Assembly (NCBI GenBank): GCA_030649055.1 | Contig: JAUSGH010000019.1 | Span: 1,454-65,453, forward strand | Reading direction: 5' to 3' | DNA length: 64,000 nucleotides | Source of the DNA: a bacterium | Lineage (GTDB): Bacteria > Patescibacteriota > Minisyncoccia > UBA6257 > JAUSGH01 | Shown here: positions 1 to 64,000 of the stretch, one piece after another | Layout: each line of letters opens with the position of its first letter | How positions within the stretch are numbered: position 1 is the first letter of the stretch | The notes under the pieces: model-generated | The model's database searches: none | What the model was told of the DNA's origin: nothing | What the model saw: only the letters and a program-made list of their open reading frames with translations | Made by a program: the position numbers and the translations under genes

Positions 1-235
1 ATCAGCTTCATCGTGCTTCCATGGCTCGGTGTGAGTACTTTCAACGTGCTCCGGTACGGACTTCCCTGGTATTGGCTTACTGGCGGAATAAACTTCACGC
101 TCATTGCATGCCCGCCAGGGGGCGGATGTGGGCGAACTTGGACATTTGATGCTATTGCTCTCTTTGCCGACTTTGCAGTCTCGTACCTTATTGTGTGTGC
201 TATCGTCACTTTACGCACGAGGGCAAAAAAGACTC

Positions 236-1111
236 ATGCAACCCCTCCGCGAACGAATTAGGGATGCCGAGGCGAAGAAAGTCGCCATCGGGCACTTCAA
301 CATCTCGAACCTCGAGCAGTTGAAAGCCGTGGCGCACGCCGCGATGCGGCTCGACGTGCCGGTCATTATCGGCGTCTCGGAGGGGGAGCGTGCCTACCTC
401 GGCCTTCACCACGTGAAGGACTTTGTCGCGAGCTACAACGCCGAACACGCGAAGGAGCACGGCTTCCGCCTGTACCTGAACGCCGACCACACGCACGACC
501 CGGGGAAGGTGCGCGAGGCGGCGCGGGTGGGGTTCGACGCGGTGCTTTTTGATGGCGGGAAGCTGCCGTTTGCGGAGAACGTGGCGCTCACGCGGACTGC
601 GGCGACGCTCGCGCGGGAGGTGCAACCGAATGTGCTCGTTGAGGGGGAGCTCGGGTACATCGGAAGTGGATCCCAGGTTCTCGAGAAAATTCCCGAGGGT
701 GCGGCGGTCACGCCAGTGCAGATGACGACACCCGAGGAGGCGGCGCGGTTTGTGAAAGAAACGGGCGTGGACCTCTTGGCACCCGCCGTGGGAAATGTGC
801 ATGGCCTCGTTGAGGGGGGGAACCCGAAGCTTAATATTGACAGAATCCGTGAAATCAAAAAGGCAGTAAACATCCCTCTCGTCCTCCATGGCGGGTCTGG
901 TGTCTCCGACGAGGATTTCCGTGCGGCCATCGAGGCCGGCATTTCAATCATTCATATTTCGACCGAACTCCGCCTCGCTTGGCGGGAGGGGATAGCGGAA
1001 TCGCTCCGGGCGAACCCGAACGAGGTGGCGCCCTACAAGCTCACCGAGCTCGCCCTCGCGAAGATGGAACGGGTAGCAGAGTCCCGGCTTCGGCTCTTCA
1101 ACCGAATCTAG
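236..1111 (+). CDS. fba: class II fructose-bisphosphate aldolase family protein
   Basis: ORF 104..1111 trimmed to ATG at 236 (MQPLRERIRDAEAKKVAIGHFN). Class II aldolase hallmarks NADHTHD, EGELGYIGSGS, LVLHGGSG. TAG stop. Confidence 0.8.
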   Translation: MQPLRERIRDAEAKKVAIGHFNISNLEQLKAVAHAAMRLDVPVIIGVSEGERAYLGLHHVKDFVASYNAEHAKEHGFRLYLNADHTHDPGKVREAARVGFDAVLFDGGKLPFAENVALTRTAATLAREVQPNVLVEGELGYIGSGSQVLEKIPEGAAVTPVQMTTPEEAARFVKETGVDLLAPAVGNVHGLVEGGNPKLNIDRIREIKKAVNIPLVLHGGSGVSDEDFRAAIEAGISIIHISTELRLAWREGIAESLRANPNEVAPYKLTELALAKMERVAESRLRLFNRI

Positions 1112-1229
1112 GCCAATCTATTGCATTTGAAGTTAGAATTTAGGATAATTCTCGCAGATCTTCGTGCGATGAGCGTCCTGATTCAAAAGGGAATTCGCGC
1201 GTTTTTGTATCATATAGTGTGGAGGGCGC

Positions 1230-1532
1230 ATGCTTTTCAAAGTTGTGTTTGGGTATTGGGTTGATTGGAGCGAACCGATATTTGACAGCGCTTCAAAGGA
1301 GGAAAAGGAAGAGGTTCGGAGTCGGCGCGAGGTATTTTGGGTGGAAGCAGAGGATGAGGACAAGGCACGCAGGTACGCACAACGATTTGAGGGGCTTGAA
1401 ACGAATTCATATGAAGGCCTCGGAGATTTACTGGAGATTTCGGTCGTTACTCCGGAAGAGGTTAAGAGCTTGCCGAGTCTTGTGGTGTATGAGAGGTATC
1501 TGCCAAAGAAAGAAAGGTTGTATTTGAACTGA
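1230..1532 (+). CDS. hypothetical 100-aa acidic protein inside low-GC insert
   Basis: Intact ORF in a region of lower GC than its flanks, followed by a hairpin terminator. No recognisable motif. Confidence 0.3.
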   Translation: MLFKVVFGYWVDWSEPIFDSASKEEKEEVRSRREVFWVEAEDEDKARRYAQRFEGLETNSYEGLGDLLEISVVTPEEVKSLPSLVVYERYLPKKERLYLN

Positions 1533-1553
1533 ACCGACGCTGCTCCAATAAAA

Positions 1554-1580
1554 AACTTCCTCTTTCTGAGGAAGTTTGCT
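1554..1580 (+). terminator. intrinsic terminator hairpin AACTTCCTC-tttct-GAGGAAGTT then TGCTTT
   Basis: Perfect 9-bp stem read directly from the sequence. Confidence 0.5.
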
Positions 1581-1593
1581 TTAATGAGGTCAT

Positions 1594-2343
1594 ATGGATA
1601 CGACATTGATTGCAAAGATCATTATGGAAATCCGCGCGGGTGCGGGGGGTGATGAGGCCTCGCTCTTCGCGGGCGACCTCATGCGCATGTACCAGCGGTA
1701 CGCGCAGAAGCGCGGGTGGGGATTTGCGATTCTCGACGCGTCCGAGTCCGGTGCGCGTGGCTATAAAACGGTGAGCGCGGAGGTAAAGGGAACTGGCGCC
1801 TATGAAGCTCTCCGGCACGAGTCCGGTGTGCATCGAGTCCAGCGCGTCCCTTCAACGGAGCGACAGGGAAGGATACATACTTCGACGGCGTCGGTCGCCG
1901 TCCTGCCTGTCGTGGAAGCGAAGCAGGTTGACCTGAAGGAGAGCGATATTGAGGTTTCATTCTCGCGTGCCGGCGGCCCCGGGGGGCAGAATGTGAACAA
2001 GGTGGAGACGGCGGTGCGTGTCACACACAAGCCGACCGGCATCGTGGTTTCCTGCCGCGTGGAACGCTCCCAGCACGCGAACCGTGAGAAGGCGATGGAG
2101 ATGCTGCGCGCGATGCTCTATGACGCCGAGCAGCGCCAGTCTGTGGGGTCTGTTGCAGACCTCCGGAAGTCGCAGATCGGCACCGCCGACCGGTCGGAAA
2201 AGATTCGCACGTACAACTTTCCCGAGGACCGCATCACCGACCACCGCATTGGGAAGAAGTTCCACAACATCGAGAAGATACTGGAAGGTGCATTCGACCC
2301 CATCGTGGAGGCGTGGGCGAAGCAGGGGAGCGTAAATAGTTAA
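1594..2343 (+). CDS. prfA: peptide chain release factor 1-like protein lacking N-terminal domain 1
   Basis: [18 protein letters not shown] box, [14 protein letters not shown] (RF1 PxT-type tripeptide, not SPF), GGQ motif ([10 protein letters not shown]), [15 protein letters not shown]-terminus. Only 249 aa. An in-frame TGA at 1585-1587 lies two codons upstream of the ATG. GAGG lies 5 nt upstream of the ATG. Confidence 0.7.
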
Positions 2344-2382
2344 CAAATTTTGATCTTCTGGAGTTTGTGGTATAGTAGAGAT

Positions 2383-2985
2383 ATGGAAACGTATCAACCT
2401 GAAAAGGAGAAAAAGTCTCCGAAAGTAATATTGCCAGAAATCTTGGGGAGTTCACTCAAATCCGCGATGGGCGGAAATAACCCAAGGTGTGGAATCACTG
2501 CCCTTTTTGAAGATGTTTTGGATAAATTCGAGCATGATCTTAGTTTAAGGAAGGGTGATCTTCACTATACTGACGGGACACTAGTGCAAAGACCAGCGGA
2601 CGCAATGCGTGAGGTTGAAGCAACTTTTAGTTGGGAAACGGATAAGAACCATACGGAAAGTTCTAGTGTCAGATTCTCGTCAGAAAATCCCGAAGAAGAA
2701 GAGGTGGTGAAGCAGCAATATAAAAATCCGCCACTATCCAGAGAGGCGGTTGTCGAACTAACAAAAATATTAGAAAATCTTCGATCGCAGGTTGAGCCAG
2801 TGACTATTTTCGACAGTCGCGGTTCTTATGACGCTTATATACTTGAAGATGAAAGCGGAAATAAATATACGCTTTCTAACCGTGGTAGTTCTGTTCGCCT
2901 TGAGAAGTTTGAGGATAAAATTAAGGAAATTCAAAAAATCATTGATGAGTCAACTGATTCAATAGAGAGACTCGAGGCAATCTAA
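2383..2985 (+). CDS. hypothetical protein (AT-rich gene)
   Basis: ORF 2350..2985, likely start METYQPEK. GC is clearly lower than in neighbours. No recognisable domain. Confidence 0.45.
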   Translation: METYQPEKEKKSPKVILPEILGSSLKSAMGGNNPRCGITALFEDVLDKFEHDLSLRKGDLHYTDGTLVQRPADAMREVEATFSWETDKNHTESSSVRFSSENPEEEEVVKQQYKNPPLSREAVVELTKILENLRSQVEPVTIFDSRGSYDAYILEDESGNKYTLSNRGSSVRLEKFEDKIKEIQKIIDESTDSIERLEAI

Positions 2986-2990
2986 AGTGC

Positions 2991-3019
2991 AAAAACCCCG
3001 ACCTTGGCCGGGGTTTTTC
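2991..3019. terminator. bidirectional terminator hairpin between convergent genes (AAAACCCCGACC-tt-GGCCGGGG-TTTTT)
   Basis: A-run, GC stem, T-run. Confidence 0.5.
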
Positions 3020-3033
3020 GTTCGAATAGGTCG

Positions 3034-4548
3034 CTAGCCGTTCGACTGGCTCGGGGAGGTCGATCCGCCTCCGGCGGGTTGCTTCGCCTGCTCGAGCACC
3101 TCGATGTCGTCCTGGAATCCGGCGGCCGCCTCGAGCACCTTCGATGCATAGAACTGGCAGGCGGAGCGTTGCCACCGGGAACCGCAGTAGTAGGTAGCGG
3201 ACGCCTTTTTTTCTGCCGCCGCGGTTTGTGCCGCCGCGCCGTTGTCCTCCAGGTAGAGTGCGGTCCCGGTGAATGCGTCCGAGTTGTTCCACGGGTTCGC
3301 GGGCTCGCTCCCGGTGATACGCGTGATCTCGGGGGAGTAGATTTTCCAGGTTGAGGGAATGAATTGCGCTGGCCCCATGGCGCCGCCGTAGGTGCCGTCC
3401 TGGTTCGGGCAGGAGATGCGCGCGAAAGCGGAGTGCGGATCGATGCCGAGCCCTCCGGTGAGCTCGAGGAAGTAGGCATGGTCCTTTGGGTTCATGGCGG
3501 TGGTACCGCCCTTCATCACCTGGTCATACGCGCACCGTCCGGTGTTTTTGCCGAGGAGCGATTCACGGTTCAGGATGCCGAGAATGAGCGCCGGACGGAT
3601 GCCGGCCGCGCCGCCCGCGAGCTTCGCGTACTCGTACGCCTTTTCGAAGGTGAGCTCACCGCCGCCCAGGAGCTCGAAGATGCGGTTTCGAATTTGCGCC
3701 GCCTCCTCTTTCGTCTTAGTAAGAATTTTCTGATATTCAGCCTCTTTCCCCTTCGTTGTTTTCAAGAGGGTCGCCTTTTGCGTCTGGGTCGACTGAACGC
3801 CACGCTTCTGCGCCTCTTGGATTACCTTCAAGTTTTCAGTATCCTCCCGTTCGAGCGCGAGCTCCTGCTTCTGGTCCAGGAGCTGTTCCCGAAGCTTTGT
3901 GATTTCCGCGAGTGAGTTCCGGAGACTCGACTGAACGAGCATCACATTTTCAATATTACCAAAAAAGTCAGAGAGACGGGCGTTGCCCACCAAAACCGCT
4001 AAGAGTGGCTCGCGGTCTGATTCGTAAAGGTTTCGGACCGCTCGCGAGATGGCATCCTTATGTACCACGATGCGGTTCTCGGTGCTCACGATGGTCCGTT
4101 GCGTGGCGGCAGTATCCTTCTCAAGCTGGCTGATGTTCAAGTTCACCGCCTTGATTTGGAGGTTCAGCTTATTGATTTTTGCGTTCAACGAACTGATTTC
4201 CCCGGAGAGCGACTTACCCTGCTTTTGGTACGACGCGATGGTCTTTTGGTGCTCCGCGATTTGCGTCTCAAGCTCTGTGAGCTGCGCTTCGAGCTCACTC
4301 CGCTGTTCTTTGGTTGTCGGCGTCGTCTCGGCGGTCTGCTCCGCGACTCCCTGGTCTTCCTGTGCGGCAACCTGGCCCGGCGCTTGTACGGAACCAAGCA
4401 TGAAACTCACCACCCCGAGGATGGCCACACATTTTATCGCGAGCCGCAGCTGCGATGCCGAATGGACCGGCGTCCACCCAAGTGAAATACGCCGCGGGAG
4501 GGTTCGGGCGACATCTCGGACAATCGGAGGAATCGAGGATTCAGGCAT
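3034..4548 (-). CDS. secreted coiled-coil protein with C-terminal MltB-like lytic transglycosylase (SLT_2) domain
   Basis: N-terminal signal-like segment, long heptad-like region (ELEAQLTELETQIAEHQKT, LNAKINKLNLQIKAV). C-terminus has ILGILNRESLLG and GAMGPAQFIPSTW, resembling MltB GAMGQxQFMPSTW. Confidence 0.6.
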   Translation of the reverse strand: MPESSIPPIVRDVARTLPRRISLGWTPVHSASQLRLAIKCVAILGVVSFMLGSVQAPGQVAAQEDQGVAEQTAETTPTTKEQRSELEAQLTELETQIAEHQKTIASYQKQGKSLSGEISSLNAKINKLNLQIKAVNLNISQLEKDTAATQRTIVSTENRIVVHKDAISRAVRNLYESDREPLLAVLVGNARLSDFFGNIENVMLVQSSLRNSLAEITKLREQLLDQKQELALEREDTENLKVIQEAQKRGVQSTQTQKATLLKTTKGKEAEYQKILTKTKEEAAQIRNRIFELLGGGELTFEKAYEYAKLAGGAAGIRPALILGILNRESLLGKNTGRCAYDQVMKGGTTAMNPKDHAYFLELTGGLGIDPHSAFARISCPNQDGTYGGAMGPAQFIPSTWKIYSPEITRITGSEPANPWNNSDAFTGTALYLEDNGAAAQTAAAEKKASATYYCGSRWQRSACQFYASKVLEAAAGFQDDIEVLEQAKQPAGGGSTSPSQSNG

Positions 4549-4635
4549 CTATCAGATAGAACGATACAGGAAGCGTATCGTCACGTGCAATCCAGCACCG
4601 CGCGGTTTTATAATGTGGTGCGAGAAACGGCTCGG

Positions 4636-5283
4636 CTATGCCTGCGTTGCCGGTTCTGTGGCTGTATTCGCCGCAACCGCTCCGGCCGCGGGCGCCGCCA
4701 CCGGTCCGCCAGCTGGCGGAGGGGCGGTAACCTCCTCCTTCGCCTTCTCGCCAACCGTCACGATTGCGGTATCCTCGTTTGCGCGGACCTTGACCTCGGC
4801 AGACACGATGAGATCGCGGACGTAAATTGTCTGGCCGGGCTGTGCAAGCGTCTCAACGGAAACAATCAGTTCGTGCGGCATGCGGTCGGGAAGCGCCTCA
4901 AGCTCGATTTCAGAGAGCACCAGGAGGATGGGGAACCCCTCTTTCTTTGCGGGCGCCTCGCCCACCAAACGGATGGGCACGTTCGCCTGTATCTTTTCGT
5001 CCATGCGGACGTAGTGGAAATCAATGGCACGCACCGTGCCCGCACGGTAGTCCTGCTGGATGTCTGCGAAGACGGCGGGGATGCGTTCGGCACCGTCCAC
5101 GACGAGCGTGACCACCGTGTGCTCGCCGGCGGTCTTATACGCCGCGGCAGCGTCGCGCGCCGCGACCGCGAGGTGCCGGTTCTCGATACCGCGGCCGAAG
5201 AGCTCCGCGGGCACGAGTCCCTTTGTGCGGAGTGCGGCGACCTTCTTGCCGAGGATGGTGCGGGTGGTGACGTTGAGGTCCAT
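4636..5283 (-). CDS. rplY: 50S ribosomal protein L25 / general stress protein Ctc
   Basis: ORF 4636..5319 trimmed to MDLNVTTRTILGKK. L25 N-terminal beta-barrel pattern plus A/P-rich C-terminal tail. TAG stop. Confidence 0.75.
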   Translation of the reverse strand: MDLNVTTRTILGKKVAALRTKGLVPAELFGRGIENRHLAVAARDAAAAYKTAGEHTVVTLVVDGAERIPAVFADIQQDYRAGTVRAIDFHYVRMDEKIQANVPIRLVGEAPAKKEGFPILLVLSEIELEALPDRMPHELIVSVETLAQPGQTIYVRDLIVSAEVKVRANEDTAIVTVGEKAKEEVTAPPPAGGPVAAPAAGAVAANTATEPATQA

Positions 5284-5364
5284 AAGAGTAACGTACAACC
5301 TACAACCAACAACGGACAACAGTCATAAGGTTCACGTTGTTTGTTGTCGGTTGTTTGTTGTTGG

Positions 5365-5616
5365 TTATTTCTGCTTCTTCACCCTCTGCTTCTTTGCCGT
5401 CTTTGGCGCGGCCGCGGCTTTCGTGCGGCGCGCCGTGAAGCGCTCGACGCGGCCCGCAGTGTCAATTAAGGATTGCTTCCCGGTGTAGTAGGGGTGGCAC
5501 TTCGCGCAGATTTCGACGCGGATGGATTCCCGGGTGGAGCCGGTCGTGAACGTGTTGCCGCAACCGCAGATCACTTTGGCGTTCGGGTAGTACCGGGGGT
5601 GAACACCTTGTTTCAT
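5365..5616 (-). CDS. rpmE: 50S ribosomal protein L31
   Basis: [28 protein letters not shown]...[10 protein letters not shown], the L31 CxxC zinc motif. Confidence 0.85.
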
Positions 5617-5660
5617 GGTGTTTTTATTGTACCCAGGAAGTCGAAAATAGCAAGGATTGT

Positions 5661-5692
5661 AAAAAAAATAAGCCGCGGGGCTTATTTTTTTG
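5661..5692. terminator. bidirectional terminator AAAAAAAATAAGCC-gcgg-GGCTTATTTTTTT overlapping the stop of the downstream minus-strand gene
   Basis: Symmetric A-run, stem, T-run. Confidence 0.55.
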
Positions 5693-5882
5693 TGCGGCGC
5701 GTTGCGATTCTTTTCTCGTCTCTCTCGGGTAGAAGTTTATATTTTTTCAGGATTCCCACAATTGATTTTCCGCAGGCAGCACAGAGCGAGCGGTGAGCAA
5801 GCATGGTGCCGTACCCGACGGTCACGTACGGACTCTTTTCGGCTATTATTCTCTTACAGCGATCGCACTTAAGTATGAACAT
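5682..5882 (-). CDS. small zinc-ribbon protein (CxxC...CxxC)
   Basis: [13 protein letters not shown]...[11 protein letters not shown], 66 aa. Confidence 0.45.
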
Positions 5883-6192
5883 ATAAGCGATTGAAGTTTA
5901 ACAGCCGTGCATGACTCGTCAATTGTGGATAAAAGTGGGGGAATTATGGCGCCCCCGGATGGGGGCGGAAAAGGCAAGAAACATCCGGTCTTATTCGTAC
6001 GAATGTGCGAATAAGTCCGGCGGGGGCGGAGCGTGAAAATGTCCGGCGGCGGAAAGAATGCAACCGTAGCCCCGCCCTTGGGCAAGAGTGAACAGCAAGC
6101 CCCGCGTAGGGTTTGTTTTTGTTCGCGGGAGTGGCAAGTCGGCGTTGCAACGCAAGGTTGTTACCCTTGTTGGAATCATATACAATAGGGCC

Positions 6193-6396
6193 ATGAAGTA
6201 TCTGACCGTCATTCATAAGAGCAGATATGGGTATGACGTGCACGTTCCGGTGCTCCCGGGCTGTCACAGCCAGGGGAAACTAAAAAAAGAGGCGCTCGAA
6301 AACATCAGAGACGCCATTTTCACGTATCTGGCGATGTCTCACAGAGAACTCAAGGGGGCGGAGGTGCGGGAGGTGGAGGTTGCAATTCCTGCATAG
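6193..6396 (+). CDS. hicB: HicB-family antitoxin (UPF0150/RNase H-like fold)
   Basis: ORF 6088..6396 trimmed to MKYLTVIHKSRYGYDVHVPVLPGCHSQGKLKKEALENIRDAIFTYL, a typical HicB N-domain. Confidence 0.6.
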   Translation: MKYLTVIHKSRYGYDVHVPVLPGCHSQGKLKKEALENIRDAIFTYLAMSHRELKGAEVREVEVAIPA

Positions 6397-6401
6397 CTGT
6401 C

Positions 6402-6575
6402 ATGCTCTTTACCGATGTTTCCGCGAAACGCGCGGTAACAGCTTTTCTCAAGGCTGGTTTTTGGGTTGCGAAGACGTTCGGTCGGAAACATATTGGGATG
6501 ACGGATGGTACCAGGAAGATTGTGATACCTCGAGCTACGAGAATTAACCCGTACACACTCAAGGGCATTATTTGA
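6402..6575 (+). CDS. hicA: HicA-family mRNA interferase toxin, ending at in-frame TGA; conserved C-terminal motif continues in frame to 6617
   Basis: 57-aa ORF MLFTDVSAKRAVTAFLKAGFWVAKTFGRKHIGMTDGTRKIVIPRATRINPYTLKGII then TGA, followed in frame by DAGLTDEEFKKLL and TAG. HicA proteins end ...ILKQAGLTxEEFxxLL. Confidence 0.55.
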   Translation: MLFTDVSAKRAVTAFLKAGFWVAKTFGRKHIGMTDGTRKIVIPRATRINPYTLKGII

Positions 6576-6626
6576 GACGCTGGATTAACTGATGAGGAGT
6601 TCAAGAAGCTCCTGTAGCGGTCATTG

Positions 6627-6657
6627 AAGTCAGACTTCCCGGGAAAGTCTGACTTCC
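6627..6657 (+). terminator. hairpin GAAGTCAGACTTCCC/GGGAAAGTCTGACTTC after hicA
   Basis: 14-bp inverted repeat. Confidence 0.4.
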
Positions 6658-6812
6658 AAAGATTATGACCGCACCTATAGAGGTGCGACGTTTGTATCTT
6701 AGCACCTACACACCAACCACTTGCGCCCAGCCCCCCCATGACATCTCGGGCTCTTGCGCCCAGGTCGAGAGGGGGGGGTAGGATTATGGGAAAGGAAAGG
6801 TCGGGGTGACCT

Positions 6813-7346
6813 TTGAGGAAACTAAAATTTATGTTTGAAAGAGAAAAAAACATAGAGACTTGCCCACACGGAAATGTTCCTGAAGGGTGCGGCGCGTGTA
6901 AGCTAACTCTCGAGGAGGCTGGTTCTCGGGCGAATGCCATGCGGGTGATGACGGGTCAAGGTGCTGAGGGGGCAAAAAGAAGAGCCCGCACCGATTTTGT
7001 TGATGTAATAACGCATGAGGCAACCAACGAAGAGTACGAGTCTGCCGACAAAGAGCTTGAGCTATTTGAGCAGACAGGAGAACACTATAACAGCAACGTG
7101 ATTTATAAAGCGATTGACTTCATTGAGCGCGCGATAGAGGGAGACTCTTTTCTTCCATCTTATAATGAAATTTCAAAACGACATAAGGAAGCCTATGAAG
7201 CGAGTATGGAACGAGGAGAGGCGTTTGCTGAAGAGAGGGTAAATCATGAAGAGGGCGAAAGGAGCCTGAAAGTGCGAGAAAAGAAGTTACACGAGCTCTA
7301 CGAAAAATTAAAAACACGATTTGAGGGAAAGGAAAATAGTCGGTAG
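6813..7346 (+). CDS. hypothetical protein with CPHG...CGAC cysteine cluster
   Basis: 177-aa ORF, lower GC, followed by terminator. Confidence 0.4.
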   Translation: MRKLKFMFEREKNIETCPHGNVPEGCGACKLTLEEAGSRANAMRVMTGQGAEGAKRRARTDFVDVITHEATNEEYESADKELELFEQTGEHYNSNVIYKAIDFIERAIEGDSFLPSYNEISKRHKEAYEASMERGEAFAEERVNHEEGERSLKVREKKLHELYEKLKTRFEGKENSR

Positions 7347-7362
7347 CAATCGGTTTTCTACA

Positions 7363-7396
7363 GCAAGCACCCCAACACAAGGGGGTGCTTGTTTTC
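7363..7396 (+). terminator. intrinsic terminator CAAGCACCCC-aacacaag-GGGGTGCTTG-TTTT
   Basis: 10-bp perfect stem plus T-run. Confidence 0.6.
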
Positions 7397-7409
7397 TCGC
7401 TCCGGCTTG

Positions 7410-7438
7410 TTGACATAACCCAACTCACCCCCTATACT
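7410..7438 (+). promoter_or_regulatory. sigma70-type promoter TTGACA-17 bp-TATACT upstream of 16S rRNA
   Basis: TTGACA at 7410-7415, 17-nt spacer, TATACT at 7433-7438, about 300 nt upstream of the 16S 5' end. Confidence 0.5.
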
Positions 7439-7445
7439 TCCCCCT

Positions 7446-7501
7446 GCTTGCCCGACGTGAATGTGGCAGGCGGGCTTGCCCGACGTGAATGTGGCAGGCG
7501 G
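7446..7501 (+). repeat. perfect 28-bp tandem duplication GCTTGCCCGACGTGAATGTGGCAGGCGG in rRNA leader
   Basis: Two identical adjacent copies. Confidence 0.7.
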
Positions 7502-8618
7502 GTCTGTACGACCGGCGGGGCTTCTGCCGGTCAGAACATCGATTGAACCGACCGAACGTTCCGAACTGAATATTAGAAGCACTAAAAGTAAAAAAATGAA
7601 TGTAACATAGAATGTTTCTATTACGGTGAGCTTGTCGAACCGCTGGAAATTTTCTATGTTACCCCAAATCTGTTCCGAAGGTGGGCGTTTCGCCGACTGT
7701 GTGCACTCGTGCACATTCGAGGCGAGCCGCGAACCTTCTTTCGAGGATTTGATCCTGGTCCAGGATGAACGCTGGCGGCGTGGATAAGGCATGCAAGTCG
7801 AACGGTCGAGCGCACGTTGCGCTCGGTAGTGGCAAACGAGTTAGTAACGCCCTGGTACGTACCCCCGAGTCGGGCATAATTCCGCGAAAGCGGGACTAAT
7901 TCCCGATGGTGTCGCCTTAGGCGACTAAAGGAGCGATTCGCTCGGGGAGCGGCCTAGGTCCTATCAGCTAGTTGGTGAGGTAAAAGCTCACCAAGGCTAC
8001 GACGGGTAGGGGGGGTGAGAGCCCGATCCCCAACGAGGAGACTGAGACACGGCTCCTACACCTACGGGTGGCAGCAGTCGAGAATATTCGACAATGGGCG
8101 AAAGCCTGATCGAGCGACGCCGCGTGCAGGATGAAGGTCTTAGGATTGTAAACTGCTTTTCTACGGGAAGAAGTGTGCGTAGCACACAGTTTGTTAGTTC
8201 GTCAGTTACGCTTCGCTCTAGTTTATTAGTTGGTGAAACTAATTAACTAGCAAACGAACAGCGAGCGGAGCGAGCGGAACTAGTCAACTATGTGCTGCGC
8301 ACATTGACGGTACCGTGGGAATAAGGGGCGGCAAACTTCGTGCCAGCAGCCGCGGTAATACGAAGGCCCCGAGCGTTATCCGGATTCATTGGGCGTAAAG
8401 GGCGCGTAGGAGGTTCGGTCCGTCTCTCGTGAAATCTCGGAGCTCAACTCCGAACCCGCGGGGGAAACCGCCGAACTAGAGGGTGTTAGAGGCAGATGGA
8501 ACACACGGTGTAGGGGTGAAATCCGTTGATATCGTGTGGAACACCAAAGGCGAAGGCATTCTGCTGGGACACTCCTGACTCTGAGGCGCGAAAGCGTGGG
8601 GAGCAAAAAGGATTAGAT

Positions 8619-9690
8619 AAATCCCGTTCCGGCTCCAAAGAAACGGAACAAAGGGTGTCCCCTCCGACGGCGACGTCGGGGTGCGCATTCAGCTATATCG
8701 GGGAAGGCCGTCTTGTCAGGCGGTTAATCCCGAGGGAAGTTATTCAAGCCTCACTTTCGACTCTTTAATTATAGAGAAAAGTGGAGCTTGTGTAACCCCG
8801 TAGAGACTATGTAAGTAAGAAAATAGAAAATGACCAAGTCATTTTTGTTGGATCGATGTAAGGAAATTATTCTGGGTTCTTTGTTGGGTGATGGGTCCTT
8901 AAAGATCTATAAGCCCTACAAAAATGCCCGATTTTCCTTTCGACATTCGGTACATCAAAAAGATTATTTTTTCTGGAAAGTTGAAGAATTAAAAGAAATT
9001 TCCGGAGAGAAATCTTTTTGGGAACAAAAACCGAATAGTTTGGGAGGAGATATGTTGCGATACCAAAGTTTAGCATTAGAATTGCTTACGGAACTGCATC
9101 GGCTGACTTACGAGCATAATTGTCTCGTAATACGTCGAAAATGGCTGAACATGATGACGCCATTATCGCTTGCGATTTGGTGGCTTGATGATGGTTCGCT
9201 TATTGGCAATGGAAAGCGAGGTGTGTTTTGTACCGACCCGTTTTCGTTTCATGAACAAGAGATTTTATCGCAGTATTTACTCAAGGTTTGGAAAGTAAAA
9301 ACTGCGATTGGAAAAATTGTCCGCGAGCGGGAAGGAAAAAAAGTTGAGTACTATCGGCTATGGATTCGTTCAAGCGAAGAATTAAAAAAATTTCTTCGGA
9401 TAATCCTCCCCGAAATACCATCCGCATCTACATTGCCTAAAGTTCTTATTCTTTACAAAGATTCCCAATTACAGCAACGCTGGGTTTCTGAAGTTGTTGA
9501 AGCAACGCATTTTTCTCGAGAGATTATTGAAAGGTATCTTGCTGAGAAAAAAGCGAAATATAAGCGATTTCAGAAAATGATATAGTCCGATCCTCCGAGT
9601 AATCGGAGCATCTAATAGGTCTAAATCCCTAACGCTTAGGAATTAGGATTTAGAAATTAGAAATTGCAATTTTGCCAAGCAAAATTGTTG
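8619..9690 (+). mobile_element. group I intron in 16S rRNA (inserted after GGAUUAGAU, ends with G before ACCCUUGUAGUCC) carrying a homing endonuclease ORF
   Basis: Exon sequence diverges from the universal 16S at 8619 and resumes at 9691. The intron ends in G. Boundaries are accurate to about 1 nt. Confidence 0.75.
8830..9585 (+). CDS. LAGLIDADG homing endonuclease (two-motif, single-chain) encoded within the 16S intron
   Basis: ILGSLLGDGSL and AIWWLDDGSLIG motifs. Low-GC ORF inside the rRNA gene. Confidence 0.8.
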   Translation: MTKSFLLDRCKEIILGSLLGDGSLKIYKPYKNARFSFRHSVHQKDYFFWKVEELKEISGEKSFWEQKPNSLGGDMLRYQSLALELLTELHRLTYEHNCLVIRRKWLNMMTPLSLAIWWLDDGSLIGNGKRGVFCTDPFSFHEQEILSQYLLKVWKVKTAIGKIVREREGKKVEYYRLWIRSSEELKKFLRIILPEIPSASTLPKVLILYKDSQLQQRWVSEVVEATHFSREIIERYLAEKKAKYKRFQKMI

Positions 9691-9786
9691 ACCCTTGTAG
9701 TCCACGCCCTAAACGATGCTGATTAGCTGTCTCGAGTATCGACCCTCGGGGTGGCGTAGCTAACGCGTTAAATCAGCCGCCTGGGA

Positions 9787-9818
<32 letters not shown>

Positions 9819-9829
9819 AGACGGGGACT

Positions 9830-9864
<35 letters not shown>

Positions 9865-9942
9865 GTAAGCGAAGAACCTTACCAGGGCTTGAAATGCACT
9901 TGAAGACCGGCAGAAACGTCGGTCGTCTCTCAAGGACAAGTG

Positions 9943-9973
<31 letters not shown>

Positions 9974-10828
9974 ATCGTGAGACGTTCCCTTAAGTGGGGT
10001 AACGAGCGCAACCCCTCTCTGGTGTTATAAGTGTCACCGGAAACCGCCCCCGTTTTTGCCCGCAAGCAATGAAATGCTTGTGTTCAAAAACGGGGGAGGA
10101 AGGCGGGGATGACGTCAAATCCGCATGGCCCTCTGATGCCCTGGGCCACACACGTGCTACAATGGCCGTTACAAAGGGTTGCCAAGCCGCAAGGCGGAGC
10201 TAATCCCAAAAACACGGCCCCAGTTCAGATTGGAGGCTGCAACTCGCCTCCATGAAGTTGGAATCGCTAGTAATCGTAGGTCAGCTACACTACGGTGAAT
10301 ACGTTCTCGAGTCCTGTACTCACCGCCCGTCAAGCCAGCGGAGTCGGTAATACCTGAAGCCCAGCACTTTGTTCGCAACGCAGTTGTTAACAAAGTGCTG
10401 GGTAAGGGTAGGATCGATGATGAGGGCTAAGTCGTAACAAGGCACGCGTAGCGGAAGCTGTGCGTGGATCATCTACATAAACTTCTATAATTTTTGTTAT
10501 AGAACATAATAGATCGGAGCGCGTCGAAAGGCGCGCGTATGGCGTTCGTCGATGAGCCAAAAGTCTCGACGCGGACTTGCTTTCTGATGAAGCAAGGTTG
10601 GGATAACGCAAAAGTTTTTGATCCTTAGTTTTTACAAAAAATGCGAATGAGGCATTGCGCTCTCTTTCGCGTTTTTTGGTTGTCGTGTAACATAGAATAC
10701 ATGCCCCGTGCTACAACTTCGATGGCGCATAAGCGCGTAGAGATAGGCGAAGTCGGCGCGGAACAAGAGATGCTCTTAACATCAACGACAACCCATTATC
10801 AACATCAATCGAAGTTGTAGCACAGGGT

Positions 10829-11209
10829 ATGGCAGACGAACATAAAAAAATTCTTTTAGTTGAGGACGACCATTTTTTATCGTCGCTGTTAAAAAGCCGT
10901 CTTGAGAAAGACGGCGGTTTTGAGGTGGCGCTGGCGACAAACGGAGATGAGGCGTTGGGAGCGTTGGACGAAATGACGCCCGATCTTATTGTTCTGGACA
11001 TCATCCTTCCCGGCCGCTCCGGTTTTGAGGTGTTGGAGGAAATGCGCGCGAAACCCGGCATGAAGGCGCCGGTGATCGTTATGTCTAATCTTGGTCAGGA
11101 AACGGATGTCACGCGCGGGAAGTCGCTTGGCGCCGTTGAATATTTCGTGAAGGCGAATACGTCCATTGACGACTTGATTGTGAAGATTCGGGCGATGATA
11201 GGAGAGTAA
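10829..11209 (+). CDS. single-domain response regulator (CheY-like receiver)
   Basis: KKILLVEDD...LDIILPGRSGFEVLEEMRA...VIVMSNLG...K fits the receiver D-D-K pattern. First gene of the pilus cluster. Confidence 0.75.
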   Translation: MADEHKKILLVEDDHFLSSLLKSRLEKDGGFEVALATNGDEALGALDEMTPDLIVLDIILPGRSGFEVLEEMRAKPGMKAPVIVMSNLGQETDVTRGKSLGAVEYFVKANTSIDDLIVKIRAMIGE

Positions 11210-11377
11210 TCGCGCTGTTTGGTTATCCACAGTTGCGTTTTTGCGCGCGCGAAGTAATCGCGGTATAGTAAGCAGGTAATAGTGCTTCGGAAAAAGCACT
11301 ATTGTTGAAGTATAAAAGGTCGATGCGACAGAGTAGCAGATACAAAGAAAAATATTCGTTATTAAAAAAATAAAAAA

Positions 11378-11959
11378 ATGAAAAAAGGATTTACCCTCAT
11401 TGAACTTTTGATCGTTATCGGCATTCTTGCCATTCTTGCGACAGCGACAATTCTCGTGTTGAACCCGGCGCAGTTGTTCGCGCAAGCGCGCGATTCACAG
11501 CGCATCTCGGACCTCTCGGCATTAAAGAGCGCGCTTGGTTTTTATCTCGCAACTGCGGCAACGCCGGACTTGGATGCGGCGGGTGGAACTTGCGCGGCAA
11601 ATTATTGGGCAAGCGTAACCCCCGCGGCGCGTCGTTTGACTGGCGCGCTTAACGTTGATCAGTCGGCAAACGTTGCGTTAACGGTGGGAGGCGCGGGCTG
11701 GGTGCCGGTGGACTTCTCCGGCGCATCAGGCGGAGCTCCACTTTCGTCTTTGCCGAAAGACCCGACCAATGCAACTGTGGGCGGAGTTGAGTACAACTAC
11801 CAGTATGGCTGTGACAGCACGAATCGCTGGTTTGAAATAGACGCGAAGATGGAGAGCACGCGCTATTCCAATGGTGGAACGAACGATGTTGAGTCAACCG
11901 ATGGTGGTCTGACGGCCGCGGTTTACGAAGTCGGAAACGACCCGGGTCTTGACCTCTAG
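11378..11959 (+). CDS. type IV pilin (prepilin N-terminal methylation motif)
   Basis: MKKGFTLIELLIVIGILAILA class III signal with G|F cleavage and E5. Confidence 0.8.
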   Translation: MKKGFTLIELLIVIGILAILATATILVLNPAQLFAQARDSQRISDLSALKSALGFYLATAATPDLDAAGGTCAANYWASVTPAARRLTGALNVDQSANVALTVGGAGWVPVDFSGASGGAPLSSLPKDPTNATVGGVEYNYQYGCDSTNRWFEIDAKMESTRYSNGGTNDVESTDGGLTAAVYEVGNDPGLDL

Positions 11960-11969
11960 TTGACGCCTT

Positions 11970-12560
11970 ATGACGCTCGCTGCAGCATATAGCATTGCAG
12001 TGCTTGTCATACTCATTGGGACGGTAGCCTTGGGCTACCGTCCTTTTGTGGTCGGACGCCCACGCTTTTTTGCCTCGGCAATTATTGCCGGACTTTTTAT
12101 TTTGCTCGGCGTTGAGGCGGCGACTCAATATCACGCGTGGACGCTTTCCGCTCCGCAGAAGTTTTTGCTACCACCGCATCAACCTATTGGATACTTCTTC
12201 ACATATGTCGGATGGCGACTGTTCGCGCCTTACATTCTCTCGCTTCTTGTCGCGCTTGTGATGGTGGCGCTGGCGCGGATATATAATAGGCGGCACGACG
12301 GCGCGTTTTTCTATGACGATGAATTTTTTATGATCGGACTTGGCCTTTTTCTTTCGGGAACTCCGGGTTGGATATTGTACGCGGTTTCAATGATTGCTGT
12401 CGCGGCGGCCATTATCGCGTTTCGGACGGTTTTTTTGCATCATTCTGATAAGTTTTCGCTGCGTGAGTTATGGCTGCCCGTCGCGCTCTTTGATATACTG
12501 ATATATACATGGGGTGCACAGTTGCCGGTGCTTCGATTAATGCAATTTGCAGCGCCATAG
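11970..12560 (+). CDS. polytopic membrane protein, possible prepilin peptidase (A24-like) by position
   Basis: About 6 hydrophobic segments. DDEFFMIGLGLFLSGTPGW loosely resembles the GGGDVKLLAAxGAWLGW box. Sits between the pilin and pilB. Confidence 0.3.
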   Translation: MTLAAAYSIAVLVILIGTVALGYRPFVVGRPRFFASAIIAGLFILLGVEAATQYHAWTLSAPQKFLLPPHQPIGYFFTYVGWRLFAPYILSLLVALVMVALARIYNRRHDGAFFYDDEFFMIGLGLFLSGTPGWILYAVSMIAVAAAIIAFRTVFLHHSDKFSLRELWLPVALFDILIYTWGAQLPVLRLMQFAAP

Positions 12561-12597
12561 GGTCCTGGGGCTTGGGATACCAAGTTCTTTGAAGCGC

Positions 12598-14304
12598 ATG
12601 CGCCAAATTCCTCCGGAACAACTTGAAAAGATTTTACAGCGGGATGGCGTTGTCTCGCCGGCGGACTTTGCCGCGGCGGTCAAGGATGCCGCTCGTTTGG
12701 GCCAGGACGTGGTGCACGTGCTCATCGCGCACGGCATCATTACGTGGGAATATTTTTATGACCTGCTCGCGAAGTTTTTGGGCGTTCCGCGCGCCAACCT
12801 CGGGGGCATCACCATCAACGAGGAATTGTTGCGCAAGCTTCCGGAGGATGTTTCCCGGGAAAAACACGCGATTGTGTTCGGCGAATCCGCAGGGGCTCTT
12901 TTGGTCGCCATGGCGGACCCCAGTGATTTACAAACCATAGATTTTTTACAGCAGTATCTCCAACAGCCGGTTAAGCCATATCTTGCGTCGCAGGATGATT
13001 TGAACCGCGGTTTTTCATTTTACAGCAAGCGTCGTTATGAAGATTTTCAGCGCGCTATAGATGAAAACATTCAGGCGACGCTGCGTCTTAAGGCCGGCGG
13101 AAGCGAAGAGTCCGCCGAAGAGCTCCCTATTGTCGCTATTGTGGATACGATACTTTCGTATGCCGTGGCAATGCGCGCGTCCGATATGCACCTGGAGATT
13201 CTGGAGAGCGAACTGCTGGTGCGCTACCGCATTGACGGCGTGCTGCACGAAGTGATCCGTATGCCGAAGGAAGTGCACAGCGCCGTTATCGCGCGCATCA
13301 AGATTCTTTCCAACTTGAAACTTGATGAACACGCCAAGCCCCAAGACGGACGGTTTCGCTACAAAATCGGCGATGACAATGTGGACGTCCGTATTTCGGT
13401 GATGCCGACGCTGTATGGTGAAAAAATCGTGGGGAGAATTTTGACCGCCACGCAGCGGCCGCTGTCGTTTGAAGAAATCGGCATGTTGCCGGACACTGTC
13501 GCGATTATCAGGGAAAATATTTCCAAGGCGTACGGGATGGTCTTGGCGTGCGGACCGACCGGCTCCGGAAAAACCACGACGCTATACGCTGTTCTTACCA
13601 CATTGAATCGTCCGGAGGTGAACATCGTGACCATTGAAGATCCAATTGAGTTCGGTATTCCCAATGTGAACCAGACGCAAATTAATCCCGATGCGGGCAT
13701 CACGTTCGCGGCGGGGCTCCGGTCGATTGTGCGCCAGGACCCGAACGTTATTATGGTCGGCGAAATCCGCGATAAGGAAACCGCGGAAATTTCCGTGCAT
13801 TCGGCGCTTACGGGCTCCTTAGTGCTTTCAACGCTGCACACCAACGATGCCGCGACCGCGGTGCCGCGGCTCTTGGATATCGGCATCGCGCCGTTTTTGG
13901 TCGCGGCGGTGCTGAACCTTGTTGTCGGTCAGCGTCTGGTGCGGCGTATTTGCCTTGACTGCATTGAGTCTTATGAGCCGGATGCGGCGACAGCGAGCGC
14001 GATCGTGGCGCAGTTTCAAACTATGGGCATTGTTACCGCGTACAAGCCGCCGAAACTGATGTATCGCGGCGCGGGATGTGAGCGTTGTGGGCACATCGGT
14101 TATCGCGGACGGTTCGGTATTTATGAGTTGCTGCAGATCTCCGAATCCACCCGCCGGATGCTTGTTTCTTCGGATTTTTCTCTTGATGGGTTGCGGAAAA
14201 CGGCGCGTGAAGAGGGGATGATTACCATGTTTGAAGATGGCCTGCGCAAAGTCGAGCGTGGGATGACCACCATCGAAGAAGTGTTCAGAGTGATAAGAGA
14301 ATAA
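12598..14304 (+). CDS. pilB: type IV pilus assembly ATPase PilB (GspE family)
   Basis: Walker A GPTGSGKTTT, Asp box, His box, tetracysteine CLDC...CERCGH. Confidence 0.9.
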   Translation: MRQIPPEQLEKILQRDGVVSPADFAAAVKDAARLGQDVVHVLIAHGIITWEYFYDLLAKFLGVPRANLGGITINEELLRKLPEDVSREKHAIVFGESAGALLVAMADPSDLQTIDFLQQYLQQPVKPYLASQDDLNRGFSFYSKRRYEDFQRAIDENIQATLRLKAGGSEESAEELPIVAIVDTILSYAVAMRASDMHLEILESELLVRYRIDGVLHEVIRMPKEVHSAVIARIKILSNLKLDEHAKPQDGRFRYKIGDDNVDVRISVMPTLYGEKIVGRILTATQRPLSFEEIGMLPDTVAIIRENISKAYGMVLACGPTGSGKTTTLYAVLTTLNRPEVNIVTIEDPIEFGIPNVNQTQINPDAGITFAAGLRSIVRQDPNVIMVGEIRDKETAEISVHSALTGSLVLSTLHTNDAATAVPRLLDIGIAPFLVAAVLNLVVGQRLVRRICLDCIESYEPDAATASAIVAQFQTMGIVTAYKPPKLMYRGAGCERCGHIGYRGRFGIYELLQISESTRRMLVSSDFSLDGLRKTAREEGMITMFEDGLRKVERGMTTIEEVFRVIRE

Positions 14305-14306
14305 AT

Positions 14307-15521
14307 ATGAAATTCCATTATATTGCGACTACGTCGTCCGGAAAGACTGTTGAAGGGGATTATGACGCGACTGCCACCGCTGACGTGCTGGTGTACCTCG
14401 GTTCAAAAGGGTTGAAGCCTATTACCGTTAGGCGCGCTGATGCTTCGGCGTCTAGTGAGCGCGCGAAGCGGTTTTTCGGCCAGCCGATTACTGTCGCCGA
14501 CCAGATTTTTCTCACGCGTTATTTGGGGTTAATGCTCAAAGTCGGCGTGGATCTCTTCCGTGTTATTGATATTCTGACTGCGGACGTTGAAAAGCCGGCG
14601 ATGAAGGCGTTTTTGATGGAGTTGAAAGGTGGACTTGAAAAAGGGCAGCCGTTTTATCTTGCGTTCGCCCGTTATCCGAATTATTTTTCTCCGGTATTCG
14701 TGAATCTTATTAAAGCCGGCGAGCTTTCCGGAAATCTTGATTTTGCATTTGAGAGTTTGAGTGTTTCGCTGGAGCGGGAGCAGTCGCTTCGGAATAAGGT
14801 GAAAGCGGCGGTTATTTACCCTGTGATTCTGCTCGTGCTCGCGACGACCATTCTTTTTTTCCTCGTCACCTTCGATCTGCCGAAAATCGCGAACGTGTTT
14901 TTGAGCACTGGCGCCGAGCCGCCGGCGTTCTCCCGCATCGTGTTTACTGTGGGGCTTTTTCTGGCGGATTACGTTTGGTTCTTTGTCGCGGGTATCGTGC
15001 TCCTTGCCGGCGGCGCGTGGTTTTTCTTCGCGCAAACACTTGCCGGGCGGCGGATGCTGTATCTTGGGCTCGCGTATGCCCCCGTTTTTCGGACGGTATT
15101 CCAGCGTATTTCATTGCAGCAGTTCGCTTCAACGCTTTCGGCACTCATGCGGTCAGGTATGCCGATTCTGGAAGCGCTCCGGATTACCGGGGACGTGGTG
15201 AGTTTCCCTTCAATGCATGATGGTCTGCATCGTATCGCGGATGAAGGCGTCGCGAAGGGCACTGGCCTGGGCGAAGCATTCCGCCGCGAACCGGCGTTTC
15301 CACTTGTCGTCTCAAACCTTATCGCGGTTTCGGAAAAAGCCGGACATACCGCTGAAATTTTGGACACGCTCGCGAAGTTCTACGATTCCGAAATTGACTC
15401 GTCGCTCAAGACTTTGGTGTCGCTCGTGGAGCCGCTGATGTTGTTCTTTATCGGCGGCATCGTGGGACTTATCGCGCTTGCCATCATTATTCCGATTTAT
15501 CAATTAGTGGGACAGTTTTAA
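14307..15521 (+). CDS. pilC: type IV pilus inner-membrane platform protein PilC (GspF family)
   Basis: Two GspF repeats and 3 TM segments, immediately downstream of pilB. Confidence 0.85.
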   Translation: MKFHYIATTSSGKTVEGDYDATATADVLVYLGSKGLKPITVRRADASASSERAKRFFGQPITVADQIFLTRYLGLMLKVGVDLFRVIDILTADVEKPAMKAFLMELKGGLEKGQPFYLAFARYPNYFSPVFVNLIKAGELSGNLDFAFESLSVSLEREQSLRNKVKAAVIYPVILLVLATTILFFLVTFDLPKIANVFLSTGAEPPAFSRIVFTVGLFLADYVWFFVAGIVLLAGGAWFFFAQTLAGRRMLYLGLAYAPVFRTVFQRISLQQFASTLSALMRSGMPILEALRITGDVVSFPSMHDGLHRIADEGVAKGTGLGEAFRREPAFPLVVSNLIAVSEKAGHTAEILDTLAKFYDSEIDSSLKTLVSLVEPLMLFFIGGIVGLIALAIIIPIYQLVGQF

Positions 15522-15636
15522 TTTGAACATTGGACAAGTGACAATTGACAGGTGACCAACGGACGCGGGTGTTACTTCTCGTCCGTCGTCAAGTCAATGG
15601 TTAAATGTCAGTGGTCAAATGTTTCATAAACGCATT

Positions 15637-16092
15637 ATGCGCGGCTACACTCTCATTGAATTACTTATCGTCAGCGGGATTTCGATTGTGATTCTTTCCG
15701 TGGGCGCATTAGGGCTTTTGAATTATCGCGCGAGCCAGGATTTGCGGCTGGCCGCGCAGTCGGTTGCGTCAACGCTTCGCGACGCGCGCTCCAACGCGAC
15801 AACAGGGGAAGACGGATTGCGGTGGGGTGTGCGTTTTGTGGGAGGCGTGAGGGGATCCGCCACGCTATTCTCTACCGACGGAACAAGTTATCTGGCATCC
15901 GCGACAATGACGTTAAAAAGCGATTTGGAGTTCCGTGATCCGGCAACCGGCAGCACCAAAGACGTTATCTTTGACCGGTTAACCGGATATCCAATTGGGG
16001 GCACCGCTGTTATAATAGAAATAGGCGTCATAGGAAATGATGCCGTCAGTACAACGCTCAATATTTATGCGAACGGACGGATTGAATTTTAA
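15637..16092 (+). CDS. minor pilin / pseudopilin
   Basis: MRGYTLIELLIVSGISIVIL prepilin signal. Confidence 0.65.
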   Translation: MRGYTLIELLIVSGISIVILSVGALGLLNYRASQDLRLAAQSVASTLRDARSNATTGEDGLRWGVRFVGGVRGSATLFSTDGTSYLASATMTLKSDLEFRDPATGSTKDVIFDRLTGYPIGGTAVIIEIGVIGNDAVSTTLNIYANGRIEF

Positions 16093-16738
16093 TGAAAGAC
16101 GCCTGCGCCAAAAGGCTTCGGCGAGCCAAGGCGGGCAATCGCTGCTTGAGCTGATGGTGGCAATCGGCATCAGCGCGTTACTTATCGGCGGCGCCGCGAC
16201 GGTCATTGCGCTCGCGTTGCGCGTTGACGCGGTAAATAAGCCGTTGCAAGGCGCGCTCTTTGCCGCGCAGGGTTTGATTGATAATATCGCGGTGCTTGGG
16301 GAGGCGGATTGGCGGGGGAATATTGGCGCGCTTTCGCCCGCGCCGGCTACGTATTACGTGGACTCTTTGGGGGGCGATCTCGCTATTCTTTCCGGCGCTG
16401 AAACGCTCGTTATCGATGCCGTGCAATATACCCGTTATTTTACGATTGAAGACGTTACGCGTGACACGACAGGCGCCATAGCGACTCCCGGAACGCTTGA
16501 CCCGTCAACAAAAAAGATTACCGCGACGGCGGAGTGGCAGGAGGGGGTGTCAACGCCGAAATTTTCTCTGGTGAAGTATGTCGCGCGTTCGGCGCGGAAT
16601 ACGTCAAGCGCGCAAGTCGACTGGTCCGGCGGTTCGGGGCAGGTGGGTACCTTCGCGGCGAGCGATAAATATGATGTTGCCGGCGCCGGAATTGATACCG
16701 TTTCGCAGCCGGGTACGATTAAATTGCAGCTACCGTAA
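16067..16738 (+). CDS. minor pilin / pseudopilin (overlaps upstream gene in another frame)
   Basis: QGGQSLLELMVAIGISALLIGG prepilin-like N-terminus. ORF 16037..16738. Confidence 0.55.
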   Translation: MRTDGLNFNERRLRQKASASQGGQSLLELMVAIGISALLIGGAATVIALALRVDAVNKPLQGALFAAQGLIDNIAVLGEADWRGNIGALSPAPATYYVDSLGGDLAILSGAETLVIDAVQYTRYFTIEDVTRDTTGAIATPGTLDPSTKKITATAEWQEGVSTPKFSLVKYVARSARNTSSAQVDWSGGSGQVGTFAASDKYDVAGAGIDTVSQPGTIKLQLP

Positions 16739-16741
16739 ATC

Positions 16742-17701
16742 ATGGAAGCAACAAAGCAACAAAGCAATAAAGCAATAAAGCAAGGGAGCATTGCGGTAAA
16801 ACATAAAAGGGCAGTCTTGCTTCTTTGCTTCTTTGCTTCTTTGCTTTTTGTTATCCCTGCGCTCGCCGGAAACATCTCATCACAGCCGTCGGAGCGTTGG
16901 GCGTGGAGCGACGCGGTGGGCTGGATTGATTTCTTCGGCGTGACGGCAACTCCACCGGTGCTTCAGGGGTATGGGACGGGAAGCGCCATCGGAGAAGTGG
17001 CAATGGATTGCGCCACTACATCCATCGGCAATATTTGCGCAGTGAGTAATTTTAAGGTTGTGAATGACGGCTACGGTAATCTTTCGGGCTGGGCGTGGAG
17101 CGACGCCATCGGCTGGATCAGTTTTTGGTGCGGTAATGTTTCGCCGGGCGATTGCCAATCTTCAAATTATCAGGTGACGATTGATGGCGCCGGAGATTTC
17201 CACGGCTGGGCGTGGAATGACGCCATCGGCTGGATCAGTTTTAATTGTGATCATTCGGGCGATGGGGGGGCTAATCAGTGCACGACCTCAAGTTATAAAT
17301 TGAAGACGACGTATATTCCGGGGGTTCCGATGTATAGCGGTTCCTTGACCTCCAGCGTGTTTGACGCCGAGGTACCTGTTGCCTTGAATGCCATTCTTTG
17401 GAAGGGCACGCTGAACAGTCTTGTATCTTCGTCGGTGCGGTTCCGCGTCGCGTCTTCCAATTGCAGTAATGGGAAAACCAATCCGCCGGTTTGCGACGAC
17501 TCGGGAACGTGGGAGTTTTTGGGACCTAACAGCTCTACAACTGATTATTATATTCCCACCGGTCCGGACGCTCCCGCGGCGATTGATACGCGCGACCACA
17601 ACAACGTCCGCTACTTCCGTTACGAGGTTTTTATTGACTCCGATGTGTTCGGCGCGGTGACGCCCGAAATCAACGACATAATCATCAATTGGAGCCCATG
17701 A
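16742..17701 (+). CDS. secreted protein with three GWAW(S/N)DAIGWISF repeats, candidate pilus-associated adhesin
   Basis: Signal peptide KHKRAVLLLCFFASLLFVIPALA|GN. Repeats WAWSDAVGWIDFF, GWAWSDAIGWISFW, GWAWNDAIGWISFN. Octamer DNA repeats lie in codons 3-14. Confidence 0.6.
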   Translation: MEATKQQSNKAIKQGSIAVKHKRAVLLLCFFASLLFVIPALAGNISSQPSERWAWSDAVGWIDFFGVTATPPVLQGYGTGSAIGEVAMDCATTSIGNICAVSNFKVVNDGYGNLSGWAWSDAIGWISFWCGNVSPGDCQSSNYQVTIDGAGDFHGWAWNDAIGWISFNCDHSGDGGANQCTTSSYKLKTTYIPGVPMYSGSLTSSVFDAEVPVALNAILWKGTLNSLVSSSVRFRVASSNCSNGKTNPPVCDDSGTWEFLGPNSSTTDYYIPTGPDAPAAIDTRDHNNVRYFRYEVFIDSDVFGAVTPEINDIIINWSP

Positions 17702-18162
17702 TAATAAAACAAGAAAACAACCCTTCGACGCGGCTCAGGGCAGGGAAATCAAGAAAGCAACGGGGGGTAGTGGCGTTTTCAACTATACTGGTCCTTAGCG
17801 CCATCGTTGTTGAGGTGGGCATCGCGGCGAGTCTTCTGGTGTATTTTTTGAATCGTTCCAACTATGGTATCCGGCTCACCAATGAGGCGTTCGCGGCGGC
17901 GCGTGCCGGTGTTGACGATGCCATGATTCGCATCGTGCGCGCGAGGTTTTACCCATCGTGCGAAACAACATACAACCTTGTCGTCAGCGGCGCTGTAAGC
18001 GCGGATGTGACGATTCAAAATGTCGCGTGCAGTAGCGTTGCTGAAACGCAGTACATCATTTCCTCTACCGGAAAAGCGTTAGGGAAGCGCCGGACGCTTA
18101 CGGCAACGCTCGACATCAATCCCTCAACGCGGGAAGTCCGGGTGCTGAATATCGCTGAGTAG
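17689..18162 (+). CDS. pilus-associated membrane-anchored protein (PilX/pseudopilin-like N-terminal helix)
   Basis: KQRGVVAFSTILVLSAIVVEVGIAASLL single N-terminal TM. Confidence 0.4.
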   Translation: MEPMIIKQENNPSTRLRAGKSRKQRGVVAFSTILVLSAIVVEVGIAASLLVYFLNRSNYGIRLTNEAFAAARAGVDDAMIRIVRARFYPSCETTYNLVVSGAVSADVTIQNVACSSVAETQYIISSTGKALGKRRTLTATLDINPSTREVRVLNIAE

Positions 18163-18170
18163 AACTTGTT

Positions 18171-19682
18171 ATGATAAATATCAAAACCGCTTTCACTAAG
18201 TTTCTTCGTCTTGTGAGTCCCGCTACTCCCGTGGGCGGGCTTGAAATTTCCGATAATTTTCTGCGGTTTTTTGGCGTAGTGGCGGGCGTTCCTAAAACCG
18301 CGGCAATCCATCTTCCGCCCGGAGTTGTCACTGGAGGACGCGTTGCCGAGCCGGTGAATTTCCGCAAAGCGCTCCACGAACTCCGCGCGAATGTCGCAGG
18401 TGGCGAGGCGCGATGCCACGTGGTCGTCACCCTTGAGACGCCGGCCGTGTATAGCCAGATATTTTCCGTGCCCGTTGTCGCCCCTGATCGTCTCGGTGAG
18501 GCAGTGGAGCTGAATCTGCGGATGATTTCTCCTATGAGTGTTGATCGTGTGTACGCGGATGCCGAACGCGTGGGATCCGGCGCCTCCGGAGAAACGGAAT
18601 ACCTCGGAGCGTTTTTGGAGCGCGCGATTGCCGACGAGTTTAGCGCGGCATTGGCGAGCTCCGGTTTTGTGCTATTGGCTTTGGAATTTACCGGGCTTTC
18701 CGTTGCCCGCCTTATCGGCACGCTCGGCGTTGGGTATGTCAAAGGTGAATCCTATCTTGTATTGCGTGTTTCCGCCGGAGGTCTTGAGTTGCTCATACTC
18801 CGGAACGGTAATTTGCACTTTGACCATTTTTCTCCGTGGGGTGAGGTCGGCGCGGATGGCGCGCGTGCGATTGATGATGCCCGTTTTGAAGACGTGCTCC
18901 GTCGCGAAGTGCAGCGCGTCCTGAATTTTTACTCCGGCAAGTGGCCGGGGAGTTTCAAGGGCGTTATTCTTCTTGCGCGGGATGTCGCGCCGCGCGTGGA
19001 GCGTGTGCTTACGCAATATTTTGACCTTGCGGTCATGCCGCTTGCCGTGACGCAGTTCGGAGATGTTATTCCGTCGTTTGCCGGCGCCTTGGGCGCGTAT
19101 CTTCGTGGCAGTATTTCCCGTGAAAGCGACACATTCATCAGCGTTGCTCCGGTGGGTACGGAAGAGGCGTTCGCGTGGAGTCGTTTACTGCGTTTTCTCG
19201 CGTTTTGGCGCAATGTGGCGCTGACTGCCTGTAGCTTTCTGTTTCTTGTCACACTTGTCGCGGCAAGTATCTCCGCGCGTATTGAGACGTCGCTGCGCAC
19301 CACTTCCACGCTTGTTCCGCCGGGCGTGGACGCGAATGAAGTGGCAATGTTAGAGAGCCAGGCAAAAGCGTTTAATTCCGATCTCGGCGCGGCGCTCCGC
19401 GCGCGCGGATCGGCAAAAGTTTTATCGCCGCTGTTTACGGAACTCCGTAAAATTTCGGGTGAAACCGTGACGCTTGAACGTGTTTCGTTTTCGCCGTCCG
19501 GTGGTGAGATGAATATTTCGGGGCGCGCCATTTCCGAACTTGCGGCGATTAACTTCAAAAACGCCTTGGCGCGTCGGGAGGGATTTACCGCGGTGAATTT
19601 ACCGCTCGCGAATATCGTTCCTGATTCTGACGGCAAGGTGACGTTCCAGCTTACGCTGCGCGTGGAAAAAGAGGCGCCGTAG
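18171..19682 (+). CDS. PilM-PilN fusion (actin-like ATPase-fold domain, TM helix, periplasmic PilN-like domain)
   Basis: N-terminal ~330 aa is PilM-like. TM LRFLAFWRNVALTACSFLFLVTLVAASI near residue 340, then a ~150-aa C-terminal domain. Confidence 0.5.
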   Translation: MINIKTAFTKFLRLVSPATPVGGLEISDNFLRFFGVVAGVPKTAAIHLPPGVVTGGRVAEPVNFRKALHELRANVAGGEARCHVVVTLETPAVYSQIFSVPVVAPDRLGEAVELNLRMISPMSVDRVYADAERVGSGASGETEYLGAFLERAIADEFSAALASSGFVLLALEFTGLSVARLIGTLGVGYVKGESYLVLRVSAGGLELLILRNGNLHFDHFSPWGEVGADGARAIDDARFEDVLRREVQRVLNFYSGKWPGSFKGVILLARDVAPRVERVLTQYFDLAVMPLAVTQFGDVIPSFAGALGAYLRGSISRESDTFISVAPVGTEEAFAWSRLLRFLAFWRNVALTACSFLFLVTLVAASISARIETSLRTTSTLVPPGVDANEVAMLESQAKAFNSDLGAALRARGSAKVLSPLFTELRKISGETVTLERVSFSPSGGEMNISGRAISELAAINFKNALARREGFTAVNLPLANIVPDSDGKVTFQLTLRVEKEAP

Positions 19683-19703
19683 CCGCTTCATTCCGCTACG
19701 ACG

Positions 19704-20195
19704 TTATTGCGGTATTTCGGGCGCGCCGAAAAGCTCGTTCGCCGCTTTTTGGAATACATCCATGAACTGTTTTTTTCCGGTCGCGGAGATTTTTTTGAGC
19801 ACGAACGTTTCCGCCTTTGGGTGGCGCGCGCCTTCTGTCTTCGGTCGGATGCCGACACGTAGACGCGTGAAGTCTGTTGACCCCGTGGCGTCAAAAACGC
19901 TTTGTACGCCTTTGTGTCCGGCGGCGCCACGAGCGGTAGAAATTTTATATTCGCCGATATATATGTCGGATTCGTCGTGAACGATGAGTGTGTGTTCGGG
20001 CGAGGCAAAAGTTTTTTTCATCATAGCGCCGACGGATGCGCCGGATTCGTTCATATAGCCCGCGGTCTTTTTCGCTGCCAGCGCGGGATAATGCTTCTCA
20101 AGGTAGTCAACAAAAAGATGTCCGACGTTGTGGTAGGTGTTGGCATACTGGGGATCGTTGTTTCCGAGGCCGATAATCAGTTTGAATGGCTTCAT
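19704..20195 (-). CDS. pth: peptidyl-tRNA hydrolase
   Basis: ORF 19704..20246 trimmed to MKPFKLIIGLGNNDPQYANTYHNVGH, the Pth signature. Confidence 0.85.
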   Translation of the reverse strand: MKPFKLIIGLGNNDPQYANTYHNVGHLFVDYLEKHYPALAAKKTAGYMNESGASVGAMMKKTFASPEHTLIVHDESDIYIGEYKISTARGAAGHKGVQSVFDATGSTDFTRLRVGIRPKTEGARHPKAETFVLKKISATGKKQFMDVFQKAANELFGAPEIPQ

Positions 20196-20298
20196 GTCCG
20201 ATGTCGGATGTCCGATGTCCGAGGTTGACCGTCCGTCACCCGTCACCCGACACTCGTCATATTTGCTTTAATGCTTTTATTCTAGTAGAATATGATGT

Positions 20299-20859
20299 AT
20301 GAAGCAATTCTTCCTGGCATCGCGCGAGATTTTGGAGGTTGTGCTCATTTCGCTCTTTACGGTATACATCATCCGCTCTTTTCTTGTGCAGCCGTTTTTG
20401 GTCTCCGGGGCTTCCATGGAGCCGAATTTTTCCGACGGTAATTATCTCCTGATCGATGAACTGACGTACCGTTTTCGTCAGCCGGCGCGCGGCGAGGTGA
20501 CGGTGTTCCGCTACCCCGGGGACGTCAAAACATTTTACATTAAGCGCATCGTCGGGTTGCCCGGTGAGCGCGTGGTGATTCAGGATGGCGTGGTGCGTGT
20601 ATACAACAGCGAGTATCCCGGAGGATTGTTGCTTTCCGAGGAGTACATCGCGCCGAGCGTCACTACCATCGGTGATGTGGACCGGACGCTTGATACCGAT
20701 GAGTACTTTGTGCTGGGTGATAACCGTTACTTCAGCTTTGACTCGCGCAACTGGGGCGTCCTTCCGAAGAGCGATATCATCGGCGTTGTGCGGTTGCGGT
20801 TGCTTCCGATTCGCGCCGCGCAGACGTTTACGGTGCCGAGTTATGAGGGGGGACAATAA
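20299..20859 (+). CDS. lepB: signal peptidase I
   Basis: SGASMEP catalytic Ser box, RIVGLPGE, GDNRYFSFDSR. Confidence 0.85.
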   Translation: MKQFFLASREILEVVLISLFTVYIIRSFLVQPFLVSGASMEPNFSDGNYLLIDELTYRFRQPARGEVTVFRYPGDVKTFYIKRIVGLPGERVVIQDGVVRVYNSEYPGGLLLSEEYIAPSVTTIGDVDRTLDTDEYFVLGDNRYFSFDSRNWGVLPKSDIIGVVRLRLLPIRAAQTFTVPSYEGGQ

Positions 20860-20860
20860 G

Positions 20861-20924
20861 GCAACGAAGCAAAAGAGCAACGAAGCAAAAAAGTAAGAAA
20901 ACAATAAAGCAACGAAGCAAAAAA
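20861..20924 (+). repeat. eight tandem 8-bp units GCAAMRAA (gcaacgaa gcaaaaga gcaacgaa gcaaaaaa gtaagaaa acaataaa gcaacgaa gcaaaaaa) filling the lepB-hisS spacer
   Basis: Read directly. Begins 2 nt after the lepB stop and ends 1 nt before the hisS ATG. Confidence 0.85.
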
Positions 20925-20925
20925 T

Positions 20926-22299
20926 ATGCCGCAAAAAGATAAAAAAGTATCAGAAAAAGGAAAGGTGAAAGCGCCGTTTCAGTCGCCGAAGGGTATGCAC
21001 GATATCTTGCCGTTGGAGGAGCCGTATTGGGAGAAGCTCCGCCGTGATTTGCGCGCGGTCGCGGAGGTGTACAATTTTCGCCGTATTGACACGACATTGT
21101 TGGAAACAACGGACCTTTTTGAGCGGTCGCTTGGCGCCACGAGCGACATTGTTGAAAAACAAATGTTTTCGTTCCGCACGAAAGGCGGAGATATGTTAGT
21201 CTTGCGCCCGGAAGGGACTGCTTCCGTAATGCGCGCGTACATCCAGCACGGGATGAGCCACATGGGGACTCCGCTGAAGCTTTATTACATCGGCCCGATG
21301 TTCCGCTATGAACAGCCGCAGGCCGGACGGTTGCGCCAGTTGCATCAGGCGGGGTTTGAAATTCTTGGCGGCGATGAAGACGCGGTCTACGACGCGCAGA
21401 TCATGCTTGCGTGTTACCGTTTTATTGAGTCGACGAAGGTGAAGCAGCTCATGGTGCACATCAATTCCATCGGCTGCAAAAATTGCCGCCCGAATTACCG
21501 TAAAAAACTCACCGACTACTATACCGGACGCGGTGGAAATACTAATAAGGAAAAATTGATTTGTAAGGACTGTCGCCGTCGGCTGGAAACAAACCCGTTG
21601 CGTTTGTTGGATTGCAAAGTGTCCGGGTGCATTGAGCTCAAAAAGGACGCCCCCGTTATGCTGGATCAGCTCTGCAGTTTTTGCAAAAACCATTTCAAGA
21701 ACGTTTTGGAATATGTGGAAGAGCTGAAGATTCCGTATACGCTGGATCACGCTCTTGTCCGCGGTTTGGATTACTATAACCGCACCGTGTTTGAAATCTT
21801 TACAGAAGGTGAGGCGCCGGCTGATCCGAAAGCCGAAGGGGCTCTGAAGGGCGTGCCGCGAAAATTTGACTTTGCCTTGGCGGGCGGCGGACGGTTTGAT
21901 TATCTTGCCGAAATGATCGGCGGCAGGCCTACGTCCGCGGTTGGTGGCGCGGTGGGACTTGACCGCCTCATTGAAGTCATGAAGGCATTTGGCACGGCTC
22001 CGCTCCGTACGATAGAAAAAGTATTTTTGATTCACATCGGCGACCTCGCGAAGAAAAAAAGTTTGGCGATTATTGAACTGCTTCACCATGAGGGCATCAC
22101 CACCGCCGAAACATTGGGCAAGGAATCGTTGAAGGCCCAGCTCCGTTCCGCGGACAAAGGCGGCGCTCCGATGGCACTTATCTTCGGACAGAAAGAAGCG
22201 TTGGAGGGATCCATTATCATCAGAGATCTCCGCACCGGCGCGCAAGAAACCGTGCCGCTTCATAAAATGGCGGGGGAAGTGAAGCGCCGGTTGAAATAG
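20926..22299 (+). CDS. hisS: histidyl-tRNA synthetase with cysteine-rich insertion
   Basis: HDILP, motif 2 FRYEQPQAGRLRQ, HisRS anticodon-binding C-domain. About 60-aa insert with CKNC...CKDC...C..C...CSFC. Confidence 0.85.
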   Translation: MPQKDKKVSEKGKVKAPFQSPKGMHDILPLEEPYWEKLRRDLRAVAEVYNFRRIDTTLLETTDLFERSLGATSDIVEKQMFSFRTKGGDMLVLRPEGTASVMRAYIQHGMSHMGTPLKLYYIGPMFRYEQPQAGRLRQLHQAGFEILGGDEDAVYDAQIMLACYRFIESTKVKQLMVHINSIGCKNCRPNYRKKLTDYYTGRGGNTNKEKLICKDCRRRLETNPLRLLDCKVSGCIELKKDAPVMLDQLCSFCKNHFKNVLEYVEELKIPYTLDHALVRGLDYYNRTVFEIFTEGEAPADPKAEGALKGVPRKFDFALAGGGRFDYLAEMIGGRPTSAVGGAVGLDRLIEVMKAFGTAPLRTIEKVFLIHIGDLAKKKSLAIIELLHHEGITTAETLGKESLKAQLRSADKGGAPMALIFGQKEALEGSIIIRDLRTGAQETVPLHKMAGEVKRRLK

Positions 22300-22333
22300 G
22301 ACGTATACGTCCTGTAGGACCTATTGGTCGTAT

Positions 22334-22741
22334 ATGAACTGTCTCTTCTGCAACATCGCAACCAAAGAAATTTCCGCGCGCATTGTTTATGAAGACGATG
22401 CAACGCTCGCGTTTCTGGACATTCATCCGCGGACGATGGGGCACACGGTCATCATTCCCAAAACGCATACCGAAAATATCGTGATGGCACCGGAGGCGCT
22501 CATCACCCCGACCTTTTTGACAGTGAAGAAGATAACTGTTATGCTTCAACACACGTTGAGCCCCAAAGGATTCACTATCGGCATCAATCACGGGCGGATC
22601 AGCGGGCAGGCGGTGGATCACTTGCACGTGCATGTTATCCCGCGCTACGAGGGGGACGGCGGCGGTTCAATCCATAGCGTCGTCAACTACTCTTCACTAT
22701 TATCATTAGACGAGGTCGCAGCAAAAATTAAGCAGAATTAA
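22334..22741 (+). CDS. HIT-family (histidine triad) hydrolase
   Basis: CLFCNI zinc motif and HLHVHVIPR histidine triad. Confidence 0.8.
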   Translation: MNCLFCNIATKEISARIVYEDDATLAFLDIHPRTMGHTVIIPKTHTENIVMAPEALITPTFLTVKKITVMLQHTLSPKGFTIGINHGRISGQAVDHLHVHVIPRYEGDGGGSIHSVVNYSSLLSLDEVAAKIKQN

Positions 22742-22748
22742 TAATACT

Positions 22749-22973
22749 ATGTCTGTCGAAGTACGTAAAAAAGAAGGGGAGTCCGCGAGCAGCTTGCTCT
22801 ACCGCTTTACAAAAAAAGTGCAGCAGAGTGGCGTATTAAAAGAAGCAAAGAAGCGTCGATTCCATAAGCGCGCTCAGAGCGGTTTGAAGCGCAAGCTTTC
22901 CGCCCTGCACCGCGTAGGAAAGAAAGTGGAGATGGATCGGATGCGGAAATTGGGATTGACCCCCGAGAGATAG
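22749..22973 (+). CDS. rpsU: 30S ribosomal protein S21
   Basis: MSVEVRKKEGE...LLYRFTKKVQQSGVLKEAKKRRFHKRAQSG resembles S21 [26 protein letters not shown]. Confidence 0.75.
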   Translation: MSVEVRKKEGESASSLLYRFTKKVQQSGVLKEAKKRRFHKRAQSGLKRKLSALHRVGKKVEMDRMRKLGLTPER

Positions 22974-22980
22974 AGAGGTA

Positions 22981-23069
22981 GCTTCCTTAGCTTTTAGCTT
23001 CATTAGAAGGGAGGTTGTACGGTCTAATGAAGCTAACGAAGCTAACCCAGCTAACCATCTAACGAAGCC
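22981..23069. repeat. inverted arms built from 9-bp units: GCTTYMTTA x3 (22981-23006) and TAAYSNAGC x5 (23025-23069)
   Basis: TAGCTTCATTAG/CTAATGAAGCTA perfect 12-bp stem. Units share AACGAAGC with the hisS-upstream octamers. Confidence 0.7.
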
Positions 23070-23074
23070 ATCGT

Positions 23075-23527
23075 ATGTTAAAAGAAAAAATCACCGCGGA
23101 TATTAAAGAGGCGATGAAATCCGGAGCCGCAGAGCGGCTTGGAGTTTTGCGCATGCTTTCATCCGCTATTGGCAATCGGAAGATTGAAAAGCGCGCGAAG
23201 ACCGGCAAAGACGAAGATTTGACCGATGATGAGGTTATGGAAGTCATCGGCAAAGAAGCAAAAAAACGCAAAGAATCCATCGCGGTGTTTGTTTCCGGCG
23301 GACGGAGCGACCTCGCGGCGCAGGAGGAAAAAGAGCTCGTTATTCTTGGCGCATATCTTCCCGCGCAGATGAGCGAAGCGGATACCGTGGCGGCGGTTAC
23401 CCGCATTGTTGATGCCGCGCCGGTTAAGGAATTAGGTCCGGTCATGAAGGCGGTGATGGCGGAGCTCAAGGGAAAAGCGGACTCCTCGCTTGTTTCACGT
23501 CTTGTAAAAGAGCGGCTTGGAGCGTAA
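23075..23527 (+). CDS. GatB/YqeY-domain protein
   Basis: MLKEKITADIKEAMKSGAAERLGVLRMLSSAI YqeY N-terminal signature. Confidence 0.75.
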   Translation: MLKEKITADIKEAMKSGAAERLGVLRMLSSAIGNRKIEKRAKTGKDEDLTDDEVMEVIGKEAKKRKESIAVFVSGGRSDLAAQEEKELVILGAYLPAQMSEADTVAAVTRIVDAAPVKELGPVMKAVMAELKGKADSSLVSRLVKERLGA

Positions 23528-23532
23528 TACGT

Positions 23533-23919
23533 ATGCTGCAGATCATACTCACTGCAGAAAAAAAATTTGGACGCTATGCATCGCGCGCTCGCGCGATGTT
23601 GCGTTTCTTGGGGCGGCTCGTAAAGGAAAAAGCCGCGGTAGAGGTGCATCTTGTGGGGAACGCGGTGATGAACAAAAATGTGTTGTCTTATGTTTCACCG
23701 CGGAAATTTTTTCGTCCGGATATTTCCGGCAAGGCGCTTGGAGAGATTTATTTGAACCCGACCTACATTGCCGCGCACGGCGAAGATGTTGATCTTATGC
23801 TTGTGCACGGCTTTTTGCATTTGCTGGGGTATGACCACAAACGGAAAAGTGATAGAATAAAGATGGAAAAGAAAGAAGACGCGTTGTTGAAGCAATTTTA
23901 CCGGAGCAAAAGTTCGTAG
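23533..23919 (+). CDS. ybeY: rRNA maturation endoribonuclease YbeY
   Basis: HGFLHLLGYDH, the H3xH5xH metal site. Confidence 0.8.
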   Translation: MLQIILTAEKKFGRYASRARAMLRFLGRLVKEKAAVEVHLVGNAVMNKNVLSYVSPRKFFRPDISGKALGEIYLNPTYIAAHGEDVDLMLVHGFLHLLGYDHKRKSDRIKMEKKEDALLKQFYRSKSS

Positions 23920-23927
23920 AAATTTTT

Positions 23928-25160
23928 ATGAAATCGCGATTCATCGTCGGGTTGGACATCGGATCGCTCGCCATCAAAGCTGCCGTGCTCGAACAAAAGA
24001 GCGACGGTAGCTTAGTGTTGCAATACGCGACTAAAGCTCCGGTGGAAGGTATGCGCAAAGGAATGGTGGATGACTTGGGCGCGGTGACGCGGTCGGTCAA
24101 CGTCGTCTTGGCGGATATTCGGCAAATCCACAAAAACGCGGCAAAACATATTTACCTCAGCATCGGCACGCCGAACGTCCGCGTGCAGATATCTAAGGGA
24201 ATCGTCGCTGTTTCCCGCGCGGATTTTGAAATTTTTAATGATGACATCGGGCACGCGATTGAAGCGGCGGAGTCCGTGAAGCTTCCGGCGAACCGGATGG
24301 TGATTCACACTATCACCGATGAGTTTGTGGTGGATGATGTCGCGGATATCAAGGACCCGTTGGGCATGATCGGGCATCGGCTGGAAGCAAAAAGTATGAT
24401 TATCGACGCGTTCGCTCCGGCGGTGAAAAATATCACGCGCGCGGTGGAGGTCGCGGGTGGTGGCATCGCGGGTCTTATTTTTGGACCTATCGCCGGCGCG
24501 CGGTCGGTGTTCAGTAAAAATCAGCGGGAGCTCGGCACGGTACTTCTTGACATCGGATTCAGCACCACGGGCATCGCGCTGTATCAGGAGCACAAACTGC
24601 TACATACGAATATTTTTCCGTATGGCTCTGGCCATATTACCAATGACCTGACGCACGGACTTAAAATTTCCGTGGAAGCCGCGGAGGGAGTGAAGCTTGC
24701 CTATGGCGCCGCGTTTGCGAAAGATGTGTCCGTTCGCGAGACTGTGGATATCTCTAAATTTGAGCCGCACGCGCGGGGGAGCATCACTCGGCGATTCATC
24801 GCGGACATCGTGGAAGCCCGGCTTGCAGAAATTTTGGAGTTCGTCAATAATGACCTTAAGGCGGTGAATAAGTCCGGTCAGCTTCCCGGGGGCGTGGTGC
24901 TTGTGGGTGGCGGGGCAAAAACTCCGGGACTTGTTGACCTTGTCCGACAAGAGTTGCGTTTGCCCACTCGGGTTGGCATTCCGGATCTTTCTATGTTCCA
25001 GATTCCCTCTGCGGAGCTTGCCGCCACGGTGGAAGACCCTGAATACGCGTGTGCCCTGGGATTAGTGCTCTGGGGTGTGGATAAGTCCGGCGAAGGAGTG
25101 CGCGTAAAGGGAGATGCTTTCGGCTGGTTGAAAAAACTGGTGAGTTACATCGTGCCTTGA
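23928..25160 (+). CDS. ftsA: cell division protein FtsA
   Basis: GLDIGSLAIKAAV N-terminus, actin-fold motifs, DIGFSTTGIALY. TGA stop. Confidence 0.85.
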   Translation: MKSRFIVGLDIGSLAIKAAVLEQKSDGSLVLQYATKAPVEGMRKGMVDDLGAVTRSVNVVLADIRQIHKNAAKHIYLSIGTPNVRVQISKGIVAVSRADFEIFNDDIGHAIEAAESVKLPANRMVIHTITDEFVVDDVADIKDPLGMIGHRLEAKSMIIDAFAPAVKNITRAVEVAGGGIAGLIFGPIAGARSVFSKNQRELGTVLLDIGFSTTGIALYQEHKLLHTNIFPYGSGHITNDLTHGLKISVEAAEGVKLAYGAAFAKDVSVRETVDISKFEPHARGSITRRFIADIVEARLAEILEFVNNDLKAVNKSGQLPGGVVLVGGGAKTPGLVDLVRQELRLPTRVGIPDLSMFQIPSAELAATVEDPEYACALGLVLWGVDKSGEGVRVKGDAFGWLKKLVSYIVP

Positions 25161-25466
25161 ACCCATCTCAAAAATCCCTCACAGTCGCGTTCGTAGCGAT
25201 TTCCTCGCATCCGCTAGGCGCGAGGAGGAGGTTGTAACCTCTGGGTTACGTCGACGACGAGCAACGCCGCGGGGTGAGGAAATCGCACGAACCCGAAGGG
25301 ATACGGCCAATTCCGGCGATTCCGGCGTCGCTCCTCCTCGGAGTATCAAGAGGATACACCTTCGGTCGTCGCTCCTAGGACTCGCCGGAATTGGCCAGTA
25401 TCGCGGCGGGAGAGATTTTCGAGATGGGTTCTAAAGTAATCGCAAATAATGCGAATCAGGCTCTTT

Positions 25467-25510
25467 AATAATGCGAATGGGCGCATCGAAGCCATTTGCA
25501 TTATTTTTTG
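25467..25510 (+). terminator. intrinsic terminator AATAATGCGAATGGGC-gcgcatcgaa-GCCATTTGCATTATT-TTTTT inside the ftsA-ftsZ spacer
   Basis: About 14-bp stem with one G-U pair, then T6. Lies ~300 nt after ftsA and ~75 nt before ftsZ. Confidence 0.5.
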
Positions 25511-25584
25511 CAGGCGTTCATGATGAAAATAATAGGATGCATGAGATAAATAGCCCCTGAGCTTGTCGAAGGGCTACGATATAT

Positions 25585-26817
25585 ATGAAGCAAAACGGAA
25601 GCAACAAAAAGTCAGCGGCAAAGAACAAGGTCATCCGGCCGAGTTATGCCGCGAATATTAAGGTGGTTGGCGTCGGTGGCGGCGGCTGCAGCGCGGTTTC
25701 GCGTATGCGCGACTCAATGGACTTTAAGGGCATTGATTTCATTGCCATCAACACCGATGTGCAGGATTTGGATTATTGCAATGCGAAAAAGCGCATCTAT
25801 ATCGGAAAAAATTTGACGAAAGGTTTGGGCACGGGTATGAATCCGGAGCTTGGTCGTCAGGCGGCGGAAGAAAACCGGTCGGAAATCGTGGAGTCGTTGA
25901 AAGGCGCGGATCTTGTGTTCATCACTACCGGCTTAGGCGGAGGCACTGGGTCAGGGGCCTCGCCAGTCATTGCCGAGGCGGCGCGCGAAGCCGGGGCGTT
26001 AACCGTTGCGGTGGTCACAAAACCGTTTTCTTTTGAAGGTGTACAGCGGGGACGTATTGCCGGTGAGGCACTCACGAAATTGAAAGAGAAGGTGGACACC
26101 TACATCGTTGTTCCAAACGATCGGATTTTCAGCATCATCAGCAAGGACACGCCGATAATGAAGGCGTTTGAAGTGATTGATAATGTGTTGAAGTCCGCTA
26201 TCTCCGGTATCGCGGAACTCATTGCGATGCACGGGCTCGTGAACGTGGACTTCGCGGACGTGAAAGCGACCATGCAGAATACCGGCGGGGCGGTGGTGAC
26301 CGTGGGCTATGCCGGCGGGGCGGAGCGCGCCACCAACGCGGTGAACGCGGCTATCAATTCGCCATTGCTTGAAACGTCTATCGAAGGCGCGCGGAGCGTG
26401 TTGTTCAGCGTTTCCGGCGGACGGGATTTGCGGATGAATGAAATCAACGACATCGCGAAGGTCATTGTCGGCGCGATTGATCAGAACGCCCGCATTATTT
26501 TTGGCGCGTATCACGACAAAAAGCTGAAAGTTGGTCAGCTGAAGGTGACACTCATCGCTACAAACTTCAACGGAGGCGGAGTGCAAAAAGGAGCGGAAAC
26601 TCCGGCAACCAGCTTGTTCGCGTCAACCGCGGCGGAAATAAAAACCGAGCGGGCCGGACTTGCCGGCGCGACGCTCGCGGCGACGAAAGACATGAAGGAC
26701 GCGGCGAACGATATGAAAAAAGAGGCGGATAAAAACGCCGCGGTAACGAAAAAGAAATCAAATGAGATTTGGGATATCCCGACGTTTTTGAGGAGGAATA
26801 AGAGAGGGGATGTGTAG
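25585..26817 (+). CDS. ftsZ: cell division protein FtsZ
   Basis: GVGGGGCSAVSRM, tubulin signature GLGGGTGSGASPVIAE, basic C-terminal tail with DIPTFLRR. Confidence 0.9.
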   Translation: MKQNGSNKKSAAKNKVIRPSYAANIKVVGVGGGGCSAVSRMRDSMDFKGIDFIAINTDVQDLDYCNAKKRIYIGKNLTKGLGTGMNPELGRQAAEENRSEIVESLKGADLVFITTGLGGGTGSGASPVIAEAAREAGALTVAVVTKPFSFEGVQRGRIAGEALTKLKEKVDTYIVVPNDRIFSIISKDTPIMKAFEVIDNVLKSAISGIAELIAMHGLVNVDFADVKATMQNTGGAVVTVGYAGGAERATNAVNAAINSPLLETSIEGARSVLFSVSGGRDLRMNEINDIAKVIVGAIDQNARIIFGAYHDKKLKVGQLKVTLIATNFNGGGVQKGAETPATSLFASTAAEIKTERAGLAGATLAATKDMKDAANDMKKEADKNAAVTKKKSNEIWDIPTFLRRNKRGDV

Positions 26818-27234
26818 GGTTTAATTTTGTCATTCCCGCCCTGATCGGGAATCCAGCAATTCTCCCTTTCATACTGTGTGCCGCCGTAGTTTTAACGAAG
26901 GAGCAAAGGGAGTGGCTGATAAGCCGGTGAATTTTAAATAGTAAATCCAAAAAGGTGCCCGCGGGCCCGAGGGGATTTAATATTTGTTTTCACCGTGCCC
27001 CCCGTCTCCGGACACCCGTCACCCGACCCGCCCTTTTTGACTCCGCGCGGTTTTCGGCGGTAGAATGGAGAAATTAAGATGAAGCAAAAAGAAAACAATT
27101 GCGATCGAAAGCGATCCCAAGAGAAAAGAACAAATGGTGGCGCCGGCAACGCGGTTGCTGAAATAAAACCAAGACCATTGATTCTTCTCGCAATTTAATC
27201 AAAGGCAGAATCGCGGGGGCGTAGCCCGTCTTAA

Positions 27235-27984
27235 ATGATCAGGATGACCTATCCAAGGAAATTGTATTTAATAGCCCAAATTAAACTTTGGGGTATTCTT
27301 TTCGCAATGGTGGTTTTTTTGTATCTTGATCTCCGCTATTTTTTTAGCAACACAAGTTTTACCCTCAAAACCGTTGAACTACTTCTGGCTACGTTCATCG
27401 GTTATATTTTTTACCCAATACACTCGGCTTTTCAAAAAAGAGTTGACGAAATTCAAGAAAAAATCTTAATCGAAGCAGGTTCCGCAAAGTTGGGATTCAA
27501 GGGGGAAGACAAGGTTGCTGAATGGCTTGAAGAGTCGTTACCGACAGACAAGTATTCAATTTTACGAAACGTTACTTTACCCGAACATAAGTTTGACATT
27601 GATTTTGTTATCATCGGACCTCAAGGAGTCATTGTGTTGGAGGTCAAAAACTTTAGCGATCAGAGAACTTTTATTGAGGATGAATACTATCAGGTTAAAG
27701 ATGGACAGAGATACGTCTTGTCCGTCGATTTCGATCCTAGATTTCAGGTACAATTGCATGTTTATTATCTCAGAAAGTATTTGGAGGATAACGGGCTTCG
27801 CGACGTCAGAATTTTAAAAGCTATTGTTTTTCCTAAAAGCGACGCGGCAAATGTTATTGGAAGCGTTGGCGTCTATATCGCAAGCGGACTTGATGCGTTA
27901 AAGAGGTTTTTTGATGGTGCAACTTTTGACCCTAGATATACGTCGGAACTTCGATCAAGAATCAAAGCAGTTTTATCGAAATAA
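27235..27984 (+). CDS. membrane-anchored NERD (nuclease-related) domain protein, low-GC gene
   Basis: Two N-terminal TM segments, then GFKGEDKVAEWLEE...YSILRNVTLPEHKFDIDFVIIGPQGVIVLEVKN, the NERD pattern. GC is clearly lower than in neighbours. Confidence 0.6.
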   Translation: MIRMTYPRKLYLIAQIKLWGILFAMVVFLYLDLRYFFSNTSFTLKTVELLLATFIGYIFYPIHSAFQKRVDEIQEKILIEAGSAKLGFKGEDKVAEWLEESLPTDKYSILRNVTLPEHKFDIDFVIIGPQGVIVLEVKNFSDQRTFIEDEYYQVKDGQRYVLSVDFDPRFQVQLHVYYLRKYLEDNGLRDVRILKAIVFPKSDAANVIGSVGVYIASGLDALKRFFDGATFDPRYTSELRSRIKAVLSK

Positions 27985-28213
27985 GTTATACCCCTTATTC
28001 ACGCGCCTGCCCGCCGAAAGAGGGAATGGGTGAACGATATTTTTCCGCTTGCGTTTTTTTGAGAAAGTTTCGCGGAAATTTTATGCACACTCGCCGTGAA
28101 GAGCCGAGTGCTATACTAAAAGTAAGGAGAAATAAATTATTAATTAATTTAATCGAGACGAACTTCGAGGCTTCAGCGATGAAGTCTTGAATCATCTCTA
28201 GGGGCCAAAATAT

Positions 28214-30508
28214 ATGGCAAAAAAGTCGCTCACGAAAGCAAAGGTTTCAAAAAAGGTTGCGGTGTCGAAGGTGTTTCAGTTCACGCGAAAACGCGATGGC
28301 CGGATTGTTCCATTTGATCAAACGCGCATCACCGAAGCGTTATTGAAAGCGCTCCATGCCTCGGGCGAGGGTAATGGACGGGATGCAAAAAAGATTTCCG
28401 ACCGCGTGGTGAAAGTTCTGTTGAAAAAGTTTTCTCCAACCTATGTGTTGAGCATTGAAGAGATTCAGGATTCCGCGGAAAATGCCCTTATCCTCCTTGA
28501 TTACGCAAAAACCGCGAAGGCATATATTTTGTATCGTAAAGAACGCGAGCGGTTGCGCGAAGCGCGCAAAGAAGTGCCGGCGGCGGTGAAACAGCTGGTC
28601 GCCGCGAGTAAAAAGTATTTCAAAAATCCGCTGGCGGAGTTTGTATATTACCGCACCTATTCGCGCTGGATTGACGAAGATGGTCGCCGCGAGACTTGGA
28701 TTGAGACCGCGGGACGCTATATGGCTTTTATGAAGGAGAATTTGGGCGACAAGCTTTCCGAAAAAGAATATGGCGAAGTCCACGAGGCGATTTTGAACCA
28801 GCAGGCGATGCCGTCCATGCGTTTGTTGCAGTTCGCGGGCAAAGCCGCGCGGAAAACAAATGTCTGCGCCTATAATTGCTCGTTTATCGCGCCGACGCGT
28901 TTTGAAGATTTCGCCGAAATTGTCTATATCTCTATGTGCGGCACGGGTGTAGGGTTTTCCGTGGAGCATCAGAATGTGGAAAAACTTCCGCAAATTGAAC
29001 GGCAAACGGGCGAAAAACTTCCGGACTATGTGATTGAAGACAGCAAGGAAGGATGGGCGGATTCGCTACTTTTCGGCATGAAAACGTGGTTTGCCGGCAA
29101 GGACGTGGTGTTTGACTATTCTGGATTGCGTGCCGCGGGCGTACGGTTGAAAACCATGGGCGGACGATCATCCGGCCCCGCGCCGTTGCACGAACTACTG
29201 GACTTTACACGGCGGAAAATTTTGGCAAAACAGGGGCGACGGCTCGGGACGATTGATGTGCACGACATCATCTGCAAAATCGGCGAGATTGTGGTGTCGG
29301 GCGGCGTGCGCCGCAGTGCCTTGATTTCGCTTTCGGATTTGGACGATCCGGAAATGCGCGACGCGAAGAACGGCCAGTTTTATTTGACCGAACCCCAACG
29401 GAGCTTGGCGAATAACTCGGCGGTCTATAATGAAAAGCCGACCGCGAGCCAGTTTCTGGATGAATGGGTGTCGCTCGCGAAGAGCGGAACAGGGGAGCGC
29501 GGCATCTTTAACCGCGGAGGATTGCACACCATGCTTCCGAAGCGCCGCATTAAGGCGTTGAAGGGATATTTGGGTAACTTGGGTACTAATCCGTGCGGAG
29601 AAATTATTTTGCAGTCGCGGCAATTCTGCAACTTATCTGAAGTGGTGGCGCGCCCCGAAGACACCGAAGCGACGCTTTTGGAAAAAGTGCGCGTCGCGAC
29701 GATTGTGGGCACCTATCAGTCAACGCTCACGAATTTTGGCTATCTTTCCAAAGAGTGGAGGGAAAATTGCGAGGCGGAGCGTTTACTCGGCGTTTCGGTC
29801 ACCGGCCAGTGGGATTGCGAAGCGGCGCGTAACCCCGAAGTGCTTCGCAAGATGCGCGATACGGCAATCCGCGTCAATGAAGAATACGCGAAACGGTTTG
29901 GTGTCGGTGCGTCCACCTGTATCACGTGCGTGAAGCCGTCGGGCAATCTTTCACAAACTGTGGATGCCTCCTCCGGCATGCACACGCGCTATGCGGAGTA
30001 TTATATCCGCCGTGTGCGCATTTCGGCAACGGACAGTTTGTTCAAAATGCTCAAGGATCAGAAACTTCCGTATCATCCGGAAGTGGGGCAGTCGGCGGAC
30101 ACCGCCAATACATATGTCTTGGAGTTTCCGGTTAAGGCTCCCGAGGGAGCGGTGACGCGCAAAGATATCACCGCGCTTGTTCAGCTGGAACACTGGAAGC
30201 TCGTGAAGACTAACTACACCGAGCATAACCCTTCGGTCACGGTGTATGTTGCCGAAAACGAGTGGATCATGGTGGCGAACTGGTTGTATAACAATTGGGA
30301 ATACATCGGCGGCCTCTCGTTCTTGCCGAAGGACAACCACGTGTATGCCTTGGCGCCATACGAAGAAATTACCAAGGAGCGGTACGAGGAGCTTCTCGCG
30401 AAGTTCCCGGACGTTGATTTCTCGCAAATCTTTGTCTACGAGCATCAGGACGAAACGGAAAACGCGAAGGAGCTGGCGTGCGTGGCCGGTGTGTGCGAAA
30501 TTAGCTAG
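28214..30508 (+). CDS. nrdJ: class II (adenosylcobalamin-dependent) ribonucleotide reductase with N-terminal ATP-cone
   Basis: ATP-cone VFQFTRKRDGRIVPFDQTRITEALLKA. Monomeric RNR core with NPCGEI and a C-terminal CxxC. Confidence 0.8.
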   Translation: MAKKSLTKAKVSKKVAVSKVFQFTRKRDGRIVPFDQTRITEALLKALHASGEGNGRDAKKISDRVVKVLLKKFSPTYVLSIEEIQDSAENALILLDYAKTAKAYILYRKERERLREARKEVPAAVKQLVAASKKYFKNPLAEFVYYRTYSRWIDEDGRRETWIETAGRYMAFMKENLGDKLSEKEYGEVHEAILNQQAMPSMRLLQFAGKAARKTNVCAYNCSFIAPTRFEDFAEIVYISMCGTGVGFSVEHQNVEKLPQIERQTGEKLPDYVIEDSKEGWADSLLFGMKTWFAGKDVVFDYSGLRAAGVRLKTMGGRSSGPAPLHELLDFTRRKILAKQGRRLGTIDVHDIICKIGEIVVSGGVRRSALISLSDLDDPEMRDAKNGQFYLTEPQRSLANNSAVYNEKPTASQFLDEWVSLAKSGTGERGIFNRGGLHTMLPKRRIKALKGYLGNLGTNPCGEIILQSRQFCNLSEVVARPEDTEATLLEKVRVATIVGTYQSTLTNFGYLSKEWRENCEAERLLGVSVTGQWDCEAARNPEVLRKMRDTAIRVNEEYAKRFGVGASTCITCVKPSGNLSQTVDASSGMHTRYAEYYIRRVRISATDSLFKMLKDQKLPYHPEVGQSADTANTYVLEFPVKAPEGAVTRKDITALVQLEHWKLVKTNYTEHNPSVTVYVAENEWIMVANWLYNNWEYIGGLSFLPKDNHVYALAPYEEITKERYEELLAKFPDVDFSQIFVYEHQDETENAKELACVAGVCEIS

Positions 30509-30632
30509 GCGCAGAAACAAAAAATGCGCGATTGCTGCGTTGCTCTTCGTCGGAGTACCTCAGTGGGTACACCTTCTCGGAGCGCTCAAGCACCTCGCGC
30601 ATTTTTTGTTTTTGCGTTATCTGTCACTGTTA

Positions 30633-31070
30633 TTACTGTCCTATCGTTTCGTCTTCTGCTTGTTCCTCCGGTTTGATTGTTTTGATGAGCTCCTCCATGA
30701 GTTCGTTGTGCCGTTCCGTCAGCCACGCAAAAAATTCTCCCGCGGTTGTGTTCGGCAGTTTTCCTTTGTATTCGTTCAGCGCTCCGCGTAAATCCCTTGC
30801 CGCCGCTTTTCGCGGCGGTTCTGGAGATTGATACGTCGCGAGTCCGTTCAAGAGTTCGTCGAATGTTGCAGAGGTTTCGGATTTGCCGGACTTGAACAGG
30901 TCATTTAACACGTCTTGCATTCCGCGGATTTTGGAAATTTCAAGCTTGAGCTCCTGAATTTTATGAATGCGGTCGCGTTCCAGCATCTCGTAAAATTCTT
31001 TTTCCATTTCGCCCGGCGTTCCGCCCTTGTCGGGATCCGGCGCGCCTTCGAATGTCGGGTTACCTTCCAT
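30633..31070 (-). CDS. hypothetical acidic helical protein (third of a three-gene array)
   Basis: 145-aa ORF. Its start lies 3 nt from the stop of the upstream gene. Confidence 0.45.
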   Translation of the reverse strand: MEGNPTFEGAPDPDKGGTPGEMEKEFYEMLERDRIHKIQELKLEISKIRGMQDVLNDLFKSGKSETSATFDELLNGLATYQSPEPPRKAAARDLRGALNEYKGKLPNTTAGEFFAWLTERHNELMEELIKTIKPEEQAEDETIGQ

Positions 31071-31072
31071 GG

Positions 31073-31579
31073 TTATTCTTGGTGTTCCTGTTCCCGCATC
31101 TTTTTTATTTTCTTTTCGTTTTCATCAAGCTGAGCTTGAAGTAAGTCGTATAATTCGCCGATGTGTTTTGCTTCGGACGGCATAAATTTTTCATCTTTCA
31201 GCTTACTTATCATTGCCGAGATGTTGTTCCCTCCCTCATAATTGTGGCGACCATCTATTTCTTCCGCCGCGTCGCGTCCGGCGAATTCAATAAGGTCATA
31301 AATGGTTGAGAATTGATCAAGATGACGGCCGGGTTCTTTACCAACGGCGTGGCGCGAGAGCATTCCACCGATCCAATCCAGGAACCGCTTAGTTTCTTTA
31401 ATGTACGCCGTGTATTCCGTGCCTCTTTGCTCAAATTCGTCTATTTCGGCGTGAAGTCGCGCGTCTTCTTTGCGCGCCTGCCATTCGTCACCCGGTCCCG
31501 TAAATTGTGGTCTTTCCGTCGGCATAAATATTTCCTGAGCTTGTCGAAGGATTACATTACCCCCTTGCCTCACGCGCAA
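31073..31579 (-). CDS. hypothetical acidic protein (alternative start MPTERPQF at 31525)
   Basis: 168-aa ORF tightly packed with its neighbours. Confidence 0.45.
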   Translation of the reverse strand: MRVRQGGNVILRQAQEIFMPTERPQFTGPGDEWQARKEDARLHAEIDEFEQRGTEYTAYIKETKRFLDWIGGMLSRHAVGKEPGRHLDQFSTIYDLIEFAGRDAAEEIDGRHNYEGGNNISAMISKLKDEKFMPSEAKHIGELYDLLQAQLDENEKKIKKMREQEHQE

Positions 31580-31937
31580 GTTTAGCCATGCGCTCGTATC
31601 CGTCGCTTAATGCGTCAATAATTTCTTGCACTGTTTGCGCTTCGGGCGGAACAATATCCTTGTTTGCAAAGCGTTCGCGCATTTCTTCAAGTTTTGCGGC
31701 GCCTTCAATGTCGCCCTGCTCCTCGGCTGCTTGCTGATCGTGTGTTATCGCGGCGGCAAAATTCTCACGCCGTGACTCATCATCAAGCGGCTGTTCGGCG
31801 TCTTCTCCCGCATGGCGCGCCATAAACGGTTCCAGCCAATTTTTCATGGAGCGAAGCAAAATTGCCCGTTCCAATAACTTGTCCACGGATAACGGCTCGT
31901 TTTCGCGTTGTTCTTCGCCTTGATGTTCAAAATTCAT
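31557..31937 (-). CDS. hypothetical acidic protein (first of the array)
   Basis: Upstream part of the 340-aa track ORF is antisense to 32037..32555, so the plausible start is MNFEHQGEE at 31937. Confidence 0.4.
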   Translation of the reverse strand: MNFEHQGEEQRENEPLSVDKLLERAILLRSMKNWLEPFMARHAGEDAEQPLDDESRRENFAAAITHDQQAAEEQGDIEGAAKLEEMRERFANKDIVPPEAQTVQEIIDALSDGYERMAKLAREARG

Positions 31938-32096
31938 ATGTTGAGAATAAAATAATTTCGCGGGGAATTTCCCCGCGTTAGATCGACGATGAAGCGAACC
32001 TATGTTTAGTATATCACGTCGCAAATTTTTTCGCTGTTGAAAACTCGGCGCAGTTGGTCTATAGTATCCGCAGAGGTTCGTTTCGGAGGAAGGATA

Positions 32097-32555
32097 ATGA
32101 AGATTCCGTATGTGAATCGAAAGAAACAGACGCCGCAGGCATTGGAGGCGCAGCTTGTCGAAATGAGCGACGCGCGAGATGAGCCCATGCTTGCAAAGTC
32201 CGGTCTTCTCCAATGGAGTCCGGATCATGAACGGCTCGCGCGGCTTATCCTGGACTACTGCGTCGGGGCGCGCGGCTGGAAAACCTTCACGATGCGGCAG
32301 GCGAAGAAGTTCGCGGGAATGCACAGCGACAATCTTCCGCACTTTGTACGCGCGGGACTGCTGGTTGAGGCCGACGGGCGATACCTCATAACCGACGTGC
32401 TCATCCTTTGGTTTGCCGAGCATCTTCGGAAGCCCGAGGAGCGCGCGCAGTCGGTATGGAGACGCATCGCTGGCGTGCTCAACAATCATGAGCACATTCT
32501 CTACTTCTACGACCACAAACTGTGGTTTGTGAAAGAGGGATTGGACGAGCAATAG
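32097..32555 (+). CDS. hypothetical protein, divergent from the acidic-protein array
   Basis: ORF 32037..32555, likely start MKIPYVNRKKQ. Followed by a strong terminator. Confidence 0.45.
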   Translation: MKIPYVNRKKQTPQALEAQLVEMSDARDEPMLAKSGLLQWSPDHERLARLILDYCVGARGWKTFTMRQAKKFAGMHSDNLPHFVRAGLLVEADGRYLITDVLILWFAEHLRKPEERAQSVWRRIAGVLNNHEHILYFYDHKLWFVKEGLDEQ

Positions 32556-32592
32556 ACGGTGGTCGCCAAAGGCGACCACCGTCTACCATTTT
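32554..32592. terminator. bidirectional terminator AGACGGTGGTCGCC-aaa-GGCGACCACCGTCT
   Basis: Perfect 14-bp palindrome between convergent genes. Confidence 0.65.
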
Positions 32593-32875
32593 ATTTCCTC
32601 CGTCGTTTCCCGACCATCGTCCCGATAACTCCTCCGATAACCGCCGCGCCGACATTGAACATTCCCAGCAGGATGACGAGTGCCGGAAGCAGAGCAATGA
32701 TGCCAAGCCCAACATCCTTCGGATTACTGGAAAGGTAAAGCCCAAGTGAGAGCGCGGCAATGCCCGCGCCAGCGAGTAGCGACACAAACAAAAAGATAAA
32801 GCGTTTCGTAAAAAACCCGATCGCAAACCCGATCGCGAACGATACGCCGATGAGCAGTTTAAAGAGTTGGTTCAT
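32591..32875 (-). CDS. small membrane protein (3 TM)
   Basis: 94 aa, hydrophobic, basic C-terminus KRRRK. Confidence 0.5.
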   Translation of the reverse strand: MNQLFKLLIGVSFAIGFAIGFFTKRFIFLFVSLLAGAGIAALSLGLYLSSNPKDVGLGIIALLPALVILLGMFNVGAAVIGGVIGTMVGKRRRK

Positions 32876-32961
32876 ATAGTACTACTATTGTACCATTGCG
32901 CGGGCATTTGAAAATTGCCGCGTATTTTGTTATAGTCGTTCTAGCGTCATAAACAACGCAT

Positions 32962-33240
32962 TCCCCGGTAGCTCAGCGGTAGAGCGGCGCCCTGTAAGCA
33001 ATTTGCAGCTTTCCGTCGAAAGGCGGATTGAAAAATTTCGGGATAACGGTGAAACCCTCGCAGTGCGGGGGCAATACCGTGGGAACTCCGACGCGAGGTC
33101 GGAGGCACCGTAGAGACTAGATACCGAAATCCCTAACATCCGACATTTGTTGGATCACGGGAGTGATATAGTCCACCCCTATTAGTAATAGTAGGACAAG
33201 TGTAAGGCGAAGGTCCCAGGTTCGATCCCTGGCCGGGGAG
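32962..33240 (+). tRNA. tRNA interrupted by ~207-nt group I intron in the anticodon loop. Anticodon most consistently UGU (Thr), with GUA the alternative.
   Basis: 5' half TCCCCGG-TA-GCTC-AGCGGTA-GAGC-G-GCGCC-CT at 32962-32993. 3' half TGTAA-GGCGA-AGGTC-CCAGG-TTCGATC-CCTGG-CCGGGGA-G at 33201-33240. 7-bp acceptor, U8, A14, G18G19, TTCGATC T-loop. Confidence 0.8.
32994..33200 (+). mobile_element. compact group I intron in tRNA anticodon loop
   Basis: R-like CCGTAGAGACTAGATA and S-like GTGATATAGTCCAC core elements. The 5' exon ends in U and the intron ends in G at 33200. TGTAAG is duplicated at both junctions, so boundaries are uncertain by a few nt. Confidence 0.65.
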
Positions 33241-33280
33241 CAAAAACAAAAATACCCATATACGGGTATTTTTGTTTTTG
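33241..33280 (+). terminator. long AT-rich palindrome AAAAACAAAAATACCC-atatac-GGGTATTTTTGTTTTT after the tRNA
   Basis: Perfect ~16-bp stem. Confidence 0.6.
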
Positions 33281-33355
33281 CGACCGGCAGGGATTGAACG
33301 GGAAGGGGTCGGGAAAACGCGGTCGCGGAATGTGATACAATAAAATAATAATCAT

Positions 33356-34978
33356 ATGAAAAAAGTTTTTATCGGTTTGGGTGTGCTCATTGTTGGCGCG
33401 GTTGCGCTGGTGTCAACAAATCCTAGCGGTATATTTACGCCATGGTTGGCAAAAATTTCGCGCGGTCCGGAGATGAGCGGGTTGGCGACGCAAAAAGGAG
33501 ACAAAAACATTCCGTATAGCGCGATCTTTACTGTGGTTCCGCCGAAGCCGGTTATCGCGCGCCAGGTATCAAAGCTGATAATTGCCCGATTAGGAGGCGC
33601 GCTCACCGTCACCGATGCAAAAGGCGTAGTGGCAACGCTTGTCGTTCCCGCGGGCGCCGTGAAGCGTGACACCACCATCACCATGGCGCCGCTCCAGGAA
33701 GTGCCGATAGCGAATTTTACCGATGCGTTTAGTAACGGAGTAGTTATTGAACCCGCGGGTTTGCAATTTGAAAAAAATGTGCAACTGACGTTTGACTATA
33801 AGCCGACAGCATCGGCAAGTCGCGCAAGCGTTAATCCGTATCTAGCACAAGTGTTGGCGCTCACGAGCGAGGAGGAAGACCGGGCGCTGTATGAAAAATT
33901 CAAAAATCAGACACCGGAAGAAAACGAAAAATACATGAATGACTTGTTCGGCGACGCGATCCAGAAATTAGAAAAAGCCGGATTTCCCGTGAATGCAGTC
34001 CCTGCGAAGGCGCCGGCGGTAAGCGCTCCTCAACCGAGCAGCTTCAGCAACGGTACAAAAGGATCAAAAAACACATTACCTAAAAAACTTGCCGTTATTC
34101 ACGTTGACCATAATACCGGGCGTGTGAATGTCGCGGAAACTACTCATTCGGTATATGGCTCCAAAATCACCGCGACTGTCCGCAGTTTAAGTTCTTTTCC
34201 TACGGTTGATATGGGCGGACCGGCGGGACCCGGACTTGGGCAAAATGATTTGCAAAATGGCGCGGCTGATGCGGGGGGAGCGTGCACTCCATCATTTATC
34301 AACGCCATGCTTAGGGTGGCTTCTTGGCAGATGGCAACCGGTGCCGGCGGCGAAGCTACGGCTATGCAAGCCGTAGAAGATTGCGGCAGGAGCGCGTTTG
34401 AAGAGATGAAACAACGCTGTGAAGCTGATCCCCAGCATGTCACTCGTCGCGAAATGCTCGGGCTTATTCAGCTACTTCAACAACTCGGCGTTGAGCCGGA
34501 AGCGGAGCAGTCAATGGAATTGATGCAAACCTGTAAACGCATTTATTCTGTCTATGCGAACGTGGATGTGCCGGTCCCCGAAGGCAAATCAACGTATGGA
34601 ATAAACGCTCAGCTCTGCGGGTACTTGGATGAACAGTGGGTTGGAACGGAAATCGCGGATTATACGATTTATTTGACTGAAGGTTGGACCGAGCAAGTGT
34701 ATACGGGGGATATCCGATTTACGCTTCCACATGGTGGCGGACAATTCCAAACAGTAACGCGCGGTAATGTCTTGGTCACGGGTCGTGTTCCAAGAATCAA
34801 TGTGCCGGAGACGGTTATGTCGGTTGAGGGCGATGGACAAATTGGTAACTACGACGGCAATAAGCAGGTAACAATTTTTTATAGTATGTTCGGACATGTA
34901 GATGTGCCGATGACGATTGAGATAACAAAGCAACAATGCGAAAGCACAAACGAAGTACTGGAACAATCCGGAATGTAG
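33356..34978 (+). CDS. hypothetical secreted protein (540 aa)
   Basis: N-terminal signal/anchor MKKVFIGLGVLIVGAVALV. No recognisable catalytic motif. Confidence 0.5.
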   Translation: MKKVFIGLGVLIVGAVALVSTNPSGIFTPWLAKISRGPEMSGLATQKGDKNIPYSAIFTVVPPKPVIARQVSKLIIARLGGALTVTDAKGVVATLVVPAGAVKRDTTITMAPLQEVPIANFTDAFSNGVVIEPAGLQFEKNVQLTFDYKPTASASRASVNPYLAQVLALTSEEEDRALYEKFKNQTPEENEKYMNDLFGDAIQKLEKAGFPVNAVPAKAPAVSAPQPSSFSNGTKGSKNTLPKKLAVIHVDHNTGRVNVAETTHSVYGSKITATVRSLSSFPTVDMGGPAGPGLGQNDLQNGAADAGGACTPSFINAMLRVASWQMATGAGGEATAMQAVEDCGRSAFEEMKQRCEADPQHVTRREMLGLIQLLQQLGVEPEAEQSMELMQTCKRIYSVYANVDVPVPEGKSTYGINAQLCGYLDEQWVGTEIADYTIYLTEGWTEQVYTGDIRFTLPHGGGQFQTVTRGNVLVTGRVPRINVPETVMSVEGDGQIGNYDGNKQVTIFYSMFGHVDVPMTIEITKQQCESTNEVLEQSGM

Positions 34979-34979
34979 T

Positions 34980-35519
34980 ATGAGCGGTATAAAAAACAAC
35001 ATTATTGCCGTGGCGCTCGCGATAACCGTCGCAATTCCGGTTATTTCTTTTGGCGCAACAGAGCCGGAAGTAACACCAAGAAGCATCTTTGCTTTTTTTG
35101 ACGCTGCCGTAAAAAAGATATCACGTTTTTTTTCGGCGTTGTCGCGAAGCGAAAAGGTTGCGCCAAAAACCGAACAAGCAAAGCCGGAGACGACGGAGAA
35201 AAAAATTCCGGAATCGGCGTTGGAGAAAAGACTGAAAAATGATCCGGAGTATGGCCGGGTATTTCAAAAGTTAAATCCCGAAGACAAGTTGCGGGCGCAA
35301 AACGTTCGCACTATTGAAGATCGGCCCGTTTCGCCGCTTGAACAATTACCCAGTAACCGCTTCCCGATTTTTGAAGCGCCGGCATCAGGCGTTGTGTTGC
35401 CGAACTGTCTTTCGTCCGGAACCGTGTGCGCCGCAAACGGTAAAACCTATGTGAACGCTTGTTTGCCCGAACAGGCGAAGGTGGCAATTGCTCATGCGGG
35501 CCCGTGCGGAGCGCGATAG
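34980..35519 (+). CDS. secreted protein with C-terminal Kazal-type protease-inhibitor domain
   Basis: Signal peptide, then LPNCLSSGTVCAANGKTYVNACLPEQAKVAIAHAGPCG with Kazal-like Cys spacing and the Y-x-N-x-C core. Confidence 0.55.
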   Translation: MSGIKNNIIAVALAITVAIPVISFGATEPEVTPRSIFAFFDAAVKKISRFFSALSRSEKVAPKTEQAKPETTEKKIPESALEKRLKNDPEYGRVFQKLNPEDKLRAQNVRTIEDRPVSPLEQLPSNRFPIFEAPASGVVLPNCLSSGTVCAANGKTYVNACLPEQAKVAIAHAGPCGAR

Positions 35520-35536
35520 CAACGAATTAATGCGAC

Positions 35537-36292
35537 GTGTTTATGAAAAAGATTTTGAAAATCATCGGTGCGCTCATATTGTTTTTGCTATTGGGCATGC
35601 TCCTTCTTTTTATTGCAGCCCGGAAAGCGTCACCTCCGCAGATTGTTGCTAATTTCACCGAACTCGACAAAATAGAAAAAATCTCAAAATATCGAAGTTG
35701 CGCCGGACATACTACTGTTCCGCAAGACGAACGCGAGATGCGGCGGAGCATGAAGCACTATTTTTCGGTGAAGCCGGAATATCTTGGCGGCAACACGGTC
35801 AATATTTATGCTCCGTATGACGGTTTTGTCGCCGTTACTCGCGAAGACCGCGCGGATGGCTTGGAGGGGGAGATCTGGATTGTGCCAAATGATATATATG
35901 TAATGCTTCCTCCAATATGGAGATGGAGTTTTAGCGTTCAGCACATCAATATACGCGAAGGATTAAAACGAGGGAGCGAGGTGAGGGCGGGTGAGCTTAT
36001 CGGTTACGCGGCAGTTGCCGGCGGAAACAGGAATACGTTTGATGTCGTTTACGCCAAAGGAAGCCCGATCCCCAAACGCATAGATAATTGGATGGGGCCG
36101 TTTAGTGATTTGGACTCTGTGTTTAATCACATGTCGGAAGATGTTTTCGCGCAATATCAAGCAAGGGGGATTGAGTCAAAAGAAGATTTTCTGATTACTA
36201 AAGAGGAAAGGGATCTGAATCCGTGTACATACAAGGATGACGGCCCGTATTTCCTTAATCAGGATGATTCCAAAAATTGGGTTGTGTTTTGA
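35537..36292 (+). CDS. membrane-anchored hypothetical protein (possible degenerate LytM/M23-like fold, weak)
   Basis: N-terminal TM. VRAGELIGYAAVAGGNRNTFDVVYAKG resembles the M23 G-x-IG-x-G-xTG-STGPHLHFE region but lacks the His residues. Confidence 0.35.
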   Translation: MFMKKILKIIGALILFLLLGMLLLFIAARKASPPQIVANFTELDKIEKISKYRSCAGHTTVPQDEREMRRSMKHYFSVKPEYLGGNTVNIYAPYDGFVAVTREDRADGLEGEIWIVPNDIYVMLPPIWRWSFSVQHINIREGLKRGSEVRAGELIGYAAVAGGNRNTFDVVYAKGSPIPKRIDNWMGPFSDLDSVFNHMSEDVFAQYQARGIESKEDFLITKEERDLNPCTYKDDGPYFLNQDDSKNWVVF

Positions 36293-36492
36293 TTCCGGAA
36301 CATAGTTCTATGTTATAATTGAGCCATGGCTTTGAATTACAAAACTCCAATTTCAATGCTTTTGTGCAAATTTCGACTACAGCGTGCGATAAAAAACTTA
36401 CGAGATACTAGTGTATATCGTTCATTTTTTCTCGCCCGCTTCGCTCGAAATTATCTACAAAATCATTTGAAAGGAGTTTCGTAACTCAAAGC

Positions 36493-36975
36493 ATGGATAT
36501 TGTCGCCATACTGCAAAGCAAGCCCGTGCTTATTGGCCTCCATCTCGGTTTTGCCATTATCGGCATTGACGCGTTTTTGTGGCTGTTGGGGAAATTGAAG
36601 GGGGATGGAGGGTCGTCGAAAGCCACGATCGTCACCGCTGCGATCGGCGTTGTTGCTTTCGTCGCGAGCTGGATTGCCGGCGGCTACTACTACGTCGTAT
36701 ATTATGGAACGTTGGTAAAGCCAATCATCAAAGCCGGTGTTGCGCCGTGGGTGCACAATATTGTCATGGAAACCAAGGAGCATATTTTCCTGTTCGTTAT
36801 TCCGCTTGCGATGACCGTATTGTTTATTACCCTGCTTCCGAAAGAGGACATGGATCGGCTTATGCTTCGCCGCATCGCTCTGTGGCTCGCCGGGGTTGTC
36901 GCCGCGCTCGGGCTTTTAATTGGCGCGATGGGGTTTGTTATTTCCGCCGCGGCCCGTTGGGGAGCAGTCAGCTAA
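36493..36975 (+). CDS. hypothetical membrane protein (4 TM)
   Basis: Hydrophobic 160-aa ORF. Confidence 0.4.
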   Translation: MDIVAILQSKPVLIGLHLGFAIIGIDAFLWLLGKLKGDGGSSKATIVTAAIGVVAFVASWIAGGYYYVVYYGTLVKPIIKAGVAPWVHNIVMETKEHIFLFVIPLAMTVLFITLLPKEDMDRLMLRRIALWLAGVVAALGLLIGAMGFVISAAARWGAVS

Positions 36976-36984
36976 CATACTTTC

Positions 36985-37305
36985 ATGGACAAACCAAAAT
37001 TAATTAGTTCATCGGCGTACGCGGCAATTTTGACCATTATTTTTGTCGTGGTCATTACCGTTTGGGCGGAATTGTCGGTTCCGCTGAAGGATTGGCTGAA
37101 GAATTTTTCCGGTCATCACTGGACATCAAAGAGTATCTTTTCCGCGTTGCTGTACGCGGGCGCCACTGCGGCGTTGTATTTGTCGCCCTATCAACACAAC
37201 GACAGTCGTCTTAAAAAAATGCTCGGACTTCTTTTGGCGTCTACGGCGCTTGGCACCGTCGTTCTCACGCTATTCTTTACGGGGCATCATTTCCAGCTCT
37301 TTTAA
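36985..37305 (+). CDS. hypothetical membrane protein (3 TM)
   Basis: Hydrophobic 106-aa ORF. Confidence 0.4.
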   Translation: MDKPKLISSSAYAAILTIIFVVVITVWAELSVPLKDWLKNFSGHHWTSKSIFSALLYAGATAALYLSPYQHNDSRLKKMLGLLLASTALGTVVLTLFFTGHHFQLF

Positions 37306-37308
37306 CGT

Positions 37309-37632
37309 ATGAAGCTCGGTATCATACTACAATCCAACAACCCGGAGCACATTTGGAACACATTCCGTTTGGGCATTACTTCCCTTAAGGCCGGTCACGC
37401 GGTGACCATCTTTTTGATGAGTGAGGGAGCCGAACTTGACACCATTGCTGACACGGAACACTTTGATATTTCCAGGAAGGTTGCCGAATACAAGGAATTG
37501 AAAGGAGGCCTCTATGCCTGCGGCACTTGTTTGAAGATCCGGGGTAAAAAAGAAAGCGGGGTTTGCCCGGTCTCTACCATGACGGATTTGCTCAAGATGG
37601 TTGAAGAATCGGATAAAGTGCTCGTCTTCTGA
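37309..37632 (+). CDS. DsrE/DsrF/TusD-like sulfur-relay family protein
   Basis: MKLGIILQSNNPEHIWNTFRLGITSLKAGHAVTIFLMSEGA...LYACGTCLK matches the DsrE-like fold and Cys. Confidence 0.55.
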   Translation: MKLGIILQSNNPEHIWNTFRLGITSLKAGHAVTIFLMSEGAELDTIADTEHFDISRKVAEYKELKGGLYACGTCLKIRGKKESGVCPVSTMTDLLKMVEESDKVLVF

Positions 37633-37738
37633 CCTAGCTATTGACAAAAATTTAGTTATCTGCTATACTTTTAGCACGTCATTAGATTCCTCGTCGAACT
37701 TCTATCGCACGTACATTATTAAGCAAATCAATCATCCT

Positions 37739-37939
37739 ATGAACGGAACAATCAAAACGCTCGTAAAGGAAAAACGGTTCGGATTTATCGCCCGCGAGGG
37801 TCAGGTAAAAGACCTTTTCTTCCATGCCAACGAATTGAAAGGTATCGAATTTGACCAACTGAATGTTGGCGATGCGGTCACCTTTGAAGTCGGGGACAGC
37901 GAAAAGGGCCCGAACGCAACGGGTGTGTCGCGCGCTTAA
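37739..37939 (+). CDS. cspA: cold-shock protein (CspA family)
   Basis: MNGTIKTLVKEKRFGFIAREGQVKDLFFHANEL with RNP1/RNP2 motifs. Strong terminator follows. Confidence 0.85.
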   Translation: MNGTIKTLVKEKRFGFIAREGQVKDLFFHANELKGIEFDQLNVGDAVTFEVGDSEKGPNATGVSRA

Positions 37940-37950
37940 GCGCCGATAAC

Positions 37951-37986
37951 AAAAACCCGGTCGCCTGAGGCGACCGGGTTTTTTGT
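37951..37986 (+). terminator. intrinsic terminator CCCGGTCGCC-tgag-GGCGACCGGG-TTTTTT
   Basis: Perfect 10-bp GC stem plus T-run. Confidence 0.8.
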
Positions 37987-38011
37987 TGCGCGAGTTTGTT
38001 ATAATAGAAGT

Positions 38012-38293
38012 ATGAATAAAAAAACTATATTGGTCGCGTTTGCGGTCGCGGTTTTTGTGTTACTCGGCGCGGGATATTATTATTGGAAAACAAGCACGCG
38101 GGAAGCTCCGAAGTCCGCGGCTGAGCAGGCGCTGGATGATCTTCAGCAAACGGCTGCCGGTGTTTCGGCCGATGTCGGAAGTAGTGTTGCGCCGGATGTT
38201 ACAACGCCGAATGTTAATCCGATTACAACCGATACGAACCCGTACAACAAAACCAACCCGTTCTCGGGTTTAAAAACTAATCCGTTTCAATAA
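38012..38293 (+). CDS. small secreted protein
   Basis: Signal peptide MNKKTILVAFAVAVFVLLGA and a T/P/N-rich tail. Confidence 0.45.
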   Translation: MNKKTILVAFAVAVFVLLGAGYYYWKTSTREAPKSAAEQALDDLQQTAAGVSADVGSSVAPDVTTPNVNPITTDTNPYNKTNPFSGLKTNPFQ

Positions 38294-38299
38294 AAAGTT

Positions 38300-40972
38300 A
38301 TGAATAAAAACATATTAAGCGTTTGTATTCTTATCTCCGGCATGCTGATTTCCGGCGCGATCGTCGGCGTTACGGGAATCGTGAACGCGCAAGAAACGGA
38401 TTCGGCGCCTGCCGGTATTCAATTTCCGATAGCGGAATTGGGTAACTGCGGAAGCAAGGAGGAGTGTAAAGTGTTTTGCAATGACTCGCAAAACAGCGAC
38501 GTGTGCTTCGCGTTCGCTGAACGGAATAATCTGATGAGCGCCGAGGAATTGGATCACGCGAAAAAGTTTAAGGATGGCGGAATGATCGGTCCCGGCAGCT
38601 GCAAGGGGCAGGCGGAGTGCGACCAATACTGTGGCAACGGGGACCACATGGAGGAATGCATCGCGTTCGCGCAAAAGAACGGAATGATGTCGTCTCGGCA
38701 ATTGGAAGAATCGCAAAAAGTGTTGGCGGCTGTCAAAAAAGGGGTGAAGCCTCCTGCGTGCGGCGGACCTAAACAATGCGATGCGTATTGCGGTAGTCCT
38801 GAACATATGGAGGAATGCATGAATTTTTCTATTGAGGCCGGACTCATGCCCGACAACCAGAAAGAGCAGATGCAGAAGACGCTTGCCGCCATAAAGCGGG
38901 GAGTGAAACCACCTGCGTGCCGTGGTCCGCAGGAATGTGATGCGTATTGCAGTAACCCCGACCACATGGAAGAGTGCGTGAATTTTGCCGTAGAGAGCGG
39001 GATGATGCCGGACAATCAAAAGGAGCAAATGCAGAAAACTTTGGGCGCGCTCAAACAGGGCATTAAACCGCCGGCGTGCCAGCCGAATCGGCCACCAAAT
39101 CAGCAAGGGCAACCTGGTGGACCCGGTCAGCAAGGTGGTCCGAATGAAGGCCAAGGTTTTAACCCGGGCTCCGGAGCGAACGGCAACGGTCCGGGTCGCG
39201 GTCAGGGCGGTCCGAGTGAGCAATTTAATCGACCGGACAATGGCTTGCCGTCGTGTGACCAGTATTGCGGCGAAGATAGCCACGTTGATGAATGTGTGAA
39301 ATTTTCCGTGGCGGTCGGCAATATGACGGAAGAGCAGGCGCAGGTTTCTATAAAAACCCGCGGCAAAGGTCCGGGCGGATGCGTGGGGAGGGAAGCGTGC
39401 GATGCGTTTTGCGGCAATCCTGACAACCAAGAAACCTGTTTTAATTTCGGAAGAGACAACGGAATGATTCCGCCTGAGGATTTGCAGCGCATGGAGGAAG
39501 GCCAGCAGCGTATGAAGGAATCGTTTTCGCAGATGCCGCAGGAAGTTGCGGATTGTCTCGCGACTTCTCTCGGCGCTGATGTTGTTGAAAAGATAAAGAG
39601 CGGATCCGGGGTCAATCCGTCGGTTGGCCGCGCGATGGGAGAATGTTTCCAAAAAAATTCTCCGCGGCAGCCGGATGGGCAGCAGCCCGGAGGGCCCGGT
39701 CAATTCGGCCAGTCGGGACAAAGCGGTCCGGGCGATCCTATGTCCGCGGATCTGAAAGAATGTGTTCGATCTCAAGTTGGAGAAGATGGTCTTACAAGAA
39801 TGCAGTCCGGAAATGTTGACGACTCCGCGTTTATGGAGAAAGTGCAAACGTGTTTTGAGAAATTCGGTCAGCCGGGTCAGTTTGGTCAACCTGGGCAATT
39901 TGGTCAGCAAGGACAAAATCAGACCGGACAGCAAAATGAGCAGATTCTGCCATGGGCGGATATGTGCGAACCTGATGGAAACGGGAATCCGACGGCGTTG
40001 GCGTGCGTTGACGGGACCGGAAAATTTGTAGTATCGGCAAAGGTAGGCTCAGATGGAAATCCGGTTTGTCCTGAAGGTTCGACGGCGAAGTGCGGTGATT
40101 ATCATCAGGATAATCAACGGAGTCAGTTTAATCAGGGCCAACCCGGTCAGAATCAAGATGATCGGGGTCAGTTCGGTCAACCGGGTGAGCCCGGACAGCC
40201 GGGCCAGCAAGGGCGGGGTTTTGGTCAGTTCATCAAAGGGTTCTTCGGGGGTCAACAGGATCAATCAAATCAGCAGGGTCCGCAGGGACAAAATCAGCCA
40301 GGTCTGGGCGGTATAAATCCGGGTAATCAGCAGATGCCGCAACAGGCCGGTCCCGGTGGCTGCAAAGGGCCGGAGGAGTGCCAAAAATACTGTACTGCTA
40401 ATCCGGAAGTATGTAAAAATTTCCAGCCGCCACAAAATCAACAAGGTCAGCCGGGACGCAATCAGCAGGGGCAACAACAAAAGCAAACCGGTCAGCGAGG
40501 ACAAATACAGCCTAACCAGCCTAAACAGCAAGGTGCCGGCTTGGGTCCCTGTGGTACGGGTCCGGGTACTTGTTCGGGTATAGGGCCTGATGATGTGAAA
40601 GGTAATAGGGGAAACGGCCCCGGCGGTCCTAACGAGGGACAAGGCTTTGATCCCGGCACAAGACAGCGTGGAGATGGCTCTGGTCAAGGTGGTCAACCCG
40701 GACAATCGGGACAGTTTCCTCCGGGAGGGGCATCGTCCGGACAATTCCCCTCCATTCCGCAATTTATACAAGGGCAACCCGGATCGACCGGTCAATTCCC
40801 GTCCCCCGGACAGTTTCCGTCCCCTCCGCAGTTTATGCAGGGACAACCCGGTCCGACCGACGGAACGCAACCCGGTCAGTTTGTGCCGCCGCCGCCGAGC
40901 CAATCCGGACAACCGGGACAATTCAATCCGCCCGTAGAGATGCAACCCCAACAACCGCCGCCGCAGCCGTAA
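38300..40972 (+). CDS. giant secreted Cys-rich repeat protein (about 7 copies of a ~57-aa C-x-G-x-x-E-C-D-x-Y-C-G-x-P-D-H-M-E-E-C-x-x-F module, Q/G/P-rich low-complexity tail)
   Basis: Signal peptide. Repeats include KPPACGGPKQCDAYCGSPEHMEECMNFSIEAGLMPDNQKEQMQKTLAAIKRGV. Tail has QPGQFGQPGQFGQQGQ runs. Confidence 0.6.
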   Translation: MNKNILSVCILISGMLISGAIVGVTGIVNAQETDSAPAGIQFPIAELGNCGSKEECKVFCNDSQNSDVCFAFAERNNLMSAEELDHAKKFKDGGMIGPGSCKGQAECDQYCGNGDHMEECIAFAQKNGMMSSRQLEESQKVLAAVKKGVKPPACGGPKQCDAYCGSPEHMEECMNFSIEAGLMPDNQKEQMQKTLAAIKRGVKPPACRGPQECDAYCSNPDHMEECVNFAVESGMMPDNQKEQMQKTLGALKQGIKPPACQPNRPPNQQGQPGGPGQQGGPNEGQGFNPGSGANGNGPGRGQGGPSEQFNRPDNGLPSCDQYCGEDSHVDECVKFSVAVGNMTEEQAQVSIKTRGKGPGGCVGREACDAFCGNPDNQETCFNFGRDNGMIPPEDLQRMEEGQQRMKESFSQMPQEVADCLATSLGADVVEKIKSGSGVNPSVGRAMGECFQKNSPRQPDGQQPGGPGQFGQSGQSGPGDPMSADLKECVRSQVGEDGLTRMQSGNVDDSAFMEKVQTCFEKFGQPGQFGQPGQFGQQGQNQTGQQNEQILPWADMCEPDGNGNPTALACVDGTGKFVVSAKVGSDGNPVCPEGSTAKCGDYHQDNQRSQFNQGQPGQNQDDRGQFGQPGEPGQPGQQGRGFGQFIKGFFGGQQDQSNQQGPQGQNQPGLGGINPGNQQMPQQAGPGGCKGPEECQKYCTANPEVCKNFQPPQNQQGQPGRNQQGQQQKQTGQRGQIQPNQPKQQGAGLGPCGTGPGTCSGIGPDDVKGNRGNGPGGPNEGQGFDPGTRQRGDGSGQGGQPGQSGQFPPGGASSGQFPSIPQFIQGQPGSTGQFPSPGQFPSPPQFMQGQPGPTDGTQPGQFVPPPPSQSGQPGQFNPPVEMQPQQPPPQP

Positions 40973-41018
40973 CTCCTGACGCGGTAGCAACCCCGCGGGC
41001 GTTTTCTCCGCTTTATTT

Positions 41019-43781
41019 TTGTTTGTTCGCGGAAGCGGCACGCATGCAATGTGCTACAATGAAGGCATGAATGGCTGTAATAATTATGCGTATTGTACAT
41101 CAGCGCGACGGTTTGTCGCGGGTTTTATTATGTTCGCGAGTTTATTTCCGGCCGGTTTTTCGCTCGCAGTGTATAGTCCGATTAATTATTTTCAAATTAC
41201 TTATTCGCCTACGGTGTTCAGTAAAACTCTGATAACGAACGGGGGGACTTTTACCGCCACAATTAAAAGCAAGGGCGTTGCAACGCAAAACCCTCCATCT
41301 TCAGCGGATGCGGTCAGATTTTCATATCGTTACACTGCCAATAATAAAGCAACCGGTAAGGAGATCGTGTTGAATCCGTTACAAACTCTTACCGTAGAAC
41401 CCTTCCCGCAAAAACAGGGAGAAAGTTATTCAGCGACGAATGTAGCGTCGCTGCGGTTTCCCGCAGGGAGCGCCTCGGGCGATTATACGGTGGTTGAGAC
41501 AATTACCAATATTGAAATGAAAGACTCCGGACTTGATTGGCGACCCGCTCCTAAACCCTCTAAACCCGCTCCGCCCACGAAACCCTCCGCGCCGTCACAA
41601 CCAACCCAGCCGTCCGGTCCGGGGAGCGGGGGAACAGAGTCGTCACAACCTACGCAACAATCTAAACCCACCAAACCATCAAAGCCACCCGAGCCAACAC
41701 GGCCATCTGAACCCACAAGACCGGCAGAACCGACTGCGCCTCCGGGACCTCGCCGTGAAATAGGGACGGTAACATATGCGCCGGCAGTTGCGCCGGAACC
41801 AATGATCCCTGCGCCGGAGCCGGAGTTAGCAACAGAACCGGAATTAATACCGGTTTCTGATCTCAAGGCAGCGCCGGCAGCAAGATCTACTGTAGCCGCA
41901 TTGGCTCTTTCGCCGGCTTCTGTTATTGGTGGCGCGACTTCAGTCGGTAAAATTACATTAGTCAAGCCCGCGCCCGTAGGCGGTCAGGAGGTGATGTTGC
42001 TGTTGATGGCCCCCAATAACACCTTGTCGTTTCCCGCGAAAGTGACAGTGAGTGCTGGCGCAACAACCGGTATTTTTAATATCACGACCAAGGCAGTAAA
42101 TTCGCCGTTGAATGTGACTATTACGGCTACGTTGGGCATGGGTAGTCCAAAGCAAGCCGCTGTATTAACCATTAACCCGACACCGATTCTAACCGTGTCC
42201 GCGTTGTCTATATCTCCGGCAACGGTTACGGGCGGTGACTCCGCAATTGGCACGGTGACGTTGAGTGGTCCCGCGCCTACCAGCAATAAAGTTGTGCGGC
42301 TATCTGCTTCGCCAAGCGATTCGCTAATAATTCCAGGGAATGTGGTTGTGAAAGCTAGTGAGACGTCGGCTACGTTTGATATTAAAACCAAAAAGGTTAC
42401 ATCTGCTGCGAGTGCGATTATTACAGCCACACTTGATAGCTCCCAAAAAACCGCTTCGCTTACGATCAATTCGGCGCCTGCGGTTTGCGCCGGCACATGT
42501 GTCCGCTCCGATCAGCCGGGTCCTTCGGGTATGATGGGTCAAGGAACCGATAGTTGTCCGTCTGCGAAGACCGGTTCTTATAGATGCCGGTTGTTTAGTA
42601 CGTGCTATTATTACACCCCACAGGTTTGCTATGTTCCCATCCCAATTCCTCTTATATTAAATGTTTCTCCGGCATCAGTGATCAATAACACTTCCGCGGT
42701 CGGCACCGTTATTTTGGGTTATCCCGCGCCTGCCGGCGGGCAAGTTGTGCAATTGTCGGCCAACACCTCTGCTGTAACGGTTCCCACGAACGCGACAGTC
42801 CCGGCTGGAGCGACAATGGGTACTTTCGAGATTAAAACCAATACGGTGAGTTCAATCGCGCGCGCGACCATTGAGGCAACGCTGGGTAATTATCGGGGAA
42901 GTGCGACGCTTACCGTTGAACCGACTCCGCCGCCGCCAATATTCGCGTTTACTGTGTCTCCGAATAGTCTCGTGAACGGCGGATCTGCGGTCGGCACAGT
43001 GACGTTGAGTAATCCTGCGCCTGCCGGTGGTCAAGTCGCGCAGTTGTTAGCGAATCCAACAGGTACCATTACGTATCCTTCAATTGTAAGGTTTCTCGCC
43101 GGCGCGACAACGGGCACGTTTAACATTCAGGCTACTAAAAAGGTGACCGCGCCTCTTACGGTGACCATTACGGCTACGCTGAATAACTTTCAGAAAATTA
43201 CTACGTTCATAGTGAATCCGACGCCTCCGCCACCCACCATGTCTGCGGTGACTGTATCCCCGGCGCAACTGGTTGGTGGCGCCGCCGCGGTCGGCACGGT
43301 CACTTTGGATAGCGTCGCGCCCGCTAACGGTCAGGTGGTGATGTTGTCGTCTAATACCTTTGGCGTCTCATTGTATGGCGACACATTCACTACTTCGTGG
43401 TATTCGTGGTCGCCGCCTCCTCCGCAAGTAACAGTGAAGGCCGGAGCTACAACGGGCACGTTTAAAATCCAAACCAATAAAGTCAGTTCACTCGTAACCG
43501 CGGTCATTACGGCCACGGCAAATAAGTCGCAAAAAACCGCTCAATTCACGATCAATCCGGCACCCGTAGCTTGCACTGACAGTGATAACGGAAGGAATTA
43601 TACCGTGAAGGGATCCGTTAAAACCGCGACGTTCTCCGGAAATGATAGTTGCGACGATTCTAAGCTGGCTGAATATTATTGTCTGAATTCGCCAAGTGCA
43701 TATGGCGATATGTTTGGCGTAGTCGAATATAACTGTCCGAATGGTTGCAAGGACGGGGCGTGCTTGCCGGCTCCACGCTGA
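41019..43781 (+). CDS. large cell-surface protein with proline-rich linker and about 7 tandem ~95-aa Ig-like repeats, Cys-rich C-terminus
   Basis: Repeat pattern SP-x-SV-x-GG-x-SAVGTVTL-x-PAP-x-GGQVV-x-LSAN...AGATTGTF-x-I-x-T...ATL...KTA-x-LTINP. Linker PAPKPSKPAPPTKPSAPSQPTQP. Confidence 0.6.
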   Translation: MFVRGSGTHAMCYNEGMNGCNNYAYCTSARRFVAGFIMFASLFPAGFSLAVYSPINYFQITYSPTVFSKTLITNGGTFTATIKSKGVATQNPPSSADAVRFSYRYTANNKATGKEIVLNPLQTLTVEPFPQKQGESYSATNVASLRFPAGSASGDYTVVETITNIEMKDSGLDWRPAPKPSKPAPPTKPSAPSQPTQPSGPGSGGTESSQPTQQSKPTKPSKPPEPTRPSEPTRPAEPTAPPGPRREIGTVTYAPAVAPEPMIPAPEPELATEPELIPVSDLKAAPAARSTVAALALSPASVIGGATSVGKITLVKPAPVGGQEVMLLLMAPNNTLSFPAKVTVSAGATTGIFNITTKAVNSPLNVTITATLGMGSPKQAAVLTINPTPILTVSALSISPATVTGGDSAIGTVTLSGPAPTSNKVVRLSASPSDSLIIPGNVVVKASETSATFDIKTKKVTSAASAIITATLDSSQKTASLTINSAPAVCAGTCVRSDQPGPSGMMGQGTDSCPSAKTGSYRCRLFSTCYYYTPQVCYVPIPIPLILNVSPASVINNTSAVGTVILGYPAPAGGQVVQLSANTSAVTVPTNATVPAGATMGTFEIKTNTVSSIARATIEATLGNYRGSATLTVEPTPPPPIFAFTVSPNSLVNGGSAVGTVTLSNPAPAGGQVAQLLANPTGTITYPSIVRFLAGATTGTFNIQATKKVTAPLTVTITATLNNFQKITTFIVNPTPPPPTMSAVTVSPAQLVGGAAAVGTVTLDSVAPANGQVVMLSSNTFGVSLYGDTFTTSWYSWSPPPPQVTVKAGATTGTFKIQTNKVSSLVTAVITATANKSQKTAQFTINPAPVACTDSDNGRNYTVKGSVKTATFSGNDSCDDSKLAEYYCLNSPSAYGDMFGVVEYNCPNGCKDGACLPAPR

Positions 43782-43803
43782 TGGTGTCTTGCCGGCTTTT
43801 TGT

Positions 43804-44319
43804 TTACGGCTTTTCCCGCACCACGATAAATCTCCGCTTCCAGCCTTTTAAGAAATCCGATTCGGAAATACTCCGGTCCTTTTTAATTCCGTACGCGGGG
43901 TCGTGATATATCACTGTGCCGTCGTCGTGAATGCCCACAACGACAATGAGGTGACCCAGCGTTGTTTTGGGATTGAACTTGTTGTGGATGGACACCATGA
44001 CCGGTCCTCCGGTCAAAAATTCTTTGAGCTTCGCGAATGCGGCATCGTTTGTCGCGTTCCAGAAGTCGTAATTTTTTCCGGAAAGGCCGTACAAATCTGC
44101 CAGCGCGGCTAACCGTTTATGATTCCAGCCCACATCCTTTGTATACGCGCCAAATTCCAGCGCTTCTAACAGCAGCTTTGTTACCGACACGCGTTTTGCG
44201 GTATAGAACTCCAGCTGCATGGCTAAGCTTGCCACGCCGCAGCCCTCGCGCTGCCACTCCACCTGAGGAATGTCCTGGAATTGCGAGTAAAAGGGGACGT
44301 TGTCCGCGTGAATAATCAT
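43804..44319 (-). CDS. C39-like (papain-fold) cysteine peptidase domain protein
   Basis: GCGVASLAMQLEFY candidate catalytic Cys and GHLIVVVGIHDDGTVIYHDP candidate His/Asp. 171 aa. Confidence 0.5.
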   Translation of the reverse strand: MIIHADNVPFYSQFQDIPQVEWQREGCGVASLAMQLEFYTAKRVSVTKLLLEALEFGAYTKDVGWNHKRLAALADLYGLSGKNYDFWNATNDAAFAKLKEFLTGGPVMVSIHNKFNPKTTLGHLIVVVGIHDDGTVIYHDPAYGIKKDRSISESDFLKGWKRRFIVVREKP

Positions 44320-44394
44320 AGGTTATATTATAGCACTCCACGTTATTCTTGTCAATGGTAGCTAATGATGCGCTAAAAACGCTACAATAGAGTC

Positions 44395-46248
44395 ATGTGG
44401 CAACGTATCGTACGGCGGCATCGTTTGGTTATTCTCATCATTCTCATGCTCGCCAGCATCGGCGTATTGGGCTTGTCGTATGAACAGCAATACCGCGGGA
44501 GATTTTATCCGGGCGTAATTCTTGGGGGCATTGATGTTGGCGGGAAGTCTTATGGGGACGCGCGGGCGTTGTTTGAGCGGCGCGCCGGCGAGTTCGCTGA
44601 GCACGGGCTTGATTTTATTTTTGAGCGTGGCGACAAACAAAAAGAAGTGCGGGTGCCCGCGTTTATCGCCGGTCTCACTCCCGACAACCTTGTGGTATAT
44701 TTTTCGCTTGGTAATTGGGCGGCAACCATTCGTGATGCATACGCCTTCGGCCGGACGGGTTCGTTGTGGCGCCGTGGCACGGAGCAATTCGGCGCGCTTG
44801 TCTCCCGCAAAAATATTGACATGCCCGGCACCGCAAACAGAAACGCCGTGCAGTCGCTGTTGAATCGCGAACTTGTAAAGTTCTTTTCAACCGCCGCGCC
44901 GGCGCAGTTTGTTAAAAGGGGTTCGCTCATGGTCATTGCATCGGAAAAAATCGGCGAGCGGGTGGATGACGCGGAGATATTTGATGCCATAAGTCGGAAC
45001 CTCGCCGTGTTCGACGCAAGCGTCATTCGCTTGCGCGCCAAAACTGAAACGCCAGAAGTGACGGCGGAAAAACTTGAGCCGTTTTTGAAGCTCGCGAATG
45101 ACATCGCCAATTCGGCCCGTCTGACCTTTTATTATCGGGACGCGCGCTGGCGGGTGAATGGCGCGACGCTCGCAAGCTGGCTCACGCTCAAGAGTTCCCG
45201 CGAAATCGGTATTGATACCACGAAGCTCAAAAATTTCCTCGACAAAACCGTGGTGCCGGTTATCAACGACCCTCCGCGCAACAGCCGTTTTGAAATGCGT
45301 TCCGGCACGCTCGTCGAAACTATTCCCGGAAAATCCGGCAATGTGGTGGATATTGAGGCGACGGTGCGGCATGTGGAAAAGGTGGTGTACACGGTACAGC
45401 GTTCGTATGCCCAGAACGGTAATTTGTATCTCGCGCTCGTTTCGGCAAACGCGCAGGTGAACGTCACCGCGGATAGCGGCGCAATGGAAATCCCCATTGA
45501 AACCATTGAAGCCAATCCGGAGATCACTAAAGCGACTATTGAGGAATATGGCATTCGGGATCTTGTCGGCTCCGCGAAAACAAGTTTCAAGGGAAGCAGT
45601 TCCGACCGGCGGCATAACATTGAAATCGGCGCCGCGAAGTTGAATGGCATACTCATCGCGCCCGGGAAAGAGTTTTCCGCGGTCACCTCCATCGGCACCA
45701 CTAGCGAGGCGGAAGGGTTTCTTCCCGAATTCGTCATCAAAGAAAATAAAAGCGTCAAAGAATTGGGCGGCGGACTTTGCCAGGTGGCGACAACGCTTTT
45801 TCGGCTCGCGTTAAATGCCGGACTTCCGGTCACGGAGCGGACTAACCACCGCTACGTTGTGTCATATTACGGGCCGGGGCTGGACGCAACCATCTACGAC
45901 CCGAAGCCGGATTTGAAGTTTGTGAACGATACGGATACGTATTTATTGTTGCAGGGAAGAGTGGAGGGCGATGAGGTAGTGTTTGAGCTGTATGGCCGGC
46001 GGGATGGGCGGTTGGCGTTGATTTCTGATCCGATATTGACGGATGAACTACCGGCGCCGGACGTAAATTATGTTGCCGCTCTCGATTTACCCGTCGGAGA
46101 GATTCAGTGCAGCGAGACGCCGCGCAAGGGGATTACCGCCGATGTCACCTATACGGTGCGCTATGTATACGGAGAAATAAGGGAACAGAAATTTCACAGC
46201 GTGTATCAGCCGTGGCAACGCATTTGTCTTGTGGGATTACTGCAGTAA
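44395..46248 (+). CDS. VanW-family protein
   Basis: N-terminal TM. C-terminal VanW box LGGGLCQVATTLFRLALNAGLPVTERTNH. Confidence 0.7.
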   Translation: MWQRIVRRHRLVILIILMLASIGVLGLSYEQQYRGRFYPGVILGGIDVGGKSYGDARALFERRAGEFAEHGLDFIFERGDKQKEVRVPAFIAGLTPDNLVVYFSLGNWAATIRDAYAFGRTGSLWRRGTEQFGALVSRKNIDMPGTANRNAVQSLLNRELVKFFSTAAPAQFVKRGSLMVIASEKIGERVDDAEIFDAISRNLAVFDASVIRLRAKTETPEVTAEKLEPFLKLANDIANSARLTFYYRDARWRVNGATLASWLTLKSSREIGIDTTKLKNFLDKTVVPVINDPPRNSRFEMRSGTLVETIPGKSGNVVDIEATVRHVEKVVYTVQRSYAQNGNLYLALVSANAQVNVTADSGAMEIPIETIEANPEITKATIEEYGIRDLVGSAKTSFKGSSSDRRHNIEIGAAKLNGILIAPGKEFSAVTSIGTTSEAEGFLPEFVIKENKSVKELGGGLCQVATTLFRLALNAGLPVTERTNHRYVVSYYGPGLDATIYDPKPDLKFVNDTDTYLLLQGRVEGDEVVFELYGRRDGRLALISDPILTDELPAPDVNYVAALDLPVGEIQCSETPRKGITADVTYTVRYVYGEIREQKFHSVYQPWQRICLVGLLQ

Positions 46249-46298
46249 ATGCAAGCGCCGGCCCCGCATTTGCGAGACCGGCGTCTTGTGCGACGAAC

Positions 46299-46559
46299 CT
46301 ATCGGCAACCGCGGTCGCGGCGCCAGCGATGATCGTTTCTGGGCGGCGGATCGCAGCGCGGCGGAGTATACCTCGGCGGGTTGTGCCGCGGACGGTTCCA
46401 GTTGTCACTGGGGCAGGCTCCCTGCTCGTGGCGGTAACCGCACCGTCCGCAGCGGTCGTATTCCACGCCGACGTTGACGCGCCAATCGATGCCATTGCAA
46501 CCGACGGCGCCGAGGCCGAGGGCGATGGCAAAACCGAGACAGAGCACGACGCGCTTCAT
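46299..46559 (-). CDS. small Cys/Pro/Arg-rich putative lipoprotein
   Basis: MKRVVLCLGFAIALGLGAVGC signal with possible lipobox. High-GC region with many overlapping ORFs, so uncertain. Confidence 0.3.
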   Translation of the reverse strand: MKRVVLCLGFAIALGLGAVGCNGIDWRVNVGVEYDRCGRCGYRHEQGACPSDNWNRPRHNPPRYTPPRCDPPPRNDHRWRRDRGCR

Positions 46560-46660
46560 GGGGTTCTCCTTTCAAAAAAACCAATCGAAGCACCGATCTA
46601 CTATAGCACAAGCATGCGGAAAATGAAAAGCGCTTGGTTTATTCAGTTCGTCAGTCGGCA

Positions 46661-46704
46661 TTAATAACATTCCGACATTCTCAAGAATGTCGGAATGTTA
46701 TTAA
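46661..46704. repeat. palindromic element copy A (TTAATAACATTCCGACATTCTCAAGAATGTCGGAATGTTATTAA)
   Basis: Perfect palindrome. Embeds the TAA stop of the helicase gene. Confidence 0.85.
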
Positions 46705-48431
46705 TCGTCTTTGAAAAGTATGCGGGCGAAGCGGAGGTCGTCGAAGGAATATTTTTCCCGGAAATGTTGAAACACCGGCGTCAATTTTTCGTGTCCGATG
46801 GTGTGAAACGCGGCGTGGATTTCCGGCAGGGCGTTTTTTAATTCCGTGGATATAAATGTGGCGAGTTCTGCTTGCGTCACGGCGCCTTTTTTATAGAGAT
46901 CGGTAATGTGCGCGCAGACCGTTCCCGGCGTGAGGTTCCGGATTGCGGCAACTTCGGCGATTGTTTTTCCGCTTTGAAGCAGCGCATGCGTCATGGCAAT
47001 CGTCGGTTGTTTTGCCCCGCCCCGAGCCCCGTTTGTTTCCATGTTTTTTTGTTTCATTGTTTCATTGCTCGCTGTATTGCCTCCGCACGCGAGAATAAAA
47101 TCCCTATGCGCCGCCGCGGCGGTTTCCGCGGACGTGGCGCTCTGTGCGTGTGCCGCCACAACCGATGCGCCGCGGAATGCTTCGTCTTTCACGAGTATCT
47201 CCGGATGCACCTGAAACGCGCGTTCATTCCAGCCCAAAAGATGCAGTCCCGAAAGTTGCCGCACGCGGGAGAGTGCCACATACCCCTGGCCGAATTCAAA
47301 CACATTCCGTAAATCCATCACCGCTTCGTCCAAACTCATTCCTTGGCTTTTATGCACGGTGATTGCCCAGGCGAGGCGCAACGGAATTTGTTTGATGCGC
47401 GCGAGCGGCCGGTCGTTTTCCTCTATCATCCACTCCACCGGCTCAACTTCAATGCGTTCCCTTCGGCGTGTTTCCACTATCGGGTAACCGTCATGCGCGC
47501 TAAAACCCACCACTACTCCCAGCGTGCCGTTCACATAACCCTCCTTCTGATTATTCTTTGTGAACATCACCGCCGCGTTGATTTTCAAGAATAGCGTTTC
47601 CGGCGAAAGGCAGTTTTTGATGAGTGTAGCCGCGAGCTTCGGCGCTCCCTGTGAGGTCATCAAAAATGAATTTTCGTGACCCGGGAGGCGCTTGAGCATC
47701 TCCGCATTGATGCGGTCTACGTCGGCATTATGCGTGAAAAGTTTCGGCGCGTTTTTCGGCGCGGTCGCCAGTGAAGTCATTCTTTTTGCGATGTGCGCGA
47801 GGTGCGTTTCGTTAAATATGTTTTGCCTGATGGCGGAAAGCACGCCGAGGAATTCCGGGTCATCCTGCCGGTGCTGTTCCTCGAGGTAGCACACCGTGAG
47901 GTTGGCGTCTCCCCAAGCGGTTGAGTCATACGCGAACACCGGCGGGTTGTCGTCGGCAAATGATGCTTGCCCGGCTTCTGCTTCCCGCCGCTTCACAATC
48001 GGAGGAAGCTGGAAAAAGTCGCCCACCAGCACCACTGGCAACCCGCCGAACGGTTCTGTTTTTGATAAAACTTCCCTACATGCGGCGTCTACCATCGTCA
48101 ACGTGTTTGCGGAAAGCATGGACACCTCGTCAATAATCAGCACCTTCGCGCGGCGCATGCGTTTCACCACGCGCTCATTTGCGGCTATCATGCGCAGGTC
48201 ATATTTTGTGAGCGCTTCTTTGATGCCAATGCCGCTCCACGCGTGGATGGTCATGCCGCCGATGTGCGTCGCGGCTATACCCGTTGAAGCGGTGATTGCC
48301 GGCTCAATATCGTGCTCGTGCAGCCAGCGTACATAGTGATTCACCGTGTGCGTTTTCCCGCTGCCCGGCTCGCCGGTCAAAAATACATTCGCTCCGGTCT
48401 TCAATATTGTGAGCGCCTCCTCTTGTGTCAT
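46701..48431 (-). CDS. PIF1/RecD-family ATP-dependent DNA helicase with C-terminal HTH domain
   Basis: Walker A GEPGSGKT, AAA_30-type core, LVGDFFQLPP, C-terminal helix-hairpin region. Confidence 0.7.
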   Translation of the reverse strand: MTQEEALTILKTGANVFLTGEPGSGKTHTVNHYVRWLHEHDIEPAITASTGIAATHIGGMTIHAWSGIGIKEALTKYDLRMIAANERVVKRMRRAKVLIIDEVSMLSANTLTMVDAACREVLSKTEPFGGLPVVLVGDFFQLPPIVKRREAEAGQASFADDNPPVFAYDSTAWGDANLTVCYLEEQHRQDDPEFLGVLSAIRQNIFNETHLAHIAKRMTSLATAPKNAPKLFTHNADVDRINAEMLKRLPGHENSFLMTSQGAPKLAATLIKNCLSPETLFLKINAAVMFTKNNQKEGYVNGTLGVVVGFSAHDGYPIVETRRRERIEVEPVEWMIEENDRPLARIKQIPLRLAWAITVHKSQGMSLDEAVMDLRNVFEFGQGYVALSRVRQLSGLHLLGWNERAFQVHPEILVKDEAFRGASVVAAHAQSATSAETAAAAHRDFILACGGNTASNETMKQKNMETNGARGGAKQPTIAMTHALLQSGKTIAEVAAIRNLTPGTVCAHITDLYKKGAVTQAELATFISTELKNALPEIHAAFHTIGHEKLTPVFQHFREKYSFDDLRFARILFKDD

Positions 48432-48515
48432 GCACCAAGTGTAGCAGAATTTTCTTCGTCATTGCGAGGCGGTGCACAAATTGGAGATTAGCGAACGGTG
48501 TAGTAAAATTAAAAT

Positions 48516-48725
48516 ATGGCTCAGCAAGGAATGTTTAATGCCGCACTCGCCCTTCTTCTTTTCTTGATTTATTTTTTGCCGACCATTATTGCCGGCTTCA
48601 GTGGGAAGCGGAATGGCTGGGCGATTTTTGCATTAAACTTTTTTCTCGGGTTTACATTTATCGGCTGGATTATTGCGCTGGTGTGGGCATTAACAAAAGA
48701 TAGCGTCCAAGTGGAGATAAAATAG
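48516..48725 (+). CDS. superinfection-immunity-like small membrane protein (Imm_superinfect family pattern)
   Basis: YFLPTIIAGFSGKRNGWAIFALNFFLGFTFIGWIIALVWAL. Confidence 0.55.
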   Translation: MAQQGMFNAALALLLFLIYFLPTIIAGFSGKRNGWAIFALNFFLGFTFIGWIIALVWALTKDSVQVEIK

Positions 48726-48734
48726 AGTTAGTGT

Positions 48735-49241
48735 ATGACCCTCGGCAACATATTCAAGCTCATCATTTCCATTGTCGTCTCCGAACTCGCCGGCGTGATC
48801 GGCGCGTTATATACGACTCCGGCGATACAATCCGGTTGGTATGCCGGCCTTATCAAACCCGCCATCAACCCTCCGGCGTGGGTGTTCGGTCCCGCGTGGA
48901 CAACCCTCTACGCGCTGATGGGTATTTCGCTTTTCCTCATCTGGAAAGAACATTCTAGCATTCTGCAGAATGTTAGAATGTTCCGAATATGGAAAATCGG
49001 CGTCGCGGTATTTTTTATTCAACTTGCGCTTAACACTCTCTGGTCAGTTATCTTTTTCCGTCTTCATTTACTTGGTGGAGCGTTTATTGAAATCATCTTC
49101 CTCTGGCTCGCTATTCTTGTCACTATCATCGCGTTCGCCAAAATTTCCCGCCCCGCGGCATACTTGCTTTTACCCTATATCCTTTGGGTAGCTTTCGCGG
49201 CGTACTTGAACTACAGTATTTGGGCGTTGAATGTGCTTTAA
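48735..49241 (+). CDS. tspO: TspO/MBR (tryptophan-rich sensory protein) family
   Basis: WYAGLIKPAINPPAWVFGPAWTTLYALMG signature, 5 TM. Confidence 0.8.
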   Translation: MTLGNIFKLIISIVVSELAGVIGALYTTPAIQSGWYAGLIKPAINPPAWVFGPAWTTLYALMGISLFLIWKEHSSILQNVRMFRIWKIGVAVFFIQLALNTLWSVIFFRLHLLGGAFIEIIFLWLAILVTIIAFAKISRPAAYLLLPYILWVAFAAYLNYSIWALNVL

Positions 49242-49246
49242 CGACT

Positions 49247-49288
49247 AAATAACATTCCGACATTCTCAAGAATGTCGGAATGTTATTT
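49247..49288. repeat. palindromic element copy B (AAATAACATTCCGACATTCTCAAGAATGTCGGAATGTTATTT)
   Basis: Perfect palindrome immediately after the tspO stop. Confidence 0.85.
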
Positions 49289-49308
49289 TATAGATTTACG
49301 GGTGTATA

Positions 49309-49968
49309 ATGAAATTAATGAATATATTATTTCAAGATTTTTTCGCTAATCTTTCCGGCGTGTTTCGCGGGCGGAACTTGTATTGGCACTTGCTCGCCGT
49401 TCTGTTGACGCTCGGGCTGGTTCTTTCCGGATTTGATTGGTATTACGCGACTATAACCCGTGGCGGCGTTGTCGCAAAAATTTTATTCCCCGCAGTTTTT
49501 TTCGGCGGTCTTTTGCCGATTATTTTGCCGCTCGTTATCGTGACGCTCGGGGCGGTGAAGCGGAGCGCTTATACCATCCGTGCCGGCTGGGCGACGGGGC
49601 AAGCGGCCATCGTCGGATTACTTGCTTCATTTTTCTATAAAGCACTCACGGGCAGGGCGCATCCGGAATTGATATCGGCGGCGCTTGGCGACATTTCGCG
49701 CGTGTTCCATTTCGGATTTTTACGTGGCGGAGTATTTTGGGGCTGGCCATCTTCGCACACTACCGTTGCCTTTGCCGTCGCGGCGGCGCTTGCGACGCTG
49801 TATCCGAAAAATACATACGTCGTATATCTCGGATTTTTGTATGCGCTGTACGTCGGATTTGGCGTTTCTATGAGCATCCACTGGTTTTCGGATGCCGTCG
49901 CCGGCGCTATTATCGGCATCGTTGCCGGGGTAACCATCGGCAAAAGTTTTCTTAATCCGAAAATATAA
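49309..49968 (+). CDS. PAP2-family phosphatase (undecaprenyl-diphosphatase/phosphatidate phosphatase-like)
   Basis: KALTGRAHP, PSSHT, SIHWFSDAVAG motifs (KxxxxxxRP, PSGH, SRxxxxxHxxxD). Confidence 0.75.
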   Translation: MKLMNILFQDFFANLSGVFRGRNLYWHLLAVLLTLGLVLSGFDWYYATITRGGVVAKILFPAVFFGGLLPIILPLVIVTLGAVKRSAYTIRAGWATGQAAIVGLLASFFYKALTGRAHPELISAALGDISRVFHFGFLRGGVFWGWPSSHTTVAFAVAAALATLYPKNTYVVYLGFLYALYVGFGVSMSIHWFSDAVAGAIIGIVAGVTIGKSFLNPKI

Positions 49969-50002
49969 CATTCCGATATTCTTGAGAATGTCGGAATGTT
50001 AT
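49965..50002. repeat. palindromic element copy C (ATAACATTCCGATATTCTTGAGAATGTCGGAATGTTAT, inverted loop orientation)
   Basis: Embeds the TAA stop of the PAP2 gene. One arm mismatch (GATATT vs GACATT). Confidence 0.8.
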
Positions 50003-50016
50003 GGTACGCTGGAACG

Positions 50017-50286
50017 ATGAAAAATTCAAAACAGCTTGAGCGGCACTTCAAGGGTGCGGCGAATCATTCGCGTATCGATATTTTGTTTTTGATTTCCGGA
50101 AACCCCGATATTACCGTGGAGGGAATTGCTGAAGGGACGCACAAAAATTTTAAAACGGTTTCCGAGCACACTAAGCGGCTGGTTCACGCCGGCCTTGTGA
50201 ATAAAAGCTATCGCGGCCGGAACGTGCTTCATGCCCTTTCGCCGTACGGAATAAAGTTTGTTCACTTCATAAAAACGTTCATTTAA
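50017..50286 (+). CDS. ArsR/SmtB-family HTH transcriptional regulator
   Basis: ORF 49996..50286, likely start MKNSKQL. Includes HSRIDILFLI...DITVEGIAEGTHKNFKTVSEHTKRLVHAGLVNKSYRGRNVLHAL. Confidence 0.7.
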   Translation: MKNSKQLERHFKGAANHSRIDILFLISGNPDITVEGIAEGTHKNFKTVSEHTKRLVHAGLVNKSYRGRNVLHALSPYGIKFVHFIKTFI

Positions 50287-50321
50287 CATTCCAACATTCT
50301 TGAGAATGTTGGAATGTTAAA
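50282..50321. repeat. palindromic element copy D (TTTAACATTCCAACATTCTTGAGAATGTTGGAATGTTAAA)
   Basis: Perfect palindrome with a compensated arm variant (CCAACA/TGTTGG). Embeds the TAA stop of the ArsR gene. Confidence 0.85.
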
Positions 50322-50337
50322 TACGGATTTTAAAATT

Positions 50338-50841
50338 ATGCAAATACCCAGACGAAAATCTGATTTATTACGGAAGCGGGACAGCGGACCGGTGTATTTG
50401 ACTGCGGAGGGACTGGCCGCGATGCGGGAGGAGTTGGCGCACTTGAAACAAGTGTTACCGGCACGCATCGCCGAGACGGCGCGGACTGCGGCGTATGGCG
50501 ACCGGTCGGACAATGCCGAATACAAAGAAGCGAAAGGGACGCTGCGCCGCACGCACTGGCAGATCTTAAACATTGAGGAGCAGCTAAAACGCGTTGAAGT
50601 TATTTCTTCGGGTGTGAATGCCTCCGGCACTGTGCAGCTTGGTTCTACGGCGGTGCTTGAGCACAACGGAACGCAAACAACATTTCATATCGTCGGACCG
50701 CTCGAAACCGATCCTGACGCGGGACGCATTTCTCATTTGTCGCCGCTTGGGAGCGCGCTCATTAATCATGCCAAGGGCGAAATCGTTACCATCCAAACGC
50801 GCGGCGGAGCGCAGACATATCGCATCGCAGAAATCCGATGA
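50338..50841 (+). CDS. greA: transcription elongation factor GreA
   Basis: ORF from 50314, likely start MQIPRRK. Includes LTAEGLAAMREELAHLK, DRSDNAEYKEAK and a C-terminal FKBP-like domain. Confidence 0.8.
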   Translation: MQIPRRKSDLLRKRDSGPVYLTAEGLAAMREELAHLKQVLPARIAETARTAAYGDRSDNAEYKEAKGTLRRTHWQILNIEEQLKRVEVISSGVNASGTVQLGSTAVLEHNGTQTTFHIVGPLETDPDAGRISHLSPLGSALINHAKGEIVTIQTRGGAQTYRIAEIR

Positions 50842-52100
50842 TATACGATGTTGTGATTATAGGAGGAGGGCCCGCGGGGATGATGGCGGCGGGAAGGGCG
50901 GCGGAGCGCGGCCGTTCGGTGTTGTTGTTGGAAAAAAATTCGGGATTGGGCAAAAAGCTGCTTATCACCGGCGGCGGCAGGTGCAACGTGACGAATAATA
51001 AACAGCAGGTTCGCGAGATGCTCCTTCAGTACAACGGAAGCGACCAATTTCTTTTTTCCGCGTTCGCGCAGTTTAGCGTCAAGGACGCGCTGGAGTTTTT
51101 TAATGCACGAGGCGTTGCAACAAAAGAGGAGAATGAAGGAAGAATGTTTCCGGTATCGGATAGCGCAAAGTCGGTTTGGGACGCGCTGGTGCAATACATG
51201 AAGGAAGTCGGCGTGAATATTCAGGTGGGCGTCGCGGTTACCGGTCTAACGGTTGATAAGGCAACCGGACACGTGATTGTTAAAACTAAAACCGGAGCGC
51301 CTATTGCCGCAAAATCGTGCGTGGTAGCGACTGGTGGCGTTTCGCGACCCGAGACCGGGTCAACCGGTGAGGGATTCCGGTGGCTGCAAAAATTGGGGCA
51401 CAAGATTCTTCCGAATGATCAGGCACTTGTTCCGGTGGCGCTTACTGACCTGTGGGCAAAAAAACTCGGCGGCGTGACGCTGAAGGACATCAAGCTTACG
51501 GCGTTTCAGGGCGGATCGCCCCAGGCAAAAGCAAACGGCAAACTGCTGTTCACGCACTTTGGCGTTAGCGGTCCGACGGTGTTAAATATGAGCAAAGAAA
51601 TAGGCGAGCTTCTGAAATACGCCGAAGGTCCCGAGGTATCCCGAGGGAGCGCGGTGACGATTGAGATTGATTTGTTTCCGAAGACGAATCTTGGCGCGCT
51701 CCGTAAGCAGCTGCAGGCGCTGTTGGTCGGCGAGAGTAACAAAAAACTTAAAAACATATTGAGCAAGCTGATTCCTTCGGCGCTTGTTGCGGCGCTTTTG
51801 GAGATCGCGAAGATCAACGGCGAAACAGCAAGTCACAGCGTGAGTACAGAGGAACGAAAAAACTTGGTTGCGCTAATGAAAGCGACTCCGCTCCATGTTT
51901 CGGGCTTGCTCGGCGCGGACAAGGCGATTGTTTCTTCCGGCGGCGTGGCACTGCAAGAGGTGAACTTCAAGACCATGCAATCGCGCCTTATCCCTAATCT
52001 GTATCTTGTTGGTGACGTGCTGAACGTTGACCGGCCGTCGGGAGGATATAGTCTGCAGCTTTGTTGGACAACGGGGTATGTCGCGGGGAACAGTTGTTAG
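50838..52100 (+). CDS. FAD-dependent oxidoreductase, BaiN/HI0933 family
   Basis: MIYDVVIIGGGPAGMMAAGRAA dinucleotide fold and GGGRCNVTN box. Confidence 0.75.
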   Translation: MIYDVVIIGGGPAGMMAAGRAAERGRSVLLLEKNSGLGKKLLITGGGRCNVTNNKQQVREMLLQYNGSDQFLFSAFAQFSVKDALEFFNARGVATKEENEGRMFPVSDSAKSVWDALVQYMKEVGVNIQVGVAVTGLTVDKATGHVIVKTKTGAPIAAKSCVVATGGVSRPETGSTGEGFRWLQKLGHKILPNDQALVPVALTDLWAKKLGGVTLKDIKLTAFQGGSPQAKANGKLLFTHFGVSGPTVLNMSKEIGELLKYAEGPEVSRGSAVTIEIDLFPKTNLGALRKQLQALLVGESNKKLKNILSKLIPSALVAALLEIAKINGETASHSVSTEERKNLVALMKATPLHVSGLLGADKAIVSSGGVALQEVNFKTMQSRLIPNLYLVGDVLNVDRPSGGYSLQLCWTTGYVAGNSC

Positions 52101-52132
52101 CGGGATTTTTCCCGCGGCGCGTGATATATTAG

Positions 52133-52474
52133 ATGTACGGAGTTCATTTTATGTTTATCAAAAAATATATCGCGTACGCGAAGGACAATCCCTATGGTTA
52201 TTGGTTCAAAGCAAAGCCATACGGCTGGGGCTGGACTCCGGTGCGGTGGCAGGGGTGGCTGACACTGCTGGTGTTTATCGGGCTTATGGTGTTGAACTTT
52301 TTTCGCATTGACGCGCAGTCGTACTCCGTAAGCGACACCGTGCGACCGTTTGTTATCCAGAACGTTATTTTGGTTATCATTTTGCTCGCGGTTTGCTGGA
52401 AGACCGGTGAACGGCCGCGTTGGATGTGGGGTCTGCCGGATCCGAATGAAAGTAAAAAAATGGACGGCGCATAA
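52133..52474 (+). CDS. hypothetical membrane protein
   Basis: 113 aa, 2 TM. Confidence 0.35.
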   Translation: MYGVHFMFIKKYIAYAKDNPYGYWFKAKPYGWGWTPVRWQGWLTLLVFIGLMVLNFFRIDAQSYSVSDTVRPFVIQNVILVIILLAVCWKTGERPRWMWGLPDPNESKKMDGA

Positions 52475-52492
52475 GAGTATAATGAAATTATT

Positions 52493-52888
52493 ATGAAAGG
52501 ATTTGTCGCAAACATCGAAAAACTTTCGCTCGAGAACGACTATTTTCGGAAGGTGCTGTATACCGCGGAACACAGCCAGCTTGTGGTGATGAGTTTGAAT
52601 CCGGGAGAGGAAATCGGCGCGGAGGTGCACCATCTTGATCAGTTTATTCGCGTGGAAGCGGGGACCGGCAAGGCAATTTTAGATGGCGCGGAGCATGCGT
52701 TGAGCGATGGGGTTGTCGTGATTGTCCCTTCCGGGGCAAGACACAATATTGTGAATACGTCCGTCGACAAGCCGATGAAATTATATACGCTGTACGCTCC
52801 GCCGAACCATCGCGACGGAGTGATTCACCGCACGAAAGCAGACGCGGAGAAAGACGAGGAAGCGTTTGACGGAAAAACAAGCGAATAA
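52493..52888 (+). CDS. cupin-domain protein
   Basis: SLNPGEEIGAEVHHLDQFIRVEAGTGKAILDG...VIVPSGARHN cupin motifs. Confidence 0.65.
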   Translation: MKGFVANIEKLSLENDYFRKVLYTAEHSQLVVMSLNPGEEIGAEVHHLDQFIRVEAGTGKAILDGAEHALSDGVVVIVPSGARHNIVNTSVDKPMKLYTLYAPPNHRDGVIHRTKADAEKDEEAFDGKTSE

Positions 52889-52898
52889 CCACCACCAC

Positions 52899-53333
52899 AT
52901 GGAACCAATAACAAAAACGGAAGTGCTGAAATTCCTGCGCGCGCATCCCGAGTGCGTACTGGCGACGGTTTCGCCCGAGGGAAAACCGGAAGCGGCCACC
53001 GTGCTTTTCGCGGTTGATGACGACTTTGTGTTTTATTTTGGCACGTTCGAGAAATATCGGAAGTATCAGAACTTGGCAAAAAATAAACAGGCGGCGATTG
53101 TGGTCGGTGCAACGGTTAAAGAGCCGAAGAGCGCGCAAATTGAAGGCGTGATGGAGCCGATTGAACATGAAGCGGATATCACGAAGACGAAGATATTTTT
53201 CGCGGAACAGAATCCCGCGATGAAACCGTTTTTTGCATCACCTCTTAAGTTTTTTAAGTTACACCCCGCATGGTTGCGGTTTCTTGACGAAACAAAAAGC
53301 GAGGCGGAAAATTTTCAGCAGATTATTCCGTAA
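52899..53333 (+). CDS. pyridoxamine 5'-phosphate oxidase-like FMN-binding protein
   Basis: ORF 52866..53333 trimmed to MEPITKTEV. Includes VLATVSPEGKPEAATVLFAVDDDFVFYFGTFEKYRKYQNL. Confidence 0.6.
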   Translation: MEPITKTEVLKFLRAHPECVLATVSPEGKPEAATVLFAVDDDFVFYFGTFEKYRKYQNLAKNKQAAIVVGATVKEPKSAQIEGVMEPIEHEADITKTKIFFAEQNPAMKPFFASPLKFFKLHPAWLRFLDETKSEAENFQQIIP

Positions 53334-53409
53334 TACGATATTGTTAAAGACTTAATTATAGAAAGTTGAGCTGTTTCCGTTCGCGTTGCCGGTGACGAAT
53401 CAAGCGTAC

Positions 53410-55335
53410 TTACATCGCTTCGCCGCCCATATCTTTAATTCGCTGTATGAGACGGTTGAATAGCGCATTGAGCGCGTCAAAAATGCGTTGTTGCGCGACG
53501 TTGATTTGTCCGGCGTGGATTGACGGGTTTTTTGTAGTTAACAGATACACATCGAGCGGTATCGTTACCGTCGCTCCTTCTTCCCCGGCGGCGTTCACGG
53601 GAGTCATGCGTATGGTATAGCGTCGTGGGTCAAGCAATAGCTTGATCGTCTGGGATCGGTTCACGCTTTGCTTGAACATGAGGTTGCCGTCCGCGTCATA
53701 CACCTTCACTAACACCAGGCTTTTCCCGGAGGTGATGTATGAAAAATTATTGAATGACGGGATACGCAGGGTAACAACAAATTGATCTTTTATGCGCCCC
53801 AACTGCTCAATGTTAACCTCGCTTGCCGCAAACGCGGCGGGAGTCCAGATGCGCGATTCCACGCAAAACTCCGCGTTGTTTTGGTGCGTATAGCAAAGCT
53901 GTACGGGAAGTTCCGCGTTTGAAGGCCAGGGAAAACGAAAAGTGGTCAGCTCTTTATTGCGCTCGACGGCGAAGGGAATGTGGCGATGATTTTCGCTTTG
54001 ATGAAGGGTAAACCGTTCAAGCTCGGCATCTTCTGGCGATTTGAATTGAAGAATCGCATCGCAAGAAGTGGACGTGCAATGTTCGGCGCGCAGCGCAAGA
54101 TCGCGTGGGATATATGCGCGGGAGGCATACCGCGCCGCGAAACCTCCTTGCAGGCGTCGCACAAATCCTGAAAGACCAGCGCCACCGGAATTAGTAGAAG
54201 CGGCGGCGACTGTGGTGTTCAGAAAAATTGAGACGGTATTGTCGGAATAATTCGCAACCGCAAGATCTAACTTGTTGTCGCCGCTAAAATCGGCGGCGCG
54301 GACGAATGTCGCCGTTGTTCCCGCGGCAATGCTTGTTGCCGCGCCAAAGGTGCCGTTTCCCGCGCCAATAAGCACGGAAACGTTGTTGGAGGTGTTATTC
54401 GCAGTTGCGAGATCCGCATTTCCATCACCGTCAAGATCTGCGGAAGTTATTGACCACGGATTTGTCCCGACGGTGTAATTTGTCGCCGAACCAAATGAAC
54501 CGTCACCAACGCCGAGAAGCACGGAAACATTGTTGTCAAAATAATTCGCGGCGGCAAGGTCTTGGTCGCCGTCTCCGTCAAAATCTCCTGACGTAATAGA
54601 AACCGGATCGTCGCCGACCGCTTTAGAGCTTACCGTAAAGCTTCCACTACCGTTGTTGAGACCGATAGAAATTGAATCACCGTCTCCGTTGACGTTGGCG
54701 AAGTCAATGTCGGTATCGCCGTCAAGATCAAGGGCGACGATAAAGGTAGGTGCGGCACCAACCGTAGCCGCTAAGCTAACCACGCCGAAAACACCGCTAC
54801 CGTTGTTTAAAAGAACGGTGACGGCATTATTGGCGTTCGTTACCAAGATATCTTTGCCGTTGGCGCCGTTGATATCTCCAAGCGCGAGCCCTGAAGGAAA
54901 GTCCGCTAACACGGCTCCATAATTAACCGCGTCGGCGAATAAACCCGCGCCATCACCGATGAGCACGGAGACAGTGATGACGCCACCGTTTGCCACCACA
55001 AGGTCTTGTTTGTTATCCCCGTTTAAATCTGCGGCGGCGATTGCGACCGGAGTGGAGCCGACCGTAAAGTTAGTTCTTGCGCCGAATGTTCCGTCGCCAA
55101 CACCTAAGAATACCGATATATTACTACTCCCGGCATTTACGATCGCGAGATCGTTTATTGCATCACCGTTAAAATCGGCGATAACCGTGTCTCGAGGATT
55201 GGTTCCGGGCGTGATGTTTGTCGCCGATCCGAATGTCGCGGCCGCCTCGGCACTCGCGACGGGCAGGAGTGCCGCAAGCGCGAGTAAAAATACAAAAAGA
55301 CTAAGGAGTTCAACGCGTTTAGTAAACCAATTCAT
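53410..55335 (-). CDS. secreted FG-GAP/VCBS-repeat (beta-propeller) protein
   Basis: Start MNWFTKRV with signal peptide. Multiple GDGTFGxxTNxxVGxxPxxIxxADLNGDxxxDL repeats. Confidence 0.65.
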   Translation of the reverse strand: MNWFTKRVELLSLFVFLLALAALLPVASAEAAATFGSATNITPGTNPRDTVIADFNGDAINDLAIVNAGSSNISVFLGVGDGTFGARTNFTVGSTPVAIAAADLNGDNKQDLVVANGGVITVSVLIGDGAGLFADAVNYGAVLADFPSGLALGDINGANGKDILVTNANNAVTVLLNNGSGVFGVVSLAATVGAAPTFIVALDLDGDTDIDFANVNGDGDSISIGLNNGSGSFTVSSKAVGDDPVSITSGDFDGDGDQDLAAANYFDNNVSVLLGVGDGSFGSATNYTVGTNPWSITSADLDGDGNADLATANNTSNNVSVLIGAGNGTFGAATSIAAGTTATFVRAADFSGDNKLDLAVANYSDNTVSIFLNTTVAAASTNSGGAGLSGFVRRLQGGFAARYASRAYIPRDLALRAEHCTSTSCDAILQFKSPEDAELERFTLHQSENHRHIPFAVERNKELTTFRFPWPSNAELPVQLCYTHQNNAEFCVESRIWTPAAFAASEVNIEQLGRIKDQFVVTLRIPSFNNFSYITSGKSLVLVKVYDADGNLMFKQSVNRSQTIKLLLDPRRYTIRMTPVNAAGEEGATVTIPLDVYLLTTKNPSIHAGQINVAQQRIFDALNALFNRLIQRIKDMGGEAM

Positions 55336-55418
55336 TTGTCGTGGGCATCGGATTTCTTTTAAGGAGGCAAATGCACTCATTATTTATAGTATAGCATGCG
55401 TGAAACGGTTTTTGTGAT

Positions 55419-56087
55419 ATGATGAATGGTATGAATTTCTTTGCCGAACATTATTACTTTTGGACGCCGCGCAATAAAAAATCGTTGTACGTGGGCGTGC
55501 TGCTTTTGGCGATGGCGATGCTTATCCAGGCGTACGCAGGGCAGTATTCGTATCACAAAGCGATTTCTGCCGCTGCCGCGGAGGATACGCTGCTGGATAT
55601 CTTGCCTGCCGTCAATTTGGGCTGGCTTATCGTGCAGGGGTCGCTCATTTCCATTCTTATCGCTATGTTTTTGCTTGTCCGCTACCCGTATCATTTTCTG
55701 TTCGGGCTCAAAGTGACCGCGCTTTTTATTGTTGTCCGCGCGGTGTTTATGACGCTGACGCAGATCGGTATTTATCCGGAGGGGGTTGATTTCAAGTTGA
55801 GCGTCGGTTCCGGTATTTACAACTTTTTTAATTTTCCCGGTAATTTCTTTTTTTCCGGGCATACCGGACTACCGTTTTTGATGGCGCTGGTGTTTTGGCA
55901 CGAACGGCCGCTCCGGGCATTTTTTCTTTGTTTGTCGCTGGTGTTCGGTGTCAGCGTGCTGCTCGCGCGAGTGCATTATTCCATTGATGTGTTTGCCGCG
56001 CCATTTATTGCGTACGGGATTTTTAAAATCGCGCAATGGCTGTTTAATGGAGACTATCTTATTTTGCTCAAGGATTACGAAGGGTAG
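55419..56087 (+). CDS. PAP2-superfamily membrane protein
   Basis: FFSGHTGLPFL and LARVHYSIDVFAA motifs. Confidence 0.5.
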   Translation: MMNGMNFFAEHYYFWTPRNKKSLYVGVLLLAMAMLIQAYAGQYSYHKAISAAAAEDTLLDILPAVNLGWLIVQGSLISILIAMFLLVRYPYHFLFGLKVTALFIVVRAVFMTLTQIGIYPEGVDFKLSVGSGIYNFFNFPGNFFFSGHTGLPFLMALVFWHERPLRAFFLCLSLVFGVSVLLARVHYSIDVFAAPFIAYGIFKIAQWLFNGDYLILLKDYEG

Positions 56088-56141
56088 TAGTGTTTTGCGC
56101 GCGTGCTATAATGGAAGCAGGCTTCTTTTTTAGCGAGGTGC

Positions 56142-56549
56142 ATGATGCTCAGGCAGTCGTTGGCGCTGTTTGCCGTCGGAGTAGCGGCGTTTGTCGGGAT
56201 TTTGGCCGCGTTGAACGCGGCCGACGAGAAGACGAACGGCAAGGACGTCTTCTTGAAATACAAGTGCGACAACTGCCACTCGGTTTCCTCGGCCGGCATC
56301 GAGGGGAAGAACAAGAAGATGGTCGCCCCCGACCTTCTTGACGTGACCGCGCGGCACGAGGCGGAATGGATTCCGCGTTTCATCCGCAAAGAAGAGGGCG
56401 CCGGTCATGTCCGTTGTGACAAGGTCCCGAAGGAGCGCGACGGCAAGCCGCACATGCTGAAGTTCGCGGGAACGAAGGAAGAAGAGGACGCGCTTCTCGC
56501 ATGGTTTGCGGAGCAGCGGACAAAGGAGGAGGAGGAGGAGAAGAAGTGA
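56142..56549 (+). CDS. monohaem c-type cytochrome (CxxCH), secreted, with E/K-rich tail
   Basis: Signal peptide, KCDNCH haem-binding site, downstream Met candidates. GAGGTG SD-like motif upstream. Confidence 0.5.
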   Translation: MMLRQSLALFAVGVAAFVGILAALNAADEKTNGKDVFLKYKCDNCHSVSSAGIEGKNKKMVAPDLLDVTARHEAEWIPRFIRKEEGAGHVRCDKVPKERDGKPHMLKFAGTKEEEDALLAWFAEQRTKEEEEEKK

Positions 56550-56684
56550 GTTGCTGACCTTCGGTGTGTGCGATGGGCTTGCCTGGCGGCAGGCCCATTT
56601 CTTTTCGCGATATCTTCCCACGCTATTGTGCGCGGCACTCGTGGTATACTTGTACACATGTGACCGCGACTTGTTTCTGGCGGG

Positions 56685-57416
56685 ATGAATATGGAAAAAA
56701 ACGAACTTATTTTTCTTGATACCGAAACAACCGGCAACGACGTTGCGAATGACCGGCTGGTTGAAGTTTGTTATAAAGTCCCAGATGGAATACATAAGGG
56801 ATATTTCAAGCCGCCTCTACCGATGTCGGTTAAAGCCATGAGTATCACAAACATTTCAAACCGGATGTTGATGGATAAAGAGCCGTTTCGCGACAGCCAT
56901 TTGCGCGCCGACCTTGAAGCGCGTCTCGCAGAGGGGATTTTGGTCGCGCATAATGCCAAGTTTGACTGCGCGATGCTTGAAGCTGAAGGGCTCTCTGTTC
57001 CGCGGCGTATTTGCACCTTCCGCGTCGCAAGACACCTGGATTCGGAAAATCTCATCCCGGAATACAACCTGCAGTATTTGCGGTACCAGCTTGATCTTGA
57101 TGTTCGCGGCGCGGGTGCCCATGACGCCAAAAGCGACGTGAAGGTGCTTTACGCGCTCTTTAATTGGCAGCTCAAAGAAATGAAAAAGGGTGGGCTCACG
57201 AAAGCAAAAGCGATTGAGGCGATGCTGGATGTTTCTTCGCGGCCAACGCTTTTCAAGCTTTTCCCGTTTGGAAAATATAAGGACAAGAAAATTGAGGAGG
57301 TGGTAAAAACCGACCGCGCGTATTTGGAATGGCTACTGAATAAAAAGTATGAAGAGGGCGGGACGGACGAAGACTGGATTCACACGTTGAAATATTATTT
57401 AGCTCGCGTACTATAA
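56685..57416 (+). CDS. DEDDh 3'-5' exonuclease (DnaQ-like) with C-terminal extension
   Basis: Exo I IFLDTETTG, Exo II LVAHNAKFD, Exo III HDAKSD. Confidence 0.7.
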   Translation: MNMEKNELIFLDTETTGNDVANDRLVEVCYKVPDGIHKGYFKPPLPMSVKAMSITNISNRMLMDKEPFRDSHLRADLEARLAEGILVAHNAKFDCAMLEAEGLSVPRRICTFRVARHLDSENLIPEYNLQYLRYQLDLDVRGAGAHDAKSDVKVLYALFNWQLKEMKKGGLTKAKAIEAMLDVSSRPTLFKLFPFGKYKDKKIEEVVKTDRAYLEWLLNKKYEEGGTDEDWIHTLKYYLARVL

Positions 57417-57432
57417 TATATTTTGGATATTT

Positions 57433-58461
57433 ATGAGTGATACGACGCACACGCAGGCAAATGCGCGACGGGGATTAGTTATTCCTGCCGTGTTATTTTT
57501 TGCCGGAGCCGCGGTCGGGATTGCCGGCGGATACACGTTTGCGTTATCCGGCAACACCGGCGTGACATTTGGCGAAGATTTATATCAGCAACATCAGTAT
57601 AAATTTATCAATCCGCTGCTTGCATGTAATGCGACCGATGCGGTGACTTCGGCAGAATTTCGCCCGCTTGAGTCAGAGTTAAAAAGCGCGATACAGCGGT
57701 TAGCCGAAGGATCGGGCGCTACCGTTTCGTTGTATTTTAAGGAATTAAATAGCGGCCATCAGACCGCGATAAACGAAAATACGCGGTACGCGCCGGCGAG
57801 CTTGCTGAAGGTTCCTATTATGATGGCATTCTATAAAATCGCGGAATTCAAACCCGAAATTCTCGCTCGGACGTTGACGTATGCCGGGAGCGTCGATTTA
57901 AATCTGGAGGAAAATTTTATGCCTGACAGGTTTATTCAGCCCGGGAAAACATATACGGTCGCCGAGTTGATTGAATATATGGTTATTGATTCCGACAACA
58001 ACGCAATGATGCTGCTCCGAGAGGTGATTGATGAATTGGCGCTCAATGAGGTGTTTATTGATTTGGGGTTGACGGTGCCGACCGTGGGAGATGATCCGGA
58101 TTTCATCAATGTAAAAAATTACTCGCGTTTTTTCAGAGTATTATATCACGCGACGTATTTGAGCCGTGAGAGTTCGGAAAAAGCGCTGGAGCTTTTGACG
58201 CGGGATAAACCGTTTAAAGGCATTGTCGGCGGCGTGCCCTCGGACGTAACGGTCGCGCAAAAATTTGGTGAGCGGGGTTTTGTGACGAGCTCGGGTGATG
58301 TTACCGATCGTGAACTTCATGATTGCGGCATTGTCTACGACCCGGATGGTCCTTATCTGCTCTGTGTCATGACGAAGGGAAGAGCGAGTTTTGAAAAGCT
58401 CACGGATATTATCCGGAAAATCTCAACCGTTGTGTATGAATATCGTCGGCGCGGCGCATGA
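57433..58461 (+). CDS. class A beta-lactamase-like serine hydrolase
   Basis: Signal/TM, then PASLLKV (SxxK), DSDNNA (SDN), KFGERG (KTG-like). Confidence 0.6.
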   Translation: MSDTTHTQANARRGLVIPAVLFFAGAAVGIAGGYTFALSGNTGVTFGEDLYQQHQYKFINPLLACNATDAVTSAEFRPLESELKSAIQRLAEGSGATVSLYFKELNSGHQTAINENTRYAPASLLKVPIMMAFYKIAEFKPEILARTLTYAGSVDLNLEENFMPDRFIQPGKTYTVAELIEYMVIDSDNNAMMLLREVIDELALNEVFIDLGLTVPTVGDDPDFINVKNYSRFFRVLYHATYLSRESSEKALELLTRDKPFKGIVGGVPSDVTVAQKFGERGFVTSSGDVTDRELHDCGIVYDPDGPYLLCVMTKGRASFEKLTDIIRKISTVVYEYRRRGA

Positions 58462-58488
58462 CGCTTCGCGCTGTGTTATGCTGAACAT

Positions 58489-58758
58489 ATGATGGAACTA
58501 CAACATAAAAAAGTAGCGCTGACGTTCGGTGTGTTTGTCGGAGGGTTGCACGTGGTCTGGAGCGCGCTTGTGGCGTTGGGTTGGGCACAGGGGCTTTTAG
58601 ACTTCATCACCACGCTGCATTTCATTAATAACCCCGTTGCAGTCGGACCGTTTTCGTTCGGCATCGCGGCATTGCTCGTCGCGGTTACGTTTGCCGTGGG
58701 TTACGCGGTCGGTTGGGTGTTCGCTTCGGTTTGGAATAAGATGCATGCGCAATCGTAA
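58489..58758 (+). CDS. small membrane protein
   Basis: 89 aa, 2 TM. Confidence 0.35.
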   Translation: MMELQHKKVALTFGVFVGGLHVVWSALVALGWAQGLLDFITTLHFINNPVAVGPFSFGIAALLVAVTFAVGYAVGWVFASVWNKMHAQS

Positions 58759-58768
58759 GGGATTGGCG

Positions 58769-60445
58769 TCAGTTAACGGTGAAGCGGTATGCCTTAAAGG
58801 CGGCGCGTCCCGCGTCGTCAGCCGCGGTGAACTGCGGGTTATTTTTGTTGGCGATAAATATTTTTTCAATATTTTCCGCGGCCCCGACATGCGCGCGTTT
58901 TAATGGCGCGCCATTCTCGGCTTTGACGAAATACAACGCGACATTTTTAAACATCGCGGTGTTACCGGTTTTTTGCGCCTCAAGAAACACGCTTGCGGGC
59001 ATGATGGGAATGCCGTGGTAATATTGTCGGCGGCTGAAGAGCCAGAGCATCGGGCCGACGGCAAGGTTGTCGTCGTAAATGATGCCCGAGGGAGGAATCG
59101 TTGCCGGAATGTTACGCGCGTATGTTTGTATGACGCTGTCCAGTGTCGGGCTCGGGTGGCGGGGAACATTTACCGGTCGGGCGCTGCCGAAGACGCCGTC
59201 CAGGTACCGGTCAAGCTGTACCACACCGTAGTTCGGCGTATCGGTGAATTGCGCCTTAACAGTGAACACGGTTTCGCTCGCGATGATGATTCCCAGCGCT
59301 ACCGTGAGTACCTCTCGTTTTGGAAATCGCTCGGTGCATCGGAGTATGGCGAATGACGCGAGTGGAATGATTGAAATAATGTATAGCGCGGTGAATCGCG
59401 GAGCGGAGCCGACGGCGATAAGTAAGAACGTGATGCTTGCGCCGGTGAAAAGTACGAGTGACAGCGCGTTTCGCGCCTGCCTACCGGTAGGAATGGCGCG
59501 GCGCGCGCCTGTCGCAAGAATGACGCCCGCCGTTCCGAGTATCAGCAGTAACGGCGAGTATAGCGCGCGGAGATTCATGAAAATACGCGAGAAGGACTCT
59601 TGTGTTTTGCCGGAATCACCCTGCCAATACGGCGGCATTTTTCCGAAGAGATATGAGAATTGAAGGTCGAAATGGCCGAAGGTTTTGTAAAGCATGATGT
59701 TGTAGATGACGACGGGCGCGAACAGTATGGCGGCGAGCAGCGCCGCCGCGTACATGCGCCAATTTTTAAACAGTGCCGGCTGTTGCAGCGCGATGACTGC
59801 GAGATACGCGGGCATGAGAAAAATTCCGACATATTTGGTGAGGAGTACCAAGCCGAACGTCGCGCCGAACGCAATCCAGCGGCGCGGGTTTTCCATAAAT
59901 CGCAGGAAGGTTAGTATGTTCAGGAGTGAGAGCGCGATAAGCACAGACTCCATCATTGCAAGTCGTGAAATAAAAACATGCGCAAAATTTACGCTGATGA
60001 GCGCGGCGGCGATAAGGCCCCCGATGGACATCGGGGAGAGGCCGTTTAACGTCAGTTCGGGGAAAATATTTTTGAATAATCTCCGGACGACAAAAAAGAT
60101 GAGCAGTATTGACGCGATACCGGCAAGCGCCGAGGGGATGCGCGCGACGAGCAGTGAGTCGCCGAGCATCGCGAAGCAGATGTGCTGAATCAGGAAAAAA
60201 AGCGGCGGATGGTCGTGGAACGAAAGTTTTGTCCACCACGGTAGCGGGTTATTCTCGAACCAGTGGACCGGTGTCGGCTGGGCGGCGCTTTCAAGGTAGT
60301 CCAAATATCCGATGGAGCGGAATGCGTAGAGCCCTTCGTCGAAGGTTAGTTCGGCGGAGCCTAAATTCCAGAGCCGGAATCCCGCGCCGATGATGACGAT
60401 GCCGATGAGCGCGATGGCGACGCGATGTTTTGCGAAGAAGTTCAT
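58769..60445 (-). CDS. GT39/ArnT-PMT-family glycosyltransferase (dolichyl/undecaprenyl-phosphate sugar to protein or lipid)
   Basis: N-terminal FRLWNLG, DEGLYA, HPPL motifs. About 11 TM. Confidence 0.65.
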   Translation of the reverse strand: MNFFAKHRVAIALIGIVIIGAGFRLWNLGSAELTFDEGLYAFRSIGYLDYLESAAQPTPVHWFENNPLPWWTKLSFHDHPPLFFLIQHICFAMLGDSLLVARIPSALAGIASILLIFFVVRRLFKNIFPELTLNGLSPMSIGGLIAAALISVNFAHVFISRLAMMESVLIALSLLNILTFLRFMENPRRWIAFGATFGLVLLTKYVGIFLMPAYLAVIALQQPALFKNWRMYAAALLAAILFAPVVIYNIMLYKTFGHFDLQFSYLFGKMPPYWQGDSGKTQESFSRIFMNLRALYSPLLLILGTAGVILATGARRAIPTGRQARNALSLVLFTGASITFLLIAVGSAPRFTALYIISIIPLASFAILRCTERFPKREVLTVALGIIIASETVFTVKAQFTDTPNYGVVQLDRYLDGVFGSARPVNVPRHPSPTLDSVIQTYARNIPATIPPSGIIYDDNLAVGPMLWLFSRRQYYHGIPIMPASVFLEAQKTGNTAMFKNVALYFVKAENGAPLKRAHVGAAENIEKIFIANKNNPQFTAADDAGRAAFKAYRFTVN

Positions 60446-60446
60446 A

Positions 60447-62150
60447 TCAGATGTTCAGACGGAAGACGTTGAACACCGTAACGCCCTCTGCGTTTTTTAT
60501 TTCATCTACCGGAGCGGCTACGCGCGCAATTTCTTCCGCGGCACGCGTGCGCGCGTCGCTCGCCGGTATTGCCGTCATGACGCTTTCGTTTGCTGCCGTG
60601 ATGATGGTCACATCCGTAAACCCGAGCGTGCGGTAGAAGCCCGCTCCTTGCCCGCGCATTTTTTCCGAAAACTGCGTCAGTGAATGGATCGGCGCGAAGT
60701 TGTACAAACGGCGGCGTTCAAAAATCCATACCCACGGGAACCATTGCATGCGGTCATCAAAAATCAAGAGGTGTGTTTGGATTGGTTGCGTGGGATTCTT
60801 CGCGAGCGCCGCGCGGATGCGTGATTCTTGGTACGCGGCAAGCTGCGGCTCTTCGGAAAAAATGACGATGGTGGAGAGTTCGGGGTGTTCGGCGTAGAAG
60901 TTTTTGACATATGACTCCAGCGCCGCAAATCCCGTGAACGCGGGGCGGTTTTTCGCGAGAAGGAGGGGATTCGCGATGAGCGGCGTCGGCAGAAGCTGGC
61001 TTTGCGCGGCAAAAATAATCTCCCATAATCCCGCGAGTGTTACGACGGTGATGAATAGCACCCTTGTTTTATTGTTCGCGGCGGCGGATTGCCATAGCCG
61101 GGTTGTGCCGATGCCGACAACGAGCGTCACAAACGGCAAAAGTACCGTTCCGAAATGGTCGTCGCCGGAAGTGATGCCAAGCATGACCAGCGCCCAGAGC
61201 CCGCCGAGTCCGAAAAGCGCATATGTCGCGCGCGTTTCGGGGCGTTGCCATGCACGCATCGCGGCCGCGGCAAGCGCTGCGAGTAAGAGCGCGATGAATC
61301 CCGCGCTTGCATTGCGGATGCCGAGTGATGCCGCCACCGCGGCGATATTGAAATTTTTTGTTGCTACGCGCGTCAGAACCTTAAAATCTTCCGGGTGTTG
61401 CCCCGTGAGCGTTGAAAGCGCCGCGTCAACATGTCCGCGCGTGCGGAACATCATCATGTTGTAGATGATGATGGGGGAGATGAGGATGAGTATTGTGGCG
61501 CACCCGGCGTAGAACCATTTTTCTTTCCACGCTCGTCGCTGCCACGCGAGTAACGCGACGAGGAACACCGGTCCCATAAAGAGGAATGTGTATTTGGTGA
61601 GCAGTCCCGCGCCTACGCACGTCCCCCACCACAAATAATTTTTCGGGGCATTTTTTGCTTTGATGAAAAAGTATAGGGCAAAAAGAATTTCCGGAACGAG
61701 AAATCCTTCCAAATATCCGATGCGGGAAATCCAGATCGCGTAATTTGAAACCGCGAGTGTCGCCGCGGCGACAAGCCCCGCTGTTGTGCCGGCCGTGAGC
61801 GTTCCTAAAAGGTATGCGCCGTATATGGCAAGTACGCCTGCGGCGACAAACGGTAATCGCGCGGCAACGGCGTTATCGCCGAAGAGCTGAAACGAAATCC
61901 ATTGCGTAATAAAAACGAGCGGCGGCGCGTCGTGGAAGGAAAGTGATTGCCACCACTGCGAGGTTGGAAACCAGGAGACGGGCGTGGATTGCTTGTTGGT
62001 TGAGGCGACGTAGTCAACGTAGTCGACAGAACGTAGCGAATAGAGCGCGTCGTCTGATGCAATGTCGGGAAGCGAAAGATTCCAGAGGCGGAGTCCTAAT
62101 CCCAGCGCGAGAATGCCAAGGAGTATATATATGGTAGCGTGGCGGTTCAT
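60447..62150 (-). CDS. GT39/ArnT-PMT-family glycosyltransferase, tandem paralog
   Basis: LRLWNLS...DDALYS...FHDAPPL and the same architecture as the downstream gene. 1-nt gap between them. Confidence 0.65.
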   Translation of the reverse strand: MNRHATIYILLGILALGLGLRLWNLSLPDIASDDALYSLRSVDYVDYVASTNKQSTPVSWFPTSQWWQSLSFHDAPPLVFITQWISFQLFGDNAVAARLPFVAAGVLAIYGAYLLGTLTAGTTAGLVAAATLAVSNYAIWISRIGYLEGFLVPEILFALYFFIKAKNAPKNYLWWGTCVGAGLLTKYTFLFMGPVFLVALLAWQRRAWKEKWFYAGCATILILISPIIIYNMMMFRTRGHVDAALSTLTGQHPEDFKVLTRVATKNFNIAAVAASLGIRNASAGFIALLLAALAAAAMRAWQRPETRATYALFGLGGLWALVMLGITSGDDHFGTVLLPFVTLVVGIGTTRLWQSAAANNKTRVLFITVVTLAGLWEIIFAAQSQLLPTPLIANPLLLAKNRPAFTGFAALESYVKNFYAEHPELSTIVIFSEEPQLAAYQESRIRAALAKNPTQPIQTHLLIFDDRMQWFPWVWIFERRRLYNFAPIHSLTQFSEKMRGQGAGFYRTLGFTDVTIITAANESVMTAIPASDARTRAAEEIARVAAPVDEIKNAEGVTVFNVFRLNI

Positions 62151-62356
62151 GTATCTTATGATACGGGTGTTTCATGCCTGTTGCCAATATATATAGATAG
62201 AAGGGACCCTGCCGGCGATGTGGCGCGTTGACGGCGACGTTTTATATATCTTATATTGAGGACAGCACTCGGTAACTGATTTCACTGTGGAGGTGAGCGA
62301 TGTATCGTCGCAGTGCGGAACACGAAGATAGGGCAGAGCGTAGTGCCGCGACTGTC

Positions 62357-63151
62357 ATGGATCATTGGAAGATTTCCAAGGATCCTGTGGTGCCGCGCAT
62401 TTGCGTTGTGCTCGGAGGAGCCGGCTGGGGAGATGTGTCCGTCATGCAACCGGAACGCTCCTTTTTCCTCGTGCCCACCGAGGACTACAATCGTAGGCCG
62501 ATTCTCATGGCCTTCTCGGGGCTGAAGGAGTTGTCGGATCACAAGCGCGTGGTGGAGTACGGTCACGTGTCCGGCAAGGAGGTGCTGATATTGAAAGGCC
62601 GCGTGCATATCAATGAGGCGCTGGCGCATCCGGAGTATGCGTTTTACGCGCGGCTGCAGATTGAGATGCTCATCAAGATGGGGTGCCGTACGTTTATCCT
62701 CACGAGCGCCGCCGCGAGCTTCCGCGAAAACGTGAAGCTTGGCGACATCATTGTTGCAAGCGGATTTTCGGGACATTCTGCTCCGAACATGCCGCTCGAG
62801 GCGGACGAGAAGCCCGAACCGGAGCGGGTGTTGGACCCCGAACTGCAACATCTGGCGTGCGAAGTGGGGAAGAGCGCCGGACTTCGGATTTACGGAGGCG
62901 GCGTGGTCATGGTGCGTGGCCCTTTGGTTCCGACACTCTCGCATGACGTGAATCATTTGTGCGATTCGGGCGCCGATGTCACTGTGACAAGTATCCTTCC
63001 CGAGGCGACGTTCGTGGCGCTTTATCCGAATACGCGGGCGGTGGGGCTCTCGTCTGTTTCCATCGCTGCCGACGGGACGAAGTACGTGGCAACTCCCGAA
63101 TACACGGCGAAGCGCGGCGAGCTGCTCCAAAACATGATTGCGGGGCTGTAA
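62357..63151 (+). CDS. purine nucleoside phosphorylase/MTA phosphorylase-family (PNP_UDP_1) protein
   Basis: ORF 62300..63151 trimmed to MDHWK. LILKGRVHINEAL resembles GRxHxYEG. Also GCRTFILTSAAASF and VALYPNTRAVGLSSVS. Confidence 0.55.
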   Translation: MDHWKISKDPVVPRICVVLGGAGWGDVSVMQPERSFFLVPTEDYNRRPILMAFSGLKELSDHKRVVEYGHVSGKEVLILKGRVHINEALAHPEYAFYARLQIEMLIKMGCRTFILTSAAASFRENVKLGDIIVASGFSGHSAPNMPLEADEKPEPERVLDPELQHLACEVGKSAGLRIYGGGVVMVRGPLVPTLSHDVNHLCDSGADVTVTSILPEATFVALYPNTRAVGLSSVSIAADGTKYVATPEYTAKRGELLQNMIAGL

Positions 63152-63305
63152 CGACAACGTAGGCGACAACAAGGGGGCGGAATCCGGATTCGGACCGCCC
63201 TCTTTCTTTTTCTGGTTTTGTCATTCGTTCATTCCCTCCAAAGGCGGGCAGGCGCGCGAATGAACGAATGACGGAGTCGGCAGATAGGTCAAATTTACGT
63301 TTTTC

Positions 63306-63917
63306 ATGAATTTGCATCATAATAAAACTATGTCCGGTCTCTCCGACATGATGAAGTTTATTGAGTTGACACACCGCTTGCAGCAGGTGCGGCGGACGAT
63401 TTTTGTTAATCACGAAGAGAGAAATGAAAACGACGTGGAGCATATGTACCAATTGGCAATGGTTAGCTGGTATATTATTGAACGCGAAAAGTTACCGCTT
63501 GATATTCCGAAAGTCCTTCGTTACGCGTTGGTTCATGATGTTGTAGAGGCCTACGCGGGAGATACGTATTTTTATAGCGACGATAAGGATGATAAAGCAA
63601 GGCGCGAGCATGCCGCGGCAGAGCGGCTCAAAAAAGAATTTCCCGAGTTTCCGGATTTGCATGAATGCATCGAAGCGTTTGAGCGCCGTGAGGACGCGGA
63701 GAGCAAATTTGTCTACGCGTTGGATAAGGTGATTCCCGTCGTGAATATTTATATGGACGGCGGTCGCTCGTGGAAGCGTGACGGCGTGACATTCGTGGAT
63801 GTGCTGAAATATAAAACCGATAAAGTGGCGGTGTCTCAGGAAGTGAAGGTATATTTTGATGAACTTGTAGAGCGTCTCCGCGCGGAGGAGACGTCGTTGT
63901 TTCCGAGGAAAGCATGA
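63306..63917 (+). CDS. HD-domain phosphohydrolase (YfbR-like 5'-deoxynucleotidase)
   Basis: ENDVEHMYQLAMVSW...LVHDVVEAYAGD, the H...HD...D metal ligands. Confidence 0.7.
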   Translation: MNLHHNKTMSGLSDMMKFIELTHRLQQVRRTIFVNHEERNENDVEHMYQLAMVSWYIIEREKLPLDIPKVLRYALVHDVVEAYAGDTYFYSDDKDDKARREHAAAERLKKEFPEFPDLHECIEAFERREDAESKFVYALDKVIPVVNIYMDGGRSWKRDGVTFVDVLKYKTDKVAVSQEVKVYFDELVERLRAEETSLFPRKA

Positions 63918-64000
63918 GGAGCTGTTAGTGTTCAGTTGTTCCACTTTGCCGCATGCAAAAGATGAGATACATCGCATTGACGGCGCAATTTTTTTATGCG

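Follow-up and report, generated by a model that had tools for sequence, protein, structure and literature searches.

In Neisseria, CTCTT repeats are located in the signal-peptide coding region of the opa genes. The REP elements of the E. coli malEFG operon and the hairpins of the puf operon are stem-loops between cistrons or at 3′ ends that stabilise the message upstream of them or fix the stoichiometry of the operon, and the cyanobacterial STRR sequences are tandem heptamers concentrated in the non-coding DNA of certain lineages, where they draw on a small set of units throughout the genome. Heptanucleotide repeats at Haemophilus influenzae hmw are an example of a simple-sequence-repeat (SSR) contingency locus (PMC12721329). 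Direct repeats of the heptamer TAACTGA occur just upstream of start codons in the Beggiatoaceae, some Cyanobacteria and some Bacteroidetes, where two to six units abut the starts in spacers without canonical ribosome-binding sites, essential genes included, and it has been proposed that they act post-transcriptionally (MacGregor 2015, PMC4679880). The tandem repeats of Borgs, an archaeal extrachromosomal element, are described in the abstract of PMC9879509 as pervasive, fast-evolving and independently arising, both between and within genes.

The locus described here lies in a 64,000-nt stretch of DNA from an uncultured Paceibacteria (CPR) bacterium, hereafter the window; features written as start..end are on its plus strand. 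The window harbours a type IV pilus operon with genes for PilB, PilC, three N-methyl pilins and a PilN-like protein, and the gene order PilB, PilC, pilin, pilin, W-repeat protein, protein of unknown function, PilN-like protein is shared by the window and the relatives L002 and L003. The W-repeat gene (16742..17701) codes for a secreted protein of 319 aa identical to NCBI MDO8585251.1 (locus tag Q7R85_04020). It is preceded by a pilin-like gene (16037..16738; Pfam N_methyl motif, E 2.6e-5), the TAA stop of which (16736-16738) lies 3 nt before the W-repeat ATG, and is followed by a gene for a 154-aa protein with no assigned function (17698..18162), whose ATG overlaps the W-repeat TGA (ATGA), which suggests translational coupling of the two. 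In GTDB representative genomes, 454 related loci were detected. The placement within a pilus locus, proposed earlier by a reading of the letters of this DNA (the sequence-only reading), holds, the position in the operon being conserved in relatives, and the analysis supports secretion of the W-repeat product, which is conserved among pilus operons.

The predicted signal peptide comprises residues 1-42 (16742..16867) and is of the Sec type (signal peptidase I), as judged from a basic n-region, a hydrophobic core (10-20 aa in such peptides) and a small-x-small motif, all of which are present; the call was made by sequence, family alignment and the AF2 model (helix at residues 20-34). It consists of a long polar/basic n-region, MEATKQQSNKAIKQGSIAVKHKR, with KHKR, an h-region, AVLLLCFFASLLFVIPA, and an A40-L41-A42 motif before G43-N44-I45, and the junction AxA-(T/G)NI is conserved across the W-repeat family alignment. 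The W-repeat protein had no N_methyl match, as would be expected of a type IV prepilin with a class III signal and its N-terminal G/FTLIE methylation motif; the neighbours at 11378, 15619 and 16037 each have one. The three tryptophan-rich repeats reported earlier are present, according to translation and family alignment, at residues 52-64 (RWAWSDAVGWIDF, 16895..16933), 116-128 (GWAWSDAIGWISF, 17087..17125) and 155-167 (GWAWNDAIGWISF, 17204..17242), and A54, W55, G60, W61 and D63 of the first are invariant in family alignment A1. Structure prediction, which the sequence-only reading had suggested, gave a confident AF2 model with no Foldseek match in the PDB at E ≤ 1e-3. In this model a C-terminal beta-sandwich domain (about residues 195-319, 17324..17698; strands at 199-318) weakly resembles the discoidin, FVIII-C2, neuropilin-b1 and CBM folds (Foldseek PDB probability 0.8-0.96, E only 0.03-0.1). 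The protein had no match in Pfam or NCBIfam and none with E < 0.2 in a PDB profile search; being widespread in pilus operons, confidently modelled and outside known families, it is a reasonable structural target.

Both octamer arrays lie within codons 3-36 of this gene, as direct reading and TRF agree in showing. Arm 1 (16748..16783, codons 3-14) is composed of two copies of GCAACAAA, two copies of GCAATAAA and GCAA, and was detected by TRF at 16746-16783 with period 8, 4.8 copies and a score of 62. A 33-nt loop, GGGAGCATTGCGGTAAAACATAAAAGGGCAGTC (16784..16816), encoding GSIAVKHKRAV, separates it from the inverse array, arm 2 (16817..16848, codons 26-36), which is composed of three copies of TTGCTTCT followed by TTGCTTTT and was detected by TRF at 16817-16850 with period 8, 4.4 copies and a score of 61. 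Translation confirmed that arm 2 encodes LLLCFFASLLF; arm 1 is translated as TKQQSNKAIKQ and belongs to an insertion of about 13 aa missing in the remaining members of the family alignment. The perfect tracts are short, with 2 + 2 units in arm 1 and 3.75 units in arm 2. The 12-mer GCAACAAAGCAA occurs 27 times in the window with up to two mismatches allowed, compared to 8.1 ± 2.4 times in shuffled sequences. The arrays were correctly placed inside the signal-peptide coding region by the sequence-only reading, as no canonical start other than ATG 16742 precedes the basic n-region. Starts further downstream were rejected, the only in-frame candidates before the h-region being ATA 16775 and ATT 16790, and so was TTG 16817, which would delete the basic n-region found in every homologue.

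The two arms are predicted to pair in the mRNA as a stem-loop (16755..16852), the whole fold having an energy of −42.8 kcal/mol and a z-score of −4.07, and 0 of 200 shuffled sequences folded as well. The mutual complementarity and the long hairpin proposed from the letters are thus recovered in the fold, with the qualification that the complementarity is imperfect: six of the eight positions in each unit pair, giving 6-bp helices with 2-nt internal loops between them. The hairpin does not, as had been thought, surround the start codon. The predicted stem begins 13 nt past the AUG (16742-16744) and 17 nt past the pilin stop and spans codons 5-37, and the minimum-energy fold leaves the AUG unpaired. 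The hairpin was not flagged by a consensus terminator scan covering loops of 3-8 nt only; intrinsic terminators have a G+C-rich stem with a short loop and then a U tract, and the stem here is followed by UUUUUGUU but is itself A/U-rich. The sole Rfam match was the 16S rRNA, and no tRNA or tmRNA was detected.

The 16S rRNA of the organism lacks the anti-Shine-Dalgarno (anti-SD) sequence (GGATCATCTACA), in agreement with PMC9297842, and no SD motif was found upstream of about 35 starts; nearly all the loci compared are SD-poor. The loop contains a GGGAG, which was not accepted as a ribosome-binding site since the 16S rRNA has no CCUCC.

A comparison of unit counts in related genomes, as advised in the sequence-only reading, showed that each arm has as many units in the window as in the lineage of L089, L090 and L091, three independent assemblies which are identical through the arrays. 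The arms align without gaps between the window and this lineage, with 42/48 identical positions in arm 1 and 28/32 in arm 2 (70/80 in total, 87.5%), and are more conserved than the mature CDS, which is 74.7% identical (binomial P = 0.004), although the high arm identity could reflect repeat homogenisation instead of selection. The loop has been replaced between the lineages (33 nt in the window, about 76 nt in L089). The L089 region folds strongly too (z −4.55); 26 stem pairs are unchanged, four are changed on one side yet still paired and three are broken, and there are no double compensatory changes in this comparison of only two lineages. The L089 counterparts of the two arrays are degenerate, and a 32-nt duplication there has shifted the ancestral ATG out of frame. 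What counts against a hairpin model is that the structure is missing at the W-repeat gene in the equally close relatives L002 (z +0.3) and L005 (z +0.6) and weak in L001 (z −1.9), and that the spacing between the pilin stop and the W-repeat start is not conserved, being 3 nt in the window and 30 nt in L001 and L089. L002, L003 and L004 are identical in DNA and so carry no strain information. Exact-protein look-ups with the W-repeat protein of the window found no second contig, and in two scans of metagenome DNA the loop 20-mer had 0 matches and the array 24-mer matched only the unrelated contig L088.

Arrays of this kind are frequent in the window: there are 28 with a period of 7-9 nt, compared to 4.6 ± 2.1 in shuffled sequences, a six-fold excess not seen at other periods. 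Inverse copies make up 27 of the 47 pairs of adjacent arrays (57%), as against 1.7% of random pairs. Each locus has units of its own, and in orthologous spacers the arrays are either unrelated or missing. Similarly built hairpins were predicted elsewhere in the window at 5285-5372 (z −5.5), 15522-15630 (z −3.6), 20185-20275 (z −2.3) and 22970-23080 (z −4.2), and the spacer between pilC and the pilin gene has one in each of three lineages, the units being unrelated from lineage to lineage. Housekeeping genes, namely hisS, pth, yqeY, rpsU and rpmE, are also adjoined by such arrays or hairpins. When pooled over 84 loci, the arrays are most frequent within ±100 nt of gene starts; ahead of the start and at it they are rich in A, and from +45 to +120 they are rich in T. 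They are found in convergent, tandem and divergent spacers alike, so a single 5′ or 3′ role cannot fit all of them. Upstream arrays are present at 11-14% in every gene class, and start-region folding z-scores showed no enrichment in W-repeat genes compared to other genes.

The reading that we prefer, and to which we give an even chance, is that the arrays are the arms of a conserved stem-loop set in signal-peptide codons, representing a clade-wide class of hairpins, and do not make up a high-frequency switch. Hairpins whose 5′ and 3′ arms are tandem repeats of locus-specific 7-9 nt units are spread through the spacers and gene starts of this anti-SD-less Paceibacteria clade, and at the W-repeat gene one of them would have been taken into the reading frame, where it is overprinted with codons of the signal peptide. 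There the A-rich arm provides the extra polar, lysine-rich part of the n-region, and the hydrophobic core comes from the U-rich arm; an A-rich arm translates as polar and basic residues and its U-rich complement as hydrophobic ones, so that by the genetic code a pair of this kind is naturally suited to a signal peptide. From the sequence we infer a function for the hairpin at the W-repeat gene, where it would act on the mRNA as an intercistronic element and may tie W-repeat initiation to ribosomes coming from the pilin gene that ends 3 nt upstream; it may also shield the pilin message at its 3′ end. Both arms probably arose by replication slippage, together with copying between them.

The sequence-only reading had regarded the arrays as a classic contingency locus, in which slipped-strand gain or loss of 8-nt units would toggle a secreted pilus-associated protein within the population, and some of its grounds stand. 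As in SSR contingency loci such as hmw and opa, short units with a length not divisible by three lie at or in the 5′ end of a surface-protein gene, here one in a host-attachment locus, and a change in unit number shifts the frame: in silico, one or two units more or fewer in either arm truncate the ORF to 6-69 aa, and a three-unit change keeps the reading frame. The 20- and 30-nt perfect tracts in the window and the higher-order unit changes seen in evolution, such as the duplication in L089, point the same way. The element, however, is probably not a high-frequency phase-variation switch. Unlike hmw and opa, it has a unit number that is the same in both arms at about 75% CDS identity and thus conserved across species; its perfect tracts are very short, without the long run that confers high mutability, and its paired inverse array has no counterpart in known contingency designs. 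The L089 arrays are degenerate, and no repeat-number polymorphism was seen among L089, L090 and L091, between the window and L089 or among cluster members with the same signal peptide, whose array-encoded N-terminus is invariant within the 90%-identity clusters of the other array-bearing orthologues. Three array alleles have been seen in five assemblies (that of the window, that of L001 and that of L089-L091), all with an open frame. A preferential link of the arrays to surface or host-interaction genes was not found either: W-repeat genes are not enriched in arrays over other genes with hydrophobic N-termini, and the same architecture, which again sets the locus apart from hmw and opa, is present in spacers and at the housekeeping genes named above. 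Toggling by slippage is therefore improbable in our view. Protein-length variants that might pass for frameshift alleles were rejected as such, since P0124 (274 aa versus 288) reflects the start chosen by the gene caller on an identical array sequence, and P0142 and P0143 (286 aa) differ from P0144 (333 aa) in the start call on identical array DNA.

Somewhat unlikely, though to be taken more seriously, is a neutral origin, in which a high rate of tandem duplication of 7-9 nt, together with template switching between inverted copies, would leave products that persist where constraint is weak (spacers, signal-peptide N-termini, low-complexity linkers), the hairpin having no function of its own. 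Such an origin fits the locus-specific units, the unrelated or missing arrays in orthologous spacers, the occurrence of arrays in every spacer type and their distribution within the 5′ CDS, where they are found mainly at hydrophobic N-termini (23% of W-repeat genes, 14% of other genes with such N-termini and 4% of the remainder). It also fits the wholesale swapping of signal peptides between orthologues that are more than 90% identical (P0131 versus P0133 and P0138; P0140 versus P0141) and the difference of about 130 nt between L001 and L089 at the array region, despite identical flanks. It does not account as readily for arms conserved above the level of the gene beside a loop that is not, for the share of inverse copies among neighbouring arrays, for the hairpin kept with unrelated units in the pilC-pilin spacer, or for a useless −43 kcal/mol stem at codons 5-37, which should be costly. 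Highly unlikely in our estimation is an element acting at the DNA level, with the octamers as protein binding sites or a cruciform (an operator, a nucleoid-associated or a recombination site): although the unrelated perfect palindromes at 46660-50322 show that this genome makes use of palindromic DNA, the one-sided changes of the G-U type keep pairing in RNA only, the sense strand is polarised along the gene from A-rich to U-rich, and, as the units differ at every locus, there is no common binding motif. We think it just as improbable that the polar, lysine-rich n-region encoded by arm 1 was itself selected, e.g. for targeting or slow export, with the nucleotide repeats being incidental. The window peptide MEATKQQSNKAIKQGS does resemble MKATRQRSNKTIKQGG of P0144, but n-regions are short in all other family members, L001, from the same 90% cluster as P0144, is without most of the long n-region, and the conservation is at the nucleotide level and extends to the inverse arm.

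Taken as hairpin arms, the arrays share with the REP and puf stem-loops the location of a long stem-loop directly 3′ of the stop of a short structural gene in an operon (the pilin gene, and likewise rpmE and rpsU); unlike those, the arms are locus-specific tandem repeats and not a dispersed family, and the hairpin, which is a predicted one, is translated within the next gene. With STRR sequences they have in common short tandem units in the non-coding DNA of particular lineages and differ in having units of their own at each locus and in being often inverse pairs, an arrangement not known to be characteristic of STRR. The arrays in the leaders of hisS (20861-20924), the pilin gene (11363-11386) and pth are start-proximal and poor in ribosome-binding sites, like the TAACTGA repeats; the latter, however, use a single unit genome-wide, are predicted to be unstructured and include only one reported indirect repeat (PMC4679880), whereas the units here are locus-specific and 57% of pairs are inverse and form predicted hairpins. 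The array of the W-repeat gene, in addition, lies after the ATG and is translated. Borg repeats within genes create disordered protein regions, and the abstract of PMC9879509 describes neither hairpin pairing nor an association with gene starts.

It is possible, although we think it less likely than not, that in anti-SD-less Paceibacteria hairpins with locus-specific 7-9 nt repeat arms amount to a general and not yet described class of elements that punctuate or control expression post-transcriptionally at cistron boundaries. Concerted slippage would lengthen and renew the arms, and overprinting would allow rapid birth and replacement of signal peptides, of the kind observed in the W-repeat family. 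If functional, such a class would show how operon expression is organised in bacteria that have lost Shine-Dalgarno pairing and would tie nucleic-acid structure to the making and fast replacement of signal peptides of pilus-associated proteins, which matter for host attachment of ultrasmall episymbionts. For annotation, the repeat-rich 5′ ends are a source of inconsistent start calls (286 versus 333 aa on identical DNA), which should not be taken for phase variation. The array at 47032-47067, read initially as a gene-start leader, was not counted because a long ORF on the minus strand may contain it. A family of perfect palindromes unrelated to the octamer arrays, itself with tandem sub-structure, is located at 46660-50322.

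The W-repeat gene (ORF 16742-17701), whose 319-aa product is identical to NCBI MDO8585251.1 (hypothetical protein, uncultured bacterium), carries two arrays of 8-nt units within its first 36 codons. Arm 1 (16748-16783) consists of GCAACAAA x2, GCAATAAA x2 and GCAA, and arm 2 (16817-16848) of TTGCTTCT x3 and TTGCTTTT, with a spacer of 33 nt between them. The arrays are far from chance; the window has 27 copies of their 12-mer motif versus 8.1 ± 2.4 in shuffles, and 28 arrays with a period of 7-9 nt (or double that period) were found with TRF versus 4.6 ± 2.1 expected from 40 dinucleotide shuffles, with no enrichment of the other periods (10 vs 6.4).

The sequence-only reading had placed the octamers in the signal-peptide coding region, and both arrays are indeed coding, because the only in-frame options downstream of ATG 16742 are ATA, ATT or a TTG deleting the basic n-region, so that a start excluding the repeats was rejected. 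In the family alignment the translated arm 1 stands out as roughly 13 extra N-terminal residues (TKQQSNKAIKQGS) in the window's protein, and every homologue retains an AxA-(T/G)NI junction and basic residues ahead of the hydrophobic core. The A-rich arm encodes the polar, lysine-rich n-region and the U-rich arm encodes LLLCFFASLLF.

The RNA fold predicted for 16735-16862 has an energy of -42.8 kcal/mol (folding score versus shuffles z -4.07; 0/200 shuffles equal it) and is built of 6-bp helices with 2-nt internal loops between them, which agrees with the earlier proposal that the arrays pair into an mRNA hairpin. It had been suggested that this hairpin could lie around the start codon; a long stem is predicted, but it leaves the AUG unpaired, and its main part starts 13 nt 3' of the AUG and 17 nt past the point where the upstream pilin gene stops.

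The arrays had also been read as a contingency locus switched on and off by octamer slippage. The formal capacity for switching is present, since gain or loss of one or two units in either arm cuts the ORF to 6-69 aa in silico. As no second contig of the species studied here is in the collections, unit number was compared with relatives. Three assemblies (loci L089, L090 and L091) are identical across the entire array and hairpin region, and unit number in both arms is equal in the window and this lineage. Arm 1 aligns without gaps to the in-frame array of the L089 lineage (42/48 positions identical) and arm 2 matches at 28/32 positions; the arms together (70/80) exceed the 74.7% identity of the mature CDS (binomial P = 0.004). 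The loop differs, being 33 nt in the window versus about 76 nt with a nested G+C hairpin in the L089 lineage, where the predicted fold has a z of -4.55. The stem has 33 homologous pairs, of which 26 are the same in both lineages, four have a one-sided change yet still pair, none is changed on both sides and three are broken. Conserved arms, a free loop and a unit number that stays the same across roughly 25% nucleotide divergence are the reverse of what a hypermutable tract would show. In other species with 5'-end arrays in the W-repeat gene, the array-encoded N-termini are invariant among cluster members sharing a signal peptide. P0002, the closest homologue, falls in a 90%-identity cluster that includes proteins of 286, 308 and 333 aa; the 286-aa and 333-aa products were rejected as length alleles, being differing start calls in NCBI annotations on identical DNA (L089-L091), and the apparent truncation of homologue P0124 was likewise a start-call artefact.

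Larger remodelling of the array region does happen on evolutionary time. The related locus L001 lacks about 130 nt present in L089 though the flanks are identical, and its W-repeat gene has a weak hairpin, while in the close relatives L002 and L005 spacer arrays are present and the hairpin is absent. At L089 1469-1504 (also in L090 and L091) four octamer units, ATG included, have been duplicated (32 nt), which left the ancestral ATG at the head of an upstream ORF of 11 codons (MEATQQQSNKT); the TGA of this ORF and the new in-frame ATG overlap as ATGA. Orthologues from other Paceibacteria that are more than 90% identical in the mature part (P0131 vs P0133 and P0138; P0140 vs P0141) have wholly different signal peptides, also in length, which shows that the signal-peptide region is rapidly replaced across the family. 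Heptamer arrays occur independently in the same place in distant orthologues (L024 2408-2545, L009 75-165 and the gene starts of L050, L071 and L072); in L024 the initial 67 nt of the CDS contain (AAATTCC) x9.4, after which comes an inverse stretch resembling GGAATTT, and (AAAATTC)n, encoding MKNYNSKFKI, is common to several species.

The 16S rRNA gene of the window (7737-10479) is 2743 nt long versus a 1533-nt model, with large insertions, and contains both ORF 8830-9585 and a heptamer array (9636-9665). Its 3' end (~10460-10479) reads GGATCATCTACA instead of GGATCACCTCCT, and therefore the anti-Shine-Dalgarno (anti-SD) sequence CCUCC is missing, a loss documented for a Parcubacteria subgroup (PMC9297842). 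No SD motif was found at any of about 35 gene starts examined.

Period 7-9 arrays in the window also adjoin housekeeping genes, with heptamer or nonamer arrays flanking pth, a pilin gene and yqeY. The hisS spacer (20861-20924) is filled by eight GCAAnnAA-type octamers of the same unit family as those of the W-repeat gene, which end 1 nt before the hisS ATG and lack an inverse partner; at the same place in L002 (10018-10057) is a related array, ATAAAGCA x5. Four further hairpins have arms of 7-9-nt tandem repeats with locus-specific units: 5285-5372 just after rpmE (z -5.5), 15522-15630 between pilC and a pilin gene (z -3.6), 20185-20275 on the minus strand upstream of pth, with the pth ATG within the last unit (z -2.3), and 22970-23080 between rpsU and yqeY (z -4.2). 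The pilC-pilin spacer shows structural persistence with sequence turnover, as three lineages have a tandem-heptamer hairpin there (-42.5, -47.2 and -36.1 kcal/mol) with the unrelated units GACAAGT, ATACGAA and AGAAGTA. Period 9 and 18 arrays at 39861-39906 and 40507-40834, inside ORF 38300-40972, encode G/Q/P-rich low-complexity sequence and keep the reading frame, unlike arrays near gene starts.

A census pooled 226 arrays and 479 crudely called genes from the window and 83 related loci. Array density peaks within ±100 nt of gene starts, and array composition goes from A-rich, upstream and over the first 44 nt, to T-rich at +45 to +120. They are present in 25% of tandem, 18% of convergent and 8% of divergent spacers. 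Neighbouring arrays are inverse copies (≥75% complementarity) in 27/47 pairs and alike in direct orientation in 5/47, while the inverse-copy level is attained by only 1.7% of pairs drawn at random from different loci. Upstream arrays are equally common across gene classes (11-14%); 5'-CDS arrays occur in 23% of W-repeat genes, 14% of other genes with hydrophobic N-termini and 4% of the rest, and these three classes are alike in the folding z-scores of their start regions.

The most economical account of the arrays is a tandem-repeat-armed stem-loop, of a kind common in the SD-less clade, that was drawn into the reading frame, where the coding content of its arms would by coincidence suit a signal peptide. 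The stem itself seems to be constrained, because the arms are conserved but the loop is not and inverse array pairs are in excess. A serious rival is a neutral origin, in which slippage and template switching produce such arrays and they are tolerated where constraint is weak. The position of the stem just after both the AUG and the pilin stop codon suggests that it may restrict free initiation, tying W-repeat translation to ribosomes finishing the pilin cistron, and it may also serve as a 3' stabiliser or partial terminator of the pilin message.

Phase variation at the W-repeat gene is possible but unsupported; the gene has an out-of-frame unit and a surface-gene setting in common with contingency loci, but its arrays fail on tract length, polymorphism and gene specificity, and the switch claimed for them was not borne out. 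Intercistronic stabiliser hairpins are similar in position and shape but lack the repeat-built, locus-specific arms. The closest described analogue of the start-proximal arrays is the TAACTGA heptamers of Beggiatoaceae, where one unit is used genome-wide and is unstructured (PMC4679880), and the literature searched gave no account of tandem-repeat-armed hairpins in Patescibacteria.

As had been stated, the W-repeat gene encodes a predicted secreted protein and lies within a pilus locus, a type IV pilus operon with the order pilin, unknown, PilB, PilC, pilin, pilin, W-repeat gene, unknown, PilN-like, which is the same in the relative L002/L003 and is followed by pth, signal peptidase, hisS, HIT, rpsU and yqeY. 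The next gene begins by ATGA overlap with the W-repeat gene, and A-rich quasi-repeats (17698-17760) code for its N-terminus; the L002 counterpart (6918-6955) is a perfect 16-mer (ACAAAAAAGCAAGAAA) x2.4 within the CDS. A search of the protein collection gave 369 matches to the family, under the names Harrison-, Lipton-, Wolfe- and Colwellbacteria, and GTDB representative genomes have 454 loci of it; the family matches no Pfam or NCBIfam model. An AlphaFold2 model from a 120-sequence alignment (mean pLDDT 90.2, pTM 0.75) confidently places the three W-repeats in a beta-rich domain between an N-terminal helix (the signal peptide) and a C-terminal beta-sandwich. Foldseek gave no PDB match at E <= 1e-3, with the C-terminal domain weakly like discoidin, FVIII-C2, neuropilin-b1 and CBM folds, and a sequence profile search of PDB chains gave no match. 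The protein may plausibly serve the pilus system as an adhesin-like or ligand-binding accessory.

Elsewhere in the window, the non-coding gap 25158-25440 (+) has a predicted, very stable Y-shaped fold with paired ends (-148.7 kcal/mol, z -9.65) and no Rfam match at E 0.1 or better, tRNA or tmRNA, making it a candidate structured RNA without an Rfam family or a large palindromic element. Five near-perfect palindromes of 36-44 nt (AACATTCCGACATTCT|AGAATGTCGGAATGTT) lie in spacers within 4 kb (46660-46705, 48948-48983, 49247-49288, 49965-50002 and 50281-50322), with ACATTC-type units repeated in tandem in each arm. In appearance these palindromes are operators of a local regulon, and the last has a start codon (50314) within its 3' arm.

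What the first reader, a model, noticed from the sequence alone, without database searches (positions are those of the whole stretch)
20861..23069. Family of 8-9-bp AACGAAGC-type tandem repeats placed exactly at gene 5' ends
Eight GCAAMRAA units fill the whole lepB-hisS spacer, from stop+2 to ATG-1. Between rpsU and the YqeY gene, three GCTTYMTTA units face five TAAYSNAGC units as inverted arms, with a perfect 12-bp core stem. The same octamer occurs in both orientations inside the 16742 gene. The elements share the AACGAAGC / GCAA-AA core and always sit immediately upstream of, or across, a start codon. This suggests a common regulatory role (UTR structure, spacing-dependent promoter activity or phase variation) rather than random simple sequence.
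Basis: seen in the sequence. Interest (0 to 1): 0.55.

Follow-up and report, generated by a model that had tools for sequence, protein, structure and literature searches.

The report
Short tandem-repeat hairpins filling gene spacers
The repeats are real, but they are local examples of a lineage-wide habit of these tiny groundwater (CPR/Parcubacteria) bacteria: the gaps between genes are filled with fast-changing arrays of 7-9-base units, usually as two inverted arms that fold into a hairpin, much like the long-known but still unexplained STRR repeats of cyanobacteria.

Summary
The repeats exist as described and are far beyond chance. They are not a dedicated AACGAAGC regulatory family. The window comes from a Harrisonbacteria-like CPR bacterium whose 16S rRNA lacks the anti-Shine-Dalgarno core.

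Tandem arrays of 7-9-nt units fill many stop-to-start spacers, with unrelated units at other loci: rpmE>rplY, pilC>pilin, pth|lepB and hisS>HIT. Most arrays come as two inverted arms that fold into hairpins of -30 to -42 kcal/mol. The lepB>hisS array is a single purine-rich arm with no structure.

Arrays of period 7-8 are about six times denser in related CPR contigs than in other bacteria. Of 19 adjacent array pairs, 13 are inverse complements.

Eight relatives were compared at orthologous spacers. Some have minimal spacers of 1-36 nt. Others carry different units or other palindromic elements in the same slot. The elements are therefore fast-evolving and individually dispensable.

Best reading: STRR-like or REP-like intercistronic repeats made by slippage and palindrome copying. 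They are tolerated, or mildly useful, because hairpins keep stop and start codons adjacent and A-rich arrays keep the start codon unstructured. Phase variation is plausible only for the 8-nt array in the signal-peptide coding region of the gene at 16742.

The parts
20861..20924 (+). Single-arm purine-rich tandem array (8 x 8 nt, or better 4 x 16 nt: GCAACGAAGCAAAAGA) filling the lepB>hisS spacer. It is unstructured.
   Evidence: MFE -5.1 kcal/mol; periodicity reached by 0/5000 shuffles; A+G 0.80; the -40..+20 window around the hisS AUG folds at only -1.0 kcal/mol.
22971..23061 (+). Two-arm tandem-array hairpin in the rpsU>yqeY spacer. The palindrome TAGAGAGGTAGCT...AGCTAACCATCTA begins with the rpsU stop codon TAG.
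   Evidence: -36.8 kcal/mol, z -4.35; 5' base at stop-2, 3' base at start-14.
22981..23005 (+). 5' arm of the rpsU>yqeY hairpin: GCTTCCTTA GCTTTTA GCTTCATTA.
23025..23068 (+). 3' arm of the rpsU>yqeY hairpin: TAATGAAGC TAACGAAGC TAACCCAGC TAACCATC TAACGAAGC. The perfect 13-bp core stem pairs 22995-23007 with 23023-23035.
   Evidence: lag-9 autocorrelation 0.62, reached by 0/5000 shuffles.
16746..16783 (+). AAGCAACA x4.8 array. It is the 5' arm of a hairpin and lies in the N-terminal (n-region) codons of the secreted pilus-operon protein that starts at 16742.
   Evidence: similar to the lepB>hisS array, E = 2e-4.
16817..16850 (+). TTGCTTCT x4.4 array. It is the 3' arm of the same hairpin and encodes the signal-peptide hydrophobic core LLLCFFASLLF.
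   Evidence: -41.9 kcal/mol; same length as orthologs; 8 codon changes relative to L003 make it periodic; L007 has TTCTTGTT x3.8 at the same place.
20194..20259 (.). ATGTCCG x4.1 and CCGTCAC x3.9 arrays in the divergent pth|lepB spacer, between the pth start codon (20193-20195, minus strand) and the lepB promoter.
   Evidence: relatives have a 36-44-nt minimal spacer or other elements in this slot.
20263..20298 (+). Conserved lepB promoter-like block (TTGCTT ... TAGAAT, then 7 nt, then ATG). It implies a leaderless or near-leaderless lepB-hisS... transcript.
   Evidence: conserved across 8 lineages while the adjacent array is not; promoter assignment is inferred from the consensus.
5284..5364 (-). 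Same class with an unrelated unit: ACAAC-type and GTTGT-type arms forming a hairpin that fills the rpmE>rplY spacer. The palindrome TAAC...GTTA starts with the rpmE stop codon.
   Evidence: (-29.6 kcal/mol, z -4.5).
15522..15618 (+). Same class with an unrelated unit: GACAAGT and GTCAATG arms forming a hairpin from stop+0 to start+1 in the pilC>pilin spacer.
   Evidence: (-35.3 kcal/mol, z -3.55).
22300..22333 (+). hisS>HIT spacer with 9-nt periodicity (GACGTATAC GTCCTGTAG GACCTATTG GTCGTAT) and a small hairpin.
   Evidence: lag-9 autocorrelation 0.64, reached by 0/5000 shuffles.
49965..50002 (+). One of five copies of the H palindrome TAACATTCCGAYATTCT-N4-AGAATRTYGGAATGTTA, with two 8-nt units per arm. 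The upstream stop TAA is its first 3 nt and the downstream ATG lies in its 3' arm. Other copies: 46663-46702, 48949-48982, 49247-49288, 50284-50319.
   Evidence: 18 pairs; 5 show compensatory double changes.
10466..10479 (+). 16S rRNA 3' tail GGAUCAUCUACAUA. The canonical anti-Shine-Dalgarno core CCUCC is replaced by UCUAC.

Best explanation
The three loci are local members of a lineage-wide class of intercistronic repeat elements in Harrisonbacteria-like Parcubacteria. The class consists of tandem arrays of 7-9-nt units.

Origin (inferred). The arrays arise and turn over by replication slippage. Where two inverted arrays are present, the arms are kept complementary at the DNA level. This could happen by hairpin-templated (quasi-palindrome) copying. 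It could also happen by spread of small palindromic elements that land on the TA of stop codons.

Expression (inferred). The arrays are transcribed inside operon mRNAs of an organism that has no anti-SD and mostly leaderless or SD-less genes.

Two-arm versions. These are rpsU>yqeY, the 5' end of 16742, rpmE>rplY and pilC>pilin. They fold into long interrupted hairpins that consume the whole spacer. The upstream stop and downstream start therefore stay side by side at the hairpin base. This is compatible with termination-reinitiation and with protection of the mRNA.

Single-arm version. The purine-rich lepB>hisS array keeps the roughly 60 nt around the hisS AUG unstructured, which allows SD-independent internal initiation.

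What is shown: the sequence, periodicity, folding potential, distribution and turnover. What is inferred: the slippage/template-switch origin and the effects on translation. Each element is individually dispensable. None is a specific regulatory switch.
For: Periodicity and hairpins are far beyond chance.

Ten of 14 arrays lie in the 12.7% of the window that is non-coding (P = 7e-7).

The period spectrum peaks at 7-8 nt. Density is 15.4 + 7.1 arrays per 100 kb in close and CPR-like loci, against 2.6 + 1.2 in other bacteria. Mann-Whitney p = 4e-4.

Thirteen of 19 adjacent array pairs are inverse complements and none are direct.

Sense and antisense strands fold equally well, with few G-U pairs, so the symmetry is at the DNA level.

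Orthologous spacers in 8 lineages:
- Minimal forms exist: pth|lepB 36 nt, rpsU>yqeY 9-15 nt, yqeY>ybeY 5 nt, hisS>HIT 1-10 nt.
- Different lineages hold different units or other palindromic families in the same slot.
- The adjacent lepB promoter block stays conserved.

The main hairpin spans from stop (-8..+6) to start (-21..+8) in about 20 spacers.

The H palindrome has 5 copies, with the stop and start codons inside the stem and 5 compensatory pairs.

The 3' arm of the 16742 hairpin is homologous coding sequence made periodic by 8 clustered codon changes without any change in length.

The region around the hisS AUG is unstructured in all 7 lineages that have a spacer, and purine-rich in 6 of 7, although the units differ.

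The anti-SD is absent. SD-like motifs are rare, and TATAAT-like boxes sit 6-10 nt before many ATGs.

Cyanobacterial STRR 7-bp repeats form hairpins between co-transcribed genes. Proposed roles there are transcript stability or translational coupling (PMC2670836).
Against: There are no expression, RNA-end or ribosome data, so every functional step is inferred.

The GCGTTYA hairpin family of relatives shows no compensatory substitutions. Selection on RNA structure is therefore unproven for array-type hairpins.

The slippage/template-switch origin is inferred from patterns, not observed.

Termini of the form TA...TA are also simply what a palindrome extended by 2 bp looks like.

The elements are absent from orthologous spacers of close relatives. 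This fits neutrality as well as it fits a weak function.

Units are shared between loci within a genome: AACGAAGC at two spacers in the window, and GCGTTYA at 5 loci in 21 kb of L003. Pure in-situ slippage does not explain this.
Confidence: 0.55

Rival explanations
1. The hairpins are functional RNA 'punctuation'. They are selected as processing or coupling devices in an organism without SD/anti-SD pairing. One version has them cut out, for example by RNase III, to release leaderless downstream cistrons. Another version has them physically juxtapose stop and start codons so that terminating ribosomes reinitiate.
For: The hairpins span from stop to start. In the H family the stop and start codons are inside the stem, and copies show compensatory changes. 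The anti-SD is lost and many genes appear leaderless. The same slot, pth|lepB, is filled by three unrelated hairpin families in different lineages. This 'variable but structured' pattern matches what is proposed for STRR.
Against: Close relatives manage with 5-15-nt spacers at the same junctions. The GCGTTYA family shows no covariation. There is no preference for the sense strand and few G-U pairs. No processing data exist.
Confidence: 0.17
2. The arrays are phase-variation (contingency) loci. Gain or loss of units switches or tunes expression of the downstream gene.
For: The 16742 array is inside codons, has an 8-nt unit (not a multiple of 3), is 96% pure, and encodes the signal-peptide core of a secreted protein in a type IV pilus operon. 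Relative L007 has a different, perfect 8-nt array (TTCTTGTT x3.8) at the same place. This is the design of the Neisseria opa CTCTT repeats (own knowledge). Copy number differs between species at lepB>hisS: 8, about 4 and 8 units.
Against: The intergenic arrays precede essential housekeeping genes (hisS, yqeY, rplY, pth). The units are imperfect (67-80% matches), which lowers slippage rates. Assemblies of the same species are identical across all arrays. No promoter elements flank the arrays.
Confidence: 0.1
3. A sequence-specific cis-regulatory family with an AACGAAGC / GCAAMRAA core is recognised by one factor or RNA, which coordinates hisS, yqeY and the 16742 gene.
For: AACGAAGC occurs only in the two spacers, 5 of 5 occurrences. 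The 16742 5' arm and the lepB>hisS array are similar (E = 2e-4). A GCTAAC core recurs in arrays of three lineages.
Against: Chance sharing of one 8-mer between two arrays is roughly 0.1 (my estimate). Other arrays in the window use unrelated units. Orthologous spacers in relatives have other units or no element. The GCTAAC sharing is not significant in a permutation test. The three genes have no functional link.
Confidence: 0.06
4. The repeats are chance simple sequence or an assembly artefact.
For: Logan contigs break at the perfect 8-nt arrays: L001 starts at 16817 and L007/L008 end in the array. Such repeats therefore do disturb assemblers.
Against: No shuffle out of 5000 reaches the observed periodicity. 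Fold z-scores are about -4. An independent contig is identical. The same architecture appears in many samples and lineages.
Confidence: 0.02

Closest known systems
STRR (short tandemly repeated repetitive) heptamer sequences of heterocystous cyanobacteria, including the hairpin-forming arrays between hupS-hupL and in nif intergenic regions
   Same: Both are tandem arrays of about 7-nt units confined to intergenic DNA. Both often form hairpins between co-transcribed genes. Both are variable in sequence between close relatives yet 'structured'. Both show genome-typical units at several loci. Function is unknown in both, with transcript stability or translational coupling proposed (PMC2670836; Mazel 1990 and Jackman & Mulligan 1995 from own knowledge and reference lists).
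   Different: The phylum is different (CPR/Parcubacteria). Units here are 7, 8 and 9 nt, and many different units occur per genome. The arrays fill the whole stop-to-start spacer. Some arrays extend into coding sequence. The organism lacks the anti-SD.
REP/BIME/REPIN palindromic elements of proteobacteria
   Same: Both are short imperfect palindromes dispersed in spacers of operons and transcribed as hairpins. Copies keep their symmetry through compensatory changes (H family).
   Different: No RAYT or other transposase is present in the 64 kb. The arms are built from tandem short units. Copy numbers are known only locally.
Rickettsia palindromic elements (RPE) and TA-targeting MITEs (IS630/Tc1-like)
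   Same: Both are palindromic elements present or absent at orthologous sites. Termini read TA...TA, often using the TA of a stop codon. One H copy lies in frame inside the TspO gene.
   Different: No target-site duplication could be proven. No parent transposase was found. The elements are much shorter (36-110 nt), and the in-frame case is ambiguous.
Simple-sequence contingency loci (Neisseria opa CTCTT in the signal-peptide region; Haemophilus 5'-UTR SSRs, PMC12721329)
   Same: A tandem unit whose length is not a multiple of 3 lies inside the signal-peptide coding region of a surface or secreted protein (16817-16850). Arrays also lie in 5' UTRs.
   Different: Most arrays here precede essential genes, are imperfect, and show no length polymorphism in the available assemblies.
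Borg tandem repeats (PMC9879509)
   Same: Both are A-rich, fast-evolving, lineage-specific tandem repeats in intergenic regions and at gene ends of uncultivated groundwater or sediment microbes.
   Different: Borg units are longer and perfect. About half lie in ORFs, with unit lengths divisible by three, and no inverted-arm architecture is reported.

Membership tests
Cyanobacterial STRR | Tandem amplification of a roughly 7-nt unit | tested here: met
   TRF periods are 7, 8 and 9 in the window. The spectrum peaks at 7 and then 8 in related loci. The arrays of the finding itself have periods of 8-9 nt.
Cyanobacterial STRR | Confined to intergenic or non-coding DNA | tested here: met
   Ten of 14 arrays lie in the 12.7% of the window that is non-coding (P = 7e-7). 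Exceptions are 16746-16850, 39875-39906 and 47033-47067.
Cyanobacterial STRR | A few consensus units dispersed at many loci genome-wide | tested here: inconclusive
   Only 64 kb is available. The window has at least 6 different units. L003 has GCGTTYA at 5 loci in 21 kb.
Cyanobacterial STRR | Hairpin potential between co-transcribed genes | tested here: met
Cyanobacterial STRR | Occurrence in (heterocystous) cyanobacteria | tested here: not met
   The best HisS hits are Candidatus Harrisonbacteria / Parcubacteria. The resemblance is therefore an analogy, not membership.
REP/REPIN | Dispersed imperfect palindrome of 20-40 nt with conserved symmetry | tested here: met
   The H family has 5 copies and 5 compensatory pairs. 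The array hairpins are longer (80-120 nt).
REP/REPIN | Cognate RAYT (IS200/IS605-like Y1 transposase) in the genome | tested here: inconclusive
   None was found among all ORFs of the window. The rest of the genome was not available.
TA-targeting MITE | Terminal inverted repeats flanked by a duplicated TA, with empty sites in relatives | tested here: inconclusive
   Termini read TA...TA (TAGA..TCTA, TAAC..GTTA, TAGACTCC..GGAGTCTA), and empty or minimal sites exist in relatives. The flanks are too diverged to demonstrate a duplication.
Phase-variable simple sequence repeat locus | Length polymorphism of the tract within or between closely related populations | tested here: not met
   L001 is identical to the window, and L003 = L004 = L005 = L006. 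These are consensus assemblies, probably from few populations, so the test is weak.
Phase-variable simple sequence repeat locus | High-purity tract placed so that unit gain or loss shifts the reading frame or changes promoter spacing | tested here: inconclusive
   Met for 16817-16850: 8-nt unit, 96% pure, inside codons. Not met for 20861-20924 and 22981-23068: 67-80% pure with no promoter hexamers.
Intrinsic terminator | GC-rich stem followed by a U-run | tested here: not met
   No terminator-like hit falls in 20860-20925 or 22974-23074. Canonical terminators exist elsewhere, for example at 2986-3033 and 37940-38011.
Known structured RNA (T-box, ribosomal-protein leaders, any Rfam family) | Covariance-model match | tested here: not met
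   Only the 16S rRNA and a weak group I intron hit were found in the window at E <= 0.5.

The most novel reading that the evidence does not exclude
In CPR bacteria that have lost the anti-Shine-Dalgarno sequence, tandem-unit hairpins act as operon 'punctuation'. They span exactly from the stop codon of one gene to the start codon of the next. In this way they either hand terminating ribosomes directly to the next AUG or are excised to create leaderless cistrons. Single-arm A-rich arrays serve as unstructured landing pads. The repeats would then be a lineage-specific solution to SD-less translation of polycistronic mRNAs. They would be continually rebuilt by slippage and palindrome copying.
Probability: 0.15. 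Interest if true: 0.8.

Novelty: new variant of a known kind. Interest (0 to 1): 0.5.

Why it matters
The result would show that a large, uncultivated bacterial radiation shares with cyanobacteria a peculiar way of building intergenic DNA: short tandem units arranged as hairpins. The function of such repeats has been open since 1990. In this case the organism lacks SD/anti-SD pairing, which gives a concrete, testable hypothesis about how internal cistrons are translated.

There are also practical consequences:
- The arrays break short-read assemblies of CPR genomes.
- They mislead start-codon calling. The pth and 16742 starts and the HIT starts differ between gene callers.
- They are potential strain markers.

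I found no paper in the searchable library that describes tandem repeats in Parcubacteria intergenic regions.

Tried and rejected
- Genome-contig scan with HisS. It returned only an unrelated Cohnella locus, so no close GTDB representative was found.
- Metagenome scan with a HisS alignment. The patterns were too generic and no close relatives were gained. The 80 loci were reused as a background set.
- Copy-number variation between assemblies of the same species. None was found, but the samples are probably not independent.
- Exact-protein look-ups of S21 and YqeY, intended to find other strains. Neither is on record.
- Sense versus antisense folding and G-U counts, as a test for RNA-level selection. 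No asymmetry was found.
- Covariation in the GCGTTYA hairpin family of L003/L011. No compensatory pairs were found, and the alignment register within the arrays is ambiguous.
- Rfam at gathering and at E <= 0.5. Nothing matched the arrays.
- Promoter and terminator scan. Nothing was found in the two spacers.
- Search for a transposase or RAYT among all window ORFs. None was found.
- Shared k-mers between array units of 38 lineages. GCTAAC is shared by three lineages, but this is not significant.
- DNA-uptake-sequence idea. Rejected because units differ between loci within the genome.
- T-box leader for hisS. Rejected because the spacer is 66 nt, unstructured, and has no Rfam hit.
- TspO in-frame insertion of an H copy. 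The alignment to solved TSPO structures shows only a loop 6 residues longer, so the result is ambiguous.
Full report
**1. What is there**

The window (52% GC) carries a 16S rRNA gene with a LAGLIDADG-bearing insertion. Its HisS has its best hits in Candidatus Harrisonbacteria / Parcubacteria. It is therefore a CPR bacterium.

Gene order around the finding is pth(-) | lepB > hisS > HIT > rpsU > yqeY > ybeY > ftsA > ftsZ.

- **lepB>hisS.** Eight 8-nt units at 20861-20924, which TRF scores better as four 16-nt units. They run from stop+2 to 2 nt before the hisS ATG.
- **rpsU>yqeY.** Three GCTT..TTA units (22981-23005) face five TAA...AGC units (23025-23068), with a perfect 13-bp core stem.
- **Gene at 16742.** AAGCAACA x4.8 (16746-16783) faces TTGCTTCT x4.4 (16817-16850).

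Periodicity is never reached in 5000 shuffles, except for the short, indel-containing 5' arm of the rpsU>yqeY element. The two-arm loci fold at -36.8 and -41.9 kcal/mol with z about -4.3. The lepB>hisS array folds at only -5.1 kcal/mol.

An independent Logan contig is 100% identical over 16817-25238. The repeats are therefore not an artefact of this assembly.

**2. The family claim**

AACGAAGC occurs five times in 64 kb, all in the two spacers. The 16742 5' arm resembles the lepB>hisS array (E = 2e-4). The rpsU>yqeY element is linked to the others only by that 8-mer. I estimate about a 0.1 chance of such sharing arising by accident.

The same architecture occurs in the window with unrelated units:
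- ACAAC/GTTGT between rpmE and rplY (5284-5364, minus strand; -29.6 kcal/mol, z -4.5).
- GACAAGT/GTCAATG between pilC and a pilin gene (15522-15618; -35.3 kcal/mol).
- ATGTCCG/CCGTCAC in the divergent pth|lepB spacer (20194-20259).
- A 9-nt periodic hisS>HIT spacer (22300-22333).

A 36-40-nt palindrome (the H family) has two 8-nt units per arm and five copies in the window. In two of the copies (49965-50002 and 50284-50319), the upstream stop TAA forms the first three bases and the downstream ATG lies in the 3' arm. Its copies show five compensatory pair changes.

Ten of the 14 arrays with period 7-9 lie in the 12.7% of the window that is non-coding (P = 7e-7).

**3. Relatives**

Contigs of eight lineages (HisS identity 94% down to 67%) keep the same gene order. 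Their spacers show the following.

- **Minimal versions of each spacer exist.**
  - pth|lepB is 36-44 nt and is nothing but the conserved lepB promoter block.
  - rpsU>yqeY is 9-15 nt.
  - yqeY>ybeY is 5 nt, and this minimal form is the one in the window.
  - hisS>HIT is 1-10 nt.
- **Other lineages fill the same slots with different elements.**
  - GCGTTYA/TRAACGC arrays occur in L003 and L011.
  - A MITE-like palindrome, TAGACTCCGC...GCGGAGTCTA, occurs in L095, L011 and L007.
  - ACGAAT/ATTTGTA arrays occur in L097.
- **In pth|lepB the promoter part is almost identical between lineages, while the array part is completely different.**
- **lepB>hisS carries 7-8-nt tandem units in most of the lineages that have a spacer, always with different units.** The -40..+20 window around the hisS AUG is unstructured in all seven lineages that have a spacer (0 to -3.6 kcal/mol). 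It is purine-rich in six of them.

The elements are thus fast-evolving and individually dispensable. Their kind and physical character persist: a hairpin, or an unstructured A-rich tract.

**4. Breadth**

I used 80 metagenome loci fetched with a HisS profile as a background.
- Arrays with period 7 and 8 occur at 15.4 and 7.1 per 100 kb in the close and CPR-like set, against 2.6 and 1.2 in the rest.
- The difference between loci with HisS identity of at least 43% and those at or below 41% has Mann-Whitney p = 4e-4.
- Of 19 adjacent array pairs, 13 are inverse complements of each other and none are direct. Examples are AGCTCTTT...AACGAGCT, GGTTTACT...CCAGTAAA and AAAAACC...TTTTGGT.

This is a property of a whole clade and is not specific to the three genes.

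**5. Context that bears on mechanism**

- The 16S 3' tail reads GGAUCAUCUACAUA where the consensus is GGAUCACCUCCUUu.
- SD-like motifs are rare. Many ATGs sit 6-10 nt after a TATAAT-like box, which suggests leaderless or short-leader mRNAs.
- Canonical terminators exist elsewhere in the window. None is predicted in the two spacers, and no sigma-70-like promoter is either.
- No Rfam family matches the arrays.
- In about 20 long spacers of these lineages the main hairpin begins within -8..+6 nt of the stop codon and ends within -21..+8 nt of the start codon.
- Sense and antisense strands fold equally well, and G-U pairs are few. The complementarity is therefore a DNA-level symmetry.
- The GCGTTYA family shows no compensatory substitutions. 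The H family does.
- No transposase is encoded in the window.

**6. The 16742 gene**

The 3' arm is genuine coding sequence. It encodes the hydrophobic core of the signal peptide (LLLCFFASLLF), which is homologous to LLFSIFASLLF in L003 and has the same length.

Eight codon changes relative to L003, five synonymous and three conservative, make it 8-nt periodic and complementary to the 5' arm. Relative L007 has a different perfect array (TTCTTGTT x3.8) at the same position.

Clustered changes that perfect a quasi-palindrome are what intramolecular template switching produces (established mechanism, own knowledge). Selection for pairing is the alternative explanation.

The unit is 8 nt and lies inside codons of a secreted protein in a type IV pilus operon. 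Slippage here would shift the reading frame. An opa-like phase switch is therefore possible for this one locus.

**7. Explanation**

*Most likely (0.55).* These are STRR-like/REP-like intercistronic repeats.
- They are generated by slippage and palindrome copying, possibly with spread of small palindromes onto the TA of stop codons.
- They are transcribed within operons.
- Hairpins keep the stop and start codons adjacent, and A-rich arrays keep the start codon accessible in an SD-less organism. This would explain why they are tolerated, or why they are mildly useful.
- The sequence facts, distribution and turnover are shown. The origin and the effect on translation are inferred.

*Rivals.*
- Selected RNA punctuation or coupling devices: 0.17.
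- Phase variation: 0.10, essentially for the 16742 array only.
- A specific AACGAAGC regulon: 0.06.
- Artefact or chance: 0.02.

**8. Comparison with known systems**

The closest match is the cyanobacterial STRR. These are 7-bp tandem repeats that form hairpins between co-transcribed genes such as hupS-hupL. Their function is unknown, and proposals include stabilising transcripts or coupling translation (PMC2670836). [quoted passage not shown]

Membership proper fails on taxonomy. It is also unclear on the criterion of 'a few units dispersed genome-wide'.

REP/REPIN, RPE or TA-MITEs, contingency SSRs and Borg tandem repeats each share some features. Each fails or could not be tested on a defining one (see the membership table).

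A full-text search found no paper combining Parcubacteria, tandem repeat and intergenic.

I rate this a new variant of a known kind, of moderate interest.

Noticed in passing
window 10466-10479: The 16S rRNA 3' tail is GGAUCAUCUACAUA, with the canonical anti-SD core CCUCC replaced by UCUAC. TAGA, GTAG and ATAG are the most enriched 4-mers in the 22 nt upstream of start codons (about 5x). This might reflect a matching altered SD (GUAGA), or simply stop codons and AT-rich spacers.
   Followed up: partly
window 46663-46702, 48949-48982, 49247-49288, 49965-50002, 50284-50319: Five copies of a 36-40-nt palindrome, TAACATTCCGACATTCT-N4-AGAATGTCGGAATGTTA. Stop and start codons are embedded in the stem, and copies show compensatory changes. 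One copy (48949-48982) lies in frame inside a TspO/TSPO gene loop, which resembles Rickettsia palindromic elements.
   Followed up: partly
window 7737-10479 (ORF 8830-9585; 9336-9609): The 16S rRNA gene is 2743 nt long. It contains an insertion encoding a LAGLIDADG_2 homing endonuclease and gives a weak group I intron hit. A TTAGAAA x4.3 array lies at 9636-9665 inside the insertion.
   Followed up: partly
window 1230-2343: The RF1 (prfA) ORF at 1594-2343 aligns to the family profile only from position 105, so the N-terminal domain is missing. The preceding 100-aa ORF (1230-1532) has no detectable family. It is separated from the RF1 ORF by a 61-nt spacer with a perfect hairpin (AAAAACTTCCTC...GAGGAAGTTT). 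The gene may be split or truncated.
   Followed up: partly
window 25161-25584: The ftsA>ftsZ spacer is 424 nt and very highly structured (MFE -184 kcal/mol). In L003 it is 176 nt and in L007 82 nt. In L011 it holds a GGTTNGAG x8.7 array.
   Followed up: no
L095:664-809 and 2813-2909; L011:4193-4312; L007:5526-5640: A MITE-like palindrome of about 100 nt, TAGACTCCGCTAATATRCGAATCAAGCGCGAATATA...TATTCGCGGAGTCTA, is present at different junctions in different lineages. Twice it begins with the upstream stop codon TAG.
   Followed up: partly
window 47033-47067 (minus-strand gene 46701-48431): An 8-nt array (AATGAAAC x4.4) lies in frame in the linker between the Pif1-like helicase core and the C-terminal HTH_40 domain.
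   Followed up: no
window 23034-23059; L003 arrays; L018/L021 arrays: A GCTAAC/GTTAGC core recurs in array units of three lineages, as 9-, 7- and 8-nt units (GAAGCTAAC, CGCTAAC, GAGCTAAC). The sharing was not significant in a permutation test, but it suggests an old unit family.
   Followed up: partly
L001 start (= window 16817); L007/L008 contig ends: Short-read (Logan) contigs break exactly at the perfect 8-nt arrays in the signal-peptide region of the 16742 ortholog. Gene callers also disagree on starts next to arrays: pth is called at 180 aa versus about 160 aa, and the HIT and ftsZ starts differ between L003 and L004.
   Followed up: partly
window 63152-63305: The spacer before the HD-domain gene contains a long hairpin (-64 kcal/mol) whose stem includes tandem CATTCGTT/GAATGAAC units. 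The sense strand folds 12 kcal/mol better than the antisense strand, with 9 G-U pairs.
   Followed up: no

Follow-up and report, generated by a model that had tools for sequence, protein, structure and literature searches.

A 273-bp non-coding element with IS5/IS427-type ends as the probable source of the nested inverted repeats between ftsA and ftsZ in a Candidate Phyla Radiation bacterium

The block of nested inverted repeats that separates the cell division genes ftsA and ftsZ in the window (the whole 64-kb stretch of DNA analysed) is most probably a 273-bp non-coding DNA transposon carrying the approximately 20-bp TIRs of a small IS5-family IS of the IS427-group type, a reading for which we estimate a probability of about 0.88. 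A MITE-like insertion had been named among the options in the original prediction, and this option is favoured by the closest relative, where the site is empty, by TIRs shared with a transposase-encoding IS, by TA flanks and by copies at unrelated loci. As a MITE with IS5/IS427-type ends, the element is an insertion of a routine type, although the group to which its host belongs is an unusual one.

The ftsA-ftsZ locus and its empty site in relatives

The gene ftsA (23928-25160, + strand) is an ORF of 410 aa whose homologues carry SHS2_FTSA/FtsA Pfam domains, and ftsZ (25585-26817, + strand), likewise of 410 aa, is an ORF with Tubulin/FtsZ_C Pfam domains; the spacer between them comprises 424 nt (25161-25584, + strand). 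The host is a Candidate Phyla Radiation (Patescibacteria) bacterium, and a large insertion was also observed within its 16S rRNA gene. A scan of GTDB genomes placed the best matches of its FtsZ in Candidatus Harrisonbacteria, with identities to GTDB representatives of at most 63%; relatives at this distance have short spacers and are too remote for judging the insertion. Closer relatives were retrieved as contigs encoding the closest FtsA proteins.

The closest of them (L014, FtsA 93% identical) has an empty site, in which ATCGTGCCGTAG is followed directly by AGTAATCGCGAATAATGCGAAT and which contains one TA, within TAG. Past the stop codon, where this contig reads ATCGTGCCGTAG and then AGTAATCGCGAATAATGCGAATCGGGCTCTTTAATAATGCGAATGGG, 45 of 47 nt are the same as positions 25435-25481 of the window. 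The block is likewise missing from three further relatives (L018, L019 and L020), whose ftsA-ftsZ spacers measure 82 nt (L018 and L019) and 96 nt (L020) at 80-81% FtsA identity, and the spacers of more distant Harrisonbacteria and Wolfebacteria range from about 0 to 215 nt. The empty site in the closest relative, together with the short spacers of the others, thus indicates that the segment 25159-25431 was inserted in the lineage of the window. A separately made Logan assembly (L013) matches the window exactly over 25221-25600.

The insertion coincides with the end of ftsA. At the stop codon the relatives carry TAG or TAA, directly followed by (G)AGTAATCGC, and the ancestral junction in the relatives compared accordingly reads ...GTGCCT, TAA/TAG, AGTAATCGC... 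The current stop codon of ftsA in the window is TGA (25158-25160, + strand), made up of a host T (25158) and the GA with which the element begins. On the other side of the element, the right TA of the target-site duplication (25432-25433) forms, together with 25434, the former ftsA stop codon TAA (25432-25434, + strand), and the left copy of the duplication is represented by the single T at 25158. With the stop-codon TA as the point of entry, the expected product is ...CCT TA[GAACCC...GGGTTC]TA AAGT..., with TA+G restoring TAG; the junction actually found is ...CCT T[GAACCC...GGGTTC]TAAAGT..., where the left duplication is short of one A. The comparison with relatives indicates that the targeted TA was the one that opens the ftsA stop codon. 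As the element starts with G, such an insertion re-creates a stop (TA+G), and in the window copy the later loss of one A from the left duplication has yielded TGA. The protein itself was left intact, the C-terminus ...VSYIVP and the 410 residues of FtsA being unaltered by the insertion in comparison with the closest relative.

Repeats and predicted fold of the element

All repeats listed in the original prediction exist, 1-2 nt away from the positions first given. IR-A consists of GTTCGTAGCGATTTCCTC from 25189 and GAGGAAATCGCACGAAC from 25276, with an 11-nt perfect core (25196-25206 / 25276-25286) and one bulged A. IR-B, GGCCAATTCCGGCG from 25305 and CGCCGGAATTGGCC from 25383, can be extended to 19 nt at 95% (25305-25323 / 25378-25396), and IR-C (25221-25230 / 25331-25340) is perfect over 10 nt. 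The two direct repeats were confirmed as well, TTC[CG]G[GT]CGTCGCTCCT at 25320 and 25361 and AATAATGCGAAT at 25445 and 25467. The outermost repeat, which is also the most informative one, had been overlooked: 22 nt at 25159-25180 pair with 25410-25431 at 20 of 22 positions and enclose IR-A, IR-B and IR-C. This pair represents the TIRs of the non-autonomous element (25159-25431, no strand assigned). The left TIR (25159-25180, + strand) reads GAACCCATCTCAAAAATCCCTC and the right one (25410-25431, - strand) reads GAACCCATCTCGAAAATCTCTC on the - strand. With mismatches, the pairing runs on inwards to 25188 on the left and starts at 25403 on the right, giving in the predicted fold a closing stem of 25159-25188 / 25403-25431. 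Matches to the TIR in the 64-kb window amounted to these two, against 0.17 expected, and the 18-nt ends of the window element represent the exact consensus of its family.

In the predicted minimum-energy fold the element takes the form of a Y, made of the closing stem and two long hairpins. Hairpin A (25189-25292) holds IR-A, hairpin B (25300-25402) holds IR-B and the CGTCGCTCCT direct repeats, and a mini-hairpin of 7 nt lies between them. Since hairpin B is homologous to the reverse complement of hairpin A, the element is a double palindrome with two possible folds, the Y (-147.5 kcal/mol) and a rod (-127.7 kcal/mol) in which the left half pairs with the right half. The arms of IR-C fall into separate hairpins of the Y and pair with each other in the rod. 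The middle of hairpin A contains a conserved GCGAGGAGGAG opposite CGACGACGAGC, an alternation of G-C pairs and tandem G.A/A.G mismatches with a 3-nt period; this core is conserved in three copies elsewhere (L077, L072 and L087), and the adjoining stems vary. In hairpins A and B the GA motif lies on opposite strands.

The stability of the fold is far beyond that of shuffled sequences. The region 25150-25520 reached -178 kcal/mol on the + strand, compared with -123 +/- 5 kcal/mol for shuffles (z = -11.2; none of 100 shuffles folded as well), and z = -9.2 on the - strand. For the element alone, z was about -11 on both strands, the strand energies being -147.5 and -146.5 kcal/mol.

The element appears to be devoid of coding capacity, as the longest ORF inside it (56 aa, - strand) had no homologue among 5.8 billion proteins. 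Rfam returned nothing relevant at the gathering threshold for the whole window or at E values up to 10 for 25000-25750, and a search of the spacer for promoter-like sites on the + strand yielded none. With the block also missing between ftsA and ftsZ in relatives whose FtsA is 80-93% identical, the independent small RNA that had been proposed for the spacer is not supported. A BLAST search for other copies, also proposed at that time, found none in the rest of the 64-kb window.

The element family in metagenomes and its candidate autonomous partners

The 18-nt consensus of both ends, GAACCCATCTCRAAAATC, was scanned as a pattern across JGI/ENA metagenome contigs and matched at least 120 stretches, about as many as would be expected, by a rough estimate, for single 17-base chance matches. 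Inverted pairs of the pattern lying 54-275 nt apart were present at about 40 loci among the matches listed, in size classes of about 60, 74, 160 (the commonest), 166, 193, 225 and 263-275 nt. The flanks of the copies among these matches were TA at 27 of 41 left ends and 30 of 41 right ends, with Y at position -3 in 23 of the 27 and R at position +3 in 24 of the 30. TA flanks with an outer Y and R indicate a YTAR target with duplication of TA. The metagenome Ga0209542 contributed eleven contigs with family copies among the matches listed, all of them unbinned. A scan of viral contigs with the TIR pattern produced six single matches that had neither a partner nor TA flanks and correspond to chance level, and the internal motif had zero matches there; a full-text literature search for the TIR sequence retrieved unrelated primer matches only.

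A full-length homologue of the window element was found upstream of another gene. The copy in L077 (5200-5474, 275 nt) is 88.7% identical in its interior to the window element and lies 133 nt upstream of typA/bipA, and the TypA encoded there is 91% identical to proteins of Harrisonbacteria MAGs. Judged from these similarities, the copy belongs to the window subfamily at a different locus in what appears to be a related, Harrisonbacteria-like host. Three more insertion sites (L072, L087 and L044) carry a divergent subfamily.

Copies of the family often abut stop codons. Among the copies listed, 14 of 41 adjoin the stop of an ORF that is 150 aa or longer, in most cases as TA+G, compared with 13% of the non-ORF YTAR sites on the same contigs. 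This abutment may reflect a target preference combined with the survival of harmless insertions.

Secondary structure is a feature of the family as a whole. All size classes are near-palindromic, and every member examined is far more stable than its shuffles, z lying between -4 and -14 on either strand. The 193-nt class consists of the 160-nt class and an additional GC-rich hairpin, which suggests that interiors may grow by accretion of hairpins.

A candidate source of transposase is provided by full-length IS elements with the same ends. The IS in L102 (147-975, 829 bp) has TA on both sides and the same 18-nt ends as the window element, whose left TIR is identical to them over its first 18 nt. 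It encodes orfA (DUF4096) overlapping orfB (DDE_Tnp_1), with an A6G slippery site at the overlap, and the two ORFs scored 112 and 125 bits against the NCBIfam model NF033580 (IS5 family transposase; cut-off 110). Members of the IS427 group have been described as 832-865 bp long with a 2-bp DR and two ORFs with a frameshift (PMC3281130, Table 2). By its match with these tabulated features, rather than by a phylogeny, L102 is assigned as a putative IS427-group type of the IS5 family. The best annotated relative of its transposase, at 61% identity, belongs to an IS5-family IS on a plasmid of Leptospira weilii (L147), which starts with TA followed by GAACCCATCTCAAAAACC and finishes with TTTTTGAGATGGGTTA followed by TA; the first 16 nt of the left TIR in the window are identical to the left end of this IS. 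A truncated IS of the L102/L147 type was furthermore found adjoining a MITE on a contig of 62% GC (L107).

The interior of the window element shows no similarity to the interior of the L102 IS, which indicates a MITE that shares its ends with the IS and is not a simple deletion derivative of it. A tblastn search of the 64-kb window with the L102 transposase gave no match, so that no transposase of that type is encoded there. As judged from the family, a transposase acting in trans would bind both ends and excise or copy the element, which would then insert at TA within YTAR and duplicate the TA.

The terminator downstream of the element

The 14-bp hairpin with T6 described in the original prediction is present, its arms (25467-25480 / 25492-25505) pairing at 13 of 14 positions, with T6 at 25504-25509, 75 nt 5' of the ftsZ ATG. 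This intrinsic-terminator-like hairpin of ftsA (25467-25509, + strand) combines an A/U-rich stem containing 5 G-C pairs with an 11-nt loop, has a predicted energy of -17.3 kcal/mol (z = -3.1) and lies 35 nt past the end of the element. A simple terminator scan skipped it, because the loop limit of the scan is 8 nt.

Comparison with relatives places the hairpin outside the insertion. L015, which is without the MITE (FtsA 83% identical), has identical terminator arms with a different loop and T7, and in L014 the 5' arm is present before the end of the contig. A small ancestral hairpin TCGCA-AATAA-TGCGA (25440-25454, + strand), which overlaps the first AATAATGCGAAT copy (25445-25456), has its sequence in L014 too, and at the corresponding place L015 and L020 have larger GC-rich hairpins. 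The hairpin at 25467-25509 is therefore a separate, predicted terminator of ftsA that is older than the MITE and not part of it. The earlier view that the nest of repeats ends in its own intrinsic terminator was correct as to the existence of a terminator-like hairpin, and not as to its belonging to the nest. The duplication of the AATAATGCGAAT motif is ancestral, being conserved in the relatives, and both copies, as direct repeats, can pair with one 3' arm, either pairing resulting in a terminator.

The position of the element suggests that it lies in the 3' UTR of ftsA, upstream of the pre-existing terminator, where it would probably be co-transcribed with ftsA. Its effect on the expression of ftsA and ftsZ is most likely neutral beyond a longer ftsA 3' UTR.

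Conservation of the fold and alternative explanations

The comparison of covariation with relatives that had been proposed as a check was run between copies of the subfamily, and the structure was found to be conserved. In total, 93% of cells were paired, and 21 pairs were changed on both sides, compared with 8.1 +/- 2.2 in shuffles (0 of 500) and 0-8 in slid controls. The copy in L072, a contig of 73% GC, keeps the Y architecture of the window subfamily. Parallel GC drift alone was rejected as a cause of the compensatory changes, since many of the double changes are transversions. The alignment of two independent palindromes, nevertheless, yields apparent compensation automatically, and the covariation thus demonstrates a conserved architecture and not proven selection. 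Dense pairing characterises the element family and not the ftsA-ftsZ locus, and the data suggest that the fold either matters to the propagation of the element or is generated by it.

These observations bear directly on the proposal that the MITE carries an RNA module, i.e., that a Y-shaped RNA in the ftsA 3' UTR serves as a stabiliser, an RNase III site or a protein-binding element and rewires neighbouring genes, including the ftsA/ftsZ ratio. The very stable fold, an architecture retained between hosts of 53% and 73% GC while pairs changed on both sides, and the conservation of the irregular core GCGAGGAGGAG / CGACGACGAGC between variable stems would all be consistent with such a role, for which the Neisseria Correia elements, co-transcribed and cleaved by RNase III, provide a precedent. 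We nevertheless regard it as improbable, as both strands fold equally well, the GA motif lies on opposite strands in the two arms, copies occur in both 3' and 5' gene contexts (that in L077 upstream of typA), and the compensatory pairs can arise from aligning independent palindromes. In the 160-nt class, moreover, the more stable strand does not track the transcription of the abutting gene, with which it agrees in 2 cases and disagrees in 3. Strand symmetry, the placement of the GA motif on opposite strands and, in the 160-nt class, the absence of an orientation bias point to the structure as a property of the element lineage, derived from propagation or hairpin-templated repair, and not to a host RNA function. 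A related and rather unlikely extension is that the conserved double palindrome, with its Y/rod switch and G.A helix, constitutes a structured module on IS427-type ends that aids end-pairing and mobilisation or alters transcript stability, defining a cross-phylum, structure-selected MITE family with a preference for stop codons in CPR. Regulation at the level of ftsZ read-through, with alternative pairings of the repeats in an attenuator or leader deciding on the formation of the T6 hairpin, is very improbable. The terminator-like hairpin upstream of ftsZ, the conserved duplication of AATAATGCGAAT and the ability of its first copy to pair either in the small hairpin or with the terminator 3' arm could be taken in its favour; the two alternative pairings, however, share the 3' arm and the U-tract, and a mutually exclusive antiterminator pairing was not found. 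Since a terminator results in either case, the arrangement lacks the logic of an antiterminator, and the large nested repeats, being a lineage-specific insertion absent from close relatives, do not form part of a conserved regulatory leader, for which Rfam offered no riboswitch or leader match either.

An assembly artefact or a chance structure, in which the palindromic block would result from an assembler mis-join or chimera, has a negligible probability. Although the independent Logan assembly breaks within the element at 25221, and the contigs of relatives also break in the ftsA-ftsZ spacer, the contig of that assembly agrees fully with the window across the right 211 nt of the element and further on, both flanks match L014 with conserved ftsA-ftsZ order, a full-length 275-nt homologue exists in L077, and none of the 100 shuffles folds as well. 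Other types of mobile or structured elements were considered and rejected. IS200/IS605-type elements lack TIRs and TSDs, and a PATE origin of this type is incompatible with the 22-bp TIR and the TA flanks seen at the family level. IS630/mariner elements duplicate TA too; the matching full-length IS, however, encodes an IS5-family transposase. A retron, 6S RNA, RNase P RNA and group I or II introns were discarded, as the ORF lists around the element contain no RT gene and Rfam gave no signal.

The preferred reading, a MITE mobilised through IS5/IS427-type ends, has its own weak points. The left target-site duplication is T and not TA, so that the hallmark is incomplete in the window copy; the window holds one copy and no transposase, and the interior is unrelated to that of the IS. 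A DDE transposase is not known to need such strong conservation of structure, and the element may therefore have a second function.

Significance and comparison with known elements

The structure between two core division genes is thus best regarded as a mobile-element insertion in front of an older terminator and not as a division-specific regulator, so that a false lead can be set aside. Both the MITE family and the IS5/IS427-type element that is its likely parent are present in genomes of the Candidate Phyla Radiation, for which no paper on MITEs was found in the literature searched, and the same transposon ends are also present in Leptospira plasmids and high-GC contigs. The combination of a YTAR/TA target with a 5'-G end allows insertion into TAA or TAG stop codons without a change in the protein and may explain why a third of the copies abut stops. 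The TIR motif offers a simple marker for annotation and explains why contigs break, and why spurious small ORFs appear, in spacers of this kind.

MITEs linked to the IS5 family and having unrelated interiors have been described as BrickBuilt and MITE293/700 in Porphyromonas gingivalis and as the ATR element of Neisseria, linked to ISNme1 (PMC4596501). The window family resembles them in being small and non-coding, with TIRs that equal or almost equal those of complete IS5-family ISs, no transposase remnant, predicted long stem-loops and copies scattered in intergenic DNA. It differs from them in its TIR, GAACCCATCTCAAAAATC, in the clean TA duplication within YTAR and in its IS427-group-type partner, as well as in hosts that include CPR (Harrisonbacteria-like) bacteria and in an interior built as a double palindrome and not as a minisatellite. 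The putative parents L102 and L147 are comparable to IS1248, ISPaes1 and ISPpa2 of the IS427 group (PMC3281130) in their length of 829 to about 865 bp, TIRs of 16-18 bp or longer, two overlapping ORFs joined through an A-rich frameshift site and TA flanks that point to a 2-bp duplication, and L102 also in DDE_Tnp_1 and DUF4096, whereas the window element, lacking a transposase and any interior similarity, has only its ends in common with these two putative parents.

The downstream hairpin compares with rho-independent terminators in its stem and T-run at the 3' end of ftsA, conserved in a relative, and departs from them in its A/U-rich stem and in a loop that, at 11 nt, is beyond the canonical loop limit of the scan. 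Correia elements (CREE/NEMIS) of Neisseria constitute a 100-160-bp class of elements with TIRs and TA duplication that form a hairpin when co-transcribed and are often located at gene ends, all of these being features that the window family would share. No parent transposase is known for Correia elements, whereas a matching IS exists for the window family, which is also unrelated to them in sequence and host.

Host range and size classes of the MITE family

The transposon ends of the MITE lying between ftsA and ftsZ recur in a family copy on a contig of GC 0.73 (L072, 1447-1718), on a contig of GC 0.62 with a truncated parent-type IS next to a MITE (L107) and in an IS on a plasmid of Leptospira weilii (L147). 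Because these ends are common to contigs that differ greatly in base composition, Spirochaetota plasmids included, the IS/MITE group appears to cross phylum boundaries.

Within the family, the 193-nt class (L034, L137) corresponds to the 160-nt class (L065, L092) whose interior has gained a GC-rich hairpin of 33 nt, CCCGCCTCGCCGAAGACGGCGAG..GAGGCGGG, which suggests that MITE interiors are enlarged by acquisition of small hairpins. Elements of the 160-nt class fold 10-20 kcal/mol better on one strand, with more G.U pairs, and the better-folding strand is consistent relative to the element's own orientation (e.g., L057, L095, L108 and L117 versus L040, L065 and L116). It did not track the direction of transcription of the abutting genes, with two agreements and three disagreements. 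A master copy is the probable origin of this difference between the strands.

The ftsA-ftsZ spacer in relatives and assembly breaks

Different insertions were observed at the ftsA-ftsZ spacer among close relatives, marking it as an insertion hot spot. Tandem repeats of GGTTNGA-type heptamers or octamers immediately follow the ftsA stop codon in two of them, L016 (4234-4298) and L017 (2272-2336), and both contigs break at these repeats. In two others, L015 (2249-2448) and L020 (1655-1750), the small ancestral hairpin (window 25440-25454) is replaced by GC-rich hairpins carrying GCCTGCC/GGCAGGC motifs, and another repeat-like sequence, GTCATTGCGAGGAAGCCGACGAAGCAATC, stands at the end of L015. 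Palindromic elements contain or adjoin breaks in short-read assemblies at the ends of L014, L016 and L017 and at the start of L013, an independent assembly whose position 1 equals window 25221, exactly at an arm of inverted repeat IR-C within the MITE. Palindromic elements are a practical source of CPR contig fragmentation at spacers of this kind.

A plus-strand NERD-domain (nuclease-related) gene (27235-27984) separates ftsZ from the ribonucleotide reductase gene and is apparently a second lineage-specific insertion beside the division genes; it lies in a low-GC stretch (GC 0.41 in 27001-28000), and in relatives L018 and L019 the reductase gene directly follows ftsZ.

Other repeats and insertions in the window

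Five near-identical 40-46-bp perfect palindromes (arms AATAACATTCCGACATTCT / AGAATGTCGGAATGTTATT, loop 2 nt) recur within 4 kb, at 46660-46705, 48948-48983, 49247-49288, 49965-50002 and 50281-50322. They coincide with or overlap the ends of long ORFs and are unrelated to the MITE; they might be repeats of the REP type, or serve as a shared operator or as a bidirectional terminator.

The 16S rRNA gene (7737-10479) covers all 1533 positions of the bacterial SSU rRNA model, end to end, in 2743 nt, and therefore carries about 1.2 kb of inserted sequence. A plus-strand ORF (8830-9585) inside the insertion matches the LAGLIDADG_2 homing endonuclease (E = 2e-34); the arrangement resembles the rRNA introns with homing endonucleases that are typical of CPR bacteria.
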